NCBI GenBank assembly: GCA_002508545.1
Contig: DAVH01000062.1
Span: 559 to 64,558, forward strand
Length of the DNA: 64,000 nt
DNA from: Methanomassiliicoccus sp. UBA6
GTDB taxonomy: Archaea; Thermoplasmatota; Thermoplasmata; Methanomassiliicoccales; Methanomassiliicoccaceae
Direction: 5' to 3'
Shown: in pieces, positions 1-64,000 of the stretch
Layout: the number at the start of each line of letters is the position of its first letter
How positions within the stretch are numbered: position 1 is the first letter of the stretch
The notes under the pieces: generated by a model
What the model was told of the DNA's origin: nothing
What the model saw: the letters and a program-made list of their open reading frames with translations, nothing else
Database searches by the model: none
Translations under genes and position numbers: made by a program

Positions 1-1729
1 GCACCCCGAGCTCCTCGTTCTCGCCGGCAAGCACTTCGACCTCCTCGGTCAGTGCCTCGTACCCTTCCGCGGTCACCGTCAGCGTGTACCTGCCCGGGGC
101 GACACCGGTGAACTCGAAGCGGCCGGAGGAATCGGTGGTCGTGGAGGCACCGCTGCTCAGCATGACCTTGGCATCGGACACCGCGCTCCCCTCGGGGCCG
201 CGCACCGTTCCGAATATGTTCCCGACATTGGCAATCGTGGTGAACGACCAGTTCACGCTGAACTCCTGTCCTCCCGCCTTCCTGCCGCTCACCGTGACCT
301 CGTACTCCTTCTCCGGCTCGAGCGGTGTGGACGGAGCGAACACCGCGTCCTCTCCGCTCCACGACAGGTCCCCGGAGACACCGCTGACCGCTATGGCCAC
401 CGAATCATGGTCCACCGCCTCCTGGAAGGAAGCGATGATCGAGGAATCGAGGCGCGCCCCGGGACCGATCGGGGATACGGTCATCGCCGGAGCCGTCGAA
501 TCGACCACGAACGCCACCGACACCTCCGACGCCCTTCCGGCGCGGTCGGTAACCTTGACCTTGGCACCGTGCTCGCCGTCCGCCAGGGTGCCGAGCGGGT
601 ACGATGTCCCGGACGCTTCCCTCCACGGCCCGTCATCGACGCTGACCTCCGTCCGAGCGATGCCCGAGGCCGGGTCCTCCGCGGACCAGGCCAACGAGAG
701 CGCCCCGCTGCCGTAGATGGCCCCGTGCCTCGGGGCCGTGATCGTCACCTCAGGCGCTGTCGTGTCTACAATGAACGATGCTTCGGCCGTGTTCTTCATC
801 GGCTCGTTGCCGGCGAGGGCGAACAGCTCGTACCGCCCGTCGCTCGGAGCGTTGAAGGTGACTGGGGCGGTGAGCTTGCCGTCCGGATGGGCCTTGTCAG
901 AGTACATCGTCCACGAGCCGCCCTCGGTCCGGTAGTAGAGCGAGAGGCTGTCCGCGTTGCTCACGGTCACCGGCACGAAGACATCCCCATGATCGTAGTA
1001 TGGGTACATGGCCCCGACCTGGGAGGTGGGGGACCCGGCCGCCGGGCTGGTGGTGGTGACCTTCACGTCATCGATCAGCACTCCCGGGTAATGGCCTACG
1101 GTCTCCGTGCTGGTCTTGAACTCCCACTCCATCCATGCCGTTCCCGCCGGAAGCTCGACCGTTGCCTGCTGCCATCCGTTGCTGTCCGGCGACGGCTGCG
1201 TCCACGCCCGGGTGGTGGTTTTTCCATCATAGATGTTGACGCACAGGTAGTCGGTCAGCTCACCCGTGAAGTCCGCTGCTTGCGTCTTCGCCCAGTACCA
1301 GAAGGTTAGCGTCATGCCGTCGTAGCTGGCGGCGTTGGGCGGAGCGAAGCGGACCCAGGAGTCCATTCCCGGATCGGGATAGCCGTTCACCAGGTTGTTG
1401 GCGCCGTTAGCGGAGTTCGTTCCCAGCCTGTTACCGTACAGCGCCGATTGGGTGGAGTGGGCGGTGATAGGCACCCCGGACCCTTGGGTGATGGTCTCCA
1501 TGGCAGTGGTGTTCACCCTGCACCACAGGTCGTCCTGGTGGTCGGCTGCGTAATCGCCTCGCGACCATCCCAGCGGCTCCCATGCGGAGATGAAGAATCC
1601 TACCCCCTCGAAATCGGTCGAGAACACGACCGTCTCGGAGGAAGCGCTCGCCTCGCCGACCGGCACCATCACGGTGAACAACAATGCGGCCACGATGACC
1701 GCCGCGGTAATAGCCCAGCTTCGACCCAC
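1..1729 (-). CDS. secreted or cell-surface protein, 3' end cut by the window edge; N-terminal signal/anchor, jelly-roll-like domain, Ig-like repeats, carboxypeptidase-regulatory-like domain
   Basis: Absent from the ORF track because it runs off the window. My minus-strand translation from GTG at 1729 reads (M)GRSWAITAAVIVAALLFTVMVPVGEASASSETVVF... with no stop down to nt 1. The distal part, GTVRGPEGSAVSDAKVMLSSGASTTTDSSGRFEFTGVAPGRYTLTVTAEGYE, fits the CarboxypepD_reg-like pattern. The plus-strand ORFs listed here are shadows. Confidence 0.8.
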   Translation of the reverse strand, partial: MGRSWAITAAVIVAALLFTVMVPVGEASASSETVVFSTDFEGVGFFISAWEPLGWSRGDYAADHQDDLWCRVNTTAMETITQGSGVPITAHSTQSALYGNRLGTNSANGANNLVNGYPDPGMDSWVRFAPPNAASYDGMTLTFWYWAKTQAADFTGELTDYLCVNIYDGKTTTRAWTQPSPDSNGWQQATVELPAGTAWMEWEFKTSTETVGHYPGVLIDDVKVTTTSPAAGSPTSQVGAMYPYYDHGDVFVPVTVSNADSLSLYYRTEGGSWTMYSDKAHPDGKLTAPVTFNAPSDGRYELFALAGNEPMKNTAEASFIVDTTAPEVTITAPRHGAIYGSGALSLAWSAEDPASGIARTEVSVDDGPWREASGTSYPLGTLADGEHGAKVKVTDRAGRASEVSVAFVVDSTAPAMTVSPIGPGARLDSSIIASFQEAVDHDSVAIAVSGVSGDLSWSGEDAVFAPSTPLEPEKEYEVTVSGRKAGGQEFSVNWSFTTIANVGNIFGTVRGPEGSAVSDAKVMLSSGASTTTDSSGRFEFTGVAPGRYTLTVTAEGYEALTEEVEVLAGENEELGV

Positions 1730-2008
1730 GATGCAAATATTGCATCTACTGATATAAACACTCAACTATTGTTATCGCCTGCCGTTCCATTCGGAGATAA
1801 TATTGCTTCGCCGCTTTGCCATGACCTTCGGATACATCGCGGCGATGAACGCGGTGAACGAGGAGGCCAGCAAGGAGTAGTACAGGGCCGCAACGAAGGA
1901 TCAACGCCGCAAGACCTTCAGCATCCTGAAGCAGCATCCATGCTCGAAGAGCCGAAGTTGTGTGAAGAGCCGTTATGTCGACAAGCAAGCGGGAATCTGA
2001 ATCACAGA

Positions 2009-2371
2009 TTAGGGAGCGTTGCCTGTGCTCGAGCTTCCTCTCTTCTTCGGGTTTGGTAGCTTGATGGCCAAGAATCGGAGGTCTTCTTTCCCCGGGTTCA
2101 TAACTCGATGCGGGATTTCTCGGGGGCTATAGACAATCATGTCCTTGCTCAAGGTCAGTACCTCGTCTCCGATTTCCATCTTGCCCTCGCCATCAAGAAT
2201 ATACAAATACACATCCACCGGCGTCACATGCAACCTCACGCTTTCACCTGGCTTCATTGTCCTATGAGTTGCCTCGACATGTTCATTGTCGATGATCTTC
2301 CTCACGGTAACGCCGGGAGCAGGAGGATTTGGTGCTGCTGCCACATCCATTAATTTTACAGCTTTCATCAT
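2009..2371 (-). CDS. cupin domain protein
   Basis: 120-aa ORF. GESVRLHVTPVDVYLYILDGEGKMEIGDEVLTLSKDMIVYSPREIPHRVMNPG is a typical small cupin beta-barrel pattern. Confidence 0.7.
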   Translation of the reverse strand: MMKAVKLMDVAAAPNPPAPGVTVRKIIDNEHVEATHRTMKPGESVRLHVTPVDVYLYILDGEGKMEIGDEVLTLSKDMIVYSPREIPHRVMNPGKEDLRFLAIKLPNPKKRGSSSTGNAP

Positions 2372-2892
2372 CTCACCTTTTTATCAGCGCAGCTAAGATT
2401 CCTACAACGGTGTATTAAGTGGTTGTGCGGGAGATGAGTGCCTATAAGGCCCAGAGACCTTGACGCATTTTCAACTGGATCACAGAGCTGCCTTTTCGAT
2501 AATTCATTCTCTGAAGATTCCTACATTCGGATCGGTTCAATACCGAACGAGCCAATATCTCTCGCTCTCGGAGCAGTAGTTGGCTATCGACGTGAGAGAT
2601 CTGGCTCGAGAATTCTGCTCGACGGTGACCTCCATCACCGTGAACGGCAAAATGGACCTCCTCCCGGCCATGTTCGCGCAGCTAAAAAGGAACTCAGAGA
2701 GTTGGAAATGTGGTGGACATGAAGGGGCTTCTGACTCGATCGCTCAACGTCCTGGTTTTCCGTTCTAGTGACGAATGCCTAGAGTAAGTAAGCATGTTCC
2801 ATATTTTCATAATATTAATATAAATTATTTCTACATGAATATCATCATTAATGAGGCTGCATTAACGCAGAATCCGTGAGCCAGGTGATGAT

Positions 2893-3963
2893 ATGCTTTG
2901 GAATACTCACATCAGGATCACCACCGAGGTCATTAGCCGGCTCGGAATTCGGCTGACCGGCGAGGAGTTGTCTGCTCTCAAGGAGGGCGTAGTGGCGCCC
3001 GACAAGTGGAAAGATTATCCCCACCACTACGGCAAATCTCATGATATCTGCGAGCACTTGAACCTGGCCAGATCATGTTTCCTCAAAGACGAGCTCCCGG
3101 CCGCTTACTCAAATCTGGGCATCGCCCTCCACTACATTCAGGACTCGTTCACGACCTACCCTTCCTACCTGCCTAAGCATCAGGAGTGGGAGGGATGGAT
3201 CGAGGAGGCCCATTTCGTCTCGGACATAATGGGCGCGATCCAGGGTTCGAGCATGAGCCGGTCGATGAAGGAACGGTCATCCCATCTAACTCAGGAGCTT
3301 TCGAGGGAGGTCCAGGGAAGAAGCGACACCTTGAGGATCGCCACTCTGAACGATCAGGAGAAGACCAAGGACACCATTGCGAGCCCGAAGGTGGACCTGA
3401 ACCTGGGGCTCTTAGCCAGTTACCTGGTATCGAAGTCCGTCCTCGGTCCGAAACGGAGCCCATCGCTGGATGCCCAGCTGATGAGCATTCTCAACAGGTA
3501 CGAGGACCTTCTCAGATCAGCGGAGAAGGAGGCCTCATCGAAGATCATCGCGCTCATCAAGCAGCGGAACGAGCTATCGGAGAGAATGGTGCTTCCAAAT
3601 GGGATGATCGCTAAGCTGAAGAACTGGCTCACGAGCAGGAAGCTAAGATCACTGGATATGCAGGTCGCCTTGAAGAAAAAAATCTACTTCGGTCGAGAGC
3701 ACCTGGTGAGGATCGCCGATCAATATAACAAGGAAACGCGGAAGATCGCCTGGGAAAACGATGGGTGGTACATCTACCGCGTCCCTCCCATCGATACAAG
3801 CACCATTGCGAGCGAACTATTGGACCTGAGGGCGGCCTCAACGGTCATCCGCTTGGGCCGGGGTGAGCTGAAAGGGCGGTTGTCGGAGAGAGGTTTGCCG
3901 GTCTACATCGTTGACGGTTGTGAGATCGTTGAACGGGCCAGCGTTGACGCCTTGACCACTTAG
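2893..3963 (+). CDS. hypothetical protein with N-terminal zinc-dependent phospholipase C / P1-nuclease-like motif set and a helical C-terminal half
   Basis: 356-aa ORF preceded by a very AT-rich stretch (2770-2890). The N-terminus MLWNTH...APDKW..YPHHYG..H..EH...ALHYIQDSF resembles the W-x2-H / D / H / HYxxD metal-ligand layout of the Zn_dep_PLPC superfamily. GC is lower than in neighbouring genes. Confidence 0.45.
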   Translation: MLWNTHIRITTEVISRLGIRLTGEELSALKEGVVAPDKWKDYPHHYGKSHDICEHLNLARSCFLKDELPAAYSNLGIALHYIQDSFTTYPSYLPKHQEWEGWIEEAHFVSDIMGAIQGSSMSRSMKERSSHLTQELSREVQGRSDTLRIATLNDQEKTKDTIASPKVDLNLGLLASYLVSKSVLGPKRSPSLDAQLMSILNRYEDLLRSAEKEASSKIIALIKQRNELSERMVLPNGMIAKLKNWLTSRKLRSLDMQVALKKKIYFGREHLVRIADQYNKETRKIAWENDGWYIYRVPPIDTSTIASELLDLRAASTVIRLGRGELKGRLSERGLPVYIVDGCEIVERASVDALTT

Positions 3964-4184
3964 AGACAGCGTTAAAGGTCAAGCGCGATCTATGAACTCC
4001 CATGCTCTCATGGCCTTGTCCGACCAGCCATGCTGATGATCGAGCAACTCGAGCGGCCCAACGCATGGGCCATAGGTCAAACTTCTCCCCGGAGAATCGA
4101 AAGGGATCGGCAAGCCACCAAAGAGCCTCCGGCCGACCGGACCTCATTAGAATTCCTGATTACAATACTGGATGTGGATAAAAG

Positions 4185-4257
4185 TGGACAGGGGGGGATT
4201 TGAACCCCCGGCCTCTACCATGCCAAGGTAGCGATCTTCCAACTGATCTACCTGCCC
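4185..4257 (-). tRNA. tRNA-Ala (anticodon GGC)
   Basis: The reverse complement GGGCAGGTAGATCAGTTGGAAGATCGCTACCTTGGCATGGTAGAGGCCGGGGGTTCAAATCCCCCCCTGTCCA folds as a cloverleaf. It has the G3:U70 alanine identity pair and anticodon loop TTGGCAT. CCA is not encoded. Confidence 0.93.
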
Positions 4258-4320
4258 AGTGTTACCTGGCAAAGTAATGCCCCTAATTAAAGGTTTTCAT
4301 GACGGCCCAGACTGGGCGAC

Positions 4321-5085
4321 ATGAGCGGCTCCGAAGTGACCCTTATTAGCCCGCCCGCCGATGCGCTGCCCATGGAGCTTCACGAGAAGATGCCCCGCCT
4401 GGTGCGGAGGCTGGGAGGGGACCTGTACGGGGTGGCGGACCTGACCCTGGCCAGGGCCGCGGTCATGGACCAGGGAGGCATCGACGTGGACGAGTACCCT
4501 CGCGCGGTGTCCATCGGCATCCGCCTCATGGACAGCATCATCGATCAGCTGCCTCAGGGCCGGGAGACTAGGGCGGTCGGGGTGACCTACCATACAGAAT
4601 GCTACGAGTACGTGAACCGGCGGCTCGACGACATCGCCTCCCGCGTGGCGTCCGCTCTGCAGAACGCCGGATTCAGGGCGCTGCCCATACCGGCGAGCGA
4701 GCGCATCGACGACCAGCGCATCTGCGCCATGTTCTCGCACAAGCTCGCCGCCCATCTCGCCGGCCTCGGATGGATCGGCCGCAGCTGCCTCCTCATCACT
4801 CCGCAGTACGGCCCCCGGGTGCGATGGATCTCGGTGCTCACCGACGCTCCCCTTCCCGCCGGAGAGCCGATGAGCGACGGATGCGGCTTCTGCCGCCACT
4901 GCGTGGACGCCTGCCCGGTGAAGGCCATCAAGGGTCCGGCGTTCCGGGAGAGCGAACCGCGCGAGTCCCGCTATGACGCCCTGGCCTGCCAGGAGTACCT
5001 CGAAGAGCTAGGAGGGAGAAAAGAAAGGGCGGTGTGCGGTATGTGCATCGCCTTCTGCCCACACGGACGTAAGAAGAGATACTAG
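4321..5085 (+). CDS. QueG/reductive-dehalogenase-like 4Fe-4S protein
   Basis: 254 aa. [30 protein letters not shown] followed by [12 protein letters not shown] and CGMCIAFCP resembles epoxyqueuosine-reductase-family Fe-S proteins. Confidence 0.6.
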
Positions 5086-6485
5086 ATGTCCAGTTTCTTC
5101 TGGAAGCGCATCTTCTCGCCCGGCACGTTGGTCGGGTACTCGCCGTTGAGGCAGGCGAGGCAGAGATCGTTCTCGGGTATCTGGAGCGCTTCCTCCAGGC
5201 CCTTCAGCGATATGTACCCGAGGCTGTCGGCGGTGAGGTACTCGGCGATCTGCGGAACGGTCTTGTTGTTGGCGATGAACTGCTCCCGGGTCTTCATGTC
5301 GATGCCGTAGTAGCACGGGGCGCGCACCGGCGGGCAGCCGATGCGGACATGGACCTCCTTCGCTCCGCCGCGGCGCAGCATCTGCACGATCTTGCGCAGC
5401 GTCGTCCCGCGGACGATGGAGTCGTCGACCACGACCACGCTCTTGCCGTAGATCGTGGACTTGATGGGGTTCAGCTTGATGCTGACACCCTCCTCCCTCT
5501 GGGACTGTTCGGGCATGATGAACGTGCGCTCGACATAGCGGTTCTTCATCAGCCCCTCGTCGTACGATATGCCGGAGCCGATGGCGTAGCCGAGGGCATG
5601 GGCGCGTCCGGAGTCCGGAACGGGTATCACCACGTCCGCGACCGCCGGTTGCTCCTTGGCGAGGACCTTGCCAATGGTCTTGCGGACATCGTAGACCTCC
5701 CGGCCGTCGATGACCGAGTCCGGGCGGGCGAAGTACACCCACTCGAACATGCAGTGGGCCCGATGGGCCGGGCCGGCCAACCTGGACGGGACGAAGGAGT
5801 CCTTGGTGATCTCGATGATCTCTCCGGGCATCACGTCACGGATGAACTCGCCCTGGAGGACGTCGAAGACCGATGATTCGGAAGCTAGGCAGTAGCCGTG
5901 CGGGAGCTTGCCGATGCACAGGGGGCGGAAGCCCAGCGGGTCCCGGACGCCGAAGACGCGGCCGCCGACCATGATGACCAGCGAGTACGCGCCGTCGAGG
6001 AACTTCATCGTCGAGCGTATCGCCTTGATCGGGTCGACGCCCTGCTTGAGCTCGTTGGCCAGGATGCGGACGATGATCTCCGAGTCGGTGGTGGTGAGGA
6101 AAGCCCAGCCTTCGCTCTGGAACTTGGTCCTGAGCTTGGCGGAGTTGACGATGTCCCCGTTGTGACCCAGCGCCACATCGCCGGCCGACGAAGTGACCAC
6201 GATGGGCTGGGCGTTCTGCGAGCACGCCGACCCGGTAGTGGCATAGCGGACATGGCCGATGCCGACGTTGCCCTTCAGCGCTTCGAACTCCTTGCCCGCC
6301 AGCACCTCATGGACCAGTCCAGCGCCCCTCACATAGCGGGTGGCTTGGCCGTCAAAAACGACAACCCCGGCGGCCTCCTGGCCCCGGTGTTGGATTATCC
6401 TTAGAGAACGTTTCAGTTCGAAAGCGGCGCTGGTGTCCAGCGCCATGGCGACAACCCCGCAATAGTGCTTGGGTTTGTCGTCCAT
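5082..6485 (-). CDS. purF: amidophosphoribosyltransferase
   Basis: [14 protein letters not shown]... shows a short propeptide before the catalytic Cys. A Ntn glutaminase domain is followed by a PRTase domain ([13 protein letters not shown]) and C-terminal Cys ligands. I take the ATG at 6485 rather than the GTG at 6497 used by the track. Confidence 0.93.
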
Positions 6486-6501
6486 GCTTTCGACCACGGA
6501 C

Positions 6502-6669
6502 CTAGTGCTGCTTGGCCCAGGAATAGGACCTCAACCTCGTGGTCTTGCCATAGCCGCAGGAGGCGCAGGTACCCTTCTGCATGTTGTACGCGCTCTTGCC
6601 GCAGCGGCGGCAGGGGATATGCGACTTGCCGCTCGATCTCTTACCCATTGACGGAGTGCCCTTTCCCAT
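6502..6669 (-). CDS. rpl37e: 50S ribosomal protein L37e (eL37)
   Basis: 55 aa, below the ORF-track cutoff. My translation is [55 protein letters not shown], with a TAG stop. It has a CxxC...CxxC zinc ribbon and sits in the conserved LSm-L37e gene pair. Confidence 0.9.
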
Positions 6670-6681
6670 TTCCTCATCTCC

Positions 6682-6897
6682 TTACGGTGAAATGTATATA
6701 ACGTTGTCCCCGCGCACGATGGTCACATCGAGCTTTCTCACCACTTCGTTGTTGATGAGCTCTTCCGCGTTCCTGAGGACCAGGTTCATATGCGGGTCGT
6801 ATCCGTCCAGGATCCCCCGGTATTCCCTATTGGCCTTCAGCTCGACGATCACGGGACGGTTGATCGCCTGGTTCAGAACGGTCAGAGGTTTCTGCAT
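6682..6897 (-). CDS. Sm-like (LSm) archaeal protein
   Basis: [46 protein letters not shown]... contains Sm1 and Sm2 motifs. I prefer the internal ATG at 6897, which has GGTGG 7 nt upstream, over the ATG at 6921. Confidence 0.9.
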
Positions 6898-6957
6898 ATT
6901 ACAGCCACCAATCTGCCCCATAAACCGAGGAGTATTTTAAGCTTCCTAGGTCCGCCG

Positions 6958-8058
6958 TCAGAGGAACGCTCCGATGGCGGGGGCGTCCAGACGGTCCATG
7001 TCGTAGGAGATTATTCCCTCGATCATACCCTGGCGGTCGAGCTTTCCCTTTCGCATGTAGGCCACCAGGGAGGAGCGCCACAGCAGGTCCAGCGCCGCGG
7101 CGGCCAGTGCGCCGAAGTAGGTGTTGGAGAGCGGGTCCTCGTACCCGTAGTCGTCGACTAGGTAGCAGGCGTAGCCGAACATAGAGTCCCTCCGGTTCAG
7201 CGTTCCCATGTACGAGCGGAACACCTCCACCCCGTCGCCCTCGGGAGCGAGGAGCGGGACCTGCCGGGGATCGATCGAGCGTACCGGCGTCAGGGAGCCG
7301 TCATCGTTCATGATCGACCACTCCACCTTACCGTTCCGCGACAGCATGAGGTTCCACCTGCCATCGGGATCGCAGTACACCGGGGCGGAGAATACATCCT
7401 CGGCGCTCAGCGACTCCAGGCCGGTCTCGCGGGCCGAGGTCTCCAGCTCCCGCCGGTCGTACTCCGGTGACCTGAGGGGCGCAGGCATTCCTTCCATCTC
7501 CTCGTCCTCGGCCGAGAGGTCGAGGACCTTGGCCAGGTACTGGACGTCCGCCAGCTCCCCGATCCAGGCGGAGACGCTGCGGCGCAGGGCCTCCGGCGCG
7601 CGGTAGATTCCCGCGTCGGCGCAGTTCGCCTCGAACTCCCGGTACACCTCCCGCGACTCCTGTAGGGTGCGGGCCAGCGCGTCGCGGTTGTCGGCGACCA
7701 GCTTGCCGCCGGCGACCAGGGCGTCCTCCTTGCCGCCGTACCATACGCCCCGGCAGGAGAGGTCCAGCTCCACCTGGACCCTGGTGCCGACGTAAAGGTG
7801 GAAGGGGAACTGTCGGCAGTAGTGCGGCCGGTCGGAGTAGATCTGGCACCTGCGGTTCGGGGCCAGGAAGGTGCACGGTCCCTCGCCCCCCTTCAGCGCC
7901 AGCGCGACGTGGCGGTGGGGCTCGTTCTTCATCACGATCCGGGACGGGTGGTCCTTCTTGAAGAAGGGGACCTCGTGGGGCAGGACCTCCGCCTGGCACA
8001 GGCAGCACAGCCCGCACTTGTCGTCACAGGTGAATGTTCTGCCCTCCAGCTCCGACAT
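6958..8058 (-). CDS. YkgJ-family (CxxCxxCC) zinc/iron-chelating domain protein with a long C-terminal extension
   Basis: CDDKCGLCC and GPCTFLAPNRRCQIYSDRPHYCRQFPF match the YkgJ/UPF0153 cysteine-cluster pattern. About 250 further residues have no motif I recognise. I take the ATG at 8058; the track uses a TTG at 8079. Confidence 0.6.
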   Translation of the reverse strand: MSELEGRTFTCDDKCGLCCLCQAEVLPHEVPFFKKDHPSRIVMKNEPHRHVALALKGGEGPCTFLAPNRRCQIYSDRPHYCRQFPFHLYVGTRVQVELDLSCRGVWYGGKEDALVAGGKLVADNRDALARTLQESREVYREFEANCADAGIYRAPEALRRSVSAWIGELADVQYLAKVLDLSAEDEEMEGMPAPLRSPEYDRRELETSARETGLESLSAEDVFSAPVYCDPDGRWNLMLSRNGKVEWSIMNDDGSLTPVRSIDPRQVPLLAPEGDGVEVFRSYMGTLNRRDSMFGYACYLVDDYGYEDPLSNTYFGALAAAALDLLWRSSLVAYMRKGKLDRQGMIEGIISYDMDRLDAPAIGAFL

Positions 8059-8071
8059 GTCCACGTCTAGA

Positions 8072-9319
8072 TCAAGCAACTACGTCCCTGCCCGCCCTCT
8101 CCCCGACGACGCTTCCGTCCTCCACCACCACGCTGCCGCGCACCATGGTGGCGTGCGGGAATATCGCGTCGAAGCCTTCGTAGAGGGTCCAGCCGCACTT
8201 GCTGTGGAGGTTATTAACCTTTATGCCCCCCATGGTCCTGGTGTCCACGATCATCAGGTCGGCGTCCCGGCCCACCTCGATCCGCCCCTTGTTCAGGCCG
8301 AAGAGCTCGGCCGGCCGCTCGGCCATCGCCCTCACGAGCACGTCCAGCGGAAGCATGCCTTTCTTCACCAGGGCGAGCATCAGGGGCACCTGGGTCTCCA
8401 CCCCTGGCATGCCCGATGGTGCGGCGGAGAACTCCTGCTCCTTGTCCTCGAGGGTGTGCGGGGCGTGATCGGACCCGAGCATCTCGATCCTTCCGGCGAT
8501 GAACGCCTGCAGCAGGGCCAGGCGGTCCTGCTCCGTCCTGAGGGGAGGGTTCACCTTGGCGAACGCCCCATGTTCTGAATCGCGGTCCAGGAACATGTGG
8601 TGCGCGGTGACCTCCTTGTCGAGCTTCAGCTCCTCCGCCGCCCTCAGCCCGTCGAGCGAGGAGACGTGGCAGACGTTGGTCCGGCAGCCCAGGGAGGGAA
8701 GCTTTCTGATCGCCGACACCTCCGCCGCGGAGGGACGGTTCCTCAGGTGATCGCGGAGGTCGCGCTCCGCCTCGGTGCCGATGAGTGCTTCGTCCTCGGT
8801 GTGCACGCTGAGTACTTTGCCCGTGCCGCTAACCGCCCGGCCTATGCGCAGCATATCCTTCTCCTCGGTCACCAGGAGCTTTCCGGTGGAGGAGCCCATG
8901 AACATCTTGAACCCGATGACGTGCGGGGCCATCGGTTCCAGCTTGCCACCGGGCACGCATCCGGCGAAGAGGCCGTAGTCGACCCACGCCTTCCGGGCGA
9001 TCGCCTCCTTCTTCTCCATGAGGTCCCTCAGCCCCACCGCTGGCGGCAGGGTGTTGGGCATGTCCAGGACGCACCCGACGCCTCCGCAGGCGGCGGCCAG
9101 GGTCCCGGTGGCGAAGTCCTCCTTGGCTGTGAGGCCGGGGTCCCTGAAGTGGACGTGGGGATCGATCGCCGCCGGGAGGATCAGCATGTGCCGGCAGTCC
9201 AGCTTCTCGTCTCCTCTCAGGCTCTTCCCCAGCGCTGCGATCTTTCCGTCCTCGATCCCGATGCCCCAGTTAGACAGCTTTCCCTTCACGAAGGCGCGGC
9301 CTTCAACGACAAGCTCCAT
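8072..9319 (-). CDS. pyrC: dihydroorotase (cyclic amidohydrolase)
   Basis: 415 aa. AAIDPHVHFRDPG (the HxH metal motif), DMPNT, and the HTED and GSDHAPH motifs are present. Confidence 0.85.
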   Translation of the reverse strand: MELVVEGRAFVKGKLSNWGIGIEDGKIAALGKSLRGDEKLDCRHMLILPAAIDPHVHFRDPGLTAKEDFATGTLAAACGGVGCVLDMPNTLPPAVGLRDLMEKKEAIARKAWVDYGLFAGCVPGGKLEPMAPHVIGFKMFMGSSTGKLLVTEEKDMLRIGRAVSGTGKVLSVHTEDEALIGTEAERDLRDHLRNRPSAAEVSAIRKLPSLGCRTNVCHVSSLDGLRAAEELKLDKEVTAHHMFLDRDSEHGAFAKVNPPLRTEQDRLALLQAFIAGRIEMLGSDHAPHTLEDKEQEFSAAPSGMPGVETQVPLMLALVKKGMLPLDVLVRAMAERPAELFGLNKGRIEVGRDADLMIVDTRTMGGIKVNNLHSKCGWTLYEGFDAIFPHATMVRGSVVVEDGSVVGERAGRDVVA

Positions 9320-9911
9320 GCGTGATCTCCTTTCTGACCGTCCGGCCCCTGGGGCTCTCCTCGGCGAATATCTCGCCCCCGAACCGGTAGAACTTGGTGC
9401 GCCGGTCGAGCCACATGTCAGGGGCCATCCCCGCCTTCATGCACGTCTGCCCCAAGAACTCTTCGGCGTCCCAGCCCCACTCCACCGGCACCTGCGGCAG
9501 CAGGAGGCCGCGGTACGGGCCGTACTCGGCGATTAGGCCGTCCCTCCCCACCTCGACCATCTTGGGGAGCTCCTTGCGGTCGCTCACCTTGATCTCCTCC
9601 GGAGGGGTGAGGACCGTGACCTCGACCACGATGCCGTCCAGCTCCTCCTTATGGAGGTCCTCGAAGCGGGGGTCGTGGCAGGCGTGCTGGGCCGCCTGCA
9701 GTATGGCGCTCGCCAGCGAGAACATGGGCTCGGGGAACCCGATGCATCCCCTCAGCAGATGGCTGGGATACGAGCTCAGGGTGACGAACACCCCTCTTTT
9801 CTCCCGGAAGCTCTCGGGCGCGTCCACGCGCCCCTCGCTCTCTCCCGTGACCTCGGCTTCCACCGCCTGCCTGGCCATCCTGACCGCCAGCTCGCCCTCG
9901 CTGTCCTTCAT
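9303..9911 (-). CDS. AMMECR1 domain protein
   Basis: RGVFVTLSSYPSHLLRGCIGFPEP...DPRF...YRGLLLPQV is the AMMECR1 signature. The 3' end overlaps the pyrC start by 17 nt. Confidence 0.85.
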   Translation of the reverse strand: MKDSEGELAVRMARQAVEAEVTGESEGRVDAPESFREKRGVFVTLSSYPSHLLRGCIGFPEPMFSLASAILQAAQHACHDPRFEDLHKEELDGIVVEVTVLTPPEEIKVSDRKELPKMVEVGRDGLIAEYGPYRGLLLPQVPVEWGWDAEEFLGQTCMKAGMAPDMWLDRRTKFYRFGGEIFAEESPRGRTVRKEITHGACR

Positions 9912-10019
9912 TGGTCAACCCACCACTGAGAAGCGATGGGGACATTTATCATGGTTTGCAGGGCGCCCGGGGTTTCGCGGGACCAATGTTTTTCTACCGC
10001 TCCCTCGCATCGATATATC

Positions 10020-10610
10020 ATGGCCGTGGAACGCGCGCGGGACATCTATGTCGAGGAGATCATGAGCAAGGTACCGGTGGTCGGCAGCCCGGACCTGACG
10101 GCCAAGGACCTTGCCGTCCTCATGCGGGCCATGAAGGTGGGCAGCGTCATCATCGTCAAGGACGGCTGCCCGATGGGCATCGTCACCGAGAGGGACTTCG
10201 TCGACAAGCTGGTCGCCGAGGACCGGAAGCCCGGCGAGGTGAGGGCGGAGAACATCATGACCGCTCCCCTGGTGACCATCGGCCCCCGGGAGAGCGTGGC
10301 CGAGGCCGGCAGGAAGATGGCCAGGCTTCAGCTGCGCCGGCTGCCGGTGGTCATGGACAACCGGCTGGTGGGGATGCTGACGGAGAACGACATCACCCGG
10401 CTATCGCCGTCATTGATCGAGATCACCCGGGAGTGGAAGAACATCAACATCCCGGTGGAGGATGTGAGAGAGCCGGAGGCCCTCATTGGCTACTGCGAGA
10501 ACTGCGAGAACTTCTCGTACGACCTCCGGCAGACCGGCGGGGTGACCGGCCGGGGGCACCTGCTGTGCGCGGAGTGCCGGGACATCTTCCTGCGCGAGCC
10601 CACCGAGTGA
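10020..10610 (+). CDS. CBS-pair domain protein with C-terminal CxxC...CxxC zinc ribbon
   Basis: There are two CBS repeats (IMSKVPVVGSPD... and IMTAPLVTIGPRE...RRLPVV). The tail is YCENCENFS...LLCAECRD. The start is uncertain: the ATG at 10020 (MAVERARD) is preferred, with the track ATG at 9936 as the alternative. Confidence 0.75.
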   Translation: MAVERARDIYVEEIMSKVPVVGSPDLTAKDLAVLMRAMKVGSVIIVKDGCPMGIVTERDFVDKLVAEDRKPGEVRAENIMTAPLVTIGPRESVAEAGRKMARLQLRRLPVVMDNRLVGMLTENDITRLSPSLIEITREWKNINIPVEDVREPEALIGYCENCENFSYDLRQTGGVTGRGHLLCAECRDIFLREPTE

Positions 10611-10611
10611 C

Positions 10612-10950
10612 CTACTCGAGCTCGATCTTGCGGAGCCCGGCCTCGGGAGGCTGTTCCTTGGCCTCGAGATCACGGCACAGGTTGATCTGGGCATCGAGCA
10701 CCGACCGGAACAGCAGCAGGGTCTCCCGCTGAGCGGCCATGAAGTGCTTCTTGACGTCCTCGGGGATCTTGTCCCGGGGGATCATCGAGTCGATGGCCAG
10801 GATCATCTCGGTGCTCGCTCGGACCAGGTGGTCGCGGGTCTCCTTGGAGAACATGGACTCCCCCAGCTTCTCGGCCTCGAACCTGATGCGTCTCTGACGG
10901 TCCGCTTCGCTCTCGGTCCCCTGCTCAGTTCTCTCTTCGGTCTCGTCCAT
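10612..10950 (-). CDS. hypothetical acidic helical protein
   Basis: About 112 aa, MDETEERTEQGTESEADRQRRIRFEAEKLGE... I see no recognisable motif. Its start overlaps the last 26 nt of the upstream ArsA-family gene. Confidence 0.5.
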   Translation of the reverse strand: MDETEERTEQGTESEADRQRRIRFEAEKLGESMFSKETRDHLVRASTEMILAIDSMIPRDKIPEDVKKHFMAAQRETLLLFRSVLDAQINLCRDLEAKEQPPEAGLRKIELE

Positions 10951-12115
10951 CCCTATCACTCCTGAACAATATCAGCAGCCGTCCGTCCTTGAACTCGGCC
11001 TTGCTCGGCTGCTTCCTCGCGAAGGTGGTCGGCAGAGATATGGACCTCCGATACTGTCCGACCTCCACCAGGAGGTTGTCCCCGGACATGTACAGGTTGA
11101 CGGTGTCCCTCATCGCGAAGGGCAGCTTCAGAGATATCACGTCCATGCCGTTGTTGGAATAAATGTCCATCGGCTTGTCGGTGGAGAAGTGGGTCACCGG
11201 GTCAAGGTCCCCGAAGACCATCTCCCCCAGCTTGTCCAGGGACCTCAGGCCGACCAGCTCGAGGGGCAGCTGGGAGGCTTTGAGCACCCTCAGGGGGTTG
11301 AACGACTCGTTGATCACCTGCATGTACTTCTGCTGCTCCTCCATCTTTTCCTTGAAGTAGCCGTTGCTGCCCTCGGGGATGAGGCGGTTGACCACCAGGC
11401 AATCCACGGTCAGGCCGTACAGGCACATGTAGGTGAACGCCCGCTTGGTCTCGTTGATGACCATCTTCTCCGGGTTCACCACCAGCCGGACGGAGGTGAT
11501 CTTCGGGTCCATGAGGATCTTCTGGACCTCCTTCATGCGCGAGCCCAGCACCTCTAGGTCCTTCAGCAGCTCGTCCGAGGGGAGGGGGGTGCTCATCACC
11601 TTCCCCACGGTGAACCTGGCGACCCGTATCATGTTCTTGATGACCCCGTAGAGGCGGTCGATGTACCAGTTCGAGACGTCGGGGAAGCTCAGCAAGCGGA
11701 GCGTCTCCCCGGTCGGGGCGGTGTCCATCACGATGACGTCGTAGGCGTTCCGCTGGTAGAAGTCGTCGATGTAGAAGAGCGCGGACATCAGCTCCATTCC
11801 CGGCAGCACGGCCATCTCCTTGGATGTGACCCCGTCCATCCCCTGTGACATGAAGAAATCGGATACGTACTTCTGGATCTCCTTCCAGCGGGTCTCCAGC
11901 TCATGGAGCATGTCGATCTCGATCGCATCCAGGTTCGGTTCCACCTTGGTAATGCTCCCCGAGAGGGGCATCTCAAGAGAATCGGCCACCGAATGCGCGG
12001 CATCGGTGGACATAAGCAGCGTTCTGTAGCCCAATCGGGCGGTTCGCAGGGCGGTGGCGGCGGCGACGGAGGTCTTGCCGACGCCACCCTTCCCAGTATA
12101 GATTATCAACCTCAA
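10925..12115 (-). CDS. ArsA/GET3-family ATPase with C-terminal HSP20-like (alpha-crystallin-like) domain
   Basis: (M)RLIIYTGKGGVGKTSVAAATA (deviant Walker A) and MSTDAAHS are present. The C-terminal part is ISLKLPFAMRDTVNLYMSGDNLLVEVGQYRRSISLP. The start is TTG at 12115, with GGTGA 5 nt upstream. Confidence 0.85.
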   Translation of the reverse strand: MRLIIYTGKGGVGKTSVAAATALRTARLGYRTLLMSTDAAHSVADSLEMPLSGSITKVEPNLDAIEIDMLHELETRWKEIQKYVSDFFMSQGMDGVTSKEMAVLPGMELMSALFYIDDFYQRNAYDVIVMDTAPTGETLRLLSFPDVSNWYIDRLYGVIKNMIRVARFTVGKVMSTPLPSDELLKDLEVLGSRMKEVQKILMDPKITSVRLVVNPEKMVINETKRAFTYMCLYGLTVDCLVVNRLIPEGSNGYFKEKMEEQQKYMQVINESFNPLRVLKASQLPLELVGLRSLDKLGEMVFGDLDPVTHFSTDKPMDIYSNNGMDVISLKLPFAMRDTVNLYMSGDNLLVEVGQYRRSISLPTTFARKQPSKAEFKDGRLLILFRSDRDGRDRREN

Positions 12116-12229
12116 CGCTTCACCGAACTTATCCTATCTTAGTCCATATACTTGAAGGATATGTACGGAAGGCAGCTTGGCCATACAAATGATTTGAAAA
12201 AGGGGCTTTCGCCCCGTGGTGAAGGTTAG

Positions 12230-12333
12230 TGCCGGGGATGGGCTTTGAACCCATGACCTACGGATTTCTCGGGACCCGGCGCAGGGCCAGGACCTTATGA
12301 GTCCGTCGCTCCACCAGGCTGAGCCACCCCGGC
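12230..12333 (-). tRNA. tRNA-Met (anticodon CAT, elongator type; tRNA-Ile2 not excluded) with an intron of about 30 nt
   Basis: The reverse complement is GCCGGGGTGGCTCAGCCTGGTGGAGCGACGGACTCATA[intron about 30 nt]ATCCGTAGGTCATGGGTTCAAAGCCCATCCCCGGCA. The cloverleaf is intact once an insert at the canonical 37/38 position is removed. CCA is not encoded. Confidence 0.85.
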
Positions 12334-12344
12334 ATTGTTCAGTT

Positions 12345-13118
12345 TTATTCCGCGCTCTCTTCCGGGGTCTCCTCGGATTCCTCGGATTCCTCGGAAACCT
12401 CTTCCTCCGCCGGGGACTCTTCCTCCGCGGAGGCCTCGGCCGCCTCGGCCTCGGCGGCCGCCTGCTGCGCCGCAGCTTCCTGGCCGAACCTCTCCTGGAT
12501 GCTCGGCTCGTCCGCGGCCGCGGTGCCGGCCTCGAGGACCTCGCTCCGGCGGACCTCGATCCTCTTGATGGGGATGATGACCTTCGCCGCATTGGAGAGG
12601 TCCTTGGACAGGTCACCGGTGATGATCGCCTTCACCAGCTCAGAGACGGTCATGTTGGCCGCGAGGTCGGTGAGGGTGCTGGACATGATGTTCCTGATGG
12701 CGGTCTCCTGGGCAGCCTGGATGCGCTGCTCGGTGATGCTCATCGGCTTGATGCGGACCTTGAAGCCGTCCTTGGTGCGGACATCCACCACATGGTCGGT
12801 CTTGGTCCTCTTCCTCCTGGTCAGCCTGCGGACGTAGTCGCTGGTCAGCTCGTGCCCGACGAAGGAGGTGTGGGCCTCGAGGCCGCGAATGTCGTTGACG
12901 CTGAAGCGGATCTTGATGTGCATCTTGGAGAAGTCACCGGTCAGCTCATGGACGGTGACCTCGGTGATCCTACCCATCAGTGCAGCGGGGTCGGAGCTGG
13001 GGGTCTCGCCGAGCTCCACCTGGTTGAACATCCGGGGAGCATATAGCTTGTACCACTCCTTTGCCTTCCACTTGTCCTTGACCTTCCGCGCTGCCGTCTT
13101 CGCCTTCTTAACCGCCAT
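12345..13118 (-). CDS. rps3ae: 30S ribosomal protein S3Ae (eS1) with an acidic Ala/Glu/Ser-rich C-terminal tail
   Basis: MAVKKAKTAARKVKDKWKAKEWYKLYAPRMF... is a canonical S3Ae N-terminus. GGAGG lies upstream of the ATG at 13118. The last approximately 55 aa are AAADEPS...AEAEAAEASAEEESPAEEEVSEESEESEETPEESAE. Confidence 0.9.
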   Translation of the reverse strand: MAVKKAKTAARKVKDKWKAKEWYKLYAPRMFNQVELGETPSSDPAALMGRITEVTVHELTGDFSKMHIKIRFSVNDIRGLEAHTSFVGHELTSDYVRRLTRRKRTKTDHVVDVRTKDGFKVRIKPMSITEQRIQAAQETAIRNIMSSTLTDLAANMTVSELVKAIITGDLSKDLSNAAKVIIPIKRIEVRRSEVLEAGTAAADEPSIQERFGQEAAAQQAAAEAEAAEASAEEESPAEEEVSEESEESEETPEESAE

Positions 13119-13338
13119 GAGTAAACCTCCGTGATCGTGCAGCGGTCCACAACATCGTGGGGCCGTCATGCTCGGGTGAACGGGATAAAGGTCGAAGGTA
13201 CCACTTATATAAAAACTTTCGCGTCCCCGGGCAGGGGCGCCCCTTTTTCGCCGATAATGGAAACTTACCCTTCATGACCTGGCGAACGCATCGTTCGGTT
13301 CGGGGTTCCCGATCGGCGGGCTGATCACTGCTTTGCTT

Positions 13339-13599
13339 TCACGCCTTCTTCGCTACCGCCTTCTTCGGAGCAGCGGCCTTCTTCGGCGCGGCGGTCTTCT
13401 TGGCGACCGGCTTCGCGACGGGCTTGGCGGCAACCTTCTTCGCTGCGGGCTTTGCCTCGGCCTTCTTAGGGGCGGCGGCCTTCTTCGGCGCGGCGACCTT
13501 CTTGGCGACCGGCTTCGCGGCGGTCTTCTTCACGGTGGCGGTGCTGACCTTGCCCTTCGCGGCGGGCTTGGCAGCCTTCGTTGTGGTTTTCGTAGGCAT
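13339..13599 (-). CDS. Lys/Ala/Pro-rich basic protein (histone H1 tail-like); candidate nucleoid-associated protein
   Basis: 86 aa: MPTKTTTKAAKPAAKGKVSTATVKKTAAKPVAKKVAAPKKAAAPKKAEAKPAAKKVAAKPVAKPVAKKTAAPKKAAAPKKAVAKKA. It has an ATG start and is flanked upstream by a 226-bp AT-rich region. Confidence 0.6.
   Translation of the reverse strand: MPTKTTTKAAKPAAKGKVSTATVKKTAAKPVAKKVAAPKKAAAPKKAEAKPAAKKVAAKPVAKPVAKKTAAPKKAAAPKKAVAKKA
13373..13519. repeat. internal direct duplication within the Lys/Ala/Pro-rich gene
   Basis: 45-nt units at 13373-13417 and 13475-13519 (gcggccttcttcggcgcggcgGTcttcttggcgaccggcttcgcg versus ...AC...) match at 43 of 45 positions. They are offset by 102 nt, which is 34 codons. 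Confidence 0.85.
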
Positions 13600-13783
13600 T
13601 TTTATCTGGGGCAGGACATCACACTACCTATTGAAGTTCTTTTCTATTTGCATCGAAAATTAATACCGTTAAGGATGCTGGTCGTGAACAATTATTTGAT
13701 TTATCGAATCATAGATTTCATGCTGGCCCCTTTTGACGATGCCAGATTATTATAAGAAAAAGTCATAATAATTTAAAAATGAT

Positions 13784-13816
13784 GAAAAAATTGAGGAAAA
13801 GGGAGGTTTTACCTCC
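13784..13816 (-). terminator. putative hdrCB terminator: hairpin followed by oligo-T
   Basis: Immediately downstream of the hdrB stop on the minus strand, GGAGGT-AAA-ACCTCC (13802-13816) is followed by CTTTTCCTCAATTTTTTC. Confidence 0.5.
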
Positions 13817-13825
13817 GTTAATCCA

Positions 13826-14677
13826 TCAGATCTTCGCTGGAAGTTCCTGGAGCTCGAGCCCCAGCCTCTCCTTGGGGACGCCCATTGCTAGGCCGTACAG
13901 CTGGGCCAGGTGGATGACCGGGATATCGTAGCCCTTGACATCCTTCTGGGTCCTGTCGAACTGAAGGTGGCAGAACGGACACACGTCGATGATGAACTGC
14001 GCGCCGACCGACTTCATGTTCTTCAGCTTCTCCTCGGTGAACTTGGTAGCGAGGGCAGGGTTCCCGGAGCGGACGCCGCCACCGGCGCCGCAGCACATCA
14101 TCTTGTCCTTGTAGTCGACGCTCTTGGCGCCGGTGACCTCGACCAGCTCGTCGAGCAGCTTGGGGCGCTCGGGATCGTCGAGCTCCTTGATGTTGCTGGG
14201 CTTGAGGAAGTGGCAGCCGTAGTGGACCGCGACCTTGAGGTCCAGGGGGTTCTTGATGTGGGACTTCAGGTGGTCTAGGCCGATCTCCTTGTAGAAGACC
14301 TCGGCGAAGTGGTGGACCTTGACGTCCCCGTTGTACTCCAGACCGACCTCGCGCAGGATCTTGTTGACCGCGCGGAGCTTCTCAGGGTCGTTGTGGAGCA
14401 CATGGGCGGCCTCGAACAGAGAGCCGTAGCAGCCGTTGCAGATGGTGAGGATGTCGGCGCCCTTGTTCTGGGCCAGGGCGAGGTTCCTCGCGGCGATGGC
14501 CAGCCATGCATCCTGCTCGAAGGACTTGATCACACCGGGGGCGGGGCAGCAGCCGGCGCCCTCCAGCTCCACGATCTCCATCCCCAGTTCTTTGCAGACC
14601 TCACGGGTGGAGGACTCAATGCCCGGGTACCTGGCAGGAGCCACGCAGCCGAGGAACAGAGCGTACTTCTTAGCCAT
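13826..14677 (-). CDS. hdrB: heterodisulfide reductase subunit B
   Basis: MAKKYALFLGCVAPARYPG... contains two CCG-type cysteine motifs (GAGCCPAPG and MMCCGAGGG) and PFCHLQFD. GGAGGTG lies upstream of the ATG at 14677. Confidence 0.92.
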   Translation of the reverse strand: MAKKYALFLGCVAPARYPGIESSTREVCKELGMEIVELEGAGCCPAPGVIKSFEQDAWLAIAARNLALAQNKGADILTICNGCYGSLFEAAHVLHNDPEKLRAVNKILREVGLEYNGDVKVHHFAEVFYKEIGLDHLKSHIKNPLDLKVAVHYGCHFLKPSNIKELDDPERPKLLDELVEVTGAKSVDYKDKMMCCGAGGGVRSGNPALATKFTEEKLKNMKSVGAQFIIDVCPFCHLQFDRTQKDVKGYDIPVIHLAQLYGLAMGVPKERLGLELQELPAKI

Positions 14678-14678
14678 T

Positions 14679-15191
14679 TCAAGCACCTCCGATGAGCTTG
14701 TCGAAGCCAGTGGCCTTCAGGACCTTCTGGAAGTCTTCCAGGGCCTTCTTGTCGCCCAGGGTGTTCACCGGGCGGCGGGACAGACCCAGCTTCTCGCGGG
14801 CTTCCTCGTACTTGGGGCTCAGGGGGATGGTGGCACCGTTGGCAAGGAGATACTGCCCGACCTTGCGGTGCTCCTCGGTCATGACGCCCTCCTTTACCGC
14901 CATGTTCCTCAGGATGGTGATGATGTCCACGATCTCGACCCCACGGGGGCAGCGCTCCATGCAGGTGTAGCAGGTAGTGCAGGCCCACAGGTCGGGGGAC
15001 TTCAGGACGTCCTCCTTCAGACCCAGCTGGGCCTTGCGGATGAGCTTCCTGGTCCGGTACGAGGTCATGCGCCCGGAGGGGCAGCTGGCAGTGCAGGTAC
15101 CGCACTGGAAGCAGAGCATCAAGCTCTCGCCGCCGTGCTGCTTCTGCACGGCCTCAGCGAACTCTGGACTCGGTTCCTTGGGAGATGACAA
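14679..15191 (-). CDS. hdrC: heterodisulfide reductase subunit C
   Basis: CFQCGTCTASCPSGR and CTTCYTCMERCPRGV are two 4Fe-4S motifs. The likely start is TTG at 15191, with AAGGTG 8 nt upstream. The stop lies 1 nt before the hdrB ATG. Confidence 0.88.
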   Translation of the reverse strand: MSSPKEPSPEFAEAVQKQHGGESLMLCFQCGTCTASCPSGRMTSYRTRKLIRKAQLGLKEDVLKSPDLWACTTCYTCMERCPRGVEIVDIITILRNMAVKEGVMTEEHRKVGQYLLANGATIPLSPKYEEAREKLGLSRRPVNTLGDKKALEDFQKVLKATGFDKLIGGA

Positions 15192-15253
15192 TTATTTCAC
15201 CTTGGTTCGATGATGGTCGGACGTTATTTAAACTTATAGAAAAATGGGCACGT

Positions 15254-15275
15254 GTATAACCTAAAAAGGTTATAC
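15254..15275. promoter_or_regulatory. perfect 8-bp inverted repeat GTATAACC-N6-GGTTATAC between the regulator gene and the hdrC promoter region
   Basis: Read directly from the sequence. It overlaps the stop codon of the wHTH regulator gene and lies about 65-85 nt upstream of the hdrC start. A TTTAAATA box sits on the hdrC side at about 15224-15232. Confidence 0.35.
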
Positions 15276-16094
15276 TCTGTGGCCTACTTTCCTCAGCGCC
15301 GACACCAGCTTGCGCACCTGAGGCGTCTCCTTGCGGTACACCGCGTTAATCTGATGGGTCAGCTTGGCCGGGTCGGTATCGCTCCTCACCTTCAGCCCCC
15401 TTCTCAGGGCAAGGGACTCGTTGATGAAGAACGAGAGGCCGGAGGCGAGCATCATCTCCGGCGACCGGAAGTGGCGGACGATCTCGTGCTCGGTCCCGGC
15501 GCTCTCCAGGTGCCGGAACCCGATCCTCTGCGCCCCGTATGCCCACCGGGCGTAGCGGGGCCCGCGGTCCACGTGCAGCAGGCGGTCGGTCGCGACCTCC
15601 TGCCATTCCACGCCATCCAGGTCGAAGAGGTACAGGGGGTCGTCCAGGACCACCAGGTCCATCAGCCCCGCCCGGAAGTCCTTGAGGTTGCGCTGGTCAT
15701 CGGAGATTATCAGGTCGCACCCTCCCTCGTGGTCGGCCGCGGTCATCGCCCTTAGGAGCATTTCCTCGGTGATCACCGTGCCCCCGACGACGGTCCCCGC
15801 GGCCGGGGCCACCCGTTTGCTGAGGGCGATGTACTCGAGGGCGATGCGCTCGCCCTCCTCGTTCAAGGTCGTCCCCCGGGGGGTGGTGACCAGCAGCCCG
15901 GTCCCGGCCTTGGCCTCGATCTGCCCAAGGTACCGGTTCAGCACCGGGACGGCGATGCCCAGGCGGGCCGCGGCCCGGTTCTGGCTGCCTTCCTCGTACA
16001 CCGCCTGGAGGACCTCCAGCTGGCGGGTGGTTAGCGTCGCCTTCCCCACTTTGAGAGCGATCGCGGGCTCCAGCCTCAGTTCTCGGGACGGCAT
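15270..16094 (-). CDS. LysR/ModE-type winged-HTH transcriptional regulator
   Basis: LTTRQLEVLQAVYEEGSQNRAAARLGIAVPVLNRYLGQIEAKAGTGLLVTTPRGTTLNEEG fits the HTH_1 pattern. I cannot assign the C-terminal approximately 180 aa. AGGAGG lies before the ATG. Confidence 0.65.
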   Translation of the reverse strand: MPSRELRLEPAIALKVGKATLTTRQLEVLQAVYEEGSQNRAAARLGIAVPVLNRYLGQIEAKAGTGLLVTTPRGTTLNEEGERIALEYIALSKRVAPAAGTVVGGTVITEEMLLRAMTAADHEGGCDLIISDDQRNLKDFRAGLMDLVVLDDPLYLFDLDGVEWQEVATDRLLHVDRGPRYARWAYGAQRIGFRHLESAGTEHEIVRHFRSPEMMLASGLSFFINESLALRRGLKVRSDTDPAKLTHQINAVYRKETPQVRKLVSALRKVGHRV

Positions 16095-16190
16095 CCTCCT
16101 GCGGATGGTCGGGCAGGGATATGAAATCAGCCGAGCTTCCGGGCATAATTGGCGAAACCTTTTCTAGCTCCCTCTTGTTGGGCGAGGAGG

Positions 16191-16655
16191 ATGAAGAACC
16201 GAACGCTTGTCCTTGGCATAGGCAGTCCGATCATGTGCGACGACGCCATCGGCCTGAGGGTCCTGCAGGAGCTGCACAAGAAGGGGGTCCAGGGCGTGGA
16301 CCTCGAGGAGGCTTGCGCGAGCGGGCTGGACCTCATCGAGATCATGCTCGATCACGAGGTTGTCATCGTGGTCGATGCGATCATCAAGTCGGGCCAGCCG
16401 GCGGGCACGATCATGGTGCTGTCCCCGGAGGACTTCAGCGACACCGTGCACGGCACCAACCCCCACGAGGCGAACGTGGCCACGACCATCGAGCTCGGGA
16501 GGACGCTGGAGCCGGAGAGGTTCCCCAAGAAGGTCCTCTTCGTGGCGGTGGAGGCGAATGATGTGTTCACCGTCAGCGAGCAGATGACCCCCGAGGTGGA
16601 GGCCGCCCTGAGCAAGGCGGTGGACAAGGTCCTCGAGCTCATCGCCGAGAACTGA
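16191..16655 (+). CDS. hydrogenase maturation endopeptidase (HycI/FrhD/HyaD family)
   Basis: MKNRTLVLGIGSPIMCDDAIGLRV...VVDA...HGTNPHE matches the family pattern. GAGGAGG lies directly upstream of the ATG at 16191; the track start at 16149 is less likely. Confidence 0.85.
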   Translation: MKNRTLVLGIGSPIMCDDAIGLRVLQELHKKGVQGVDLEEACASGLDLIEIMLDHEVVIVVDAIIKSGQPAGTIMVLSPEDFSDTVHGTNPHEANVATTIELGRTLEPERFPKKVLFVAVEANDVFTVSEQMTPEVEAALSKAVDKVLELIAEN

Positions 16656-17930
16656 TCAGAAGTCCAGGTCCGCGAGGTTCTTCGCCTGGCCCTCGCTCTC
16701 GGCCTTGGGCGCGTGCATGGCGACCGCCAGCTTTTCCCGCACCAGCAGCCTCTCGGCGGCCTTGAGGACGTCCTCCTCGGTGACCATGTCCATCCTCCGG
16801 AGCGTTTCCTCCGGCGTGATCGCCTCGCCGCTGGCCATGAACATCTCCCCCAGGCGCACCATCCTGGCCTCGGTGCTCTCCAGCCTGCGGACGTAAGCGC
16901 CCTTCAGGAGATGCTTGGACCTCTTCAGCTCATCCTTCTCCAGCCCCTCGGACTTCAGCCGGCCGATCTCCTTGGCCACCAGCCGGGCCACCTTCTCCTG
17001 GTCCTTCACCGCGGTGTTGTAGAACACGGCCAGGGAGCCGCAGTCGGTGTAGCTCCCCGAGGAGGCGTAGATCTCATAGACCAGGCCGGAACGCTCCCTT
17101 ATCTCCTGGAACAGGCGGCACGAGGTGCCCATGCCCAGCACCGAGGAGAGCATCCTCTGGGCGAACCGGTCGGGGTCCACGGCGCTCAGTCCGGGGAACC
17201 CCATCCCGACGTAGGCCTGCTTGTCATCCCGGGGAAAGACCCTGAACCCGGCGGCGGGCTTCGGCGCGCTGCGGTCCCTGGAGCGGGGACGGGGCTCGAG
17301 GCCGTCGAACGTCCGCGAAGCCCACTCCATGACCTGCTGCCGGTCCACGTTGCCGACCGCCAGGACGGCCATGTGAGGAGGCCGGTAGTGCTCCTGGAAG
17401 AATGCGCGGATGCCCTGCTCGGTGAGCGCGGATACGGTGGCCACCGAGCCGGCCTCCGAACGACCCATGGGGTGCTTGCCCCACAGGGCCTCGTTGAACA
17501 GGACGTGGATGTAGTCGTCGGGGTCGTTCTCCAGCATCCTGATCTCCTGGATCACCACGTTCTTCTCCGTCACCAAGCATTCCTTGGACAGCATGGGGTT
17601 GAGCACCATGTCCGCCAGTATGCGCTCGGCCACTTCCGCGGTCTCGTCAAGGGCGTAGGCCTGGTAGGTGGTGACCTCCTTGGTGGTGTACCCGTTCTGC
17701 TCCCCCCCGGCCGCCTCGATCTCCTCGGCCATCTGCCTGGCGGTGCGGTTCTCGGTGCCCTTGAACAGCATATGCTCGAGCATGTGGGCGATCCCCGCCT
17801 CATCGTCGGTCTCGTCGCGGGAGCCCGTCCCGAAGTACGTGGAGAAGGACGCGGAATGAGTGGAAGGGAGGCATTCGACGATCACTGGAATGCCTCCAGA
17901 AGTGTGCAGCACCTCGATCCTGTCGGTCAT
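16656..17930 (-). CDS. M16-family (pitrilysin/insulinase-like) zinc peptidase
   Basis: The inverted zinc motif HMLEHMLFKGT (HxxEH) is present and the 424-aa length is typical. Confidence 0.88.
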   Translation of the reverse strand: MTDRIEVLHTSGGIPVIVECLPSTHSASFSTYFGTGSRDETDDEAGIAHMLEHMLFKGTENRTARQMAEEIEAAGGEQNGYTTKEVTTYQAYALDETAEVAERILADMVLNPMLSKECLVTEKNVVIQEIRMLENDPDDYIHVLFNEALWGKHPMGRSEAGSVATVSALTEQGIRAFFQEHYRPPHMAVLAVGNVDRQQVMEWASRTFDGLEPRPRSRDRSAPKPAAGFRVFPRDDKQAYVGMGFPGLSAVDPDRFAQRMLSSVLGMGTSCRLFQEIRERSGLVYEIYASSGSYTDCGSLAVFYNTAVKDQEKVARLVAKEIGRLKSEGLEKDELKRSKHLLKGAYVRRLESTEARMVRLGEMFMASGEAITPEETLRRMDMVTEEDVLKAAERLLVREKLAVAMHAPKAESEGQAKNLADLDF

Positions 17931-18148
17931 GTGCGTTCATGGATTTCCCGATGCCATATTACTTTGCATATCCCTCTCGGGGCCGCCTCGGTGACGGCGG
18001 GAGCATGTCGGCGCCCTGCCGAGAGGACGGGACCGGGCGACGGCAGGTGTGCGGAGGCGGGCCTAAGGGGCCACGGGGGCGGGAGAATTTCGGCGCCGGA
18101 GAACGATCGCCGAGGTCAGGTTGGTTTTTTCCAGACTAATTTCCAGCC

Positions 18149-18160
18149 AAATATTATATA
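18149..18160 (+). promoter_or_regulatory. TATA-like box for the small GTPase operon
   Basis: AATATTATATAG lies about 30-40 nt upstream of the ATG at 18189. This suggests a leaderless or short-leader transcript. Confidence 0.45.
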
Positions 18161-18188
18161 GAGACATGCCGATTCTTTTCGGCCTGCC

Positions 18189-18701
18189 ATGGAGAAGAAA
18201 CAAATTATCAAGAAAATTTGCCTCCTTGGGGATGGTGGAGTCGGAAAGACGAGCCTGATAGGCAGGTACGTCCTCAATTGTTTCAGCGACGATTACATCG
18301 TGAGCTTTGGTACCAAGGTCTCCAAGAAGGTCATCGACTACGATGAGGTGCAGCTCACGCTCATGATCTGGGATATCCTCGGGCAGAAGTCCCAGAAGGC
18401 CCTCCACGGCGCGTATTACAACGGAGCTAACGGCGTCCTCCTGGTGTGCGACAACACCAGGCCGGAGACGCTGCTGAACCTGCCGGAGTGGAAGCAGGAC
18501 CTAGAGAAGGTCGTCGGACCGGTGCCGATAGTGCCCATCATCAACAAGACCGACCTCCCGTCCGCGCTGGGCACCGAGGACCTGGCCGCGGTGCGTGAGG
18601 CCATGGGCGCGGACTTCCTCCTAACCAGCGCCAAGACGGGTACCGGGGTGCAGGAGGCGTTCGAGCGGCTCGGCCGCCAGATCCTGGGGGTGCCGTCCTG
18701 A
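18189..18701 (+). CDS. Ras/Rab-like small GTPase
   Basis: All G boxes are present: G1 GDGGVGKTS, G2 FGT, G3 WDILGQ, G4 NKTD, G5 TSAKTG. 170 aa. Confidence 0.88.
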   Translation: MEKKQIIKKICLLGDGGVGKTSLIGRYVLNCFSDDYIVSFGTKVSKKVIDYDEVQLTLMIWDILGQKSQKALHGAYYNGANGVLLVCDNTRPETLLNLPEWKQDLEKVVGPVPIVPIINKTDLPSALGTEDLAAVREAMGADFLLTSAKTGTGVQEAFERLGRQILGVPS

Positions 18702-18715
18702 ACCCGTTCTTCGTC

Positions 18716-19684
18716 ATGCCCGCGGCCGCCCTCCTCTCGCTCCGTGAGGAGCTGGACCTCATCTCGGAGGGGCGGGCGGGGGAGACGCTGGAGCGCACCG
18801 GGTTCAAGGCCGGGATGACCCTGGTGTCCACGCTGGACGTGCCCCCGCCGTCGCTCGAGAACTTTTCCGAGGTGTTCACCCAGCTGTGGTCGGAGAGCGG
18901 CCTGTCCCGGACCAAGGTGGTGAGGGTGAGCGCGGACGAGATCGTGGTGACCTTCGACGAGTCGGCGGAGGCGGCCAGGGGCTACAAGTGCGACTTCACC
19001 CGGGGATACCTCGCCGGCATCGTCACGGCCCTGCTGGGCCGCCGGTACAAGGCGTCCGAGCTGGTGTGCATGTCGCAGAAGGCGGAGCGCTGTGTCCACC
19101 ACCTCGTGCCGGTGTCGGACATCCCGATGGCCGGGATGCATCCATCCACCATCTCCGGGGACCGCAAGTACAAGCTGGAGTCCGGATGCTCGTACCTCAT
19201 AGAGTCGGAGGACGCCCGGGAGGCGTTCGAGATCATGGCGGAGTACGTGGCCCACGGCAGCCCGGGGCTGTGCATCTCCCGCGAGTACCCGGACAAGCTC
19301 CGCAAGACCTTCCGGCTGGACGGGGCGAAGATGATCTGGCTGTCGTACGAGGGCGAGCGGGGCAACGCGCTCGAACCGACCAACATCCCGCTGATTTACA
19401 GCGAGATCAAGGCCTTCCTGGAGCAGACCTCCGGCGCGGTCTTCCTCATCAGCGGGCTGGAGTACCTGGTCTCGCAGACCAATTTCGTGAAGGTGCTCAA
19501 GTTCGTTCAGCTGCTGTCCGAGGCGGCGGCGGTGAGCGATTCGATCTTCCTGCTCCCGATCAGCCCCGGCGCCCTGACCACGAGGGAGGTAAAGATGCTC
19601 GAGCGGGAGTTCCGGGACCTCGGGCCCACCAACAACGGCTTCGGTCACCCGCTTTCCGAAGACGGGAACGGCACGGAGAGGTGA
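18716..19684 (+). CDS. V4R domain plus DUF835 domain protein
   Basis: The N-terminal half ends with KCDFTRGYLAGIVTALLGRRYKASELVCMSQKAERCVHHL, a V4R-type Cys/Gly pattern. The C-terminal half, GCSYLIESEDAREAFEIMAEYVAHGSPGLCISREYPDKLRK...MIWLS...FLISGLEYLV, fits DUF835. The ATG lies 14 nt after the GTPase stop. Confidence 0.7.
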   Translation: MPAAALLSLREELDLISEGRAGETLERTGFKAGMTLVSTLDVPPPSLENFSEVFTQLWSESGLSRTKVVRVSADEIVVTFDESAEAARGYKCDFTRGYLAGIVTALLGRRYKASELVCMSQKAERCVHHLVPVSDIPMAGMHPSTISGDRKYKLESGCSYLIESEDAREAFEIMAEYVAHGSPGLCISREYPDKLRKTFRLDGAKMIWLSYEGERGNALEPTNIPLIYSEIKAFLEQTSGAVFLISGLEYLVSQTNFVKVLKFVQLLSEAAAVSDSIFLLPISPGALTTREVKMLEREFRDLGPTNNGFGHPLSEDGNGTER

Positions 19685-19782
19685 GCCTCGAAGAGGGCCG
19701 GCCCGTGCATGGCCAGAATACTGTCTTCGGGTCATCTTGCATGGGGAAACGCTTAAATTCGAGGTCTTATTTACTTCGCTTT

Positions 19783-20253
19783 ATGCATCTCGTTCCAAAG
19801 AAGTTCTTCATCAGTTCTGGCTGCGCCGTGAGCAAGGTCTCCGACCTCAACGCCTTCGACAAGGCCCTGCTCGAGGCGGGCATCGGTGAGCTGAACATCG
19901 TATCCGTTTCCTCGGTCCTTCCGGTCGGCGCCGAGCAGGTCGGGATCAGGGAGCTGCCCATGGGAGCGGTCACCCACTGCGTCCTCGCCCAGATGAGGGG
20001 AGGAGAGGGCGAGATGATCTCCGCCGGCATCGCCTACGGGTTCCGCAAGGACGGCAGGGGCGGGTACGTCGCCGAGGGGCACATACACGGCTCCAAGAAG
20101 GCCCTCCGCGAGATCATGGAGTGGAAGATGGACGAGATGGCGAAGCTCCGGGGGATCGAGATGGAGACCATCGAGTACCGCATTGAGGAGCTCTCGGTGC
20201 CCATGGACAACTATGGGGCCTGCGTCGCTGCTCTGGTCTTCGTCGAATACTGA
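19783..20253 (+). CDS. pdaD: pyruvoyl-dependent arginine decarboxylase
   Basis: MHLVPKKFFISSGCAVSKVSDLNAFDKALLEAGIGELNIVSVSSVLP contains the Ser-Ser self-cleavage site. It is the last 156 codons of the composite track ORF 18886..20253. An alternative ATG lies at 19741. Confidence 0.88.
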   Translation: MHLVPKKFFISSGCAVSKVSDLNAFDKALLEAGIGELNIVSVSSVLPVGAEQVGIRELPMGAVTHCVLAQMRGGEGEMISAGIAYGFRKDGRGGYVAEGHIHGSKKALREIMEWKMDEMAKLRGIEMETIEYRIEELSVPMDNYGACVAALVFVEY

Positions 20254-20681
20254 TGTATGGCGTGATCGTCTGCCCGCGCTGCACCCTGGTGCAGGGCGCG
20301 GACCTTTCCACGGCCCGGATCACCTGCCCTCGCTGCAGAAGCAAGATTGAGGTGAGAAAGGCCAAGGTCTATTTTTCCACCGATTCCCCGAAGGAGCTGG
20401 CGGAGGGCGTCCGGCAGGTGGGGGAGCGGCTCGTCTACGACATCGAGACCCCTGGTGCTCCCCGCGGCAGCCTGCCGGAAAGGAAGCCCTCCGGCTCTGA
20501 TCAGCGTACCCTCCGCTCGATCGTCCTGCGGGTCCTCGAAGAGCGGGAGGAAGCGTCGAGGGAGGACCTCGCGCGCGAGCTCGGGGAGATCGGCGATGAG
20601 GAGCTGGACCGGGTCATCGGCCTCATGCTGGAAGCGGGCGTCATGTACGAGGCGTCGCCCGGACGGTACAGGGCGGCATGA
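20253..20681 (+). CDS. zinc-ribbon (CPRC...CPRC) protein with a probable winged-helix C-terminal half
   Basis: MYGVIVCPRCTLVQGADLSTARITCPRCRSKIEV at the N-terminus. The C-terminal part LRSIVLRVLEEREEASREDLARELGEIGDEELDRVIGLMLEAGVMYE looks wHTH-like. Its ATG overlaps the pdaD stop (TGATG). Confidence 0.6.
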   Translation: MYGVIVCPRCTLVQGADLSTARITCPRCRSKIEVRKAKVYFSTDSPKELAEGVRQVGERLVYDIETPGAPRGSLPERKPSGSDQRTLRSIVLRVLEEREEASREDLARELGEIGDEELDRVIGLMLEAGVMYEASPGRYRAA

Positions 20682-21804
20682 TCCTTTCCATGTGATACAC
20701 CCCGCCCTGACTGATCTTCTTGCTCGACTCGGAGTAGCTCAGCTTGACATAGGTCTCGCTGAACACCGGCGATGAGCCGCCCCGGTAGGTCTCCCGGTCG
20801 TAGGTGGTCTGGAAGGTGTAGTAGTAATCGGAGAGGTGGTCGCCGACCCCGTCGTCGGTGAAGTCGATGATCCGGTTGGGCCTGAAGACCAGGAAGTCCC
20901 GGTTGACCACGTCGATGGTCACGTTCTCCCCTCCCCCCGAAGCCAGGGGTATGTACGCCTGCAGCCACCCGTGGCCGCCCCAGCTGTCGTCGGCGCTCAC
21001 ATACAAGGCCCCCATCTGCAGCCACGCGGGGACCCCGGCGGCCCTGGCCAGGGAGCAGAACAGGATGGACTGATCATCGCAGTCCCCGCTGCGGAGATGC
21101 AGCGTCTCCAGGGCGGTCTGGGGCTCGCCGGACGAGGAGGCGGTCGAGTACCGCACGTTGTCGACCATCCAGTCGTAGATGTTCCGAAGGACCTGATACA
21201 CGTCGGTCTCGTTGCCGACGATGCTCTGGGACGCGGAGACTATCGTCGCCGAGGACATGTCGATCTTGTGGCCGCGAACGTTGCCGAACGCGTCGCTCTC
21301 CACCCACTCGTCATGCAGATAGCTGTCCTTCAGCCAGCCGGGGATCTCGTCCACGCTCAGCGAGCTCTCGCGGTCGATGTCCCAGATGTGCGTGTACACC
21401 GTCACCTGGTAGGTGGCGGTGTGGGTCACCGTGCCGTTGCCGGAGAGGGACGAGCCGTTCCATCCCACCCAGTTCTGCCCGTACCGCGTCTCGTGGAACG
21501 ATAGCTGGGGCGAGTAGCTCACCGAGGACACGTTCTGTATGGGGTAGCCGTTCTGGGAGATGGACGACGGCTCGCAGATGTCGAGATCGTAGTGGAGTAT
21601 CTCCCCGCCATTGGCGTCCACGGTCAGGGACCTCTCCAGGGAGAAGGTCGCGCTCTCCGGGTAGCGGGGCTTGAACGGCGAGGTCACCAGGTCCATCAGG
21701 AACGTCTGCACCGCGGGGGTGAGCAGCAGCATGATGATTACCACACCGATGACCAGCGCCCCGGCGACCCTCAGCGCCGGGCGCTTCCTCTTGACCGCTT
21801 GCAC
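20641..21804 (-). CDS. membrane-anchored transglutaminase-like cysteine protease domain protein
   Basis: A basic N-terminus plus TM segment (ALVIGVVIIMLLL) is followed by GDCDDQSILFCSLARAAGVPAW...GGHGWLQAY, which supplies the Cys-His core. GTG start at 21804. Confidence 0.8.
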   Translation of the reverse strand: MQAVKRKRPALRVAGALVIGVVIIMLLLTPAVQTFLMDLVTSPFKPRYPESATFSLERSLTVDANGGEILHYDLDICEPSSISQNGYPIQNVSSVSYSPQLSFHETRYGQNWVGWNGSSLSGNGTVTHTATYQVTVYTHIWDIDRESSLSVDEIPGWLKDSYLHDEWVESDAFGNVRGHKIDMSSATIVSASQSIVGNETDVYQVLRNIYDWMVDNVRYSTASSSGEPQTALETLHLRSGDCDDQSILFCSLARAAGVPAWLQMGALYVSADDSWGGHGWLQAYIPLASGGGENVTIDVVNRDFLVFRPNRIIDFTDDGVGDHLSDYYYTFQTTYDRETYRGGSSPVFSETYVKLSYSESSKKISQGGVYHMERIMPPCTVRATPRT

Positions 21805-21831
21805 ACCGTATAATCACGGTCCCGGGGGCCT

Positions 21832-22578
21832 TCAATCTTTCGACCTGGGTACCTTTCTCGCCTTTTTAGGCTTGGTGGCCGAGAGGTTGGCCAGCGCCTC
21901 CTTGACGTATTGCGGCAGCATCCTGTGATGGACGTAATAGTAGTAGGCGGAGACGAAGACCAGGGCCGTAACGAACAGCAGGGTTGCCACCAGCCCGCTG
22001 CCGATGAACGCCGTGCTGGAGGGCGCCAGCATCAGGACGAACGCCAGGTGGACCACCACCGCCTGGGCGAAGAAGGGCCAGGGCGTGCCCCGGGCCACGC
22101 CCATCCCGATGGTCGTGCCGGTGGAGATCTGCAGCAGGGCCACCATGATCGAGTAGACGATCATGACCACTATGGCCAGAGGGTCGAACCCGGTCTGGAC
22201 CAGCGCGCGGTTCACCACCCCGTAGGCCAGGGCGGTGGCCATGCCCGCGCTCAGCCCGAAGGCGTAGAACGGCGTATCCGCCCGCCGCTGGAACCTCGGG
22301 AGGTTTATGATCATCAGCTTCACCGACTCCTCCAGGAGGAAGCCCACCAGGGCGTACTCCAGCGACAGGAAGATGGAGACGGCATAGAGGACCGCGCCGA
22401 TGACTATGCCCACGGTGAACATGCCGAAGAGCTTGGGATCGCTGAAGTAGGGGCGCTCTACCTTTGGATAGGTGTACCTCTGCAGGGTCAGCAGCAATAG
22501 CGCCAGGGGAGGCGCGAAACCGATGGCCGCGGCCACGTACGACGTGTAGTCCATCCGGCAACGAGGACCGATTATCAC
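21832..22578 (-). CDS. polytopic membrane protein, possibly a PrsW-like intramembrane protease
   Basis: There are about 7 hydrophobic segments. FLLEESVKLMI resembles the EExxK motif of PrsW/CAAX-type proteases, and a histidine lies in a later TM segment (VVVHLAFV). The functional call is weak. Confidence 0.45.
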   Translation of the reverse strand: MIIGPRCRMDYTSYVAAAIGFAPPLALLLLTLQRYTYPKVERPYFSDPKLFGMFTVGIVIGAVLYAVSIFLSLEYALVGFLLEESVKLMIINLPRFQRRADTPFYAFGLSAGMATALAYGVVNRALVQTGFDPLAIVVMIVYSIMVALLQISTGTTIGMGVARGTPWPFFAQAVVVHLAFVLMLAPSSTAFIGSGLVATLLFVTALVFVSAYYYYVHHRMLPQYVKEALANLSATKPKKARKVPRSKD

Positions 22579-22592
22579 TATTTAAAGGCTGT

Positions 22593-24503
22593 CTAGGTGA
22601 CGAGCTTATCGTAATAGTGCGCGACCACGCAGGCCGTGGTGCACCGGCCGCAGCGGTTGCACCTCTCCTCGTTCACCACCAGGCCGCGGTCCAGGGTGAT
22701 GGCCTTGGCCTTGCAGTTGCGCACGCATATTCCGCACTCGGTGCACAGTTGCGCCCTGAGCAGCGCCTTCGCCCCGGCCTCGAAGATGGCGTGGGCCTTC
22801 TCCGGCGAGGGGCCGGTGGCGACCATCTGGCCCCCGCCGAACACCTTCAGGGTGCTGTCCTTGGTCTTGACCAGCGCGATCTCGAACTCCTTCGAGTACT
22901 TTACCTGGCCGACGGTCTTTAGCGCCTCGGCGACCCTGGCGAAGTCCCGCTTACGCGGTACCGAGAGCACGCCCTCGGCCGAGTACCCTCCGGTGAGGCA
23001 GGGGGATACCCCTTTCACCCATCTCAGGTCCAGGCGGTCGGAGCGGACCTCCGGTAGCTTCAGATCGATCTCGCCGGCCAGCTGTCGCATCTTTTTGGGA
23101 TATACCTTCCAGCGCCAGAAGCCGTACTTGACGTACTCCTCGCTGCCCCCGCTCTTGGCGGACCATCCCTTGAGGTGGGCGTCCCAGTCCCCGTGCAGGT
23201 CGGGATGGATGCGCGAGGTGTTCCGCCACTCGCTCTCCAGGCAGGAGGGGCACAGGTAGCAGCCGATACGCTCATAGTCCATCTCGTAGAGCGGATTGTA
23301 GTCCATGTTCCTCCACCAGATGTACCCCCATACGTCCACTGCTCTCCATTCGCGGATGGGGTTGAGGATCACCTGGTTGGGGACGAACGGGTTCCTTTCC
23401 ACGAAGGATATGGTGGAGCGGGCGAAGGACTCGTAGGCGCGGTTACCCTCGAGCGTCAGCGTGCCCTGGGGGAAGTTGCGCTCGATGAGGTCGGTCAGGG
23501 GCGCCAGCTTGCATACCTTGCAGCACCACCGGAAGTCCTTGGCCGGCGGGCCGAAGGAGTCGACCTGCTCCCAGAAGGCGTCCCCGGCGTCGGCCACGAG
23601 CAGGCGCTCGCGGTTCTTCCTGGCGAAGTCCTGCACGTACCTCACCGTCTCCGGGAACTCCAGGCCGGTGTTGACGAAGATGAGCGTGAACCGGTCCACC
23701 GCCCTTGATGCCAGGCCATAGCAGGCCAGCGAGTCCTTGCCCCCGCTGAATGACAGGGTGACCGGCAGCTTGTTGTTCCCGACGTACGACCGGATATCGG
23801 AGACCGCCTTGGCCTCCAGCGCGCGGAAGTGCTTCTCGTTGACGTTGACGAAGCCCGTCCAGGAGGAGCGCCTCTTCGACACCTCGATCGCTCCCTTCCC
23901 GACGTCCCTCACCCCCACCGCCTTGTCGGCGGCGAGCGCTTCCTCGCTGGACACCTTGGCCACGGCGCTGCACACCAGGCTGCCGGCGACGACGATGAGC
24001 GGGTCCCCGGCCTCGAACTCGCCCTTGATCTCCTTGATCGCTCGCCCGGGAAGGCTCTTGCCCTTGAGGTGGCCGGCGTCATGGCCGACGATCACCACGC
24101 CCTTCTTGGCCAAGGGGTGGAGCAGCCTCGCCCCCTCCAGGCGCAGGTCGAGCTGGAACCCGCAGGCCCTGAGATCGTAGCGCAGGACGCCGATAACCAA
24201 GCCCTGGAACACGATCTCGTCGGTCCGGTCCTCCCCCGCCACCTTGTTCAGGAACACCGTGCGGTTGCGGAGGAAGTCCGAGGTCCCGAAGTGCTTCTCG
24301 AAAAGCTCGATGAGCACCTTGGTGCTCTCCCCCATGCATGGACGCAGATCGCCCGGCTTGGAGACCTCGAAGCGCCTGCCGGCGGAGGAGCAGACCTCGC
24401 AGCGCTGACCGAGGATCAGCGTCCCGCAGCTGTCGCACCACCTGAAGCCGACCTTGCCATGTTCGAAATGGGGCATCCAACTTAAATGCGCTTGGTATTT
24501 CAA
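22593..24503 (-). CDS. Zn-ribbon / PUA / PAPS-reductase-like PP-loop ATPase / 2x[4Fe-4S] ferredoxin fusion protein
   Basis: The N-terminus has CDSCGTLILGQRCEVC. A PUA-like segment follows (GDPLIVVAGSLVCSAVAKV), then the PP-loop VTLSFSGGKDSLACYGL. The C-terminus has CTECGICVRNC and CNRCGRCTTAC. Confidence 0.75.
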   Translation of the reverse strand: MKYQAHLSWMPHFEHGKVGFRWCDSCGTLILGQRCEVCSSAGRRFEVSKPGDLRPCMGESTKVLIELFEKHFGTSDFLRNRTVFLNKVAGEDRTDEIVFQGLVIGVLRYDLRACGFQLDLRLEGARLLHPLAKKGVVIVGHDAGHLKGKSLPGRAIKEIKGEFEAGDPLIVVAGSLVCSAVAKVSSEEALAADKAVGVRDVGKGAIEVSKRRSSWTGFVNVNEKHFRALEAKAVSDIRSYVGNNKLPVTLSFSGGKDSLACYGLASRAVDRFTLIFVNTGLEFPETVRYVQDFARKNRERLLVADAGDAFWEQVDSFGPPAKDFRWCCKVCKLAPLTDLIERNFPQGTLTLEGNRAYESFARSTISFVERNPFVPNQVILNPIREWRAVDVWGYIWWRNMDYNPLYEMDYERIGCYLCPSCLESEWRNTSRIHPDLHGDWDAHLKGWSAKSGGSEEYVKYGFWRWKVYPKKMRQLAGEIDLKLPEVRSDRLDLRWVKGVSPCLTGGYSAEGVLSVPRKRDFARVAEALKTVGQVKYSKEFEIALVKTKDSTLKVFGGGQMVATGPSPEKAHAIFEAGAKALLRAQLCTECGICVRNCKAKAITLDRGLVVNEERCNRCGRCTTACVVAHYYDKLVT

Positions 24504-24726
24504 GCTATTTGCTCCACCGTCCCTCTGCTGACGAAAATGCCGCCTTGGCGATGACGGCGGAGGGCTTGAACGACCGCCTCACACAGGGGAGCGCTGGTGG
24601 ACGGCCATGGCGCGCGTTCTAAGCATTTTCTCGCCTCGACCGCACCGGGTCGGCCAGCCCAGGCCGGCGGCGTCGGCCAACCCATAAATAGGTTGGGCGG
24701 AGAAGCTGGTCCCGGAGGTGCTGCCG

Positions 24727-24876
24727 ATGATATTGGAGCTGGCCATACTGTTCATCATCCTGGCGATCATAGCGGCCTTGCTCGGTGCCACCGGGGTGGC
24801 GGGCTTCTCGTGGTCGGTGGCGAAGTGGCTGCTGATCATTTTCGTGGTCTTGGCCATCGTTGCGCTCATCCTCTAG
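24727..24876 (+). CDS. UPF0391/DUF1328 small membrane protein
   Basis: 49 aa, below the track cutoff: [54 protein letters not shown] lies 9 nt upstream. The listed minus-strand ORF 24579..24869 is its shadow. Confidence 0.75.
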
Positions 24877-24922
24877 CGGACGGCGTCGCCGGCCTCTGTC
24901 CCGATGCCGGCAATCAAACGCT

Positions 24923-24933
24923 AAAGTATAAAA
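24923..24933 (+). promoter_or_regulatory. TATA-like box for the M50 protease gene
   Basis: AAAGTATAAAA lies about 30 nt upstream of the ATG at 24960. Confidence 0.4.
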
Positions 24934-24959
24934 GGCCCCTTGCTCGTGAGCACGGTCAG

Positions 24960-25607
24960 ATGTATGATCGCACCATCCACATACCGTCAGGTTATGGAAA
25001 GATCAGGTTCGGAAGGGTGGAGATGCGCAACATCGCCCTCGCCGTCGGGGCCCTGACCCTGGCGTTCACCTTGTCGATGTTCCTGCGCTCGTCCATCTCC
25101 GGGCTCACCACCACGGAGTTCTTCCTCTACGCCCTGGCCACGTCGTTCGTCGCCGTGCTCACCGGGTTCATGCTCCACGAGCTCGCTCACAAGGTGGTGG
25201 CGCAGCGTAACGGAGCGTGGGCGGAGTTCCGCGCCTACCCCATGGGGCTGGCCATCGCGATAGTGACCGCCCTGTTCGGCTTCCTGCTCGCCGCGCCCGG
25301 CGCGGTGTACATCCAGGGAATGATAAGCCGGAAGCAGAACGGACTGATCAGCATCGCCGGGCCGCTGACCAACCTCGGCCTGGGGATACCGTTCCTGGCC
25401 CTCGGGCTGTGGCTGGAGACCGGTCTGCTGGCCATCGCCCTGTACTGGATCGGTTCGGTGAACATCCTGCTGGCGGTGTTCAACCTGCTGCCGATAGCTC
25501 CCCTGGACGGCTCCAAGGTGCTGAAGTGGAGCGTGCCGATCTACGCGGTCACCTTCGGCGGGACCGCGCTCCTGGCGGCACTGCTCCTGCTCGGCGTCCT
25601 GGCCTGA
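24960..25607 (+). CDS. M50-family (site-2 protease-like) membrane metalloprotease
   Basis: The HELAH zinc motif and NLLPIAPLDGSKV motif are present, with multiple TM segments. The start was chosen at the ATG at 24960 within the longer track ORF. Confidence 0.85.
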   Translation: MYDRTIHIPSGYGKIRFGRVEMRNIALAVGALTLAFTLSMFLRSSISGLTTTEFFLYALATSFVAVLTGFMLHELAHKVVAQRNGAWAEFRAYPMGLAIAIVTALFGFLLAAPGAVYIQGMISRKQNGLISIAGPLTNLGLGIPFLALGLWLETGLLAIALYWIGSVNILLAVFNLLPIAPLDGSKVLKWSVPIYAVTFGGTALLAALLLLGVLA

Positions 25608-27041
25608 TCAGTCCTTCTGGTCGGGGCAGGGGTAGCGGAGGTGCTGGATGATGCAGCCCTCCCACTCCTGCATCTTGCCGGGGTTCATGATGTTGTTGGG
25701 GTCCAGGCCCTTCTTGATCGCCGCCATCGCTCCCAGGGCGGTGGCGCGCTCCTTTTGGAAGTAGGGCGCCTTGGAGATGCCGACGCCGTGCTCGCCGGTG
25801 ACCGTGCCCCCCAGACGCACGCAGGTGTCGAAGATGTCGCGCACCGCCATCTCGCCGTTGCGCCATGACTCCGGGGACTCCGGGTTCAGCAGCATTTTGG
25901 TGTGGAGGTTCCCGTCCGCCGCGTGCCCGTAGGTACCGACTATGACGCCGTACTTCTCGGCGATCTTGCCGAACTCGACCACCGCGATCGGGATCTTGGA
26001 TATGGGCACCGCCATGTCATCGGCCAGGGACACCGAAACCAGCCCGGCGCCGTATCGGGACAGGGCGGACATCACGCTCTTGCGGGAGTTGGTCCACTTG
26101 GCCATCTGCGCCGGGTCATCGGACTGCTGCAGCCCGACCGCGCCGATGGACTCGGCGACCTTCACGACCTCGGCCAGCTCCTCGGCCACGACCTTGGGGT
26201 CACCGTCCACCTCGATCATGCACAGCGCCTCCACGTCCGGGAGGCCAGCGTTGATGGCCTTGTTGACCGCGCGGATGCAGGTGGAGTCCATCAGCTCGAC
26301 CGCGGACGGCAGCAGGGGTTTGGCGATGAGCGCGGAGACGCACTTGCCGGCCTTCTCCAGCGTGTCGAAGCCGGCCACGATCATGGCCATCTTCTTGGGC
26401 TTGGGCACGATGCGCAGGGTGACCTGGGTGATGATCCCCAGGGTGCCCTCGCTGCCGACGAAGAGGCGCTCGAGCTGGTAGCCGGAGGCGTTCTTGAGCG
26501 TACGGGTGCCGACCTCGATGATCTCGCCGGTGGGGAGGACCACTTCCAGCCCCAGCACGTAATCGCGGGTGCCGCCGTACTTTACCGCGCGCATCCCCGA
26601 GGCGTTGGTGGCGACCATGCCTCCGACGGTGCAGGCCTCGGCGCTGCCGGGGGTAGGGGGGAAGGTGAACTTGTAGGGGCCCAGGGCCTTCTGGAGGCTG
26701 TCGTACACGACTCCGGCCTCGCACACGCAGTACAGGTCCTCGACCCGGATCTCCTTGATCTTGTTCATCCTGGTGAGATCGATGACCATGCCGCCCTTCA
26801 AGGGCACGGCGCCGCCGCACAGGCCGGTGCCGGCGCCGCGGGGCACGATGGGGATCTTGAGCTTGTTCGCCAGCTTGACCAGCTGGGCCACCTGCTCGGT
26901 GCTCCTTGGCTGGACCACGATATCAGGGGTGACGTGGTGGATGGAGGCATCGAAGCCATAGGTGTAGCGGTCCGCAATCCTTGTGGAATAGTTGTTCTCG
27001 CCGACGATCGTCCCGATCTGCTCTACCACGGTCTGGTCCAT
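25608..27041 (-). CDS. FAD-linked oxidase (GlcD / D-lactate dehydrogenase family)
   Basis: MDQTVVEQIGTIVGENNYS...IVPRGAGTGLCGGAVP shows FAD_binding_4 followed by the C-terminal FAD-oxidase domain GTVTGEHGVGISK. I take the ATG at 27041 rather than 27155. Confidence 0.88.
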   Translation of the reverse strand: MDQTVVEQIGTIVGENNYSTRIADRYTYGFDASIHHVTPDIVVQPRSTEQVAQLVKLANKLKIPIVPRGAGTGLCGGAVPLKGGMVIDLTRMNKIKEIRVEDLYCVCEAGVVYDSLQKALGPYKFTFPPTPGSAEACTVGGMVATNASGMRAVKYGGTRDYVLGLEVVLPTGEIIEVGTRTLKNASGYQLERLFVGSEGTLGIITQVTLRIVPKPKKMAMIVAGFDTLEKAGKCVSALIAKPLLPSAVELMDSTCIRAVNKAINAGLPDVEALCMIEVDGDPKVVAEELAEVVKVAESIGAVGLQQSDDPAQMAKWTNSRKSVMSALSRYGAGLVSVSLADDMAVPISKIPIAVVEFGKIAEKYGVIVGTYGHAADGNLHTKMLLNPESPESWRNGEMAVRDIFDTCVRLGGTVTGEHGVGISKAPYFQKERATALGAMAAIKKGLDPNNIMNPGKMQEWEGCIIQHLRYPCPDQKD

Positions 27042-27319
27042 GACATCACTACCCAGCCCATTGTGGAGGGGTGATAAAAAACCTATCGAGGAACGACGGA
27101 GCAGACTACGATGTTCCGCAGCCGACCCTCGTTCTCGTGGTCCGGCGCTGCCCATTCACTACTGCGAGGATCCGCTGATAATGCTGATGCCCCTCCTCGG
27201 GGACCCTGGGCTCAGAGGATGGGCGTGAGCGGCCGCGCAGAGGTCGAGAGCCGCTTCACTCGTAGTGTTCAGCCCATCCCAGGTCGCTTCGGCGAGAGGA
27301 TGCTCGGAACGCCGTTCTC

Positions 27320-27715
27320 TCACTTCAGGTCGATCTTGACCCCGGCGTCCTTGAGGACCTCCATCGCCTTGTCAAGATAGACCTCCTTCATCAGGATGTG
27401 GTCGGTGGAGAAGGAGGATATCGCGAACAGGCTGATGTTCTGGTCGGCGAGCAGCTTCGTGATGTAGGCGAGGAACCCGATGAGGTCGAACGGCAGCTTG
27501 GTGTCGAAGGATATTATGCGGAACGGCTTCTCCTCCTCCAGCATCTTGATGCCGCTGTTCAGCTCCGCCACCACGGTGATCTCCGCACCATCGGTGACGA
27601 CCGCGAACACCCTGCTGTCGAATTCGGGGATGGCCGCCACCTTCCCTATGGTGTACTCCTTCCTGCGGACCGACGCCCGGATCTCCGTGTCCTTCTTGAA
27701 CTCCTCGAACTTCAT
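27320..27715 (-). CDS. ACT-domain-containing small regulatory protein
   Basis: 131 aa. FRIISFDTKLPFDLIGFLAYITKLLADQNISLFAISSFSTDHILM fits the ACT fold pattern. Confidence 0.6.
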   Translation of the reverse strand: MKFEEFKKDTEIRASVRRKEYTIGKVAAIPEFDSRVFAVVTDGAEITVVAELNSGIKMLEEEKPFRIISFDTKLPFDLIGFLAYITKLLADQNISLFAISSFSTDHILMKEVYLDKAMEVLKDAGVKIDLK

Positions 27716-28072
27716 TCTATCTTCCGAGAGGGTGATAGAGTCGGAATCAGATATTAATCAAGACGCTCCCGGCCAGTCAACCTCGTCCTGAATTTGTCAT
27801 AATGTGGACATTCTAAAAGGGCCCGTCCCCCGGTCATCCTAGTAATCACTTCCGGCCGTAGTGCTTACGCGTGGCCAGCTTTCCGATACTGCGGATGAAC
27901 CTCCCCTGCTCATGGCCCCTTCCCGGAATGTGGGTGGCCGGTCTCCGGAGGTCCGGCATCATGAAATGTTCCTCGACATTTCCGTCGATTGAACACGCCT
28001 AGAGATGATGGGGGCCGAATCGATAATATATCCGGATGGGCGATGGTCAGGCCGTCCACGGGGCTCATCAGG

Positions 28073-29029
28073 ATGAGGATACTACACATCGAGAACACCG
28101 CGGGGGTAGGCTGGCAGATCGCCCAGGGGCAGAGGGCGCTGGGGCATCAGGCCGAGGTCCTCGAGACCTATCGGGGCAGGATCCGGTTCGGGCACGATCA
28201 CGAGAACTACTACGAGGGACCTTTCATCCCGATCAAGATGCTGCGGACGCTGCTGCTCGCCCGGCACTACGACATCGTTCACATGCATGCCGGGATCGCG
28301 TTCAAGCGCATCGACATCCCGGCCATCAAGCGCCTCCTGCGCAAGCCCCTGGTGGTCCACTACCACGGGTCGGAGACCAGGATGGGCTACGGGATGTACC
28401 GCCAGCATCTGGCCGACGCCAAGATCGTGGCCACCCCGGACCTGCTGCAGTGGCACCCTGGGGCGACCTACGTGCCGATTCCCCAGTCCCCCCTGGAGTA
28501 TCACTTCGAGTTCGACGGGCGGCTGAAGGTCCTGCACGCGCCGACCAACCGGAGGCTCAAGGGTACCGACCTCATCCTCGAGGCGATTGACAAGGCCAAG
28601 GAGGAGGGCATCCCCTTCGACTTCACCTTGGTGGAGGGTGCCGCTCACGAGGAGCTGCTGGAGCGGTTCCGGCACAACAACGTGTACATCGACCGGGCGA
28701 TCGCCGAGGCCGACGGCAAGCCCATCGGGACGATGGGGGTCGCGCCCCTGGAGGCGATGTCCACCGGGAACGCGGTCATCATGCACATCAACGATCAGTA
28801 TCTTCCGTTCTACGAGGGCTGCCCGGTCATCAACGTCAGGCCAACGGTGCAATCGCTGGTATCGTCGCTCCGGGAGCTCGCGGCCATGCCGGAGAGGATC
28901 AGGGAGCTCGGGGAGAAGGGGGCGAGGTACGTGGCCGAGACCAGGGACCCCAAGGCTATCGCCCGGATGTGCTTGGATATCTACGAGCAGGTCCTGGCGA
29001 GGCGGGAGCGGCCTGCCGGAGCGGAGTGA
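28073..29029 (+). CDS. glycosyltransferase (GT4-like, GT-B fold)
   Basis: MRILHIENTAGVG... at the N-terminus. The C-terminal part has KVLHAPTNRRLKGTD...MGVAPLEAMSTGNAVI, the E-x7-E-like region. The ATG at 28073 is preferred. Confidence 0.75.
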   Translation: MRILHIENTAGVGWQIAQGQRALGHQAEVLETYRGRIRFGHDHENYYEGPFIPIKMLRTLLLARHYDIVHMHAGIAFKRIDIPAIKRLLRKPLVVHYHGSETRMGYGMYRQHLADAKIVATPDLLQWHPGATYVPIPQSPLEYHFEFDGRLKVLHAPTNRRLKGTDLILEAIDKAKEEGIPFDFTLVEGAAHEELLERFRHNNVYIDRAIAEADGKPIGTMGVAPLEAMSTGNAVIMHINDQYLPFYEGCPVINVRPTVQSLVSSLRELAAMPERIRELGEKGARYVAETRDPKAIARMCLDIYEQVLARRERPAGAE

Positions 29030-29076
29030 TCCAGGAAGGTTGATCACGGCAGGGCGCGGACGCTCGGGCCAGGGAT

Positions 29077-29613
29077 CTACGGCGCTCGCTTCCGCCTCTC
29101 GTCCCAGTCCTGCCGGAGGATGGACATGAGGACGCTGTCGACATACCTGCCGTCCTTGAACCGGTGATGTCGGACCACCCCCTCGCGGACGAAGCCGCAC
29201 TTCTCGTAGCACCTGATGGCCCGATGGTTGCCGACGTCGGCGTAGAGGCCCACCCGTTCCAATCCGAGCTCGTCGAAGAGGTACCCCAGCAGCACGGTGA
29301 TGGCATCGGTCCCGTACCCCCGGGACCAGAGATCCTTCTCTCCGATCATGATGCCCAGGTCGGTCTTCCGGTTCCTCCAGTCCAACCCGATCATGCCGAT
29401 GTTGCCGATGAGGCGGCCGTCCCGGGTCTCGATGGAGAAGGCCTTGTCCTTGCCCGCCGTCATGTGATGATACCACACCACCTCGTCCTCCATCGACATG
29501 GGGGGCTCGAACTGGAGGTACGTCGTGACCTCGGGGTCGTTGATCCACTTGACGAACGTGGGCAGGTCGCCCTGCTCGACGGCCCGGATGCGGACGAGAG
29601 CGCCTTCGAGCAT
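29077..29613 (-). CDS. GNAT N-acetyltransferase (RimJ/RimL-like)
   Basis: VRIRAVEQGDLPTFVKWINDPEV...WSRGYGTDAITVLLGYLFDELGLERVGLYADVGNHRAIRCYEKCGF. Confidence 0.85.
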   Translation of the reverse strand: MLEGALVRIRAVEQGDLPTFVKWINDPEVTTYLQFEPPMSMEDEVVWYHHMTAGKDKAFSIETRDGRLIGNIGMIGLDWRNRKTDLGIMIGEKDLWSRGYGTDAITVLLGYLFDELGLERVGLYADVGNHRAIRCYEKCGFVREGVVRHHRFKDGRYVDSVLMSILRQDWDERRKRAP

Positions 29614-30149
29614 CAGCGCCTCCCCTCCTCGGCCCTTAGGACGCTCATGATGTGCGATGATGCGGGCCTCCCGTGATGATAGTGGTCGTCCCTCAGGGTC
29701 CCCTCGAGCTCGAACCCCGCGGCGCGGTAGCAGGCGATCGCACCATCATTGTAGCACGGCACCCGGAGGTACACCCGGTGAAGGTTCATGACCTCGAAGG
29801 CGTGGGCCACCATCATCCTGGCGGCCTCCACGTCCTTCCCCCGGCCCTGCTCCGAGACCTCTCCGATCACCAGGTCCAGCTCGGCGTTGGAGTTACGTAG
29901 GTCGATGTGCGAGAGCCCCGTCCAGCCGATGGCCTTCTCCGTTCCGAGGTCGACGATCATGAAATCGCGGTTGGTCGGCGACGTCAGCTTTTTCTCCACG
30001 ATCGACCGCTCCTCGTCGACCGAGATGCAGAACAGGGCGTGGCGCAGGCCGAGGTCCTCGATGACCCGCTGATCGTTGTACCACTTGTACAGGTGCCAGA
30101 CGTCCTCGCTCACCATCGGCCGGAGGCCGACCTGTGTTCCCTTCAGCAT
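29613..30149 (-). CDS. GNAT N-acetyltransferase (RimJ/RimL-like), tandem paralogue
   Basis: MLKGTQVGLRPMVSEDVWHLYKWYNDQRV...GRGKDVEAARMMVAHAFEVMNLHRVYLRVPCYNDGAIACYRAAGF. The ATG at 30149 is preferred over 30245. Confidence 0.82.
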   Translation of the reverse strand: MLKGTQVGLRPMVSEDVWHLYKWYNDQRVIEDLGLRHALFCISVDEERSIVEKKLTSPTNRDFMIVDLGTEKAIGWTGLSHIDLRNSNAELDLVIGEVSEQGRGKDVEAARMMVAHAFEVMNLHRVYLRVPCYNDGAIACYRAAGFELEGTLRDDHYHHGRPASSHIMSVLRAEEGRR

Positions 30150-30295
30150 CGTAGCCGCTCCGATTCCCAATGCCCCCGCTCGGTAATTAACCGTTGCCGG
30201 CCATCGATCTCGACGATGGCTGACCAATCCGAGGGTCGGGATCACGCTCCCGGAAGGTCAAAAATGGCTTAAGGCAGCAGCTGATACGACAGTAC

Positions 30296-30934
30296 ATGGA
30301 CGCTAAGATCGTTCTCCTGGGAGCTCCCGGGTCAGGCAAAGGCACTCAGGCCAAGAGGCTCTGCCAGGAGCTCGGGCTCACTCTGATATCGACCGGGGAC
30401 CTCCTCCGCGAGGCGGTACGCAACAACACCCCCCTGGGCGTCAAGGCGAAAGGGTACATGGACGCCGGAAAGCTCGTGCCGGACGAGCTGGTGATCGGAC
30501 TAATCAAGGAGAAGCTGTCCGGCCTGAAGGGCGGTTTCCTCCTGGACGGGTTCCCCCGGAACCTGGAGCAGGCCAAGATGCTGGACACCATCGCGAACAT
30601 CAACATGGCGATCAACCTGGACGTGGACGAGCAGATCATCGTCGACCGCATAGTGAAACGGCGCAGCTGCAAGCAGTGCAACGAGGTCTACCACCTCGAG
30701 GCCAAGCCCACCAAGGTGGCGGACGTGTGCGACAAGTGCGGCGGGGAGCTGTACCAGAGGACCGATGACTCCGAGCCGGTGGTGCGCGAGCGGCTCAGGG
30801 TGTACAAGGAGCGCACCCTGCCGCTGACCAAGTTCTACCAGGACCGCGGCATCTTGATCAACGTTGACGGCCAGGGGGAGATCGACGAGGTGTTCGAGAG
30901 GATCCTCAAGGCCGTCAAGGAGTTCAAACACTAG
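30296..30934 (+). CDS. adk: adenylate kinase, long bacterial-type with zinc lid
   Basis: IVLLGAPGSGKGTQAKRL and GFLLDGFPRN are present. The lid has CKQCNEVYH...CDKCGGEL. Confidence 0.93.
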   Translation: MDAKIVLLGAPGSGKGTQAKRLCQELGLTLISTGDLLREAVRNNTPLGVKAKGYMDAGKLVPDELVIGLIKEKLSGLKGGFLLDGFPRNLEQAKMLDTIANINMAINLDVDEQIIVDRIVKRRSCKQCNEVYHLEAKPTKVADVCDKCGGELYQRTDDSEPVVRERLRVYKERTLPLTKFYQDRGILINVDGQGEIDEVFERILKAVKEFKH

Positions 30935-30970
30935 AGGGGCCGGGCCGGGGGTGCCCGGCCCGAGCGATAC

Positions 30971-30978
30971 ATTTAAAA
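30971..30978 (+). promoter_or_regulatory. TATA-like box upstream of tRNA-Gln
   Basis: ATTTAAAA is centred about 34 nt upstream of the mature tRNA 5' end. Confidence 0.45.
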
Positions 30979-31008
30979 GTTATGAGCAGTTTCCTGGCTC
31001 ACAGCCAT

Positions 31009-31084
31009 AGCCCCGTAGTGTAGCGGTCAATCATGCGAGACTCTGGATCTTGCGACGGCAGTTCGAATCTGCCCGGGGCTACCA
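31009..31084 (+). tRNA. tRNA-Gln (anticodon CTG), CCA encoded
   Basis: AGCCCCGTAGTGTAGCGGTCAATCATGCGAGACTCTGGATCTTGCGACGGCAGTTCGAATCTGCCCGGGGCTACCA. It has A1:U72, anticodon loop CTCTGGA and T-loop TTCGAAT. Confidence 0.9.
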
Positions 31085-31129
31085 TTATTCTCTCATTCTT
31101 TCAGAACATCAGGTCCGCTCACGCCGGGC

Positions 31130-31720
31130 TCACAGCTTCAGGTCCTTGGGGTCGAAGTGCTCCCTGCCGGCGGCCAGGTCTTTGAGGTACTGCTCCCCGT
31201 CCTCGGGCCCGCGCGCGTACAGGGTGTCGCCGGCCATCATGGTGGTGTGCTGGTCCGGGCCGTATATGTACCGCCGTCCCCTCCGGATGGCGATGACGAA
31301 CATCCCGGTGTTGGTGGCCAGCCGGACCTTTCCCAGGGTGGCCCCGTCAAGGTCGGAGCTCTCCCCCACCGTGACCGCGGTGATGATGACGTCCGTTTCC
31401 CTCAGCGCCAGCTGGATGACCGGATGGGGAGGCACGTCCATGCGGACCACGTCCGCGATCTTCAGCGCGGCGTTGGAGATCTCCCCTACGGACTGCGCGA
31501 GACGGATGATTAGGAGCGCCTTCTTGATGTCCTTGTCCTCGGTGGCGTTCTGGATCGCCATCTCCTGGATCTCGTTCTCCAGCTCCCTCATGCGGCTGTC
31601 GAGCTGGTAGACCTCCTCGGCGATGTCCCGGTTGTTGTACAGCAGCGACGAGTATGCCAGGTCGACCATGAGCTCGGAGGTGTCCTTGATCTCCAGCAGC
31701 ATATCTTCCAGCGCGCCCAT
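31130..31720 (-). CDS. PhoU-like plus TrkA-C (RCK_C) domain regulatory protein
   Basis: MGALEDMLLEIKDTSELMVDLAYSSLLYNN... is followed by a C-terminal TrkA_C region (LGKVRLATNTGMFVIAIRRGRRYIYGPDQHTTMMAGDTLYARG). The ATG at 31720 overlaps the upstream stop (TGATG). Confidence 0.8.
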   Translation of the reverse strand: MGALEDMLLEIKDTSELMVDLAYSSLLYNNRDIAEEVYQLDSRMRELENEIQEMAIQNATEDKDIKKALLIIRLAQSVGEISNAALKIADVVRMDVPPHPVIQLALRETDVIITAVTVGESSDLDGATLGKVRLATNTGMFVIAIRRGRRYIYGPDQHTTMMAGDTLYARGPEDGEQYLKDLAAGREHFDPKDLKL

Positions 31721-32346
31721 CAGTCTTCCTCCGGATACACTGGCCATTTCTCCGCACCGGAGGTGAAGCGACGCAGGCGCTCGAACCCGTCCTCGGTGCC
31801 GCGCACGACGAGCACGTCGCCCTCCTTGAGTCGCTCGGTCTCCTCCGGATCATATATCCATCGTATGCCGCGCTTGATGGCGATGATCCGCATGCCCGTC
31901 TCGGTCTCCACGCTCAGGTCTTCCAGGCTCTTGCCTCCCATGTCCGACCGGTCGGAGAGGGTCAGCAGGCGGATCTTCTCCTCCGCCTCCTTGAGCACGA
32001 GGCTGACGATGGGGCTGCCCTTGGGGTTGAGGTCCAGAAGCCCGACGATGTCCCCCGCGGCGGCGGAGATGGCGGCCGCTCCTTCGGCCACCTGCAGCAG
32101 GCCGGACAGCTGCACGGCGTCCTGGGTGGTCCTGGAGGCGAGCATCATGCGGATCTTGATCTCGTGGTTGAGGGTGTCCATCCTGGCCCCGAGGTGATGG
32201 ACCTCGGCGCCGATCTCCTGGCTGTCGAACAGCAGCGCTGCGTAGGCCAGGTCCACGATGACCTCGGAGATGTCCTTTATCTCGGTCAAAAGCTCTCTGA
32301 CGGTGAGGTTCTCCTTCTCCTCATCGCGGTCCTCGTAGTCCACCAT
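31720..32346 (-). CDS. PhoU-like plus TrkA-C (RCK_C) domain regulatory protein, tandem paralogue
   Basis: It has the same architecture as its neighbour: VRELLTEIKDISEVIVDLAYAALLFDS... and GKSLEDLSVETETGMRIIAIKRGIRWIYDPEETERLKEGDVLVVRG. Confidence 0.8.
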   Translation of the reverse strand: MVDYEDRDEEKENLTVRELLTEIKDISEVIVDLAYAALLFDSQEIGAEVHHLGARMDTLNHEIKIRMMLASRTTQDAVQLSGLLQVAEGAAAISAAAGDIVGLLDLNPKGSPIVSLVLKEAEEKIRLLTLSDRSDMGGKSLEDLSVETETGMRIIAIKRGIRWIYDPEETERLKEGDVLVVRGTEDGFERLRRFTSGAEKWPVYPEED

Positions 32347-32607
32347 TGCCTATTGCACCCTCCCCGGACCCGGGGCTCTATGGCGGAAGCTGAATAGAAC
32401 TTCGTTAGATCGATCCTCACTAAGGTTCAACGGTGTCCACCAGGCCGGCACTAGCCGCTCGCGCTCGTGCCATCCTTAAATTCGATTGAGATATATATCA
32501 ATTGTCGGGCATCGGGGGCCTTACCGCCCTCACGCTCCTGCCTGAGGAAGTTGATATATGAATTAGAGGTTTCCGTCAACGGGGTGAACTGATTGTTCAA
32601 GGGAACG

Positions 32608-33810
32608 ATGGCATTCTTCTCGCGCAACCGATCGGTCTTCACCCTGGGCCTGGTCGCCCTCATGATCTCGTCGATGGGGGACCTCTTGGCCGGCGCCACC
32701 CTCGGCTCCATGACCGAGGCCCTGAAGCTCATCCCCGGCCTGATGATCCTCATCACCCCGGCGATCGGCATGCGCGGCAATGTCTTCGGGGCCCTGGGGA
32801 GCCGGCTGGGCACCGCCATGCACATCGGCACCTTCGAGATGTCCACCAGGAAGGGCAGCCTGCTGAGGTCCAACATGGAATCCTCGCTCCTGCTGACCCT
32901 GGTCATGTCGGTGATCATGGGCATCCTCGCCACCATCGTCGCCACCGCCCTGGGGTCGAGGGACATCCGGGTCGAGATGCTGGTCTTCATCTCCGTTCTG
33001 GGCGGGATGCTCGCCGGCTTCGTCCTCATATTCATCAACATCCTGGTGGCGTACCTGGGGTTCAAGCGCAACTGGGACATCGACAACATCTCCGCCCCGC
33101 TCATCACCGCGGCGGGGGACATCGTTACTCTGCCGATGCTGTTCGTGGCGGCCATCGTGGTGTTGAACTCGCCAGACCTGGCGATCCAGATCTTCGCCGT
33201 GGTGTTCGTGGTGATCACCGCGTACCTGACCTACCGGGCCCTGTCCAACGGCCAGGGGGAGGCGCGGCGGATCTTCGTGCAGAGCAGCCCGGTCCTGATC
33301 ATATGCATCGTGCTGGACATCATCGCCGGTGTCACCATCGACCAGCAGCTGGAGAGCCTGGTGGCCCTGCCCGCGCTCCTCGTCCTCATCCCCCCGTTCC
33401 TGGAGGACGCCAACGCGCTCGGGGGCATCTTGACCTCGCGGTTCTCGTCCCTGCTGCACATGGGTATCCTGGAGCCGAACCGGTTCCCGGGAAGGGTGGC
33501 GATGGAGAACTTCGCCATCATCTACCTGTTCTCGATGTGGGTGTTCACCCTGGTGGGCATCTCCACCTACGCCGTCGCGGTCATCCTGAACCTGGGGACA
33601 CCGCCGCTGTGGGAGATCGTCCTCCTGTCCATCACCGCCGGCCTGGTGACTGTATCTGCGCTGAACATACTGTCGTACTACGTCTCGGTGTTCACCTTCC
33701 GCATGAGGCTGGACCCTGACGACCACTCCATACCGCTGACCTCGTCGGCGATCGATTCGGTGGGCGCGGTCGCCCTCATGGCCTTCATCATCATCTTCGG
33801 CCTGGCTTGA
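32608..33810 (+). CDS. MgtE/SLC41-like divalent cation transporter membrane protein (two repeats)
   Basis: There are two copies of the MgtE membrane-domain pattern (GDLLAG...PGLMILITPAIGMRGNVFGALGSRLGTAMHIG, then PALLVLIPPFLEDANALGGILTSRFSSLLHMG). It is divergent from the PhoU/TrkA-C pair. ATG at 32608. Confidence 0.8.
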   Translation: MAFFSRNRSVFTLGLVALMISSMGDLLAGATLGSMTEALKLIPGLMILITPAIGMRGNVFGALGSRLGTAMHIGTFEMSTRKGSLLRSNMESSLLLTLVMSVIMGILATIVATALGSRDIRVEMLVFISVLGGMLAGFVLIFINILVAYLGFKRNWDIDNISAPLITAAGDIVTLPMLFVAAIVVLNSPDLAIQIFAVVFVVITAYLTYRALSNGQGEARRIFVQSSPVLIICIVLDIIAGVTIDQQLESLVALPALLVLIPPFLEDANALGGILTSRFSSLLHMGILEPNRFPGRVAMENFAIIYLFSMWVFTLVGISTYAVAVILNLGTPPLWEIVLLSITAGLVTVSALNILSYYVSVFTFRMRLDPDDHSIPLTSSAIDSVGAVALMAFIIIFGLA

Positions 33811-33892
33811 GCAAGGCTGCGGCGCCGGAGGTGCGGGGCATCCTCGACAAGCTTATACTCTCCACCTCGTTCCGGATACCAAGTGGTAGGAC

Positions 33893-35050
33893 ATGATAGA
33901 CCGTGATGCCATCTTCGAGCTTCTTGACGATTATGACCTGAGCGATGCCAAGATCGGGGTGATCGGATCCCATTCCGCGCTGGACACCTGCGACGGGGCG
34001 GTGGAAGAGGGATTGCGCACCCTGGCGGTCTGCCAGGACGGGAGGGACACCCCTTACTCCAGATACTTCAAGGCCTTCCGGGACAACGACGGGCGGGTCT
34101 ACAGGGGCATGGTCGACGAGGTGATGCTGCTCCCCAAGTTCAGGGACGTCATCAAGCCGGAGGTCATGGCCGACCTCAGGAAGAGGAACGTGCTCTTCGT
34201 CCCCAACCGGTCGTTCACCTCTTACTGCTCCATCGACTCGGTGGAGAACGAGTTCATGGTCCCCCTGGTGGGCTCCAGGAACCTGCTCCGCAGCGAGGAC
34301 CGCGGCGGGCCCAAGGATTACTATTGGTTGCTGGACAAGGCCGGCATGCCGTATCCCCGCAGGATCACCGACCCCAAGGACATCAACTCCCTGACCATCG
34401 TGAAGCTGCACCACGCGAAGAAGAAGCTGGAGCGGGGCTTCTTCACCTGCGCGTCGTACCGCGAGTACCAGGAGAAGTCGGAGCAGCTCATCCGGCAGGG
34501 AGTGATCGACCGGGAGTGCCTGGAAGGGGCGCGCATGGAGGAGTACATCATCGGCCCGGTGTTCAACCTGGACTTCTTCTACTCGCCCCTGGAGAGGCAG
34601 GGGGAGAGGGTGGAGCTGATCGGCGTGGACTGGAGGTTCGAGAGCTCCCTCGACGGTCACGTGCGCATACCCGCGGCCCAGCAGCTCACGCTCAACGAGG
34701 ACCAGAAGGTGCCGGAGTACACCGTGTGCGGCCATAACTCCGCCACGCTGCGGGAGTCGCTGCTGGAGAATGCGTTCAAGCTCGCCGAGCAGTACGTCGA
34801 GGCGGCCAGGGAGCACTTCGCCCCGGGCATCATCGGGCCGTTCTGCCTGCAGACCTGCGTGGACAAGGACCTGAAGTTCTACATCTACGACGTGGCGCCG
34901 CGCATCGGCGGGGGCACGAACGTCCACATGAGCGTCGGGCATGCCTACGGCAACTCGCTGTGGCGCAAGAACATGTCCACCGGGCGCCGGCTGGCCATGG
35001 AAGTGCGCAGGGCGCTGGAGGAGGACCGCCTGAAGGAGATCGTCACCTGA
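33893..35050 (+). CDS. purP: 5-formaminoimidazole-4-carboxamide ribonucleotide (FAICAR) synthetase
   Basis: IGVIGSHSALDTCDGAVEEGLRTLAVCQDGRDTPYSRYF... shows the archaeal PurP ATP-grasp family pattern. 385 aa. Confidence 0.88.
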   Translation: MIDRDAIFELLDDYDLSDAKIGVIGSHSALDTCDGAVEEGLRTLAVCQDGRDTPYSRYFKAFRDNDGRVYRGMVDEVMLLPKFRDVIKPEVMADLRKRNVLFVPNRSFTSYCSIDSVENEFMVPLVGSRNLLRSEDRGGPKDYYWLLDKAGMPYPRRITDPKDINSLTIVKLHHAKKKLERGFFTCASYREYQEKSEQLIRQGVIDRECLEGARMEEYIIGPVFNLDFFYSPLERQGERVELIGVDWRFESSLDGHVRIPAAQQLTLNEDQKVPEYTVCGHNSATLRESLLENAFKLAEQYVEAAREHFAPGIIGPFCLQTCVDKDLKFYIYDVAPRIGGGTNVHMSVGHAYGNSLWRKNMSTGRRLAMEVRRALEEDRLKEIVT

Positions 35051-35059
35051 GCCGCTGAC

Positions 35060-35785
35060 ATGAACTGGCGGCTGGTGGACTCGGACCTCATCGCTCCGGC
35101 GATGGCCTCGGCAGTCGACGAGGCCATTCTCTTGTCCAGGGCCGAGGGCGCCGTTCCCGACACCCTGCACCTGTACCGCCGGAGCTGCCCGACGATCTCC
35201 CTCGGCCACTTCGAGAGGATGGCGGAGTGCGTGGACCTGGAGGCCGCCCGGCGGTCGGGGGTCGCCCTGGTCCGCCGGATGTCCGGGGGAAGCGCGATCT
35301 ACACCGACCCGGACCAGATCGTGTACGCCGTGGTGGTCGGCCAGGGGTCGGTGCCGGAGAGCCCCCAGGAGACCTTCCGACTGCTGTGCCAGGGAGTGAT
35401 CGCCGGCCTCCGGGGGCTGGGCGTTGAGGCGGAGTTCAAGCCGATCAACGACGTCCTGGTCCGCGGACGGAAGATCTCCGGCAGCGCGCAGGTGCGGCGG
35501 CACGGCGTCGTCCTGCAGCACGGCACCCTCATCGTCCGCGCCGATCACGATCGGATGCTCTCGGTGCTCCGCAGCAAGCGCACGAGGGACGAGATGACCT
35601 CCCTGGCCGAGGAGGTCGCGGAGCTTCCTTCGATGTATGATATCAAAGCAGCGCTGGTCGCGGGGTTCGCTTCGGTGCTGGGGGTCGAGATGGTACCCGG
35701 GGCGCTCACTGAAGCGGAGCGGCGTCGGGCCGAGACCCTCGCCCGCGCCACCTACGATGATCCGGCCCACACCCGCCTGTACTGA
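35060..35785 (+). CDS. lplA: lipoate-protein ligase A family (BPL/LPL catalytic domain)
   Basis: LHLYRRSCPTISLGHFE...VRRMSGGSAIYTDPDQIVY...GRKISGSAQVRRHGVVLQHGTLIV. Confidence 0.82.
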   Translation: MNWRLVDSDLIAPAMASAVDEAILLSRAEGAVPDTLHLYRRSCPTISLGHFERMAECVDLEAARRSGVALVRRMSGGSAIYTDPDQIVYAVVVGQGSVPESPQETFRLLCQGVIAGLRGLGVEAEFKPINDVLVRGRKISGSAQVRRHGVVLQHGTLIVRADHDRMLSVLRSKRTRDEMTSLAEEVAELPSMYDIKAALVAGFASVLGVEMVPGALTEAERRRAETLARATYDDPAHTRLY

Positions 35786-35804
35786 CGCATTTCGACCATG
35801 GCCC

Positions 35805-35815
35805 AATTATTAATA
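35805..35815 (+). promoter_or_regulatory. TATA-like box
   Basis: AATTATTAATA lies about 30 nt upstream of the ATG at 35844. This suggests a leaderless transcript. Confidence 0.4.
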
Positions 35816-35843
35816 CTCGCAAATTTTTTTCCTGGCGAGGGGC

Positions 35844-36347
35844 ATGATAGCAGAACCGGGAACGAACGACCAGATACGGCATGTGATCTACAACGTCAAG
35901 GCCAAGAAGGGCATGGCCGGCGCGATCAGGGACTACGACCTACTCTTCATGGACAACGGCATCCTGTTCGCCTGCACCGCCGGGGCGCTCAAGAGCGTCC
36001 TGAAGGCGTCGGTGGGAGCGCAGTTCGGGGCGGTGGGGGCCGCCCTCGCCCAGGGGTCGATGGAGAAGGACAGGCAGAACGGGAGGGGCGGGCTGCAGGG
36101 CCTCACCGCCAAGCAGATCCTGGAGAAGAACGACAAGAGCTTCTACCTGCCGTACATGGACGTTCAGACGGTGAGCCTCAAGAAGGGCCTGACCGGCATC
36201 GGCAAGATGTCGTTCCACCTGCTCGAAGCGCGGTACGACTGCGAGTTCTCCAAGGATCAGATGGACGCGGCCAGGGCGGCCATTGGGTACAAGCTGTCGG
36301 CCAGAATGGATGGCCCGGATCAGATGACCTTGCTGAGGTCCAGATAG
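35844..36347 (+). CDS. hypothetical protein
   Basis: 167-aa ORF with a plausible promoter and normal amino-acid composition. I see no recognisable motif. The 3' end overlaps the convergent GNAT gene by 28 nt. Confidence 0.5.
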   Translation: MIAEPGTNDQIRHVIYNVKAKKGMAGAIRDYDLLFMDNGILFACTAGALKSVLKASVGAQFGAVGAALAQGSMEKDRQNGRGGLQGLTAKQILEKNDKSFYLPYMDVQTVSLKKGLTGIGKMSFHLLEARYDCEFSKDQMDAARAAIGYKLSARMDGPDQMTLLRSR

Positions 36348-36808
36348 GCGGTCTTCCGGTCCTCGGCCACGAACCCCAGCTTCTTGTGCAGCAGGAGGGA
36401 GCTGACGTTGTCCGGGGAGATCGAGGAGTGAATTACCTGCGCGCCGAGCTTCTTCCCTTCCTGGGCCAGGCGCTTGAGGAGCATGTACCCGACGCCCATC
36501 CTCCTGAACTCGGGGTCCACTCCGATGTTCTCCAGCCACACTGCCTTCTCGATGCCGTCGATCCAGGGGACCATCTGGGCGAAGACGAAGCCGACCACGC
36601 GGTCCCCCTCCTTGGCCACGAAGCTCAGCTGGGAGTCGCGGTAGTGCGCGAACGAGCCGCTGGCGGATGCCCCGAGCTTCTGGCGGGTCTCCTGGTCGAA
36701 CTCGTCCCAGCTGCGCTTCATCGGTCCCTCCACGTACTCGCGGATGCATGCCAGCTCGAGCATGCGTACGGACACGCGGTCCTCGTCGGATAGGGGCACG
36801 ATCTTCAT
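36320..36808 (-). CDS. GNAT N-acetyltransferase
   Basis: VVGFVFAQMVP...LENIGVDPEFRRMGVGYMLLKRLAQEGKKLGAQVIHSSISPDNVSSLLLHKKLGF. The ATG at 36808 overlaps the argS stop (TGATG). Confidence 0.85.
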   Translation of the reverse strand: MKIVPLSDEDRVSVRMLELACIREYVEGPMKRSWDEFDQETRQKLGASASGSFAHYRDSQLSFVAKEGDRVVGFVFAQMVPWIDGIEKAVWLENIGVDPEFRRMGVGYMLLKRLAQEGKKLGAQVIHSSISPDNVSSLLLHKKLGFVAEDRKTAYLDLSKVI

Positions 36809-38523
36809 CACATCTCCTCCGGGGCGCTCAGGCCGAGGGTGGTCAGCACGTTCGCCAGGACGATCCGGGTCGCGTTCACGAGCGCCAGGCGGGCATCCCT
36901 GTTCTCCTCGCCCTTGAGCACCGGGACGTACGTGTAGAACTGGTTAAAGGCTGCTGCGACCTCGTGGCCGTAGGCCGGCAGCGCCTGTATGCGCTGCTTC
37001 TCCCCGGCCTCGCGGATGACCGCGGGGTACCGGGCGAGGGCCCGGATGAGCTTGAGCTCGTACTCGTTGGTCAGCACCCCCGGGTCAAAGGACGAGGCAG
37101 CCTGGCCGGCCTTCCGCAGGATGCTGCAGGCGCGGGCGTGGGCGTACTGCACGAAAGGCGCCGAGTTCCCCTCGAAGTTGAGGGCGTCCTCCCACTTGAA
37201 CACCAGGGGCTTCTCCGGCTGCACCCGCGCGATGTTGTACCTGACCGCGCCTCGGCCGATGGCCCTGGCGATCTCGAGCATGCGCTCCTCCGTCAGGTCC
37301 GTCCGCCGCTTGCGCACCTCCTCCAGCGCCCGGGCCTCGGCCTCCTCGATGAGGTCGTCGAGGTACACCACGGTGCCCTTGCGGGTGGACATCCGGCCTT
37401 CGGGCAGGGAGACGAAGGAGTAGAACACGCACTCCGGCGAGCGCTCCTGGCCGAGGAGCTTGAGGGCGATGGCCAGCTGAGCTTGTCCGAGCTTCTGGTC
37501 CTCTCCCAGGATGTTGATGGTGCGGTCCGCCCGGCGGAACTTGTCAAGGTGGTACGCCATGTCCCTGGTGGTGTACAGCGTGGTACCGTCGGCGCGGGTG
37601 AAGAAGAACCGCGTCTCCTTGCCGTGGATGCCGAACGGCTTGAGCTCGAGGTAGCACGCTCCCTGGTCCTCGCCGCAGTGCTCCGAGCGCTTCAGCCGCT
37701 CGACCACGTTGTGCGCGGTGCCGTCCTTGATGAACTCCGATTCCCAGGTGAACTGGTCGATGACCACATTGATCGTGAGCAGGCTCTCGATGATGCCGTC
37801 GAGCATGAGCTTGGCGGTCTTGCGGACCTTGGCCATGACCTCCTCGTCGCCGTCCTCGAAGCGGCGGAGCATCAGCCCCACCTGCCTCGCGACCTCGGGG
37901 TCCTCCTCCATCATCCTGTTCGCCTTCTGGTAATACACCACCAGGCGGTGATCGGCCTTCTCCCTCTCGATGGCCTCCACATCTTCGGCAGGGATGTTCT
38001 CAAGGCCCCAGGTCAGCAGCACCACCTGCTTCCCCACGTCGTTCACGTAGTACTCGGTGGTGACATCGTAGCCGTACGCCCGCATGCACCGGGCCAGCGT
38101 GTCCCCGATGATGGGGTTGCGGGCCCGTCCGACATGTATCGGGCCGGTAGGGTTCACGGAGGTGTGCTCCAGGAGCACCTTGAGCCCGGAGGCGTTGCCG
38201 CGGCCGTAGCTGTCCTTCATCTCCATGATCGCTCCCAGGGTCGCCATGTTGACCTTGCGGTCGTCCAGCCGGAAGTTCAGGTAGCCCTTTTCCGCCCATA
38301 CCCGGGACACCAGGTCCAGCGGCGGGAGCTTGGAGGCGGCCTCCTCGGCGATCGCGGCAGGGGCCTTCCTCAGCACCTTGGCCAGGGGAAAGCAGGGCAC
38401 GGCGAGGTCGGCCGTCCCGGTGGATGGCACCTCGATCTCGAACGGGGTGTCCGCGCCCATCTGCCGGAAGGTCGCGGTGACAGCTTCGCATATCTGCCTC
38501 TCGAACTGCTCCAGGGGATCCAT
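36808..38523 (-). CDS. argS: arginyl-tRNA synthetase
   Basis: MDPLEQFERQICEAV...SVNPTGPIHVGRARN (HIGH-type motif)...MSTRKG (KMSK-type motif), followed by the DALR anticodon-binding C-terminus. The ATG at 38523 overlaps the aRF1 stop (TGATG). The 80 upstream codons in the track are spurious. Confidence 0.92.
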   Translation of the reverse strand: MDPLEQFERQICEAVTATFRQMGADTPFEIEVPSTGTADLAVPCFPLAKVLRKAPAAIAEEAASKLPPLDLVSRVWAEKGYLNFRLDDRKVNMATLGAIMEMKDSYGRGNASGLKVLLEHTSVNPTGPIHVGRARNPIIGDTLARCMRAYGYDVTTEYYVNDVGKQVVLLTWGLENIPAEDVEAIEREKADHRLVVYYQKANRMMEEDPEVARQVGLMLRRFEDGDEEVMAKVRKTAKLMLDGIIESLLTINVVIDQFTWESEFIKDGTAHNVVERLKRSEHCGEDQGACYLELKPFGIHGKETRFFFTRADGTTLYTTRDMAYHLDKFRRADRTINILGEDQKLGQAQLAIALKLLGQERSPECVFYSFVSLPEGRMSTRKGTVVYLDDLIEEAEARALEEVRKRRTDLTEERMLEIARAIGRGAVRYNIARVQPEKPLVFKWEDALNFEGNSAPFVQYAHARACSILRKAGQAASSFDPGVLTNEYELKLIRALARYPAVIREAGEKQRIQALPAYGHEVAAAFNQFYTYVPVLKGEENRDARLALVNATRIVLANVLTTLGLSAPEEM

Positions 38524-39776
38524 CACTGTCCCCCCAGCCCGTACCTGAGGATCGCCGCGATCCCGCCGAACGCCTTCATCAGCATCTCGCCCTCCTCGGA
38601 GTCCACGGAGAGAAGCTCGACCTTCGTCCCGACCTTGGCGGCCTCCTCGTAGAAGTCGTCGACCAGGTCCACGACGGAGTCGATGACCGGGGTGGCCTGC
38701 GGGCACTTGGGGCACCTGGCGTCCTCCTCCCGGTCCACGGTGACCTTCCCGTCCCACCCGCACTGGGCGCAGCGGAGCGCCACCCTTTTCTTCCGCAGCC
38801 CCTCGGAGAGCAGGAGGGTGTCCACCGCGCCCATCTCCAGGGCGTGGCGGACCTGGTCCTCGCCGTAGCTGGCGAGGCCGCCGTCGGATTTCCGGATCTC
38901 CTCCAGGAGCCTCTGCATGAGGTCCTTCTCCCTCATCAGGTCGAGGTTTGCCAGCGAGTCCTTGGCCTTCTCCACCAGCTCCTTGAGGCCGTACTCGTCG
39001 GTGTAGCCGGTATCGAAGGTGTCGATGATCTTCTTCCGCAGCTCGTGGTGGAGGTACTCCTCCTTCACGAAGAACTCCTTGGTCGGGCCCGGCCCGCCGA
39101 TGAGCACCCCCTGCAGGTCCGGCTGGGCCAGGAACGTCTCGTTGGCCACATCTGCGGTCTTCTTGTAGAACTCATGGGCGGCGATCTCGATGAGCCGCTC
39201 GAAACGCAGGGCCGATTGGCCGCCCCTCCCGTGCTTGGACGGGACGAGCGATTGGATGTTCTTGACCGTCATCACCCGCTTTCCCTTGAGGAGGCCGATG
39301 GTCGACTCCGACCGGTCGATCACCAGCAGGCCGAAGGTCTGCTTCTCGTCCAGCATGTCCCACAGCTTCTCGGTGTAGAACTCCGAGTCACAGCGGTACA
39401 GGAACGAGGTGATCGGCTCCGGGGGCTCGAGCACGTACTGCACCTGCTTGGTCTGGTCGCCCGAGGTGGGAGCCTCCCCCACGAAGAAGATGACCCCGTT
39501 CTCCGGCGGGGCCTTGAAGTACTTAAGGCGGGCCAGGATCGACTCGATCGCCCCGGTCACTGCCTTGTTGGTCCTCTTGCTCTTGATGTTCTGTGATTGG
39601 GAATACTCGTTCCGAAGGTAGTTCGCCACATCGGATATCTGCTTGTCTGGCGGCACGTAGACGGAAACGAGCTCGGTGCCGCGGCCGTGAATGTCCTTTA
39701 TCTCTTCCAGGGCTCGCTTGAAATCGTACCGGCGCTTCTCCATCAGCCGTTCTTTGTCGCTCTCGTCAGGAGCCAT
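38523..39776 (-). CDS. prf1: peptide chain release factor aRF1
   Basis: The NIKS motif (SQSQNIKSKRT) and GGQ motif (HGRGGQSALRF) are present. A C-terminal zinc-ribbon-like CAQCG...CPKCP is also present. Confidence 0.93.
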   Translation of the reverse strand: MAPDESDKERLMEKRRYDFKRALEEIKDIHGRGTELVSVYVPPDKQISDVANYLRNEYSQSQNIKSKRTNKAVTGAIESILARLKYFKAPPENGVIFFVGEAPTSGDQTKQVQYVLEPPEPITSFLYRCDSEFYTEKLWDMLDEKQTFGLLVIDRSESTIGLLKGKRVMTVKNIQSLVPSKHGRGGQSALRFERLIEIAAHEFYKKTADVANETFLAQPDLQGVLIGGPGPTKEFFVKEEYLHHELRKKIIDTFDTGYTDEYGLKELVEKAKDSLANLDLMREKDLMQRLLEEIRKSDGGLASYGEDQVRHALEMGAVDTLLLSEGLRKKRVALRCAQCGWDGKVTVDREEDARCPKCPQATPVIDSVVDLVDDFYEEAAKVGTKVELLSVDSEEGEMLMKAFGGIAAILRYGLGGQ

Positions 39777-40162
39777 TGTTTGTTCAACCTACGCTTTTTC
39801 TTCATCAAGGATATTGCTGTAATAAATCTATTGGTCAGCTTCACCTCGCTTGCTGGAAGCCCGTGACCGGGGTGCCCCGGACGAGCAAAGGGGGCGTGTC
39901 GCGGCAGGCCGTCGATGGAATGTCGGCGGTGCGTTGCGCGGCCGGACGATGGGAGATGCGATCCGGACGCGACTCGACTGGCCGGCGCTCGCGCCCTTCT
40001 TGCCCGCAGGCCGCTTTACCGCATGCTTTTTTGAAGGAACCCGGAAGGACCTCACCCGCCCGGGCCAGGAGCATGGAGGTGATATTTATTAATGCAATAG
40101 AAGTATGCGGCTGCGTCCGCGCTTGCGCTAGCGGACCTCGCCACGTTGGAAGAGGGATCTAC

Positions 40163-40846
40163 ATGGAAAAGGTCGTTATCTCACTCGGTGGCTCCATCAT
40201 CATCCCGGGTGACCGGGACGGGGAGTTCCTCCACCGCTTCGCCTCTATGCTCATACCGCTGACCGAGGACCGCGAGATCTTCGTCGTCTGTGGGGGCGGG
40301 CGGATCGCCCGCTACTATATCATCACCGGCCGGGAGCTGGGGGCGGGGGAGGACGCCCTGGACGAGATGGGCATCGAGGTCACCCGCCTCAACGCCCGCC
40401 TCCTGCAGATCGCGCTGGGCGACAGGGCGTACGACGACGTTCCCCGCACCGTCGAGAAGACCGCGGCCCAGGGGCGAAGGGGGCGCGTCGCGGTCATGGG
40501 GGGGACGACCCCGGGGCACACCACCGACGGGGTGTCCGCGGCCCTGGCCGAGAAGGTCGGGGCGTCGCGCATCGTCAACGCCACCTCGGTCGACGGGGTA
40601 TACTCCTCGGACCCCCGCAAGTTCGCCGACAGCGTCAAGTACGAGCGCCTGACCTTCGAGGAGCTGGACGCCATGATGGGCAAGGGAAAGCATGGTGCCG
40701 GCAACTCGCACGTTTTCGATCCCCTGGGGGCGGAGATCGTCAAGCGCTGCCGCATTCCCATCCTGGTGGTGGACGGGCGGGACATCGACGAGATGAGGAA
40801 CGCCATCCTGGGCCAAAGGATCAAGGGAACGATCATCGACGGCTGA
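40163..40846 (+). CDS. pyrH: UMP kinase (archaeal type)
   Basis: MEKVVISLGGSIIIPG...VVCGGGRIARYY...MGGTTPGHTTDGVSAALAE. The ATG at 40163 lies within a longer open frame. Confidence 0.9.
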   Translation: MEKVVISLGGSIIIPGDRDGEFLHRFASMLIPLTEDREIFVVCGGGRIARYYIITGRELGAGEDALDEMGIEVTRLNARLLQIALGDRAYDDVPRTVEKTAAQGRRGRVAVMGGTTPGHTTDGVSAALAEKVGASRIVNATSVDGVYSSDPRKFADSVKYERLTFEELDAMMGKGKHGAGNSHVFDPLGAEIVKRCRIPILVVDGRDIDEMRNAILGQRIKGTIIDG

Positions 40847-40911
40847 GCTTTGGGACAAGCTTCATCTTCCTTCAGAGCATAGTTCGAACCGACAGAAGCA
40901 GGAGGAATCGA

Positions 40912-41424
40912 ATGGCGGACAACGACAAGCAGTGCAAGCGGATCAAGAACCTCAAGGACGAAGTGAGCGCAGGTGATGCGGTGGACGAGATGGGATGCCG
41001 CATGGGCAACTACGTGCCGCACGCGCTGGCGCACATCAAGGAGCACAATCCCGAGCTCGCGGTGATCATCAAGGAGCTCGACCGGGTGCTGGTGGAGGAC
41101 GGCGCGCTGGACCGCAAGACCAAGAGGCTGATCGCCCTGGCCTGCGTGGCGACCCGGATGTGCGAGGACTGCGTCTACCCTCAGGCCCGCGTGGCCGCCA
41201 ACTACGGCGCGACCAAGGAGGAGATCGTGGAGGCGATGCACGTGGCCGTGGTCACCGGCGGCGTGCCCGTGTGGTCGGTGGCCAAGCGCGGCCTCAGCCA
41301 GGTGTTCACCGAGATGGAGGAGGACAAGGCCTCGGGCAAGAAGACCAACCGCCCGGCCATGGGCTCCTGCGGCGGACCTATGTCCGGCGAAGGCAAGGCC
41401 TCCGCAAAGAAGGCCAAGAAGTAA
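40912..41424 (+). CDS. carboxymuconolactone decarboxylase (AhpD-like) family protein with a basic Gly/Lys tail
   Basis: DRKTKRLIALACVATRMCEDCVYPQARVAANYGATKEEIVEAMHVA carries the CxxC of AhpD-like proteins. AGGAGG lies upstream of the ATG. Confidence 0.8.
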   Translation: MADNDKQCKRIKNLKDEVSAGDAVDEMGCRMGNYVPHALAHIKEHNPELAVIIKELDRVLVEDGALDRKTKRLIALACVATRMCEDCVYPQARVAANYGATKEEIVEAMHVAVVTGGVPVWSVAKRGLSQVFTEMEEDKASGKKTNRPAMGSCGGPMSGEGKASAKKAKK

Positions 41425-41445
41425 GCTCTTATCGTTCCGAGGACA

Positions 41446-42279
41446 TCAGACGAGGTCCTCGAGGTCCGAGCTGTCCACCGTATCATAGCCGAGGTCGGCG
41501 ACGACCTTGGCCACCGCGGTGGCCTCGGACCTCTTCATGGATTTTCTGTGTATGTACGCGACCTGGGCGCCGCTGCCCTCCATGCCCCTGCGCACCTTCT
41601 CACCGAGGTTCGCCAGATCGCCGAGGTCGATGGCGTAGTTCGGCAGCATGTGGCCGAAGGAGATCCTCTTGCCCAGAGATGCCTCGGTGAACCGCGGGGC
41701 GTAGTGGCCGCCCCCGATGCCCATGGCCGTCGGGCAGGAGGCGACCTCCACGTTCTGCAGCGCGCGGGCGATGGCGCCGGCAGCGTCGATGCTTCCCCAG
41801 GTCGCCTCGCTGCTCCCGATCTCGATGAACAGGGTGGGCGTCGCCAGGTAGGGGCCGTGGTGAGTGACCTCGAAGGTGATCTCGAAGTCCAGGCCAGCGG
41901 CCTCCTTCTTCAGCTGGCGGAGCAGCGAGGTCATGAGGTGCGGCGCCGCCGGCACCAGCGCTCTCTCCCTTCCCCCGTACTCGGCCGCCCCCCAGTTGCC
42001 GATGGGATGGACGGTCAGGGACCTTTGCCCGGAGGCGGCCTTGTGGCGGGAGAGGAACACGACCTCGCTCGGACGGCGGCCCAGGACCTCCTCGGCCTCC
42101 AGGTCGATGTTGTCGCAGTACAGGTGAAGCCGGGGGACGGTGATCATCGCCATCTCCCCCTTGTAGTGGACCGGGGCACCCTCAAGCTCCCCGCTCCGCG
42201 ACCACCCGCCGGAGCTCAGGAGCGAGTCCCTGATGTTCACGCTGGCGTTGTCCTCCGTGCTGCATACCAACAATCTCAT
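41446..42279 (-). CDS. dtdA: D-aminoacyl-tRNA deacylase, archaeal DTD2 type
   Basis: MRLLVCSTEDNASVNIRD...FLSRHKAASGQRSLTVHPIGNW...FEVTHHGP...FIEIGSSE. The ATG at 42279 is preferred. Confidence 0.85.
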   Translation of the reverse strand: MRLLVCSTEDNASVNIRDSLLSSGGWSRSGELEGAPVHYKGEMAMITVPRLHLYCDNIDLEAEEVLGRRPSEVVFLSRHKAASGQRSLTVHPIGNWGAAEYGGRERALVPAAPHLMTSLLRQLKKEAAGLDFEITFEVTHHGPYLATPTLFIEIGSSEATWGSIDAAGAIARALQNVEVASCPTAMGIGGGHYAPRFTEASLGKRISFGHMLPNYAIDLGDLANLGEKVRRGMEGSGAQVAYIHRKSMKRSEATAVAKVVADLGYDTVDSSDLEDLV

Positions 42280-42439
42280 GGGGACCACTGGACCGCCTTG
42301 CTTCCCTATGTAGATTGTCATTCTCGCTACTCAGAAGGATAAGGCTTAATTCGCCAGAGCCGTTGGGCCCGCCGCCGATCATAAAATAGCAGAAAGGATT
42401 GGCGATGAGGTTCATTGGGTAAGAAGTCAGGAAGTGATT

Positions 42440-43846
42440 ATGATGCCAGGCTCGAACGATAAGTCAGAGACCAGCGCACAGAGGGAGCTTCGTACCCTCC
42501 GCGATTATGTTCACCTATTGGCCGACGCCATCGATAAGTCGCCGATGCCCTTCGTGGCCATATACCCGGACGGACGGACGATGGCGTTCAACGAGGCCTT
42601 CTCCCGGCTGACCGGATACTCCGAGGAGGAGCTCAGGAGCATGCAGTGGGTCATGTACCTCACTCCCCCGGAATGGCATGAGCGGGAGGCCCAGGCCATG
42701 GAGGAGCTGAGAAAGACCGGGCAGCCCCAGACCTATGAGAAGGAGCAGATGAGCAAGGACGGGGGCCGCACCCTGGTGGAGGTCATCCTCGGCCAAACCA
42801 CCGACAAGGACGGCAAGGTGCTGTACTACTACGCGCTCATAAGGGACCGCTCGGAGAAGCAGCGGGCCGATCGCCTGGAGGCAGAGCTCCGGGAGGCCCG
42901 GGAGAGCGGCAGCGGATCTATGGGAACGGCCTTCGAGGGAGCGGTCATCATCCAGAACGGCAAGGTCGCTGCGGCCAACGACCGCTTCGCGGAGATGATC
43001 GGCTACTCGGCGGCCGAACTGGTGGGGATGGACGAGGGCCAGCTGCTGACCGCGAGCCCGCGCGGCATGGTGGCCCAGGCGATCGCCGGGGTATCCGGAG
43101 CGCCCGAGGCGACGATGACCCGGAAGGACGGCTCCACCGTCCCCGTGGAGATGAGCGCCCAGGAGATCCAGTATAAGGGTGCCCCCGCCCGCGCGGTCCG
43201 GGTGTTGGACATAACGGAGCGGATCAAGTTCCAGGAGGACCGGGAGCAGCTCCTCAAGCAGCTGGCCGGTGTCAGCGAAGAGCTGAGCGCCCTCCGGCAG
43301 GTGTCCGCGATCTCGGTCAACGTGGCCCAGCCGGAGTCGGCCATGGAGACATTGCTGCGGAACCTGGCCACCATCGTGCGTGCCGACTCCGGCATGGTGA
43401 TGGTCCGGGAGGGGGATAGGCTGGTATCGCGCTCCATGCATGGCACCGTGGACAAGCTGCCCGCCGGATACTCCGAGGACATCGTGGACGGCTATCTCGG
43501 CAGGGTGGTCAACGGGAACCAGGACGTGTTCGTCGAGGACGTCCAGGCCGACGCGTCGGTCCCCGAGCGGATGAGGGCGGCCGGCGCCCGGAGCCTGATG
43601 GGCGTGCCCATCAGGCACAGCTCCAAGGTCATCGGGGTGCTGCAGGTGGCGTGGTCGCTGCCCCACGCCCGGAGCGACCGGGAGGCGAGGCTCATGGAGA
43701 TCGCGGCCGACCGCTGCGCCTCCGCCATCATGGCCCTCAACATCTCGGAAACCTCCAGGGCCTCTGAGGACATCGGCTCGGTGCTCAGCGAGATCAACAG
43801 CCAGCTCAGCTCGAGCCTCAACCTCGGGATACCCCACGGCCGGTGA
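42440..43846 (+). CDS. PAS-PAS-GAF sensor protein without a recognisable output domain
   Basis: There are two PAS-like blocks (PMPFVAIYPDGRTMAFNEAFSRLTGYSEEEL... and AVIIQNGKVAAANDRFAEMIGYSAAELVG...). A GAF-like block follows (LLRNLATIVRADSGMVMVREGDRLV...LMGVPIRHSSKVIGVLQVAW). There are no H-box or ATPase motifs. Confidence 0.75.
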   Translation: MMPGSNDKSETSAQRELRTLRDYVHLLADAIDKSPMPFVAIYPDGRTMAFNEAFSRLTGYSEEELRSMQWVMYLTPPEWHEREAQAMEELRKTGQPQTYEKEQMSKDGGRTLVEVILGQTTDKDGKVLYYYALIRDRSEKQRADRLEAELREARESGSGSMGTAFEGAVIIQNGKVAAANDRFAEMIGYSAAELVGMDEGQLLTASPRGMVAQAIAGVSGAPEATMTRKDGSTVPVEMSAQEIQYKGAPARAVRVLDITERIKFQEDREQLLKQLAGVSEELSALRQVSAISVNVAQPESAMETLLRNLATIVRADSGMVMVREGDRLVSRSMHGTVDKLPAGYSEDIVDGYLGRVVNGNQDVFVEDVQADASVPERMRAAGARSLMGVPIRHSSKVIGVLQVAWSLPHARSDREARLMEIAADRCASAIMALNISETSRASEDIGSVLSEINSQLSSSLNLGIPHGR

Positions 43847-43925
43847 CCTTCGGTCCCTACAAACCATTTCCGCCCGTTTTTTATTCCCGCTCCTCCCATC
43901 TTTCCGGCGGTGCATCGCTGTGAAG

Positions 43926-44312
43926 ATGGGCAAGGAGGTCATGGAGTTCGTTCGCGGCCACAGGCCGGCATTGCTCGCCACCGTGTCCCCGGAGGGCGTC
44001 CCCAACGTCGCTCCCAAGGGCAGCCTGACCGTGCTGGACGACGAGCGCCTGGTGTACGCCGACCTGGTGGAGGGCCGCACGTCGAGGAACATCAGGGCCA
44101 GGCCGGAGGTGGCGGTGGTGGTGATGGACCGGAATGGGAGAGGTTACCAGATCAAGGGGCGGGGATCGAGGGACACCACCGGGACCGCCTACACCTATCT
44201 GTGCGAGGCGGCGCCAGCGCTTCGGATACCTTTGCCCCCTCCGTCCGCGGTCATGGTGATCGAGGTCGACGAGGTGAGCCCTCTCGGCGCTCCCGTGAAG
44301 GGGCATGGATGA
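43926..44312 (+). CDS. pyridoxamine 5'-phosphate oxidase-like FMN-binding protein
   Basis: ALLATVSPEGVPNVAPKGSLTVLDDERLVYADLVEGRTSRNIRARPEVAVVVMD. Confidence 0.75.
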   Translation: MGKEVMEFVRGHRPALLATVSPEGVPNVAPKGSLTVLDDERLVYADLVEGRTSRNIRARPEVAVVVMDRNGRGYQIKGRGSRDTTGTAYTYLCEAAPALRIPLPPPSAVMVIEVDEVSPLGAPVKGHG

Positions 44313-44352
44313 TTATCAATTATCATTAATGAAATATACAGATAGTTGCATC

Positions 44353-44361
44353 AAATATATA
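44353..44361 (+). promoter_or_regulatory. TATA-like box
   Basis: AAATATATA lies 24-32 nt upstream of the ATG at 44385. This suggests a leaderless transcript. Confidence 0.4.
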
Positions 44362-44384
44362 GAGACCTTGCCGCATGCGCCTGC

Positions 44385-45662
44385 ATGCCTGGCTCCCTGA
44401 CCGTTGGAGAGAGGATCGTTCTTCATCTGGCACAGTATTCCAAGTACATCGACAGCTACGACGCCCCCCTGGATGTCAGCCAGGACGGCATCGCCGCCGC
44501 ATTGAGGATATCCCGGGCCCACGCAGCCATCGAGCTTAAGAAGCTCAAGGACGGTGGCGAGGTCATCGAGAAGCTGGTCCACATCAAGCGGGGCAAGACC
44601 AAACGCAAGGTGTATTTCCTCACCCCGCCCGGGGAGGAGCGGGCGAGGCTCATCCGCCAGTTCGCGGAGAGCGAGGGGATCGACATCCAGCCGTTCCTGG
44701 ACCTCAAGAAGTGCAAGGGCCCGGAGCTGTGGGCCACCCTCGATGACAAGTTCAAGCCGGTGGTGGCGATGTCCTGCGTGTTCCGGAAGCCGTTCCGCCG
44801 GGAGGTCCTCCCGGACATCGCCACATCGCTGCTGCCGGTGGACGAGCGCGGGATGGTGGACCTGCCCAAGGAGCTGAAGGAGTACGTCGTCAGCGTCACC
44901 GACCCCGAGAAGCTGAAGGACTATCACAGCTTCGCGGTGGACTATTGGCTCCACTGGGACGATCTCAAGGAGGTGCTCTACCACCTGGTCTGCGCCAAGC
45001 GCTTCGCCGACGCCGAGATCCTGGTGTTCCACAACGCCAAGGAGCTTCTCCTTCACCCCGACGAGGACCTGCTGGAGGCGGTGTCCAACATACGCGATGT
45101 GACGAGGGGGTACAGCGGGCTGGTCCACTACGTGCAAGCGGAGACCGCCCGGCGGGTGGGGATGCACGAGTACTGCCTCATCGTCACCAAGTTCATGGAG
45201 GCCTCCAGCATCCCGTCCGAGAGGTTCGACGGGTACATGATCGAGGGCCTGCTGCACCTGGACCGCAAGGACTACAACCTCGCCTATCGCGCGTTCATCC
45301 GGGCCCGCGGGGTGTACGATGATCACATCGACACCCAGCTGGAGTGCTACATCGCGGAGTCGCTGATCCGCAACGGCGACTACCACGAGCCGAGGGAGAT
45401 CCTTGAGCGGCTGCTCCGCCGTGGGTTCGACAACCCCGAGGAGGAGTCCAACACCTACTATCTTCTGGGCCAGATCGCGCTAAAGACCGGCGAGGACGAC
45501 GAGGCGCTGCGGATGTTCGCGCTGAGCCGCCGAGCGATGAACATCAAGCGGACCGAGCTCTACAACAAGATCTCCGAGATGTACTACAGCGTGGGCAATC
45601 GCGAGAAGTCGCTGGAGTACGCCCTGAAGGCCAATGCCCTCAGATTAACGGAGATGTTCTGA
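44385..45662 (+). CDS. winged-HTH (N-terminal) plus TPR-like helical-repeat protein, putative transcriptional regulator
   Basis: GERIVLHLAQYSKY...SQDGIAAALRISRAHAAIELKKLKDGGEVIEKLVHIKRGKTKRKVYFLTPPGEE is wHTH-like. The C-terminal helical repeats are TPR-like (YYLLGQIALKTGEDDEALRMF...). Confidence 0.65.
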   Translation: MPGSLTVGERIVLHLAQYSKYIDSYDAPLDVSQDGIAAALRISRAHAAIELKKLKDGGEVIEKLVHIKRGKTKRKVYFLTPPGEERARLIRQFAESEGIDIQPFLDLKKCKGPELWATLDDKFKPVVAMSCVFRKPFRREVLPDIATSLLPVDERGMVDLPKELKEYVVSVTDPEKLKDYHSFAVDYWLHWDDLKEVLYHLVCAKRFADAEILVFHNAKELLLHPDEDLLEAVSNIRDVTRGYSGLVHYVQAETARRVGMHEYCLIVTKFMEASSIPSERFDGYMIEGLLHLDRKDYNLAYRAFIRARGVYDDHIDTQLECYIAESLIRNGDYHEPREILERLLRRGFDNPEEESNTYYLLGQIALKTGEDDEALRMFALSRRAMNIKRTELYNKISEMYYSVGNREKSLEYALKANALRLTEMF

Positions 45663-47160
45663 GCATATCCACGTCGCTGATGTACAGGTCCCTGAGGTCC
45701 TTCAGGTTGAACCGCAGCATGGCCAGGCGCTCGAAGCCGAGGCCGAACGCCAGCACCGGGTGCTTGATCCCGAACGGCGCGGTGACCTCCGGACGGAATA
45801 TCCCCGAACCCCCCAGCTCCATCCAGGTGTCCTTGAACCGGACCTCGATCTCCATCGACGGCTCGGTGTAGGGGAAATATCCGGGCCGGAAGCGGATGTC
45901 CTTGAACCCCATGCGGGCGTAGAACTCCCGGATGATGCCGCACAGCATGTCGAAGGAGGCGTCCTTCTCCATGATGATGCCCTCGATCTGGGTGAACTCC
46001 GGCAGGTGGGTGGCGTCGATGGCCTCCTTCCTGAACACCTTGCTCAGGGAGAACGCCTTCACCGGCGGCTCGGGATTCCTCCACAGGTGGCGGATGGAGT
46101 TCACGGTGGTGTGGGTGCGCAGGAGCGCGCGCTCCGACTCCTCCCGGCACCACTCGTACCGCCATCCCAGCGAGCCGGTCTCCCCGCCGCACTCGTGGAC
46201 CGAGCACACCTTGTCCACGATATCCTCGGCGTCCAGATCCAGGCGGGCCGGCCGCTTGAGATAGAAGGTGTCCTGGAGCTCCCGGGCCGGATGGTCCTGG
46301 GGGGTGAACAGCGCGTCCATGTTCCAGAACGCCGGCTGGACGTACTCCTCGTCGATCTCCTGGAAGCCCATGTCCACGAAGATCTTGCGAACCTCGTCGG
46401 CGATCCTGGTGAGGGGGTGCTTCTTTCCCGGGTAGATGGCCGGGGCGAAGCTGCGGACGTCGTACTTCCTGATGGTGACGTCCTTCCACCGACCGGTCTG
46501 GATCAGCTCCGGGGTGAGCTGCGCGACCTCTTCCTTGACCTCGATGCCCAGTGCCAGCATCTCCCGGCCGAGGTCGGTGAGCTCGAGCGTGCGGCTCACC
46601 GCCAGCTTCTCCACCACCAGGTCCTGGCGGGACTTGAGGGCGGCGATGGTGGCCTTGTCCAGCTCGTCCTCGGAGACGTCCTCCCGGGCCAGCGCCTCGA
46701 GCGTGAGCTCGTCGTCCATCTTCCTGCCGAGCGTCTCCCGGCCCTTGTCGGTGATGGCGATGATCGTGCTGCCGCCCTCCTTGCGGATGGTCGCGAGGTT
46801 CTTCTTCCTCAGCCAGCCGAGGGCGATGGAGACCTCCTCCTTGCCCACGGCCGAGGACAGGTCCTTCATGTCCATCTCCCCGCCCTTCTCGTCGAGAAGC
46901 TTCAGTGCGCGGCGCTCCGGCAGGCCCTTGTCGAGCGCTTCCCTGGACTTCAGGGAGTAGACCTTCCTGGCCACCTCGGATATCTGGAGCGCGCCCTTGG
47001 ACTGCAGCCAGGAGGCCGCGTTCATGACCTCGACCAGCTGGCCGAACCCGCCGGCCACGAAGACCTCTTCCGGAGTGGCGCGGCCATTCAGGCGGTTGAG
47101 TGCCAGCATCAGGCGGGCTTCGTTCGCGGACAGCCCCTCGAGGATTTCCGAGGTGTTCAT
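45640..47160 (-). CDS. pheS: phenylalanyl-tRNA synthetase alpha subunit
   Basis: There are N-terminal wHTH repeats. The class II core has HPLTRIADEVRKIFVDMGF, LLRTHTT and FRPGYFPYTEPS. Confidence 0.93.
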   Translation of the reverse strand: MNTSEILEGLSANEARLMLALNRLNGRATPEEVFVAGGFGQLVEVMNAASWLQSKGALQISEVARKVYSLKSREALDKGLPERRALKLLDEKGGEMDMKDLSSAVGKEEVSIALGWLRKKNLATIRKEGGSTIIAITDKGRETLGRKMDDELTLEALAREDVSEDELDKATIAALKSRQDLVVEKLAVSRTLELTDLGREMLALGIEVKEEVAQLTPELIQTGRWKDVTIRKYDVRSFAPAIYPGKKHPLTRIADEVRKIFVDMGFQEIDEEYVQPAFWNMDALFTPQDHPARELQDTFYLKRPARLDLDAEDIVDKVCSVHECGGETGSLGWRYEWCREESERALLRTHTTVNSIRHLWRNPEPPVKAFSLSKVFRKEAIDATHLPEFTQIEGIIMEKDASFDMLCGIIREFYARMGFKDIRFRPGYFPYTEPSMEIEVRFKDTWMELGGSGIFRPEVTAPFGIKHPVLAFGLGFERLAMLRFNLKDLRDLYISDVDMLRTSPLI

Positions 47161-47339
47161 GGGGACGGTGATTTTCCCAGACCTAATTAGTCTTTACCAT
47201 GGAACCGCCCAGCTCGCCCATCGGCGGTCGAAGACGAAGGGTACGAAGAACCTACCGCACTCCAGACGAAAAGGGCCTCGCTAACTCGAGGGCGATCTTG
47301 CTGATGTCGTCCCTAACTGAGCGGACGGTGCCGATCGGC

Positions 47340-48467
47340 CTAAGCTCCATCACAGTCCCGGAGCATGAACTCCTCGACCTTGTCCTTCGCCTGCTCCCGC
47401 TTGGCCTGGTGCTCCTCGATGAACGGGACGATGACATCGGCCAGGGACTTCTTGCACTCCCCGCACAGGACCTCGCCCCGGCGGCACCTCTCGGCGAGCT
47501 CGTCCAGCTTGCGGTCGTCCTTCTCGAAGAGATAGAACTTGTACTTGAAGACCGAGCAGACCTCCGGCCTGCCGCCGCTCTTCCTCTGCTCCTCCACCGA
47601 TACCGCCCCGCCGGTGAAGGCGGACATGATCTTCTTGCGCACGACCTTCGGCGGGTCGGTGGTGTAGATGGTGCTGTTCGGCTGCGAGGACGACATCTTG
47701 TCGGTGCCCTGCAGCCCGGGGAACATCTTGTTGTGGAGCAGCGCCGGCTTGTAATAGCCCAAGGTCGGGGCGATGTCCCTGGCCACCCGGAAGTGGGGGT
47801 CCTGGTCGATGCCGCAGGGGATCAGGCAGGGGACGTTCTTCCCGGCAAGCTCCGAGCCCAGGAAGGCCGGCGCGGCCTGGATGCTGGTGTAGAATATGCT
47901 CCCGATGTTGGTCGAGTTGTCGAACCCGAACACCGCCCGTGCGGTGGAGAAGGTGATGCGCTTCGCGACCTTCAGTGCTAGAGGGTACAGGGAGTGGATG
48001 TACTCGGTGTCCACCAGGACCTTGGTGAGCTTGGGGTCGAAGCCCAGGGCGATGACGTCCAGCAGGTTCTGGTATGCCATGTCCCGGGTGTCCTTGAGCT
48101 CGAGGTTGTCGTTGAACAGGTACTTCTCGTCGTCGGTGAGCTGGAAGTACAGCGGGACCTTGAAGGTGTCCTGCAGGTACTTGGTGAAGATCCACGGCAT
48201 CAGGTGCCCCAGGTGGGTGTGCCCCGACGGCCCCCTCCCGGTGTACAGATAGAACCTTTCCCCGGCATCGTATCGGTCCAGGATCCAGTCCATGTCCCGG
48301 TGCGAGTACACCACGCCCCGCCTCAGCAGAGGGTGCAGCTCTCCATATCTCGCCATCCGGTCCAGCAGGGCCTGGTCGATGCGCTTGGTACCGAACTTCT
48401 CTACCAGGAGGTCATAGTCTATGTCTCCGCTGACCTCCCAAGGGGTCACCTTGAACTCGCCGTTCAT
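47340..48467 (-). CDS. trpS: tryptophanyl-tRNA synthetase (archaeal/eukaryotic type)
   Basis: MNGEFKVTPWEVSGDIDYDLLVEKFGTKRID...TGRGPSGHTHLGHL (HIGH)...KMSSS. The ATG at 48467 is preferred. Confidence 0.9.
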   Translation of the reverse strand: MNGEFKVTPWEVSGDIDYDLLVEKFGTKRIDQALLDRMARYGELHPLLRRGVVYSHRDMDWILDRYDAGERFYLYTGRGPSGHTHLGHLMPWIFTKYLQDTFKVPLYFQLTDDEKYLFNDNLELKDTRDMAYQNLLDVIALGFDPKLTKVLVDTEYIHSLYPLALKVAKRITFSTARAVFGFDNSTNIGSIFYTSIQAAPAFLGSELAGKNVPCLIPCGIDQDPHFRVARDIAPTLGYYKPALLHNKMFPGLQGTDKMSSSQPNSTIYTTDPPKVVRKKIMSAFTGGAVSVEEQRKSGGRPEVCSVFKYKFYLFEKDDRKLDELAERCRRGEVLCGECKKSLADVIVPFIEEHQAKREQAKDKVEEFMLRDCDGA

Positions 48468-48642
48468 GCCTCGCTCATGTGGCAAGCGGTCAGGGAATAT
48501 ATCAACCTATTCTGCGCGCTCCCCCTGGACCGGCCGACCGGCGGCTCGATGAACCGTGGCGATGTTCCAGGCGATGGCGGAAGCGGGTTGGGAGGAATAC
48601 GGGTCACCGAAAATGCTCAATAATCGTAGCTATAATTTTTCA

Positions 48643-49164
48643 ATGGAGATGTCTGGGATGAGGCTCGACCGGCGCGGGGACATGGGGGTTTCAGCGATGA
48701 TCATCTTCATCGCCATGGTCCTCGTCGCGTCGGCCGCCGCGTCCGTGATCCTCGCCACCGCCAGCAGCCTCAGGGACCAGGCTATGCGGACCGGGACCGA
48801 TGCCGTCGCCGCGGTATCCACTGGCTATGATGTCATCTACGCCACCGGGGACGTTGCCGGCAACGAGATCGTCCGTCTGCACCTGTTCCTGAGGCTGGCC
48901 GCCGGGAGCCCGGACATCGACATCAACGGGGTGGCGGTCTCCGTGATCGTCTCATCGGAAGGCAGGTCGACCAGCGTCGACCTGGTTTGCGGCCCGGCCA
49001 ACACCGTCGAGCAGCATGACCGGGTGGAGATGATCATCGGCGGCCTGTCGGCAGGTCCCGGGGACGATGTGTCCGTCGTGATCGTCCCGCCGGCCGGGTT
49101 CCCGACACGCATCAAGATTGTCGTCCCCGAGGTGCTGACGCCGGGGACGGTGACCCTCCGGTGA
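48643..49164 (+). CDS. archaellin/type IV pilin-like protein (class III signal peptide)
   Basis: RRGDMG|VSAMIIFIAMVLVASAAASVILATAS closely resembles the archaellin N-terminal domain. The start is uncertain: ATGs at 48643, 48649 and 48658 follow a TATAATTTTT box at 48631-48640. Confidence 0.7.
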   Translation: MEMSGMRLDRRGDMGVSAMIIFIAMVLVASAAASVILATASSLRDQAMRTGTDAVAAVSTGYDVIYATGDVAGNEIVRLHLFLRLAAGSPDIDINGVAVSVIVSSEGRSTSVDLVCGPANTVEQHDRVEMIIGGLSAGPGDDVSVVIVPPAGFPTRIKIVVPEVLTPGTVTLR

Positions 49165-49183
49165 GCGTCCATGGCCCGGGGCG

Positions 49184-49588
49184 TCATCCGAGGGGAGGCA
49201 GCGCGTCACGCACCGCCTTCGCCAGGTCCTGCATGCGATATGGACGGTCCAGGTAGCGGACGATCCCCCTGGACACCTGCGGGGGGAAGAACGCCGCCCA
49301 CAGCATGGCCGTGGAGATTATCACGCGGGCGTCGGGATCGATCTCCAGCAGCATGGTCGTCGCCGCCCCTCCATCCAGCTCGAACGGCCTGTACACGCCT
49401 AGGATCACCAAGTCGTATCTCCGCCCGGCAAGCATGGCCCGCCGGTACCGGTCCACCATCTCCCCTCGGGTCCGAGCGGAGTCGGCTACCATGCCCAAGC
49501 CCCTTAGCATCTCTTTGGTGACCTCTCGAACCGTCTCGTCGTCGTCCGCCACCAGGACCCTGGGGGGCCTGATCTCCAAATCTTCCAT
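49184..49588 (-). CDS. stand-alone CheY-like receiver domain protein
   Basis: MEDLEIRPPRVLVADDDETVREV...YDLVILG...VIISTA...YLDRPY. AGGAG lies 8 nt upstream of the ATG at 49588; the track start at 49609 is a TTG. Confidence 0.75.
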   Translation of the reverse strand: MEDLEIRPPRVLVADDDETVREVTKEMLRGLGMVADSARTRGEMVDRYRRAMLAGRRYDLVILGVYRPFELDGGAATTMLLEIDPDARVIISTAMLWAAFFPPQVSRGIVRYLDRPYRMQDLAKAVRDALPPLG

Positions 49589-49771
49589 CCTGATCTCCTG
49601 TCCTTTCAACTATGTGATCGGGGAGGCTCAAACGCTCGATTATGTGCAGCGTACCGCGGGAGGCGAGCGCAAGCGTATAAATTCAACCGGCAAACAATCA
49701 CTCTTGATAACATCTTCAATATTATTTATGAATGATAATTGTCTCTGGCCGCCCAAGGCGCCTGATTGACG

Positions 49772-50557
49772 ATGATCAGAGCAGGAGATGAGGACGGGGA
49801 CCGATGGGACCGCTCCCGGCGGATCAGATGGCTGGACATGGAGCGGGTGCAGGCAGGACGCTACCTGGTCCTGGGGGCCGGCGCGCTGGGCAACGAGGCG
49901 ATCAAGGACCTCGTGCTGGCCGGGGCCAGGAACATCACCCTGGTGGACATGGACCACGTGGTCCGCTCGAACCTCAACCGCTGCGTCCTGTTCCGGGAGG
50001 GGGACAGCGCCGGGAAGCGATGGAAGGCTGAGGTGGTGGCCGAGCGGGCCTCCGACCTCGACCCGGAGGTCCGAGTGCGGGCGGTGGTGGGAAGGATCGA
50101 GCAGCTCGAGGACCGCGAGTGGAAAGAGCACGACGTCGTGCTGGGCTGCCTGGACAACATCGCCGCGCGGCTCCATGCCAACGCCCACGCGTACTATCGC
50201 GGCACTCCCTACATCGACGGGGGCACCGACGGCTTCGCCGGACGGGTGCAGGTGATCGTGCCGCCCTCCACGCCCTGCCTCCAGTGCGGCCTCAACAAGA
50301 GCCATTACAAGGTGATGGAGAAGCGGTACTCCTGCACCGGCTCGGAGATCACCTATTTCCGGCCGAGCATGGCCGCAGAGATAACCACCACCTCCATCGT
50401 CGCCGCGGTGCAGGTCAGGGAGGCACTGAAGATCGTGTGCGGCAGGAAGGACGCGGTCATCCGGAACGTCGTTCACTACAACGGCGTGAGGAACAGCTGG
50501 GACGAGCTGGAGATGTCCATCGAGCCTTCATGCCCATTGCATGTCAGCCACTCTTGA
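49772..50557 (+). CDS. ThiF/MoeB/E1-like adenylyltransferase (ubiquitin-activating-enzyme-like)
   Basis: RWDRSRRIRWLDMERVQAGRYLVLGAGALGNEAIKDLVLAGARNITLVDMDHVVRSNLNRCVLF is the Rossmann/ATP motif set. PCLQCG and YSCTG cysteines follow. The ATG is at 49772; the track start is a TTG at 49766. Confidence 0.88.
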   Translation: MIRAGDEDGDRWDRSRRIRWLDMERVQAGRYLVLGAGALGNEAIKDLVLAGARNITLVDMDHVVRSNLNRCVLFREGDSAGKRWKAEVVAERASDLDPEVRVRAVVGRIEQLEDREWKEHDVVLGCLDNIAARLHANAHAYYRGTPYIDGGTDGFAGRVQVIVPPSTPCLQCGLNKSHYKVMEKRYSCTGSEITYFRPSMAAEITTTSIVAAVQVREALKIVCGRKDAVIRNVVHYNGVRNSWDELEMSIEPSCPLHVSHS

Positions 50558-50720
50558 ATTCATTCAAGAGCTTGCAACTAGTCTCAGCCTCGAACCCCTT
50601 ACGAACTTCGGCCTCATCGCCCGCCGCTTTAGGCTAGCTGATATCCGGCATGACATTCGGCCTTTTTCTTATTTCATAAATTCATAATCGATCGGGATTA
50701 TCCGCCTTCTGGCGTCCTTC

Positions 50721-50729
50721 TTTATAAAA
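50721..50729 (+). promoter_or_regulatory. TATA-like box(es) in the AT-rich spacer upstream of the Ubl-E2-JAMM operon
   Basis: TTTATAAAA is at 50721-50729 and a second TCTTTATTG at 50771-50779, about 30-38 nt before the ATG at 50810. The spacer 50558-50809 is conspicuously AT-rich. Confidence 0.4.
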
Positions 50730-50809
50730 TGATATTAACACAGTATCAGAATTGTTACATGAAGGCGTCATCTTTATTGACCCTAATTTATCATCGAAAA
50801 TCAGATAAT

Positions 50810-51067
50810 ATGACCATCAAGGTCAAAGTTAGAAATGCCGAGACCGGATCGACCGTGGACATGGAAATGGAGAACGAGAACACCATGAGTGAGATCGTTC
50901 AAGGCGCGGCCGGTTACTGGAAGAAGGAGGCTGGAGCATATGTTCTCCGGCGAGGAAAGAAATTGCTGCGGGGCTCCCAGACGGTGCTCGAGGTCGGACT
51001 TAAGGACGACGACGAGGTAGAGCTCATCCCAGATCCCGAAGGCGGATATCGTGCCCCTCCCTTCTGA
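50810..51067 (+). CDS. ubiquitin-like beta-grasp protein with internal C-terminal Gly-Gly (pro-form)
   Basis: 85 aa: MTIKVKVRNAETGSTVDMEMENENTMSEIVQGAAGYWKKEAGAYVLRRGKKLLRGSQTVLEVGLKDDDEVELIPDPEGG-YRAPPF. The strand/helix periodicity can be aligned by eye to ubiquitin. It sits in an operon with E2 and JAMM genes. Confidence 0.72.
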   Translation: MTIKVKVRNAETGSTVDMEMENENTMSEIVQGAAGYWKKEAGAYVLRRGKKLLRGSQTVLEVGLKDDDEVELIPDPEGGYRAPPF

Positions 51068-51560
51068 GATACTGCTAGAAAGACTGAAGAACGAGCTGAG
51101 GGCGAGCGCAGGCTATGTGCGAGACGCTCCCGACCTCAGCGACCCCAGTAAGCTGGCGTGGCCTATCCACATCGTCATCGAGCTGAACCGGATCCCCGCC
51201 TATTTCATGGTCCGGGGCAAGCGCAGGGTGAGGTACTCGCATCGGTTCCGCATGACGATCAATAAGGATTATCCCTACAGCAAGCCCACGGTGACATGGC
51301 TGACCCCGATTCTCCATCCCAACATCATGGTACCGCAGGACGGAGGCCAGATATGCACCAAGCTCCTGGAGGGATGGGACTTCAACTCCACCATGATCTC
51401 GTTCATCAAGGGAGTGGAAGCTCTGTTGATCACTCCCAACCCGTCCAACCCGTTCGGCACCGACAGCTGTACGGCAGCAGCGGAGTATTACAACAAGGGC
51501 CCGAGGTACCTGCCTCCGCTTGCCAGGGTCCCCCCGCCGCGGGTGGTGAGCCGTCGGTGA
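51051..51560 (+). CDS. ubiquitin-conjugating enzyme (UBC/E2) fold protein
   Basis: RFRMTINKDYPYSKPTVTWLTPILHPNIMVPQDGGQICTKLLEGWDFNSTMISFIKGVEALLITPNPSNP carries the HPN motif, a catalytic Cys in the G-x-IC context, the following Trp, and the PNP(x)xP motif. The GTG start overlaps the Ubl gene by 17 nt. Confidence 0.85.
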   Translation: MPLPSEILLERLKNELRASAGYVRDAPDLSDPSKLAWPIHIVIELNRIPAYFMVRGKRRVRYSHRFRMTINKDYPYSKPTVTWLTPILHPNIMVPQDGGQICTKLLEGWDFNSTMISFIKGVEALLITPNPSNPFGTDSCTAAAEYYNKGPRYLPPLARVPPPRVVSRR

Positions 51561-52219
51561 GCCAACCGGTCATCGTCGGCGACCATGTGGCCGAGGTGAA
51601 GGAGCTGCCGCCGCCGGACCGGAGGAGGATAAAAGCGCACAAATGGCTCACCGAAAAACGCATGGAGGATTACCGGGGAAGGGAGAGCAAGGGTTTTGAG
51701 CTCTACATCTCCAAGCTGGCCGAGGAGAAGATCCGTAATCATGCCCTAGAGCACGCCTTTGAGCGCAAGGAGGTCATGGGCCTCCTGCTCGGTGGCATGT
51801 ACCGGCACAACGGCCTCGAGTACGCGCTGGTGAGGGACGTGGCGACCACCGATCTCGACGCCACCGACGTCAGCGTGCGGTTCGATCCGCGGGCGTTCGA
51901 GAAGTTGTTCGCCTCTCTGGAGGAGGTCGGCTTTCGCTACGTGATCGTCGGATGGTACCATTCCCACCCCTCCTACCACTGCTTCATGTCCTCCACCGAC
52001 GTGCAGACCCAGCGGTTGATGTTCAACCTTCGCGGCCACTCCGCGATCGTCATCGATCCGATCAACAAGGAGATCGAGGCGTTCTACCTGGAGGAGGGCA
52101 AGGTGCGGTCCCGTCCGTTCGCCATCTACTGGGACGAGTATCAGAGCCCCTACTACGGGACCCCGGTGCGCATGAGGGATGTCGGCCCCTCCGAGGGCGA
52201 CCTCGGGGCCGGCGCATGA
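51557..52219 (+). CDS. JAMM/MPN+ metalloisopeptidase (Rpn11-like)
   Basis: EVMGLLLGG supplies the catalytic Glu. GWYHSHPSYHCFMSSTDVQTQ is the HxHx7Sx2D motif. The start is uncertain: either GTG at 51557 overlapping the E2 stop (GTGA), or ATG at 51662. Confidence 0.85.
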   Translation: MSQPVIVGDHVAEVKELPPPDRRRIKAHKWLTEKRMEDYRGRESKGFELYISKLAEEKIRNHALEHAFERKEVMGLLLGGMYRHNGLEYALVRDVATTDLDATDVSVRFDPRAFEKLFASLEEVGFRYVIVGWYHSHPSYHCFMSSTDVQTQRLMFNLRGHSAIVIDPINKEIEAFYLEEGKVRSRPFAIYWDEYQSPYYGTPVRMRDVGPSEGDLGAGA

Positions 52220-52223
52220 GCGC

Positions 52224-52763
52224 TCAGACCCAGATGGCGTGCCTGCGCCTCAGCGAGGCCTCGTTCTGTTCCGTCCTCTCCATGATCAGAGGGACCATGG
52301 AATCGAACATGATCAGCGCGGCGTCTTCGAAGATCGTTCCCAGGGGAGCGAGCTTCTTCTTCTGCTCGTCCTTGCTCTGACCAACCTCCAGGATGATGTT
52401 GGAAGCGTGGCCCAGCTTTGAGTTGGGGCTCGAGGTCACCGCGATCACCCGCGCCCCCACCCGGCGCACGATGTTCGCGGTCTGCACCGCCGACATCGTC
52501 TCCCCGGTGTTGGACACGATGACCACGAGGTCGCACTCGTCGACGAAGGGTGTGGTCATGTCACCGACGAAGTGGACGTCGAAGCCCATCTGCACCAGCC
52601 GGACGGCGAACGCCTGTCCGATCAGGCCCGAGCGACCTACCCCGTAGATGAAGATCTTCTTGGCGTCCATGAACGCCTGGATGGTCTGCTCCACCGCACT
52701 GGGATCGACGTTGGCCAGTGCTTCCCTGACGTTCCTCAGGATGTACTCCAGCGAGTCCTGCAT
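52224..52763 (-). CDS. 6-phospho-3-hexuloisomerase (SIS domain)
   Basis: KKIFIYGVGRSGLIGQAFAVRLVQMGFDVHFVGDMTTP...VVIVSNTGETMSAVQ...LAPLGTIFEDAALIMFD. It is the last 179 codons of the composite track ORF 52224..53369. Confidence 0.85.
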   Translation of the reverse strand: MQDSLEYILRNVREALANVDPSAVEQTIQAFMDAKKIFIYGVGRSGLIGQAFAVRLVQMGFDVHFVGDMTTPFVDECDLVVIVSNTGETMSAVQTANIVRRVGARVIAVTSSPNSKLGHASNIILEVGQSKDEQKKKLAPLGTIFEDAALIMFDSMVPLIMERTEQNEASLRRRHAIWV

Positions 52764-52765
52764 GG

Positions 52766-54019
52766 TCACCGCTTCTTCTTGACCGCAGGGACCTGCTTGG
52801 GCGCTGGCTTGAGGGGAGCGCTCGCCTTCATCGGCGGCTTGGCCACCGAGGCCTTGGGCTTCTCGGGGACCCTGGGCGGGGCCTTCTTCTCGGCCTTGGG
52901 CTTGGGGCGGGGGAGCTCGGGCTCCTCCTCGATCTCGGGCTCCTCGCCGAGGCCTTCGTACTCGACCTCTTCCTCCTCGTCCTCGTCCCTCTCCTTCCCG
53001 TTCTTCTTGACCTTGCTTTCCTTGGCCACCCGCTTGGTCAGCACCCGCTCGTAGATGACCTTCATATACATGGCGTCGTGCTCGAGCAGCGGGGAGGACG
53101 AGATGATCGTGATGTTGGGGTTCTCTTCCGCGAGGTAGTCGGCCAGGGGCTCGAACTTCAGGTCCCCTTTCTTGATGGGGGTGATCCTTCTCTCGTTCCC
53201 GCCCTCGTGCTCCACCCCCGAGAAGTGGGTGTAGAAGTGGCCGTCGACGTAATCGCGGACCTTGTCCAGCAGGGCCCCGAAGTCCGAAGGCTCTCTCAGG
53301 GAGCCGTTCTCGCGGGCGTGGGCGTGGGCGAAGTTGATCACCGGTACGGTGCCCTTGATCTGGTCGCACATCTCCAGGACCTCGTCCAGGGAGCCGAACA
53401 CCTCCTGCCGGCCGCTGGTCTCGAAGCCCAGCAGCGGCTTGATCTTGTTATCCTCCCACCATTCCATGATGGAAGCGATGTTCTCGGTGATGTTCTTCTT
53501 GGCCTGCTTCTTGGTCTTGTCCGGCGCGAGCCCCAGGTGGGTGACCACCAGGTTGCCGTCCATCTGATCGGTCATGATCCCTGCCCAGCGGATGTTGTCC
53601 ATGCACCGCGCGGTGAGCTCGGAGTTGCTGGCGAGGTCCATGTAGTAGGGAGTGTGCATTGACAGCTGGACATCCATCTCCTTGCCCATCTGGCCGAGCT
53701 CGCGGAGCTCGATGAAGTTCTGGGCTAGCCCGGAGGCCAGGGTGATGAGGGCGTCGTCCTCCCGGATCTTCTCGGTGGGCTTGGTGATGCGGACCTCCTT
53801 CTTGTTCTTCACCCGCACGATCTCCATGATCAGGTCGCTCTCCACCTCCAACGGCGAGAGGCCGACCTCCTCCTCGTCCGGAAAACGATCGAAGACGTTT
53901 ACCCTTACCATCTGGACCTCCATGGCGTTGAGACCGAGGCCGTGAACGTCCTCGATGCCGTCCCGGAGGGTCCTGCCCTTACAGGAGAGTGGTATGCCTG
54001 CTGGACCGAATCGAATCAT
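52766..54019 (-). CDS. endonuclease IV-like / xylose-isomerase-like TIM-barrel protein with an internal insert and a Glu-rich then Lys/Pro-rich tail
   Basis: MIRFGPAGIPLSCKGRTLRDGIEDVHGLGLNAMEVQMV...MHTPYY...VTHLG...GFETSG...NFAHAHA...FSGVEH are metal-ligand-like positions of AP endonuclease family 2. The tail is DEDEEEEVEYEGLGEEPEIEEEPELPRPKPKAEKKAPPRVPEKPKASVAKPPMKASAPLKPAPKQVPAVKKKR. Confidence 0.7.
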   Translation of the reverse strand: MIRFGPAGIPLSCKGRTLRDGIEDVHGLGLNAMEVQMVRVNVFDRFPDEEEVGLSPLEVESDLIMEIVRVKNKKEVRITKPTEKIREDDALITLASGLAQNFIELRELGQMGKEMDVQLSMHTPYYMDLASNSELTARCMDNIRWAGIMTDQMDGNLVVTHLGLAPDKTKKQAKKNITENIASIMEWWEDNKIKPLLGFETSGRQEVFGSLDEVLEMCDQIKGTVPVINFAHAHARENGSLREPSDFGALLDKVRDYVDGHFYTHFSGVEHEGGNERRITPIKKGDLKFEPLADYLAEENPNITIISSSPLLEHDAMYMKVIYERVLTKRVAKESKVKKNGKERDEDEEEEVEYEGLGEEPEIEEEPELPRPKPKAEKKAPPRVPEKPKASVAKPPMKASAPLKPAPKQVPAVKKKR

Positions 54020-54204
54020 GATGACACCAATACGCCGAAGTTTCCCCTAAAGATTTACTGATTATGAAGGTTGGTATATATAATTGCTGTTGGCAGCGAT
54101 TGCCCTCTGGAAGTCCTCTGGATATAATAACCTTGTCATTCCAGGTGAGAGGAACCGGGACCAAATCCTTTTGACTTCGCAGGGCTTCACCCGCCACGGT
54201 TGGG

Positions 54205-57200
54205 ATGAGCATTCTGTCAGTGGACCCTGTAGAGATGCGTATCGAGAGATGGAGGAAGAACCTTGTGGACACCAGCCTCCGCAATAGGCTGTTGGATGTC
54301 AAGGAGAGCCGCCTGGGATGCCTCCGGCTGACCAGTCCCTCCCCGCAGGACATCTACCGCACCCTGGTGGAGGCGAAAGGCTGCTTCGACGTCGAGATCG
54401 GTCCCAACGGCTCGGCATCCTTCTCGCGCCGCGATGCTGGCCCTGTCCATCCTGGCGAGAGGGCCAAGAGCGATCGGTCCCTGATGCTCATGCGCACCAA
54501 GGCCAGGGAGGCCATGCGCGAGCAGGGCGTGAACATACTGTTCCTCACCCTCGGCGTCCTGGAGTGGTCCGGTGAAGGGACCCAGGGGCTGAAGGTCCGC
54601 TCGCCCCTGATCCTCATCCCGGTGGAGCTGACCCGCTCCAGCCCGCTCGATTCCTACACCCTCAAGGCCGCCGGGGAACCGACCGGCAATCCCACCCTCG
54701 CCCACAAGCTGAGGTCGGAGATGGCCCTCGCCCTTCCGCCGCTGCCGGAGGGCGCCCTGGACGTCGCGGGGTACCTGGACAGCGTCTCCAGGGCGTTCCA
54801 GCGCCTCGGCTGGGAGGTCAGCGGTACCTCGTACCTCGGCCTGTTCAAGTTCCCCAAGATGTGCATGTACGATGAGCTGGGGCAGCACCGGGCGGCCATC
54901 GCCGCCCACCCGGTGGTCAGGGCCCTGGCGGGAGAGATGCTCGAGCAAACGGCCGGCGAGGCCGCGGAGGACCGCGAGAGCTACCAGGTGCTGGACGCCG
55001 ACTCGAGCCAGCAGGAGGCCGTCTCCCTCGCGCTGAGCGGAGCGAGCTTCGTGCTCCAGGGGCCGCCGGGCACTGGGAAGAGCCAGACCATCACCAACAT
55101 CATCGCCGAGACCATCTCCAGGGGGCGCACGGTGCTCTTCGTGTCCGAGAAGCTCGCCGCCCTGGACGTGGTGAAGAACCGGCTCGACGCCCGGGGCCTG
55201 GGCGATTACTGCCTTGAGCTTCACGATCCTGACGCCAGCCGGCAGGCGGTTATGGACGAGCTCTCCCGGTGCATCTCCGTCCCGCCCCGGTCGGAGCCGC
55301 TGACCCCGGAGCAGGAGGAGCTCGAACGCGCCCGCGCAGAGCTGGACGGTTACGCCGCCGCCCTCCACTGCAAGAGGGACGGCCTGGGCATATCCTTCTA
55401 CGAGCTGCTGTCCCAGCTTACCACGCTGCGCTCCGCTCCCGACCTGCCCATCGGGTTCCCCAACCTCGAGCGCTTGGGATGGAGGGACCTCGGACCGCTG
55501 CATCCCCTGGTGCGGGACATGGAGAGGTACGCGCCCATACTGGCGAGCGGGACCGAGCACCCCTGGTCCGACTGCCTGGTCGACTCCTGGAAGCTCAGCT
55601 CGCAGACCGATATCGTCCACCGGCTGTCCGCCCTCAAGATGGCCATATCCCGCTTGAGGGAGGCGGCGGAGCAGTTCTGCGGCTCCCTGGACCTCGAGGT
55701 CCCCGGCAGCCTGAGAGGGGTGAACGATCTGATCGCGCACCTTCGCGCCGTGATCCTGACCTCCTATCCAGAGGAGAACTGGCTGGCCTCCGATCCCACC
55801 CCTCTGCTCAAGCTCCTCGCCGACTCCCGGTCCGCCTACCAGGAGCTGGGCGACCGCATGGCCTGGCTCAGGCAGAAGTACCGCGAGGACGTCCTCGCCC
55901 TCGACCTGCATTCGATGCAGAAGCGCTTCGATGTCGATCACCAGAGCGCCTTCAAGCGGCTGTTCAGCATGAGCTACCGGCGGGACATGGGAACGCTGCG
56001 CAGCCTGAACCGGGGGGACCGGAAGCTGACCTTCGATGTTGCCAAGGAGGAGCTGAACGAGATCCTCCAGATCTCGGACCTGGTCACCGGCCTGCACGCG
56101 CTGGAGACGGAGTGCGGGGCGCGGCTCGGAAAGCACTTCCAGGGAGAGAACACCGACTGGGAGAAGGTGCACTCGGCGATAGCCTGGACGAAGGATTACT
56201 ACGACCAGTACGGCACCCCGCGGTCCCCCGGGATCGTGCACCTCCTGTGCTCCGGCCCCGACGCCCTGGTGGGCCTGAAGACCAAGCTGGACGAGCTCCA
56301 GGATGTGGCCATGCGCATGGAGAGCGCGGTGTCCGCGGTCGGCGAGCGGTTCATCCTGACCAGGCTGGCCGCCGGACGGACGGTCCACGAGATCCCCTTC
56401 GATGAGCTGACCGCCTGGGCCCAGTCGCATATGGACTCGATATCCAGGTTCCAGGAGTGGGCCGAGACCAGCCGGGTGCGGAGGGAGGCCAACGAGAAGG
56501 GTCTCGGGGACCTGCTGACCCTGGCCACCCAGGGCGCCCTGCCGAGCCAGGGGCTGTGGGACGGGGTGCGCAAGCGCTACCTCCTGCTGTGGCATGACCT
56601 CCTGCTCTCCCGCGACCGCCGGCTCCGGGACTTCGACCACGAGGCCCACGAGCGGACCGTAGCCCGGTTCGCGGAACTGGACCGCCGAAGCATCGACCAC
56701 GCGGCTGCCCGGGCACGGGCGGTCCTCGACGCCCGCAGGGCGGGCATGTGCGATCTCTCCTCGCCGGAGATGGGAAGCGCGCTATGGGTGCTGAAGCACG
56801 AGGTGAGCCGCAGGAAGAACCTCCGGCCCATAAGGGAGCTGTTCTCCCAGGCCTCGGAGCCCATCCAGGCCCTCAAGCCCTGCCTGCTGATGAGTCCCCT
56901 GTCGGTCTCCACCTTCCTCGATCCCCTCAAGGTCAAGTTCGACCTGGTCATCTTCGACGAGGCGTCGCAGGTCCGTCCGGAGGACGCCATCGGTTCGATC
57001 ATGAGAGCAAGGCAGGTCATCGTGGTCGGCGACAACAAGCAGCTGCCCCCGACCGACTTCTTCCGCGAGGTCAATGACGAGGAGGAGGACTTTCCCGACC
57101 TCGAGAGCATCCTCGACGAGTGCTCCTCGTCCATGCCCCAGCGCATGCTGCTGTGGCATTACCGCTCCAGGCAGGAAAGCCTCATATCGTTCTCCAACCG

Positions 57201-58677
57201 CCGGTTCTACGGCGGCCGCCTTATCACCTTCCCTTCGGCGGCGGTCGACCGCGACGGGCTGGGCGTCTCGTTCGTCCATGTTCCCGAAGGGGTGTACGAC
57301 CGAGCCCGCAGCAGGAGGAACGCCAAAGAGGCGGAGCGAGTCGCCGAGCTGGTGTTCGAGCACCTGACCCGCAGGAACGGGGAGTCGCTGGGCGTGGTGG
57401 CGTTCAGCGAGGCCCAGCAGATGGCCATCATCGAGGAGCTGGAGAAGATCACGGCCCGGAGACCCGAGCTCATCCCGATGCTCAGCGATGAGGGCGAGGA
57501 GGGCTTCTTCGTCAAGAACCTCGAGAACGTGCAGGGGGACGAGCGCGATGTGATGATCTTCTCGGTCGGCTACGGCCGCGACGCTCAAGGAAAGATGTAC
57601 CAGAACTTCGGTCCGCTGAACAAGGCGGGAGGGGAGCGGAGGCTGAACGTCGCGATCACCAGGGCCAAGATGCACGTGAAGCTCGTGGCTTCCATCGGGG
57701 CCGAGGACATCGAGGGCGCCTCGAGCGCGGGAGCCCGGCTCCTGAGGGACTACCTGGCATATGCGGCCAGCGGGGGGAGCCGCGAGGCGCTGCAGGACGG
57801 GAAGGAGAGAAGGTACCAGCCGGAGGCGGACTCGCCCCTGGAGGATGAGATCTATAAGGTGCTCACCGCCGAGGGGCTCAGGCTGCAGAGGCGGGTCGGC
57901 TGCTCCGGATACCGCATCGACCTGGCGGTGGAGGACCCGGCCCGTCCGGGCTCCTTCCTGCTGGGGATCGAGTGTGACGGCGCCTCCTACCGCTCCGGCA
58001 GGACCGCCAGGGACCGCGACCGCACCCGGGAGGCCGTCCTCCGGGGGCTGAGGTGGAAGCTCCACCGCATCTGGTCTTGGGACTGGATTACCGACCGAGA
58101 CAAGGAGGTGGAGAAGGTCAAGAGGGCCCTCGCCTCCGCCGGAGCGCCCGAAGATGTTAGCGCTCCCGCCGAACAGGGCGCCGCGGCCGACGGCCCGGGG
58201 AGGCTGGAGAAGGAGAGCTTCAGGCCGGCCTTGCTGGACCTCGTCCGAAGCCATGGGCCGGTGCACCAGGACGTGGCGAGGGATATGCTCGACGACCACG
58301 TGCATCGGCCCGAGGACGCCGACCGGGTGCTGTCGGAGCATCTCTATGCGCTTACCACGAACGGCACGCTGGTGGTCAGGGACGGGTTCATCTGGCCGGC
58401 CGACATGACCGCCCCTCCGGTCCGCCAGCCCGCCGGCAGGGAGCCCATGGCGCTCGAGTACGTGTCCCTGGAAGAGATCGGGGAGGCCGAGCTGTATAAC
58501 ATGGGCGGGAACACGGAGATCTCGAGGGACATGCTCATCGAACGCACCGCGGCGTTCTACCGGCACGAGCGCCTGTCGGACCACGCCAGGGAGCGGCTGG
58601 AGCTCGCGCTGGACATGCTCATCGATTCCAGGCGGCTGGTGCCCCACGGCAAGGGCCTGCTGCGCAGGGCCAGATAA
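54205..58677 (+). CDS. Upf1-like SF1B helicase fused to a Vsr/DUF559-type PD-(D/E)xK nuclease domain and C-terminal DUF3320-like region (DUF4011-type N-terminus)
   Basis: 1490 aa. Helicase motifs are I VLQGPPGTGKSQT, II LVIFDEASQV, III VVGDNKQLPPT, V VQGDERDVMIFS and VI LNVAITRAKMHV. The nuclease core GYRIDLAVEDP...LGIECDGASYRSGRTARDRDRTRE...GLRWKLHRIWSWDW follows. Confidence 0.85.
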   Translation: MSILSVDPVEMRIERWRKNLVDTSLRNRLLDVKESRLGCLRLTSPSPQDIYRTLVEAKGCFDVEIGPNGSASFSRRDAGPVHPGERAKSDRSLMLMRTKAREAMREQGVNILFLTLGVLEWSGEGTQGLKVRSPLILIPVELTRSSPLDSYTLKAAGEPTGNPTLAHKLRSEMALALPPLPEGALDVAGYLDSVSRAFQRLGWEVSGTSYLGLFKFPKMCMYDELGQHRAAIAAHPVVRALAGEMLEQTAGEAAEDRESYQVLDADSSQQEAVSLALSGASFVLQGPPGTGKSQTITNIIAETISRGRTVLFVSEKLAALDVVKNRLDARGLGDYCLELHDPDASRQAVMDELSRCISVPPRSEPLTPEQEELERARAELDGYAAALHCKRDGLGISFYELLSQLTTLRSAPDLPIGFPNLERLGWRDLGPLHPLVRDMERYAPILASGTEHPWSDCLVDSWKLSSQTDIVHRLSALKMAISRLREAAEQFCGSLDLEVPGSLRGVNDLIAHLRAVILTSYPEENWLASDPTPLLKLLADSRSAYQELGDRMAWLRQKYREDVLALDLHSMQKRFDVDHQSAFKRLFSMSYRRDMGTLRSLNRGDRKLTFDVAKEELNEILQISDLVTGLHALETECGARLGKHFQGENTDWEKVHSAIAWTKDYYDQYGTPRSPGIVHLLCSGPDALVGLKTKLDELQDVAMRMESAVSAVGERFILTRLAAGRTVHEIPFDELTAWAQSHMDSISRFQEWAETSRVRREANEKGLGDLLTLATQGALPSQGLWDGVRKRYLLLWHDLLLSRDRRLRDFDHEAHERTVARFAELDRRSIDHAAARARAVLDARRAGMCDLSSPEMGSALWVLKHEVSRRKNLRPIRELFSQASEPIQALKPCLLMSPLSVSTFLDPLKVKFDLVIFDEASQVRPEDAIGSIMRARQVIVVGDNKQLPPTDFFREVNDEEEDFPDLESILDECSSSMPQRMLLWHYRSRQESLISFSNRRFYGGRLITFPSAAVDRDGLGVSFVHVPEGVYDRARSRRNAKEAERVAELVFEHLTRRNGESLGVVAFSEAQQMAIIEELEKITARRPELIPMLSDEGEEGFFVKNLENVQGDERDVMIFSVGYGRDAQGKMYQNFGPLNKAGGERRLNVAITRAKMHVKLVASIGAEDIEGASSAGARLLRDYLAYAASGGSREALQDGKERRYQPEADSPLEDEIYKVLTAEGLRLQRRVGCSGYRIDLAVEDPARPGSFLLGIECDGASYRSGRTARDRDRTREAVLRGLRWKLHRIWSWDWITDRDKEVEKVKRALASAGAPEDVSAPAEQGAAADGPGRLEKESFRPALLDLVRSHGPVHQDVARDMLDDHVHRPEDADRVLSEHLYALTTNGTLVVRDGFIWPADMTAPPVRQPAGREPMALEYVSLEEIGEAELYNMGGNTEISRDMLIERTAAFYRHERLSDHARERLELALDMLIDSRRLVPHGKGLLRRAR

Positions 58678-58714
58678 TCCTCGGAAGGCCAGGGAAGGCT
58701 TATCCGGGAAAGGA

Positions 58715-58729
58715 AAGTTTAATTAATAC
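58715..58729 (+). promoter_or_regulatory. TATA-like box for the L18e-L13-S9-RpoN operon
   Basis: AAAGTTTAATTAATA lies about 45 nt upstream of the ATG at 58770. That ATG is preceded by GAGGGAG. Confidence 0.45.
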
Positions 58730-58769
58730 CTGCCTATTAGTGGCCTTACTCAATGTCGAGGGAGTCAGA

Positions 58770-59132
58770 ATGAAGAAGACATTAAAGACGGATCCCAACC
58801 TGGTGGCCCTCATCAGCGACCTGAAGAGGGAGTCCCGGGAGAAGGACACCGCCATCTGGCGAGACATTGCTCTGAGACTGGAGAAGCCCAGCAGGAACTG
58901 GGCCGAGGTCAACCTGAGCAAGCTGGAGAGGTACGCGAACGAGGGCGACGTCATCGTCGTCGCCGGCAAGGTACTGGGCGCCGGGATCCTCAAGAAGAAG
59001 GTCACCGTTGCCGCGTTCAAGTTCTCCGAATCCGCATCCGTTGCGATCGAGAAGGCCGGCGGGAAGAAGATGACCATCACCGAACTGGTCGCGGACAACC
59101 CGGCCGGGACCGGCATCAGGATCATGGGGTGA
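58770..59132 (+). CDS. rpl18e: 50S ribosomal protein L18e (eL18)
   Basis: MKKTLKTDPNLVALISDLKRESREKDTAIWRDIALRLEKPSRNWAEVNLSKL...VVAGKVLGAG. Confidence 0.9.
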   Translation: MKKTLKTDPNLVALISDLKRESREKDTAIWRDIALRLEKPSRNWAEVNLSKLERYANEGDVIVVAGKVLGAGILKKKVTVAAFKFSESASVAIEKAGGKKMTITELVADNPAGTGIRIMG

Positions 59133-59137
59133 ACAAG

Positions 59138-59557
59138 ATGGCCATAGTGATCAACGCAGAGGGCCACATCCTGGGACGCCTGAGCACCAACGTCGCCAAG
59201 CGCCTCCTCAACGGAGAGGATGTGATCATTGTCAACGCCGAGAAGGCGATCATCACCGGCAACCGGGACGTCGTGTTCGACAACTACCGGGCCAAGTACA
59301 AGAGGGGCAAGCAGATCAACGGGCCTTTCTTCCCCAAGAGGGCCGATCTGATACTAAAGAGGACCGTGCGCGGCATGATCCCCTTCAAGTCCTCCCACGG
59401 CAGGGAGGTCTACAGGCACCTCAAGGTGTTCGTCGGCGTGCCGAAGGACATGGAAGCCGCCAAGATGGAAAAGGTGGAGAACGCTACGAACCTGTGGACC
59501 GACAAGTACGTCACCCTGGGCGAAGTGGCCGAGCACCTGGGATCGAGGCTGAGGTGA
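59138..59557 (+). CDS. rpl13: 50S ribosomal protein L13 (uL13)
   Basis: MAIVINAEGHILGRLSTNVAKRLLNGEDVIIVNAEKAIITG...RTVRGMIP. Confidence 0.92.
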   Translation: MAIVINAEGHILGRLSTNVAKRLLNGEDVIIVNAEKAIITGNRDVVFDNYRAKYKRGKQINGPFFPKRADLILKRTVRGMIPFKSSHGREVYRHLKVFVGVPKDMEAAKMEKVENATNLWTDKYVTLGEVAEHLGSRLR

Positions 59558-59562
59558 ATTAA

Positions 59563-59964
59563 ATGGCAGAGGTATCTAACACCAGCGGCAAGAGGAAGGA
59601 GGCCGTGGCCAGGTGCGTCGTCAGCGCCGGCACCGGCAAGGTCAGGATCAACAACGTCCCGATCGAGATCTTCACCCCTGAGCTCGCACGCCTCAAGATC
59701 ATGGAGCCGATGGCCCTCGCCGGCGAGAAGGCTTCCAAGGTCGATGTGTCCGTCAATGTTGCGGGCGGAGGGTTCATGGGCCAGGCCGAGGCATCGCGCA
59801 CCGCGATCGCCAAGGGCCTGGTCGACTTCCTCAAGGACGAGGAACTGGAAAAGTTGTTCAGGGATTACGACCGCTCGCTCCTGATCAGCGACCCCCGCAG
59901 GAAGCTTCCGAAGAAGCCCCTGGGCCGTGGCGCCAGGAAGAAGAGGCAGAAGTCCTACAGGTGA
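59563..59964 (+). CDS. rps9: 30S ribosomal protein S9 (uS9)
   Basis: GKRKEAVARCVVSAGTGKVRINN...GGGFMGQAEASRTAIAKGL...DPRRKLPKKPLGRGARKKRQKSYR. Confidence 0.93.
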   Translation: MAEVSNTSGKRKEAVARCVVSAGTGKVRINNVPIEIFTPELARLKIMEPMALAGEKASKVDVSVNVAGGGFMGQAEASRTAIAKGLVDFLKDEELEKLFRDYDRSLLISDPRRKLPKKPLGRGARKKRQKSYR

Positions 59965-59970
59965 GCTGAC

Positions 59971-60162
59971 ATGATCATTCCGGTACGGTGCTTCACTTGC
60001 GGTAAGGTCATAGGGGGCGTCTACCAGACGTACCTCAAGCGGGTGCAGCTGGGGGAGGACCCCCAGCAGGTGCTCGACGACCTGGGGCTGAAGCGCTACT
60101 GCTGCCGCCGTATGATCGTCGCGCACGCCGACCTGGTGGACGAGGTCATCCCCCTCGGCTAA
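59971..60162 (+). CDS. rpoN: DNA-directed RNA polymerase subunit N (Rpo10)
   Basis: [15 protein letters not shown]...[13 protein letters not shown] is the zinc-binding CxxC...CC motif. Confidence 0.93.
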
Positions 60163-60200
60163 ACCTTAATAAACCTCTTCGCTTTAACCCCTTTATCCAC

Positions 60201-60276
60201 GGGTCTGTGGGGTAGCTTGGTATCCTTCCAGCTTGGGGTGCTGGTGACTCCGATTCAAATTCGGACAGACCCACCA
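60201..60276 (+). tRNA. tRNA-Pro (anticodon GGG), CCA encoded
   Basis: GGGTCTGTGGGGTAGCTTGGTATCCTTCCAGCTTGGGGTGCTGGTGACTCCGATTCAAATTCGGACAGACCCACCA. The anticodon loop is TTGGGGT with G37, and the acceptor stem has 7 bp. Confidence 0.9.
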
Positions 60277-60373
60277 ATTTTCCCATTATTCTGCAGTTTC
60301 GGTCATCAAATGCTAGCCCGCCTGCGTTTCAATACGCTCCCCTATTGAATCGGGGCTTGGTGAGGCCGCCACT

Positions 60374-60379
60374 AAAAAA
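60374..60379 (-). terminator. oligo-T tract downstream of the ABC transporter operon
   Basis: On the minus strand, CCCTTTCCCTTTTTTAG lies about 35 nt after the permease stop. Confidence 0.3.
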
Positions 60380-60411
60380 GGGAAAGGGTTTGGGTTTGCG
60401 GGCCGGGACGC

Positions 60412-61686
60412 TTACTTCTTCTGCCGCCTCCCAGCAGCATTGGCTGCCCTCTTCTTCCGGCCGGTGATGAGCAGGTCCTTCTTGAACAGCCACACCGCCG
60501 CGGCCACGGTGATGGCGGCGAACAGCAGCTGGTAGGCGATGCCAGCGAACACCAGTCCGTAGTCGTCGAACATGAGGTTGTTCATGGCCATCATGGGGTG
60601 GGTGAAGGGTATGGCGAACAGGAGAGCCTGCAGGAAGACAGGCAGGGTGTTGAAGTCCTTCATCATGAGCACGAAGAAGGGCATCATGGCCATGAACATG
60701 ATCGGGAGGGTGAGGCTTTGGGCGGACTTGTAGTCCCGGGCCATCGCGCCCAGGAGCATGCATAGCGCCAGACCGCTCAGCACCGAGAGGAAGAGGGATA
60801 TGCCCACCAGGACATAGTCCATGGTTCCCAGGACGAGCCCGTACTTTGCCACGTCGATCACGGCGGACCCCTGCATCCCGGTCATGTAGTAGTTCATCCC
60901 CACCATGTAGATGAGGGCCATGAGCAGCCCGACCGCTGCCGCTCCCCCTAGCTTTCCCAGCACGATGTGGCTACGCTTGACCGGCATGGTCAGCAGGGTC
61001 TCCAGGGTCTTGTTCTCCTTCTCCAGGCCCATCGAGGATATGACCGTGCTGCCGGACATCATTATCATCAGCATGACCACCAGGGGCACGATGAACGACT
61101 GGGACGAGAGCATCGAGGAGATGGTGGAAGGAGAGACCCCCTCGATGGACTTTTCCTTGAAGAAGGTGGTCTCGCTCCTGATGGTCGGGGAAAGGACCAT
61201 CGATGCGTTTGAGGACGAGCCTTCTTCGATCATCACCCTGGAGATCTCGGTGTTGACCTGGACGATGATGGCGTCCACCACCGAGGAGGAGATGGAGTCC
61301 ATGATGCCCGCCCCGGACATTATCCAGTAGACGGCGATGGTCCCGGGACGTTCGCTGCTGATGTTGTCGCCGAATTCCTCGGGGATCACCAGGAGGGCGG
61401 TCCCGCTCGCCGAGGAGACCGCTTCGAGCCCCTCGTCGATGTCCGCCCCGCTGTAGACGATCTCGGTGTGATTGCTTATGGTATCCCGGGCAAGCATTGA
61501 CCAGGAGCTGTCGGTGTCCTGGACGATGAGCCCGATGCGGGGAGGCTGGGACGCTTCATCCTGCACGCCGCCGATCATCCCCCCAAGGGAGGCGAACAGC
61601 ACGGCCATGATCACCACCGGGATGATCGTGGCCACGGTCAGCAGCTCCTTGATCTCCTTGATCATGATATTGGACAGCGCCTTCAT
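60412..61686 (-). CDS. ABC-2 type transporter permease (NatB-like)
   Basis: 424 aa. An N-terminal TM segment is followed by a large extracytoplasmic loop and a C-terminal 5-TM bundle. ATGA overlap with the upstream ATPase gene. Confidence 0.8.
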   Translation of the reverse strand: MKALSNIMIKEIKELLTVATIIPVVIMAVLFASLGGMIGGVQDEASQPPRIGLIVQDTDSSWSMLARDTISNHTEIVYSGADIDEGLEAVSSASGTALLVIPEEFGDNISSERPGTIAVYWIMSGAGIMDSISSSVVDAIIVQVNTEISRVMIEEGSSSNASMVLSPTIRSETTFFKEKSIEGVSPSTISSMLSSQSFIVPLVVMLMIMMSGSTVISSMGLEKENKTLETLLTMPVKRSHIVLGKLGGAAAVGLLMALIYMVGMNYYMTGMQGSAVIDVAKYGLVLGTMDYVLVGISLFLSVLSGLALCMLLGAMARDYKSAQSLTLPIMFMAMMPFFVLMMKDFNTLPVFLQALLFAIPFTHPMMAMNNLMFDDYGLVFAGIAYQLLFAAITVAAAVWLFKKDLLITGRKKRAANAAGRRQKK

Positions 61687-62399
61687 CCGACCACCTTCAC
61701 GAAGACGTCCTCGATGTTGGCCGCATCGTACTTCTTCTTGAGGTCGGCCGGGGCCCCCATCTCCACCACCTTCCCACTATTGATGAGGGCCAGGCGGTCG
61801 CAGATGAGCTCTACCTCCAGCATATTGTGGGAGGAAACGATGAATGTGGTCCCCTCCCGGGCTATCTTCCTCACCATGCCCCGGATCTGCTGGGCGCTGA
61901 TCACGTCCAGCCCGGAGGTGAGCTCGTCTAGGATGGCCAGGCGGGGCTTGAACATGAGGGCCCGGCCGACCAGCAGGCGCCGGGTCATGCCCTTGCTGTA
62001 GGAATCGACCTTATCATCGATGCGTTCCGCGAGGTTCGAGATCTCGATGCCCCGGTCGACCATCCTTTGGACGTCATCGCCCTCGGCGAAGAACCGGCCG
62101 ATGAACTCGAGGTACTGCCTCCCGGTCAGGTTCTTGTAGGCGCCCGCTTCCTCGGGCAGGTAGCTGATGATCTTGCGAACGGCATCGACATCATTTACCA
62201 CATCGTTACCGAAGATGTTGATGCTCCCGCCGCTGATCTGAAGCAAGGTAGCCATCATCCTCATGGTGGTGGTCTTACCCGCGCCGTTGGGTCCGATGAG
62301 GCCGAATATCTCTCCCTCCTCAACGGTAAAGTTGACATCCTTCACGGCCTGGAAATCCCCGAAGCTCTTCATCAGTCCCTTGACCTCTACTGCGACCAC
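61683..62399 (-). CDS. ABC transporter ATP-binding protein
   Basis: Walker A GLIGPNGAGKTTT, signature YSKGMTRRL and Walker B LAILDELTSGLD are present. The GTG at 62399 with AGGAGG 9 nt upstream is preferred over the GTG at 62420. Confidence 0.9.
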   Translation of the reverse strand: MVAVEVKGLMKSFGDFQAVKDVNFTVEEGEIFGLIGPNGAGKTTTMRMMATLLQISGGSINIFGNDVVNDVDAVRKIISYLPEEAGAYKNLTGRQYLEFIGRFFAEGDDVQRMVDRGIEISNLAERIDDKVDSYSKGMTRRLLVGRALMFKPRLAILDELTSGLDVISAQQIRGMVRKIAREGTTFIVSSHNMLEVELICDRLALINSGKVVEMGAPADLKKKYDAANIEDVFVKVVG

Positions 62400-62549
62400 T
62401 GACTCTTCCCTCCTGATCACCTAACGGGGGAATGGGGATGTGTTGAAAAACACTTGCGGTCAGGGCGGCTATCGCCTTCATGCAGCATCGGCATCCGATG
62501 CCTGATGAGCACCGGGACGGCATGGCCTCTGCATCGTTAACGCATCGGT

Positions 62550-63356
62550 CTAGATCGACGATATGCCGTTCCGAGCATCCGCCAGGAAGCGGATGACCTC
62601 CTTCAGCACGAGGGCGGGCGCGGTGATGGCGGCGTCATGCCCCTCCCCGGGCAGGACGGATATGCGGCTGCGGGGAAGGGCCGTGCGCAGGGCCTCGGCC
62701 GCTTCTTTGTAGAATGGTAAGCTCTCTTCGCCGACCAGGAGCAGGGCCGGCACCCGCAGGCCTGCGAACCGTTCAGGCTCGAGAGCGTACTGTCTCGCAC
62801 TGATGACCTCGCGGGGGATGGTGGGCGCTGCCGAGAGCCTCGCCCCCCAGCTGGAGTGGGCCCTGAGGGCGTCCAGCTCATCGGACGGCATGCGAGCGGC
62901 CTCGTACATCATCAGGAGCGCTTTCTCCGGCTCGCCGGCGCTCAGGTACTGATGGTACCGATCGAGGATGCCGGCGGGGTACGATACCTTGACCGTGGTG
63001 TAGATCGGCGGCTCATACAGCACCATCCTTCGGATGCGGGTCGCGCGGAGAGCGGCCTCCAGGGTGCAGAGGGCCCCGTATGAATGCGCGACGATGTCCA
63101 CCGGCCCGGGGATGGAGTCGATCATGGCGGCCACGTCCTCGAACTCCCTTTGCATCGAATATCGGGCGGAATCGCCGCTCCGTCCCCGGCCGCGGCGGTC
63201 CATCGCGTACACGGAGAACCGCTGCCCCAGCTCCGGAACGATGCTGTCCCAGTAGGTGTGGTCCACCCCGGTGCCGTGGACGAGAAGGAGAGGAGGGCCT
63301 GATCCGTTTCGCTCCCACGCGATGATGGTGCCGTCCACGGATGTCGTCTGCTCCAT
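62550..63356 (-). CDS. alpha/beta-fold hydrolase
   Basis: MEQTTSVDGTIIAWERNGSGPPLLLVHGTGVDHTYW...DIVAHSYGAL contains the nucleophile elbow. The ATG at 63356 is preferred over the longer track ORF. Confidence 0.82.
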   Translation of the reverse strand: MEQTTSVDGTIIAWERNGSGPPLLLVHGTGVDHTYWDSIVPELGQRFSVYAMDRRGRGRSGDSARYSMQREFEDVAAMIDSIPGPVDIVAHSYGALCTLEAALRATRIRRMVLYEPPIYTTVKVSYPAGILDRYHQYLSAGEPEKALLMMYEAARMPSDELDALRAHSSWGARLSAAPTIPREVISARQYALEPERFAGLRVPALLLVGEESLPFYKEAAEALRTALPRSRISVLPGEGHDAAITAPALVLKEVIRFLADARNGISSI

Positions 63357-63688
63357 GGTCGCGTCCCTTTCACAAGGATGGGAGCTCCTTCTACATGACC
63401 GTTGGTCAGAGGCCTCGTCCGCCGGCGGGCAGGGGACGAGTGACGATGGACGGCGCGCCCTTGGGCCCTGCTGGGGCGGGATCGGAAACGCGGTTGGACT
63501 TCCAGCTCGCAAAAGTTAAAAACCTCCTCTTCCATAATAATAACAGCATCCGAAAGCATCGTGTCCCGGCTGCGGGGCTGCCTGAACGGCGAACGAGGCT
63601 TTCTGGTGTTCAATTGCTGTTCTTCTCAGGGCCCCATCGGTGCGAGGGCATGACCCCTCGTGCGCATAGCCTCATGATAGAGCGCCCA

Positions 63689-64000
63689 TCAAGGGTGCGC
63701 CAGGAAGTAGTAGTTGGTCACGTTGTCGAACTGGTCGATGAAATCTTCCCTGTTCAGCGAGGTGCCGTCCTTCAGCCACTCTCCCATGATCGATATCTCC
63801 AGGCCGAATTGCTCGGTCAGGAGGTCATAGAGCTGCTCCGGCAGCACGTCGTAGTACTCGGCCGCGCCGCGGCCGTGCTCGAACACGATGTACGGGCGGT
63901 TGCGCTTCAGCGTCTCCTTGCCGCCCTCGAGGACGAGATATTCCGCGCCCTCGACATCGATCTTCACGAAGTCCAGGTGACGGTCCTCGGGATATAGCTC
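63689..64000 (-). CDS. FkbM-family methyltransferase, 5' end outside the window
   Basis: ...ELYPEDRHLDFVKIDVEGAEYLVLEGGKETLKRNRPYIVFE... The open frame continues to nt 64000. The 'M' in the track is an internal GTG. Confidence 0.7.
   Translation of the reverse strand, partial: ELYPEDRHLDFVKIDVEGAEYLVLEGGKETLKRNRPYIVFEHGRGAAEYYDVLPEQLYDLLTEQFGLEISIMGEWLKDGTSLNREDFIDQFDNVTNYYFLAHP

Follow-up and report, generated by a model that had tools for sequence, protein, structure and literature searches.

Recurrent adjacency of Ras/Rab-like GTPase and V4R genes across an archaeal phylum suggests an undescribed GTPase-partner signalling module

Closest described systems and how the locus compares

Prokaryotic Ras-like GTPases work with Roadblock (MglB-type) partners and, to our knowledge, V4R domains are tied to eukaryotic trafficking only through their fold similarity to Bet3. 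The first-pass annotation of the present locus, where a Ras/Rab-like GTPase gene is followed by a gene for a V4R-DUF835 protein (hereafter the partner), had contrasted the two by stating that such GTPases usually have Roadblock partners instead. This was too sharp, since Roadblock/LC7 and V4R genes share clusters in related loci.

In the MglA-MglB/Roadblock operons, including the actinobacterial conservons (PMC4316618), a single-domain Ras-superfamily GTPase gene lies beside that of a dedicated and probably co-translated partner, as it does here, and some relatives of our locus carry a Roadblock/LC7 gene in the same cluster. In contrast to those operons, the fold of our partner is V4R and not Roadblock, no longin-type or Roadblock/LC7 gene was detected either in the window (the whole stretch of 64,000 nucleotides analysed) or in the Methanomassiliicoccales loci, and the GTPase is Rab-like with a standard DxxGQ G3 box. 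A 2015 survey described Group 4 MglA (from methanogens/Euryarchaeota) and Group 2 Rup proteins as being without conserved neighbours (PMC4316618).

A Rab-like GTPase is also linked to a Bet3/V4R-fold protein in TRAPP with Rab1/Ypt1 and among the TRAPPC3-like and Rab-like proteins of Asgard archaea (PMC10933270, PMC2253512), and the Cys-based metal site of Thorarchaeota TRAPPC3 and of PoxR resembles a candidate Cys3-Glu site in our partner. Unlike TRAPP, the pair shows no Bet3 sequence membership, no longin subunits and no prenylation cysteine in the GTPase, and it belongs to Thermoplasmatota. In the Asgard archaeon MK-D1, GTPase genes reportedly do not share operons with those for Roadblock, longin or TRAPPC3 proteins, which was said to make the matching of GTPases with their regulators difficult (PMC10933270), whereas the Thermoplasmatota pair is marked above all by its operon link.

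The 4VR domains of MopR, PoxR and DmpR come closest to the V4R half of the partner by both profile and structure, and their C-E-C-C motif matches exactly. However, theirs gates an AAA+ sigma-54 activator within the same polypeptide, whereas the V4R domain described here is linked to a GTPase gene and is either standalone or fused to a KaiC-like domain that appears to be dead. The methanogen redox-sensing regulator MsvR has a V4R domain with redox-sensing cysteines (PMC3729527); it resembles the partner in its conserved V4R cysteines and methanogen origin, and by analogy a redox-sensing role for the cysteine cluster is possible. MsvR differs in having an N-terminal DNA-binding domain and no GTPase link, and the NCBIfam match of the partner, to the C-terminal half of MsvR, is weak (26 bits, cutoff 220). 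DUF835 has been named iKaiC and acts as the signalling output domain in REC-DUF835 response regulators (PMC5847659). These share with the partner the Pfam family, a place at the C-terminus after a sensory or receiver domain, and the lack of a Walker A motif; they differ in that the input domain here is V4R rather than REC/PAS, and V4R-less DUF835 proteins have no GTPase neighbour. We found no earlier description of a GTPase-V4R pairing in the literature; Makarova, Galperin and Koonin (2017) might mention V4R-iKaiC proteins or their GTPase neighbours.

Gene layout and domain architecture

Both open reading frames lie on the same strand at the positions first annotated (Table 1).

Table 1. Features of the GTPase and partner genes, numbered from the first letter of the window
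Feature	Positions	Strand	Basis or remark
TATA-like promoter box ATATTATATA	18151..18160	+	sequence, position kept in relatives
Ras/Rab-like small GTPase gene, 170 aa	18189..18701	+	ORF, Pfam, NCBIfam
G1 GDGGVGKTS, residues 14-22	18228-18254	+	motif
G3 WDILGQ with catalytic Gln66, residues 61-66	18369-18386	+	motif
G4 NKTD, residues 119-122	18543-18554	+	motif
G5 SAK, residues 147-149	18627-18635	+	motif
CTGA stop/start overlap	18698..18701	+	TGA, GTPase stop; CTG, probable non-canonical start or re-initiation codon
V4R-DUF835 protein gene, 322 aa from first ATG	18716..19684	+	ORF, Pfam
V4R/4VR (XylR_N, PF06505, + V4R, PF02830) sensor-type domain, residues 1-135	18716..19120	+	Foldseek, profile search
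Cys92-x22-Glu115-x2-Cys118-x7-Cys126 motif	18989..19093	+	candidate structural zinc or redox site
Linker between V4R and DUF835, low confidence, residues ~136-158	19121..19189	+	pLDDT, alignment
DUF835 (PF05763), residues ~159-300	19190..19615	+	Pfam, Foldseek

The GTPase matched Pfam Ras (PF00071) with 110.2 bits (cutoff 21.6), Roc with 86.8 bits and the NCBIfam model small_GTP, and from its sequence it can be assigned to the Ras superfamily. Four of the five G boxes listed in the first-pass annotation stood, G1, G3, G4 and G5 being invariant or nearly so across 119 homologues. The fifth, the switch-I threonine, did not: the canonical position is Ser39 in the window protein (Ser in 78 homologues, Thr in 41), and the nearby Thr42 is not invariant among them. 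The top matches in a PDB sequence search were a Thorarchaeota Rab (7ezb, 1.1e-24), Rab1B, Rab35 and Sec4, and the protein carries the Rab-type motifs WDxxGQ, YYxGA (YYNGA) and LVxDxT (LVCDNT). We take YYNGA to be RabF4-like and LVCDNT to be RabF5-like, with divergent RabF1 and RabF3 regions. The window GTPase ends in ...RQILGVPS and has neither a prenylatable C-terminal cysteine nor an N-terminal Gly2; a cysteine within the last 10 residues was found in just 3 of 120 homologues. Judged by its C-terminus, the protein would fall outside the Rabs in the strict sense, which carry a prenylatable cysteine motif there. Assignment to the MglA family was rejected, the G3 box WDILGQ keeping Asp62 and a Roadblock homologue being absent from the window. 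Among the PADLOC defence models the GTPase scored only at P-loop level (14.5 bits) and the partner had zero matches.

A TATA box about 30 nt before the GTPase start had been proposed, and ATATTATATA indeed lies 29-38 nt 5' of the ATG, preceded by a purine-rich CCAAA stretch. A TTATATA, TTTATA or TTAAATA box occurs at the same spacing 5' of the GTPase orthologues of Methanomassiliicoccales. The distance of ATATTATATA from the ATG implies that the mRNA has no leader or a very short one. The 14-nt gap noted between the genes is correct when counted from the GTPase stop to the first ATG of the partner. However, an NPFFV peptide is encoded in frame 5' of this ATG, starting from the CTG at 18698, and most partner homologues begin with MNPFFVMP. 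Relatives have ATGA, GTGA or TTGA at this position; the window and two related loci have CTGA, and NPFFV is still kept there through synonymous DNA changes. Since NPFFV is encoded in frame from the CTG and relatives carry ATGA, GTGA or TTGA, the two genes probably overlap by 4 nt, and a partner starting at this codon would probably have 328 residues. Most loci show either an NTGA stop/start overlap or a gap of 12-15 nt within the pair. The co-transcription suggested earlier is very likely, as judged from the single conserved promoter and the overlapping or nearly overlapping stop and start codons.

The dip in GC content reported for the 5' part of the GTPase gene was also borne out, the first 150 nt having 0.467 vs about 0.65 in the remainder; in a comparison set of 42 window ORFs (>=200 aa, GC3 >0.75) the mean difference was -0.025 (sd 0.048). 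Rfam gave zero family matches across 17800-19900, and a scan for sigma-70 promoters and intrinsic terminators, models that are not relevant to archaea, returned nothing useful.

The V4R assignment of the N-terminal half of the partner holds. Its match to Pfam V4R (PF02830; E=4e-7, 30.5 bits) is just below the cutoff of 31, an identical database protein has a precomputed PF02830 match, and standalone V4R homologues score above the cutoff (42.8-60.4 bits). A PDB sequence search with the single protein gave no meaningful match and a family profile was needed, which reached MopR (2.3e-8), PoxR (4.3e-6) and the V4R protein MJ1460 (1.4e-5). Foldseek with this half returned PoxR, MopR and DmpR at E values of about 4e-8 (20-24% identity), and TRAPPC3/Bet3 chains (6aq3, 1sz7, 2j3w, 7b6d) at 2e-6 to 1e-4, with target-normalised TM-scores of 0.57-0.68 and 12-17% identity. 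No Bet3 chain was reached by the family profile in the PDB at E<=10, and the Pfam TRAPP families gave zero matches to the partner at E<=0.01. The V4R half is therefore closest, by sequence and by structure, to the bacterial phenol-sensor domains of MopR and PoxR; the relation to Bet3 put forward in the first-pass annotation stands at the level of the fold only.

Residues Cys92, Glu115, Cys118 and Cys126 match C155, E178, C181 and C189 of MopR column for column, residues which we take to be zinc ligands there. Of 120 close homologues, 117 have the Cys3-Glu pattern, as do 15 of 23 diverse clusters. It is missing from the most divergent of the members that still pair with Ras, and ligand or redox sensing is thus possibly not universal in the family.

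The DUF835 assignment of the C-terminal half also holds (99.2 bits, cutoff 33.1), and both Pfam domains occur in nearly all of the 120 homologues listed among the 142 of the partner. Foldseek matched this half to FlaH (4yds, 1.1e-4) and also to FtsK, and none of 120 homologues has a Walker A motif; these features identify it as an inactivated KaiC/RecA-like fold. DUF835 sits behind REC (as at locus L091), PAS, TPR and AAA modules. The AF2 model of the partner has a mean pLDDT of 86.9 and a pTM of 0.60 despite high per-domain confidence; the pLDDT falls to 71-73 across residues 131-150, and the linker is variable in the alignment of homologues.

Recurrence of the pair across genomes

Gene neighbourhoods were compared at 79 loci (1.03 Mb) from species-representative genomes, with domains assigned by purpose-built HMMs. 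The genomes had been scanned with two peptide patterns from a narrow alignment and the sample is thereby biased towards this subfamily. A Ras-like gene was counted as adjacent when it had the same orientation and lay upstream by no more than 150 nt. By this measure, 57 of the 62 V4R-DUF835 genes and 8 of the 10 standalone V4R genes had a Ras-like gene directly upstream, as against none of the 7 DUF835-only genes (Fisher p=1.2e-6); a relaxed HMM and a motif scan were also negative for the DUF835-only loci. Four additional DUF835-only loci, one of them without upstream sequence, contained no Ras-family gene, and all 75 Ras matches in the 1.03 Mb fall inside pair clusters. These counts indicate that the GTPase tracks the V4R domain and not DUF835, which was rejected as the GTPase-linked domain because DUF835-only genes never had a Ras neighbour. 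Five V4R-DUF835 and two standalone V4R genes had no Ras gene upstream; among these, locus L079 has a GTPase domain downstream. The partner genes of L038 and L045 adjoin a KaiC ATPase gene instead.

In Methanomassiliicoccales the whole neighbourhood is syntenic (M16 peptidase, GTPase, partner, pdaD), whereas in distant lineages the pair is kept amid unrelated flanking genes. The adjacency is also conserved independently of gene order: two loci have two Ras genes followed by the partner, two others have Ras, partner and Ras, L093 has Ras and partner adjoining pilus-type genes, and one locus is inverted, with the partner preceding Ras. Seven loci contain Ras, V4R-DUF835, V4R and Roadblock genes, and L079 combines V4R, Roadblock and a KaiC-GTPase fusion. 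Two fusion polypeptides were found, P0306 (Ras-V4R-DUF835) and P0383 (Ras-DUF835), each a singleton from a metagenome assembly; a homology search with P0306 recovered itself and one partial match.

Since all loci labelled below domain level are Thermoplasmatota or carry the generic label Methanobacteriota, shared ancestry inflates these counts; at 50% identity they collapse into 13 clusters, 8 with Ras. A mirror-tree/partial Mantel analysis of 35 syntenic loci gave a partial r of 0.40 for the pair vs 0.38-0.54 for control pairs, and is uninformative because the correlation of the pair is no higher than that of controls. Nevertheless, the pairing is not chance synteny. The specific GTPase-V4R association for which gene-neighbourhood statistics had been proposed was recovered in different neighbourhoods, with standalone V4R, in inverted order and in fusions, and was absent for DUF835-only genes. 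Its recurrence across an archaeal phylum suggests an undescribed GTPase-partner signalling module.

Proposed partnership and alternative readings

The genomic context gives good support to a direct regulatory partnership between the predicted GTPase and its partner, and a direct link, whether physical or regulatory, seems to us probable. We give a somewhat better than even chance to the whole proposal, namely that the locus is a translationally coupled bicistronic operon encoding a switch of the small-GTPase type together with a partner dedicated to it. What such a partnership would look like, in terms of binding, of the direction and nature of the signal and of the role of DUF835, we infer as follows. 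The V4R/4VR domain, whose fold forms dimers and encloses a cavity and which has a putative Cys3-Glu metal or redox site, would directly contact the Rab-like GTPase. Through this contact the nucleotide state of the GTPase would respond to a signal, either a small molecule or redox, with nucleotide exchange or release as the favoured point of control. The DUF835 domain, presumably catalytically dead, may serve as an adaptor or oligomerisation module joining the pair to the archaeal KaiC-type signalling network. That the partner acts upstream, as an exchange factor or other regulator of the nucleotide state, we propose only tentatively, at somewhat less than an even chance. Against the proposal, the closest characterised V4R relatives regulate AAA+ transcription activators and not GTPases.

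The TRAPP exchange surface consists mostly of the longin subunits Bet5 and Trs23, Bet3 contributing only a C-terminal tail into the nucleotide pocket, and Roadblock is akin to longin. This bears on an alternative that we regard as unlikely, in which the V4R dimer of Bet3 fold would itself be the exchange factor for the Rab-like GTPase and the pair a prokaryotic counterpart or relative of Rab-TRAPP. The significant Foldseek match to Bet3/TRAPPC3, the Rab-like character of the GTPase in its best PDB matches and motifs, and the tracking of adjacency with V4R and not DUF835 agree with this reading, and the two V4R paralogues plus Roadblock of some clusters echo the mixture of Bet3-family and longin subunits in TRAPP. 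However, the sequence itself does not connect the partner to the Bet3 family, Pfam returning only V4R and the PDB profile only MopR, PoxR and MJ1460; the longin and Roadblock genes absent from the window and the Methanomassiliicoccales loci also speak against it, as does a lineage that is Thermoplasmatota and not one of the Asgard relatives of eukaryotes. A broader evolutionary version appears to us just as doubtful. In it, archaea outside Asgard would also have a functional link between a small GTPase and the Bet3/V4R fold: in Thermoplasmatota, the nucleotide state of a Rab-like GTPase would be controlled by cognate V4R proteins, acting alone, fused to a dead KaiC or together with a V4R paralogue and Roadblock, and an older prokaryotic kit of GTPase and V4R, with or without Roadblock and wired to KaiC, would have been the ancestor or source of the Rab-TRAPP-type link.

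The direction of signalling might instead be reversed, with the GTPase upstream, its GTP form binding the V4R-DUF835 protein and DUF835 relaying the signal to KaiC-type ATPases or other targets. DUF835 does behave like an output domain when preceded by REC, PAS, TPR or AAA modules, KaiC ATPase genes lie near several loci (L004, L038, L045 and L093) besides the KaiC-GTPase fusion of L079, and the GTPase retains all of its catalytic residues, Gln66 among them, as an autonomous switch should. We nevertheless hold an effector role to be improbable: the GTPase is also paired with standalone V4R proteins, which have no output domain, and the V4R-GTPase link is thus independent of DUF835. Moreover, the known role of V4R domains is ligand binding on the input side and not effector recognition.

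Genomic context alone cannot prove contact, and the mirror-tree result without pair-specific co-evolution and the syntenic Methanomassiliicoccales neighbourhood would also fit two proteins merely co-expressed, without contact, in the same physiological response (e.g. that of a strict anaerobe to redox or oxidative stress), but this is very improbable given an adjacency that outlasts complete turnover of flanking genes and inversion of gene order, stop/start overlaps that indicate coupled translation and two fusions that unite the domains in a single polypeptide, all of which are classical signatures of physically interacting partners.

As a conserved and translationally coupled pair, the GTPase and its V4R partner offer a defined one-to-one system in which binding, exchange and hydrolysis can be tested directly, and such work can usefully draw on natural variants, namely the fusions and the loci where V4R stands alone or is accompanied by Roadblock. 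If V4R does not regulate the GTPase, the pair would still be new as a sensor-plus-switch module of methanogens living in wetlands and the human gut. If it does, the Bet3/V4R fold would for the first time be backed by functional evidence as a pre-eukaryotic GTPase partner, and small GTPases would be connected to the proposed archaeal KaiC-based signalling network.

The GTPase and its V4R-DUF835 partner

The open reading frame at 18189, described as a Ras/Rab-like GTPase in a first-pass annotation, was located and belongs to the Ras superfamily (Pfam Ras, 110.2 bits; Roc, 86.8 bits; NCBIfam small_GTP match), and its closest solved structures are a Thorarchaeota Rab (7ezb, 1.1e-24), Rab1B, Rab35 and Sec4. 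Among the five G boxes listed there, G1 (P-loop GDGGVGKTS), G3 (WD[IV]LGQ, with the catalytic Gln), G4 (NKxD) and G5 (SAK) are near-invariant in 119 homologues, whereas the switch-I residue, Ser or Thr in the family, is Ser39 and not the Thr proposed. A C-terminal cysteine, carried by 3 of 120 homologues, is absent from the window protein, as is an N-terminal Gly2; with neither, the GTPase appears to be Rab-like by sequence without the lipid anchor that defines Rabs.

Both domains attributed to the partner were recovered. Its C-terminal half scored 99.2 bits for Pfam DUF835 and resembled FlaH and other RecA/KaiC-like folds in Foldseek. A Walker A motif was found in none of 120 partner homologues, consistent with the literature, where DUF835 is called an inactivated KaiC domain that archaeal response regulators use for output (PMC5847659). 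The N-terminal half reached 30.5 bits for Pfam V4R, half a bit below the cutoff, and was placed with MopR and PoxR by fold and family profile. An AF2 model built with 34 homologues (mean pLDDT 86.9) was confident for each domain, and its pTM of 0.60 suggests a floppy linker between them. Foldseek matched the N-terminal half best to the phenol-sensing 4VR domains of PoxR, MopR and DmpR (E ~4e-8, 20-24% identity), then to TRAPPC3/Bet3 chains (E 2e-6 to 1e-5, 12-17% identity, target-normalised TM-score 0.60-0.68) and, below these, to the archaeal V4R protein MJ1460, BcsD and YslB. By sequence alone, the partner-family profile matched MopR (2.3e-8), PoxR (4.3e-6) and MJ1460 (1.4e-5). The conserved Cys92, Glu115, Cys118 and Cys126 of the family align exactly with MopR C155, E178, C181 and C189, which we take to be the MopR zinc ligands; 117 of 120 close homologues carry this motif, as do 15 of 23 diverse clusters.

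Coordinates of the operon features in the window, and of related loci (L) and single fusion proteins (P)
Feature	Location	Strand	Description
TATA-like box	window 18151-18160	+	~30 nt 5' of GTPase ATG; spacing kept in relatives
GTPase ORF	window 18189-18701	+	170 aa
CTGA stop/start overlap	window 18698-18701	+	GTPase-partner junction, from comparison with relatives
Partner ORF	window 18716-19684	+	322 aa, from first ATG
pdaD	window 19783-20253		pyruvoyl-dependent arginine decarboxylase, 156 aa; downstream of partner gene
P0306	L008 6001-7584		527 aa; Ras (6-180), V4R-like region (199-311), DUF835 (375-506); one clean ORF
P0383	L009 1480-2664		394 aa; Ras (1-162), DUF835 (256-389)
L018-L022, L024, L072	e.g. 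L022 7365-9843		Ras, V4R-DUF835, second standalone V4R (~160-175 aa), Roadblock/LC7; Thermoplasmata group
L079	7959-9987		standalone V4R, Roadblock/LC7, KaiC ATPase (residues 4-231) fused to Arf/Ras-like GTPase domain (233-386)
L004/L005			two Ras genes, then partner
L006/L007			Ras, partner, Ras; genes overlap
L093			Ras, then partner; pilus-type genes adjoining
L094	5001-6578		inverted: V4R-DUF835, then Ras-like GTPase 61 nt downstream; unrelated neighbourhood

Promoter, gene junction and extent of the operon

The TATA-like box noted before the GTPase gene is present and conserved in relatives, and its constant short distance from the ATG would imply a leaderless or near-leaderless transcript. 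Promoter and first ~150 nt of the gene form a low-GC stretch (44-52%, window 18150-18370). The lower GC noticed earlier in the 5' part of the gene is real (0.467 at the gene start vs. ~0.65 for the remainder), with GC3 of 0.68 vs. 0.90; both an N-terminus rich in Lys and Ile and the lower GC3 contribute to it. Comparable dips occur at the starts of two other window ORFs, at 48562 (overall GC) and 51296 (mainly GC3).

The 14-nt gap first assigned to the junction does end in an ATG, but this is probably not the partner start. Stop and start overlap as ATGA in most relatives, as GTGA or TTGA in some, and as CTGA in the window and in loci L048 and L065. Because the CTGA species still encode the NPFFV N-terminus of the partner through synonymous DNA changes, the CTG at 18698 is probably where translation begins, whether as a rare start codon or through coupled re-initiation. 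Downstream, pdaD, a conserved neighbour of the operon in Methanomassiliicoccales, is set apart by a ~100 nt AT-richer spacer and has its own TATA-like box ~25-30 nt 5' of its ATG (region 19752-20253); the operon is therefore most likely bicistronic. The upstream genes (window 13826-17930) encode an HdrB-like CCG-domain protein, an HdrC-like 4Fe-4S protein, a LysR-type HTH regulator, a HycI-type hydrogenase maturation protease and an M16 peptidase, and are syntenic in other Methanomassiliicoccales.

Association of the GTPase with V4R across genomes

Since the entire neighbourhood of the pair is conserved across Methanomassiliicoccales, pairing was examined in more distant lineages. Among 1.84 billion representatives searched with a profile, ~25 clusters had the full V4R-DUF835 architecture, and thousands of DUF835 domains followed other N-terminal modules. 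In the distant clusters (L004/L005, L006/L007, L093 and L094), the GTPase adjoins the partner although the surrounding genes are unrelated. Such turnover around the pair, together with the inversion in L094, argues for selection on the GTPase-V4R pair itself; a mirror-tree test gave no pair-specific signal relative to control pairs.

We also scanned species-representative genomes (79 loci, 1.03 Mb; any label below domain level being Thermoplasmatota or the generic Methanobacteriota), calling Ras, V4R and DUF835 with purpose-built HMMs and requiring a same-strand Ras-like gene no more than 150 nt upstream. Such a gene preceded 57 of 62 V4R-DUF835 genes, 8 of 10 standalone V4R genes (complete ORFs of 150-190 aa above the Pfam V4R cutoff) and 0 of 7 assessable DUF835-only genes, these counts falling into 13 clusters at 50% identity and hence not being phylogenetically independent. 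The DUF835-only loci stayed Ras-negative when the HMM threshold was relaxed and when motifs were scanned independently of any HMM, and no Ras-family gene accompanied four further generic DUF835 loci, one of which has no upstream sequence. All 75 Ras matches in the scanned 1.03 Mb lay inside GTPase-V4R/DUF835 clusters. The neighbourhood statistics thus bear out the pairing first seen in the window, and the GTPase tracks the V4R domain, not DUF835.

In six standalone-V4R loci (L078, L080, L081, L082, L086, L088), a conserved protein of ~91 aa with a weak ribbon-helix-helix match (e.g. L078 921-1196) lies just upstream of Ras; it may regulate the cluster as a small DNA-binding protein. Second Ras paralogues (L004 4440-5414, L010 6599-7420, L006 1284-2117) are extended at the C-terminus by 100-150 aa that match no Pfam family. 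The V4R-DUF835 gene is split over two frames in L085, L067 and L043, as is Ras in L085, which points to pseudogenes or else to frameshift errors in the long-read MAG assemblies.

Known systems, shared modules and a possible mechanism

The proposed prokaryotic counterpart of Rab-TRAPP holds at the level of fold, in that the V4R half shares the Bet3/TRAPPC3 fold, and only there: in sequence the partner falls outside the Bet3 family, and the GTPase does not qualify as a Rab in the strict sense. A TRAPP-like role, with V4R itself as GEF for the Rab-like GTPase, is unlikely. No V4R-type neighbour is reported in the small-GTPase surveys consulted for prokaryotes and archaea (PMC4316618, PMC4915359), GTPases go unmentioned in the V4R-Bet3 paper (PMC2253512), and according to the Asgard study GTPase genes generally lie outside operons that contain Roadblock, longin or TRAPPC3 genes (PMC10933270). 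MglA-MglB-type operons work alike as GTPase plus partner, but the partner fold differs. A small-GTPase operon whose partner is of the V4R type is described in none of the surveys, the V4R-Bet3 paper or the Asgard study.

We propose that the two proteins would form a sensor-plus-switch pair, in which V4R touches the GTPase and a small-molecule or redox input sets its nucleotide state. The input role is proposed by analogy with ligand sensing in MopR, PoxR and DmpR and with the redox-sensitive cysteines of the MsvR V4R domain (PMC3729527); the opposite direction, with the partner as effector receiving the GTPase signal, seems improbable. That the two make direct contact is inferred from the coupled operon, from adjacency that holds in either gene order and from the fusions, and mere co-expression of two proteins that never meet is quite improbable. 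Both fusions, P0306 and P0383, are singletons from metagenome assemblies, and the catalytic Gln is replaced in P0383 (DIGLIR). Upstream, some of the Roadblock-containing Thermoplasmata loci carry two or three Ras paralogues in tandem.

In the sensor-plus-switch pair, DUF835 would provide the connection to KaiC-type partners. L079 was initially counted as an exception to GTPase pairing until its GTPase domain was found in the KaiC fusion, and in L038 and L045 a V4R-DUF835 gene without a Ras neighbour adjoins a KaiC ATPase gene. Four modules, the small GTPase, V4R, Roadblock and KaiC or dead KaiC, thus reappear in several permutations, as is usual for the parts of a single functional network.

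Follow-up and report, generated by a model that had tools for sequence, protein, structure and literature searches.

Four consecutive genes in the chromosome of a methanogenic archaeon of gut and sediment type, Methanomassiliicoccus sp. UBA6, resemble a pared-down version of the eukaryotic ubiquitylation machinery. What such a cassette does in this organism, and where it came from, was left open in a first-pass annotation made from the sequence of the window (the whole 64,000-nucleotide stretch of DNA analysed here). The same annotation had guessed that the host was a methanogen or Thermoplasmata-type archaeon, rightly as it turned out. The locus was followed up with profile searches, structure models and comparison with related genomes.

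Organization of the cassette and identity of its products

All four open reading frames lie on the forward strand, where they had initially been placed, and every motif quoted at that stage is present in the translations. The first gene (49772-50557, with an alternative in-frame start, TTG at 49766) encodes a 261-aa E1-like Ubl-activating enzyme made of a single, MoeB-sized adenylation domain. An AT-rich intergenic spacer of 252 nt (50558-50809; 41% G+C versus 63% for the window) separates it from three overlapping genes. These specify an 85-aa Ubl modifier precursor ending in ...PDPEGG-YRAPPF (50810-51067), a 169-aa UBC-fold E2 (51051-51560) and a 220-aa JAMM/MPN+ metalloprotease (51557-52219). 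The E2 frame opens with a GTG codon 17 nt inside the Ubl gene (overlap 51051-51067), and the GTG start of the JAMM gene (51557-51559) overlaps the TGA of the E2 gene (51558-51560) within the sequence GTGA. The same four products (261, 85, 169 and 220 aa) are called independently in public data for an identical Logan contig, and use of the upstream GTG of the JAMM gene is supported by the conservation of the N-terminal 50 aa in related loci L002-L005.

The two overlaps had been taken as a sign of "co-translation". The overlaps are real, but translational coupling is the better term for what they suggest. The 17-nt overlap is kept in every Methanomassiliicoccaceae locus; in Methanomethylophilaceae, the Ubl and E2 frames are parted by a single in-frame stop codon (GG*MPLP). 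The spacer, with TATA-like elements at approximately 50721-50729 and at 50784-50792, is probably the promoter of the Ubl-E2-JAMM unit. The relative L002 has a much shorter spacer, to which the proximal part of the present one (50729-50779) is 86% identical over 51 nt; the distal 170 nt or so are specific to the present lineage. An Rfam search of the spacer gave no match. On the other side of the E1 gene, a divergent gene (49184-49609, reverse strand) encodes a single-domain, CheY-like receiver (Pfam Response_reg, 6.7e-10). Neither the M. luminyensis-type locus L013 nor the Methanomethylophilaceae locus L009 has the receiver gene, which is probably a neighbour and not a member of the tagging system. 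The gene does occur upstream from E1 in L002-L005.

The identities proposed for the parts (E1-like enzyme, β-grasp modifier with a GG end, UBC-fold E2, JAMM protease) were borne out, with Pfam matches of E1, E2 and JAMM that lie far outside what chance would give. The E1 matches Pfam ThiF (7.6e-53) and carries the GAGALGNE nucleotide loop, a DMDxVxxSNLNR motif and a Zn site composed of C169/C172 and C254/H257. Cys188, in the R-x-SCTG sequence of the crossover loop, is invariant, as are the Zn-ligand Cys and His residues, in 7 and in 21 orthologues. Its invariance and its position, which we take to be that of the loop Cys in MoeB and ThiF, make it the candidate thioester-forming residue. Its alignment with MoeB runs over the whole length of the protein (residues 5-255 versus 5-245), and only a loop of about 30 residues, the one bearing C188, lies between the CxxC and the AAEITTT helix. 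From the MoeB alignment and inspection of the loop, the 261-aa protein has no separate catalytic-Cys domain inserted in its adenylation domain. It lacks both this domain and the ubiquitin-fold domain (UFD), the elements by which canonical E1s charge E2s.

The E1 does not group firmly with MoeB and ThiF. In a single-sequence ranking against the PDB, Uba1 (87.8 bits) comes before MoeB (71) and ThiF (70). In the profile ranking, Uba1, UBA3 and SAE2 score 125-135 bits, as against 97 for MoeB, 92 for ThiF and 66 for Uba5. All NCBIfam equivalog scores are far below cut-off: 120.8 versus 275 for ThiF (TIGR02356), 86-100 versus 266-510 for the MoeB models overall (including 86.4 versus 377 for TIGR02355 and 97.4 versus 266 for NF004281) and 81.9 versus 450 for the SAMP-E1 UbaA (NF047750). 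Public annotations name the protein "molybdopterin/thiamine biosynthesis adenylyltransferase".

The E2 matches UQ_con (2.6e-13) and shows an N-terminal helix (LPSEILLERLKNEL), HPN (residues 89-91), Trp109, PNP (129-131) and a disordered tail with the conserved pattern LPPxxxxPxP[RK]VV. Its best PDB match is UBE2A/Rad6 (1.4e-7), whose active-site Cys aligns with Cys102 (nt 51354-51356). Across 25 homologues there is no variation at H89, P90, N91, C102, W109, P129 or N130. A Foldseek search with the AF2 model, which is of low confidence after residue ~95, returned eukaryotic E2s as all 50 of the best matches.

The JAMM protein matches Pfam JAB (6.5e-15). Its active-site motif is complete (E72 ... 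H135-S-H137-x7-S145-x2-D148), and the ExnHxHx7Sx2D signature is intact in all orthologues, so that an active-type JAMM/MPN+ protease is predicted. The best PDB matches are Rpn11 (6.5e-16), CSN5 (1.3e-12) and the Rpn11-like protein of Caldiarchaeum (6fjv, 5.7e-11). The score against the Haloferax desampylase model NF041370 is 39 bits, below the cut-off of 130.

The mature part of the Ubl would comprise 79 aa (50810-51046) and end in ELIPDPEGG; the 6-aa tail YRAPPF (51047-51064) is coded where the Ubl gene runs into the start of the E2 gene. The match to the Pfam ubiquitin family is weak (E 0.0023; 18.1 bits, below the curated cut-off of 25.4). The weak score is rescued by the predicted structure and by conservation of the family. 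The AF2 model (pLDDT 86.9) has the ββαββ(3-10)β topology of the ubiquitin β-grasp, in agreement with the fold initially proposed. The best Foldseek matches are SUMO, ISG15, ubiquitin and the Caldiarchaeum ubiquitin 6fno_D (TM 0.81), with no MoaD or ThiS chain among the 50 best. The alignment to human ubiquitin and NEDD8 is gap-free and places G49-K50 opposite G47-K48 of ubiquitin. Every one of the 110 homologue clusters whose C-terminus is complete keeps the sequence ELIPDP-x-GG (reported also as ELIPDPEGG); about half of the clusters stop exactly at GG, and the rest carry variable, unconserved tails of 1-25 aa. At depth, the Ubl is the best conserved of the four proteins: identity to the L011 counterparts is 51% for the Ubl, 42% for the E2 and 35% for the JAMM protein.

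Conservation and inheritance

The E1-Ubl-E2-JAMM gene order was found again in at least eight independent related loci. Within the Methanomassiliicoccaceae, the cassette occurs in a genome of M. luminyensis type and in four others, and a Methanomethylophilaceae contig shares with the window the order PheRS-α, Trp/TyrRS, E1-Ubl-E2-JAMM, SIS, AP_endonuc_2, then L18e-L13-S9. Gene order and wider synteny are conserved across the Methanomassiliicoccales, and the cultured type species M. luminyensis is no exception. Inheritance within the order is vertical, which narrows the question of origin. Some relatives carry natural Ubl-GG-E2 fusions (P0154, P0202, P0215) and others E2-JAMM fusions (P0143, P0161); as sequences, these fusions point to a functional linkage between parts of the cassette.

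The first-pass annotation had described the cassette as not expected in this lineage and had put it forward as novel. The first statement is contradicted by the conservation just described. As for novelty, NCBI already lists the M. luminyensis E2 as "ubiquitin-conjugating enzyme E2", the MPN protein of the same species was termed Rpn11-like by Fort et al. 2015 (PMC4453063), and a tree in a 2023 preprint shows a "Ca. Thermoplasmatota E2" clade as a separate branch deep in the archaeal E2 radiation. Since the cassette is partly annotated and conserved across the order, the claim largely falls on the annotation's own terms. Another of its statements, that a RING-type E3 is lacking, stands: ORFs of at least 40 aa in the window show no C3HC4 or C3H2C3 pattern, and the gene tables of L001, L009, L011 and L013 list no RING Pfam family.

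Known systems and alternative explanations

In our view, the cassette is likely to be a chromosomally encoded system for ubiquitin-like protein conjugation, inherited vertically within the Methanomassiliicoccales (Thermoplasmatota) and without a dedicated E3 nearby. This explanation builds on the fold and family of each protein, the conservation of every catalytic residue, the modifier-type C-terminus, the linking fusions and the conserved synteny; it is supported by the concordance of domain matches, PDB matches and structure models for all four proteins.

The system is best read as a variant of the Caldiarchaeum/Asgard type. Operons of this type were reportedly described by Nunoura in 2011, and the structures 6fjv and 6fno by Fuchs in 2018. 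Both kinds of operon lie in a prokaryotic genome. In each, the β-grasp modifier is a precursor whose GG is followed by a short propeptide, the E2 combines the UBC fold with HPN and a catalytic Cys, and an Rpn11-like JAMM protein is encoded alongside (see the matches to 6fjv and 6fno_D above). The Caldiarchaeum subterraneum operon comprises Ub, an E1-like and an E2-like protein, a small RING finger protein and an Rpn11 homologue (Hennell James 2017, PMC5654768); here, in contrast, neither the cassette nor the window encodes a small RING E3. Going by the published description, the E1s also differ, that of Caldiarchaeum having a distinct Cys domain of about 60 aa (PMC11354881) and the one studied here being a 261-aa single domain with a candidate Cys in the crossover loop. 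Finally, the operon here closes with the JAMM gene, which overlaps the one before it, whereas in Caldiarchaeum the JAMM gene is a divergent neighbour; the host is a Thermoplasmatota methanogen, and its E2 clade reportedly forms a deep branch of its own.

Archaeal SAMPs and Urm1 act both in sulfur transfer and in conjugation. The cassette could likewise be a sulfur-carrier system, with the Ubl as a MoaD/ThiS/SAMP/Urm1-like thiocarboxylate carrier, the E1 as a MoeB/ThiF/UbaA-type adenylyltransferase for cofactor or tRNA thiolation, and E2 and JAMM as accessories, or else with a dual function. The E1 is MoeB-like in size and architecture (261 aa, Zn site, crossover-loop Cys), its best NCBIfam scores are with ThiF and MoeB models, its public annotation is of the molybdopterin/thiamine type, and the Ubl has a faint MoaD match (E 0.16). 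Like the SAMP/UbaA/HvJAMM1 set of Haloferax, the cassette combines an archaeal, GG-ended β-grasp modifier with a MoeB-sized E1 lacking a Cys domain and a putatively reversing JAMM. However, the equivalog scores fall far short, with the E1 profile, canonical Ub/NEDD8/SUMO E1s outscore MoeB/ThiF by 30-40 bits, the Ubl fold is nearest to ubiquitin and SUMO and not to MoaD, and no rhodanese domain or Moa/Thi gene lies nearby. Moreover, sampylation proceeds without an E2, whereas the E2 of the cassette, with its strictly conserved HPN and Cys, is probably coupled to the Ubl in translation, occurs as a fusion with it in relatives, and would have no role in sulfur transfer. We regard this explanation as very unlikely. 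A MoeB/ThiF enzyme of primary metabolism was likewise discarded (canonical E1s outrank both MoeB and ThiF, the partner is ubiquitin-like and no cofactor genes are adjacent), as was membership in SAMP/UbaA sampylation (NF047750 and NF041370 below cut-off, E2 present).

Bacterial Ubl-E2-JAB-E1 operons act by attaching Ubl to structural proteins of phages or by priming an immune enzyme. A comparable role against archaeal viruses, as a Bil-type or CBASS-accessory module, would account for a four-part, E3-less set in a Ubl-E2-JAB order similar to BilA-BilB-BilC with BilD. In PADLOC, the E1 weakly matched BilD (2e-6 over 90 residues) and, with its adenylation part only, Cap2 "E1-E2" models (at best 2.9e-15), and the JAMM protein matched CBASS "JAB" models at 2e-6; in addition, this locus and its M. 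luminyensis-type counterpart both have a DUF4011/SF1-helicase/MTES_1575 nuclease gene 2 kb downstream. On the other hand, this gene is missing at the Methanomethylophilaceae locus, BilA, BilB and BilC profiles gave no PADLOC match (E up to 1), and the E1 is about half the length of the BilD model (261 versus 453 positions). The E2 fits eukaryote-type UQ_con, with HPN, and not prokaryotic E2 families; the Ubl shows strong, ubiquitin-like conservation. No CD-NTase or effector gene adjoins the cassette, 2.9 million viral contigs yielded no relatives, and the housekeeping neighbourhood of aaRS and ribosomal genes, common to two families, is the opposite of a patchy, island-borne pattern. A defence role is, in our view, highly improbable; the evidence favours housekeeping tagging, none for defence having been found, and to this extent the question of function is narrowed. 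Membership in Bil was rejected, BilD alone giving a match, and so was type II CBASS Cap2/Cap3, as E1 and E2 are separate genes with aaRS, SIS, TIM-barrel and ribosomal genes as neighbours. A recent horizontal acquisition from a eukaryote, an Asgard or a TACK archaeon, in place of an ancestral Thermoplasmatota system, might explain the eukaryote-like character of the proteins (E2 with HPN, Rpn11-like JAMM, E1 closest to Uba1/UBA3) and the GC3 of the Ubl gene (0.66 versus 0.79-0.89 for the neighbours). Yet the E1, E2 and JAMM genes have genome-like G+C, identity to any eukaryotic protein is low (~20-25%), and the best hits include no close relative from outside Thermoplasmatota. Together with the locus and flanks shared by two families, the homologous Ubl(-E2-JAMM) sets of other Thermoplasmatota and the deep position of the E2 clade in the published tree, this makes a recent transfer highly improbable. 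An ancient one, into the ancestor of the phylum Thermoplasmatota, is possible.

Proposed conjugation pathway

For the conjugation system that we favour, we infer all the chemical steps, the targets and any tie to the proteasome, PAN or Cdc48. The JAMM protease would trim the 85-aa Ubl precursor after Gly79, exposing ...PDPEGG. Relatives in which the Ubl gene stops at the GG itself would not need this step, and in those with Ubl-GG-E2 fusions the same cut would free both partners. The E1, presumably a homodimer, would adenylate Gly79 with ATP and take over the Ubl as a thioester on Cys188, to be handed on to Cys102 of the E2. With its HPN asparagine kept, the E2 could then transfer the Ubl onto lysines, be it on its own, as is possible for Ubc9 and Bil E2s, or via an E3 encoded elsewhere. 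The JAMM protease may also take the tag off, as Rpn11-type enzymes do. A similar order of events is documented in Caldiarchaeum, where the Rpn11 homologue cuts a 9-aa propeptide after GG and only then do E1 and E2 act (PMC5654768).

Two eukaryotic pathways offer analogies, and analogies only. Uba5-UFC1-UFM1 likewise relies on a homodimer-type single adenylation domain with a crossover-loop catalytic Cys and no UFD, and Ubc9/SUMO has an E2 able in principle to modify lysines without an E3. By profile score, the E1 is closer to Uba1/UBA3/SAE2 than to Uba5, and the E2 keeps HPN, a motif that UFC1 is not known to have.

More tentatively, and with less confidence than in the conjugation system as such, one may picture a core, constitutive and truly E3-free form of ubiquitylation, in which a MoeB-sized E1 that has neither Cys domain nor UFD charges a eukaryote-type E2, K48-like chains might form via the conserved G49-K50 and the LPPxxxxPxP[RK]VV tail of the E2 might act as a docking motif. 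If so, the cassette would stand, as a living intermediate, between the E1/Ubl pairs of sulfur-carrier systems and the E1-E2-E3 cascade of eukaryotes. It would also allow archaeal ubiquitylation to be studied in vivo for the first time in a cultured organism outside Asgard and TACK, such work being feasible because M. luminyensis is cultured. In one Thermoplasmatota lineage (L007) the Ubl gene lies beside a JAMM gene only, so that the Ubl of some lineages may function with neither E1 nor E2 encoded next to it.

The cassette and its products

The cassette consists of four genes on the forward strand, encoding a ThiF-like E1 (49772-50557; 261 aa; Pfam ThiF, 7.6e-53), a ubiquitin-like modifier or Ubl (50810-51067; 85 aa; Pfam ubiquitin, 0.0023, under the gathering score), an E2 with a GTG start (51051-51560; 169 aa; Pfam UQ_con, 2.6e-13) and a JAMM protease, also with a GTG start (51557-52219; 220 aa; Pfam JAB, 6.5e-15). 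The Ubl and E2 genes overlap by 17 nt, the TGA of the E2 gene is overlapped by the JAMM start codon, and a 252-nt spacer of 41% G+C (63% for the window) separates E1 from Ubl. The gene calls of an identical public contig yield these four products as well. ORF calls and base composition place the reading frames, both overlaps and the AT-rich spacer exactly where the first-pass annotation had put them, and its assignment of the four parts agrees with Pfam, PDB and structure-model evidence alike. Third-position G+C is clearly lower in the Ubl gene (0.66) than in the E1 (0.89), E2 (0.79) and JAMM (0.86) genes; expression level, amino-acid constraints or history could be the cause.

The AlphaFold model of the Ubl (pLDDT 86.9) has the ubiquitin topology, ββαββ(3-10)β, and Foldseek matches it to SUMO, ISG15, ubiquitin, Hub1 and Caldiarchaeum ubiquitin (6fno_D, TM 0.81), bearing out the β-grasp fold expected from the sequence. 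Alignment of the protein with human ubiquitin and NEDD8 needs no gaps; the GG ends coincide and G49-K50 lies opposite G47-K48 of ubiquitin. A total of 110 Ubl clusters were found, at 51-88% identity, carrying the names Methanomassiliicoccus, Methanomassiliicoccales, Methanomethylophilaceae and "Ca. Thermoplasmatota", "Euryarchaeota" or "Methanobacteriota" MAGs. Every cluster with a complete C-terminus ends in ELIPDP-x-GG. About half terminate right at the GG, the remainder having unconserved tails of 1-25 residues. The modifier is conserved as strongly as real ubiquitin, and at greater distance it is more conserved than its enzymes: in the more distant locus L011, identities are 51% for Ubl, 42% for E2 and 35% for JAMM.

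In a PDB search with the E2, UBE2A/Rad6 ranks highest; in the alignment, Cys102 pairs with the active-site Cys of that protein and the two HPN motifs coincide. Together with the UQ_con match, this upholds the UBC assignment. Residues H89, P90, N91, C102, W109, P129 and N130 are invariant in 25 homologues. The AlphaFold model (pLDDT 74.9) is weak past residue ~95; the best 50 Foldseek matches to it are all eukaryotic E2s. The nearest named relatives come from Methanomassiliicoccus and include an NCBI entry named [quoted passage not shown]. In the PDB, the JAMM protein is closest to Rpn11 (6.5e-16), CSN5 and the Caldiarchaeum Rpn11-like protein 6fjv (5.7e-11), and its motif, E72...H135-x-H137-x7-S145-x2-D148, is complete and conserved.

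The E1 is MoeB-like in architecture: 261 residues, a Zn site of invariant C169/C172 and C254/H257, and neither a separate Cys domain nor a ubiquitin-fold domain. An invariant Cys188 (R-x-SCTG) sits in the crossover loop. Its affinities were judged from PDB and NCBIfam score rankings rather than from a tree. Scores against the NCBIfam equivalogs ThiF, MoeB, MoeZ and the SAMP E1 UbaA all fall far under cut-off. A profile of 21 sequences reaches 125-135 bits with the active adenylation domains of Uba1, UBA3, UBA6, UBA7 and SAE2 but 97 bits with MoeB and 92 bits with ThiF, and the single sequence ranks canonical E1s higher as well, if less clearly. Since the canonical E1 scores exceed those of MoeB and ThiF, the protein has no firm place among the sulfur-carrier enzymes, a grouping that the first-pass annotation had counted as evidence against itself. 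The homologue search returned more than 120 clusters at 90% identity, all of them Methanomassiliicoccales orthologues generically annotated as ThiF-family enzymes, with no outgroup among the matches listed.

Synteny and descent

When species-representative genomes were scanned with the E2, the cassette turned up in one "uncultured archaeon" and in four genomes of Methanomassiliicoccaceae. The scan yielded no more than these five loci because exact-peptide patterns were used with a single E2, and the figure is not an estimate of prevalence. In the four Methanomassiliicoccaceae genomes, tblastn gives the gene order receiver-E1-Ubl-E2-JAMM-SIS. The M. luminyensis-type locus (L013) reads TrpRS-E1-Ubl-E2-JAB-SIS-AP_endonuc_2, with the same 17-nt Ubl/E2 overlap as in the window, and a Methanomethylophilaceae contig (L009) reads PheRS-TrpRS-E1-Ubl-E2-JAB-SIS-AP_endonuc_2-L18e-L13-S9-RpoN. 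The window has the L009 frame, with PheRS-α (45640-47160) and Trp/TyrRS (47340-48485) upstream of the cassette and SIS, AP_endonuc_2 and L18e-L13-S9 (from 58740) past it, broken by lineage-specific insertions. Thus, the common ancestor of Methanomassiliicoccaceae and Methanomethylophilaceae already had the cassette at this locus; it belongs to the core chromosome rather than to an island. A recent horizontal transfer is contradicted by the locus being common to the two families. The earlier impression that such a cassette is not expected in this host must accordingly be abandoned, as it is inherited, widespread and partly annotated.

The upstream insertions, between Trp/TyrRS and E1, are an archaellin-like gene (48556-49164; Arch_flagellin, 7.8e-22) and a divergently transcribed gene for a single-domain receiver (49184-49609). 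The latter is shared with the Methanomassiliicoccaceae loci L002-L005; we rejected it as a component of the system because it is missing from L013 and L009. Downstream, between the AP_endonuc_2 gene and L18e-L13-S9, a forward-strand gene (54205-58677) encodes a 1490-aa helicase-nuclease with DUF4011, SF1 helicase (AAA_11/AAA_12) and MTES_1575 restriction-endonuclease-like domains. A homologue lies on the same side of the cassette in L013, beside a TnpB gene, and is absent from the Methanomethylophilaceae locus.

The E1-Ubl spacer is about 70-85 nt in relatives, which lack some 170 nt of the one in the window. An Rfam search of the 252-bp spacer gave zero matches. Positions 50564-50641 weakly match (72% over 78 nt; E 6.5e-6 against a small database) the 3' end of a TnpB (OrfB_IS605) gene in L013, read on its reverse strand, and the distal part of the spacer may have been left behind by the end of an IS200/605-type element.

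A candidate conjugation pathway and its alternatives

A profile search over 1.84 billion representatives gave 26 relatives below 1e-30 and 95 below 1e-10. Among these relatives are Ubl-GG-E2 fusion proteins (P0154, reading ELIPDPTGG|ANLPEDLL at the junction, P0202 and P0215) and E2-JAMM fusions (P0143 and P0161); P0143 and another E2, P0145, bear a C-terminal zinc ribbon. The fusions provide independent evidence that Ubl, E2 and JAMM share one pathway and that JAMM would cut after the GG. In all Methanomassiliicoccaceae loci the Ubl tail has six residues and is encoded, in the +1 frame, by the 17 nt overlapping the E2 start. In Methanomethylophilaceae, Ubl and E2 lie in one frame, separated by just one stop codon (PDPEGG*MPLP; L009, 6234-6244). 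From this geometry, the tail looks like a by-product of gene overlap for JAMM to remove. The +1-frame overlap and the lone in-frame stop also led us to consider programmed frameshifting or readthrough as a source of Ubl-E2 fusions. The idea was dropped, being backed by nothing beyond the geometry and the true fusions elsewhere. Readthrough of the stop is conceivable in Methanomethylophilaceae; translational coupling would be the simpler reading of the Ubl-E2 arrangement.

In Caldiarchaeum, the Rpn11 homologue cleaves off a 9-aa propeptide after GG, and only then are E1 and E2 modified, in an ATP-dependent manner (PMC5654768). By analogy with this reconstituted system, JAMM would mature the Ubl precursor; E1 would adenylate Gly79 and take it over as a thioester at C188; transthioesterification would move the Ubl to C102 of E2, from which it would pass onto lysines, either directly or by way of an E3 whose gene lies elsewhere; and JAMM would remove the tag. 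All residues required by this chemistry are conserved. As the first-pass annotation had stated, no RING-type E3 is apparent: a search of all window ORFs of at least 40 aa with C3HC4 and C3H2C3 patterns found none, and the gene tables of the related loci list no RING-type protein. An E3 of another type, or one encoded outside these regions, may still exist.

PADLOC, with matches to a generic adenylation domain and JAB and nothing else, could suggest a defence system of the Bil or CBASS kind. We rejected this assignment: the BilA, BilB and BilC profiles find no match, the E2 is of eukaryotic type, the neighbourhood is housekeeping and syntenic, and an E2-profile scan of viral contigs turned up no relatives. 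A pure sulfur-carrier system is likewise disfavoured by the conserved E2, the gene fusions, the Ub/SUMO-like fold of the Ubl and the sub-threshold MoeB/ThiF/UbaA scores. A dual role, in sulfur transfer as well as conjugation, may still apply.

The cassette is best described, then, as an uncharacterised version of the eukaryote-like ubiquitylation operon known from archaea, from which it differs in having no E3 gene nearby and a minimal E1. To our knowledge, the uncultured Caldiarchaeum is the sole source from which eukaryote-like archaeal ubiquitylation has been reconstituted; most other discussion of it concerns Asgard archaea. The present data show a complete Ubl-E1-E2-JAMM set to be a conserved housekeeping feature of a whole methanogen order. 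This order includes the cultured, human-associated Methanomassiliicoccus luminyensis, an experimentally reachable organism in which to ask what archaeal ubiquitylation does. With no E3 gene nearby and the smallest possible E1, the cassette therefore bears on how E2s were first coupled to MoeB-like E1s and on whether an E3 was required in the ancestral state. What gives it value is its minimal architecture and its presence in cultured hosts rather than any surprise; as a discovery it counts for less, the genes being already in databases, the E2 correctly named and parts noted in the literature. Fort et al. 2015 (PMC4453063) picked out the M. luminyensis MPN protein WP_019177758, along with the Caldiarchaeum one, as Rpn11-like, leaving its neighbours out of the discussion. 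Grau-Bové et al. 2015 (PMC4327156) counted Euryarchaeota among Ub-toolkit lineages from a marine group II genome, and a 2023 preprint (10.1101/2023.07.25.550441) has a "Ca. Thermoplasmatota E2" clade as a deep branch of the archaeal E2/UEV tree. The literature covered, which is incomplete, contains passing mentions only and no dedicated account, be it of the four genes as a cassette, their synteny, the modifier ending in ELIPDPEGG or the fusion proteins.

Divergent relatives

Residues 154-166 of the E2 (window 51510-51548) form a conserved disordered tail, LPP[ML]xxxPxP[RK]VV, retained across Methanomassiliicoccales and echoed in distant relatives (KPRVVV at the end of P0207; three PRVV repeats in P0202). 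The tail may serve as a short β-strand motif for docking to E1, Ubl or a partner. In a family of ~225-aa proteins from the profile search (P0171, P0178, P0180, P0182, P0184, P0188, P0194 and P0199), a Ubl-like domain lacking the GG is fused to the N-terminal side of an E2-like one, which keeps HPN and has S, K, N, G or R in place of the catalytic Cys, a loss resembling that in UEV proteins.

In a Ca. Thermoplasmatota MAG (GCA_030740765.1; locus L007/L008, 6001-7457), a Ubl ending in ELIPDPEGGY is followed just by a 338-aa JAMM protein with a long N-terminal extension, and neither E1 nor E2 lies within 6 kb. The Ubl of this lineage may use unlinked enzymes or act in a different mode. Beside the pair, the opposite strand encodes a 1095-aa membrane AAA ATPase and a VWA protein. 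In the uncultured archaeon SRP141376_co2_2 (locus L006), a 519-aa ORF downstream of E1-Ubl-E2 (~2985-4541) carries two tandem JAMM domains, both with HxHx7Sx2D intact, followed by a C-terminal hydrophobic segment, possibly a membrane anchor. The covalent MPN-MPN pair recalls the Rpn8-Rpn11 dimer, although here, unlike in the dimer, both copies would be active as judged by motif.
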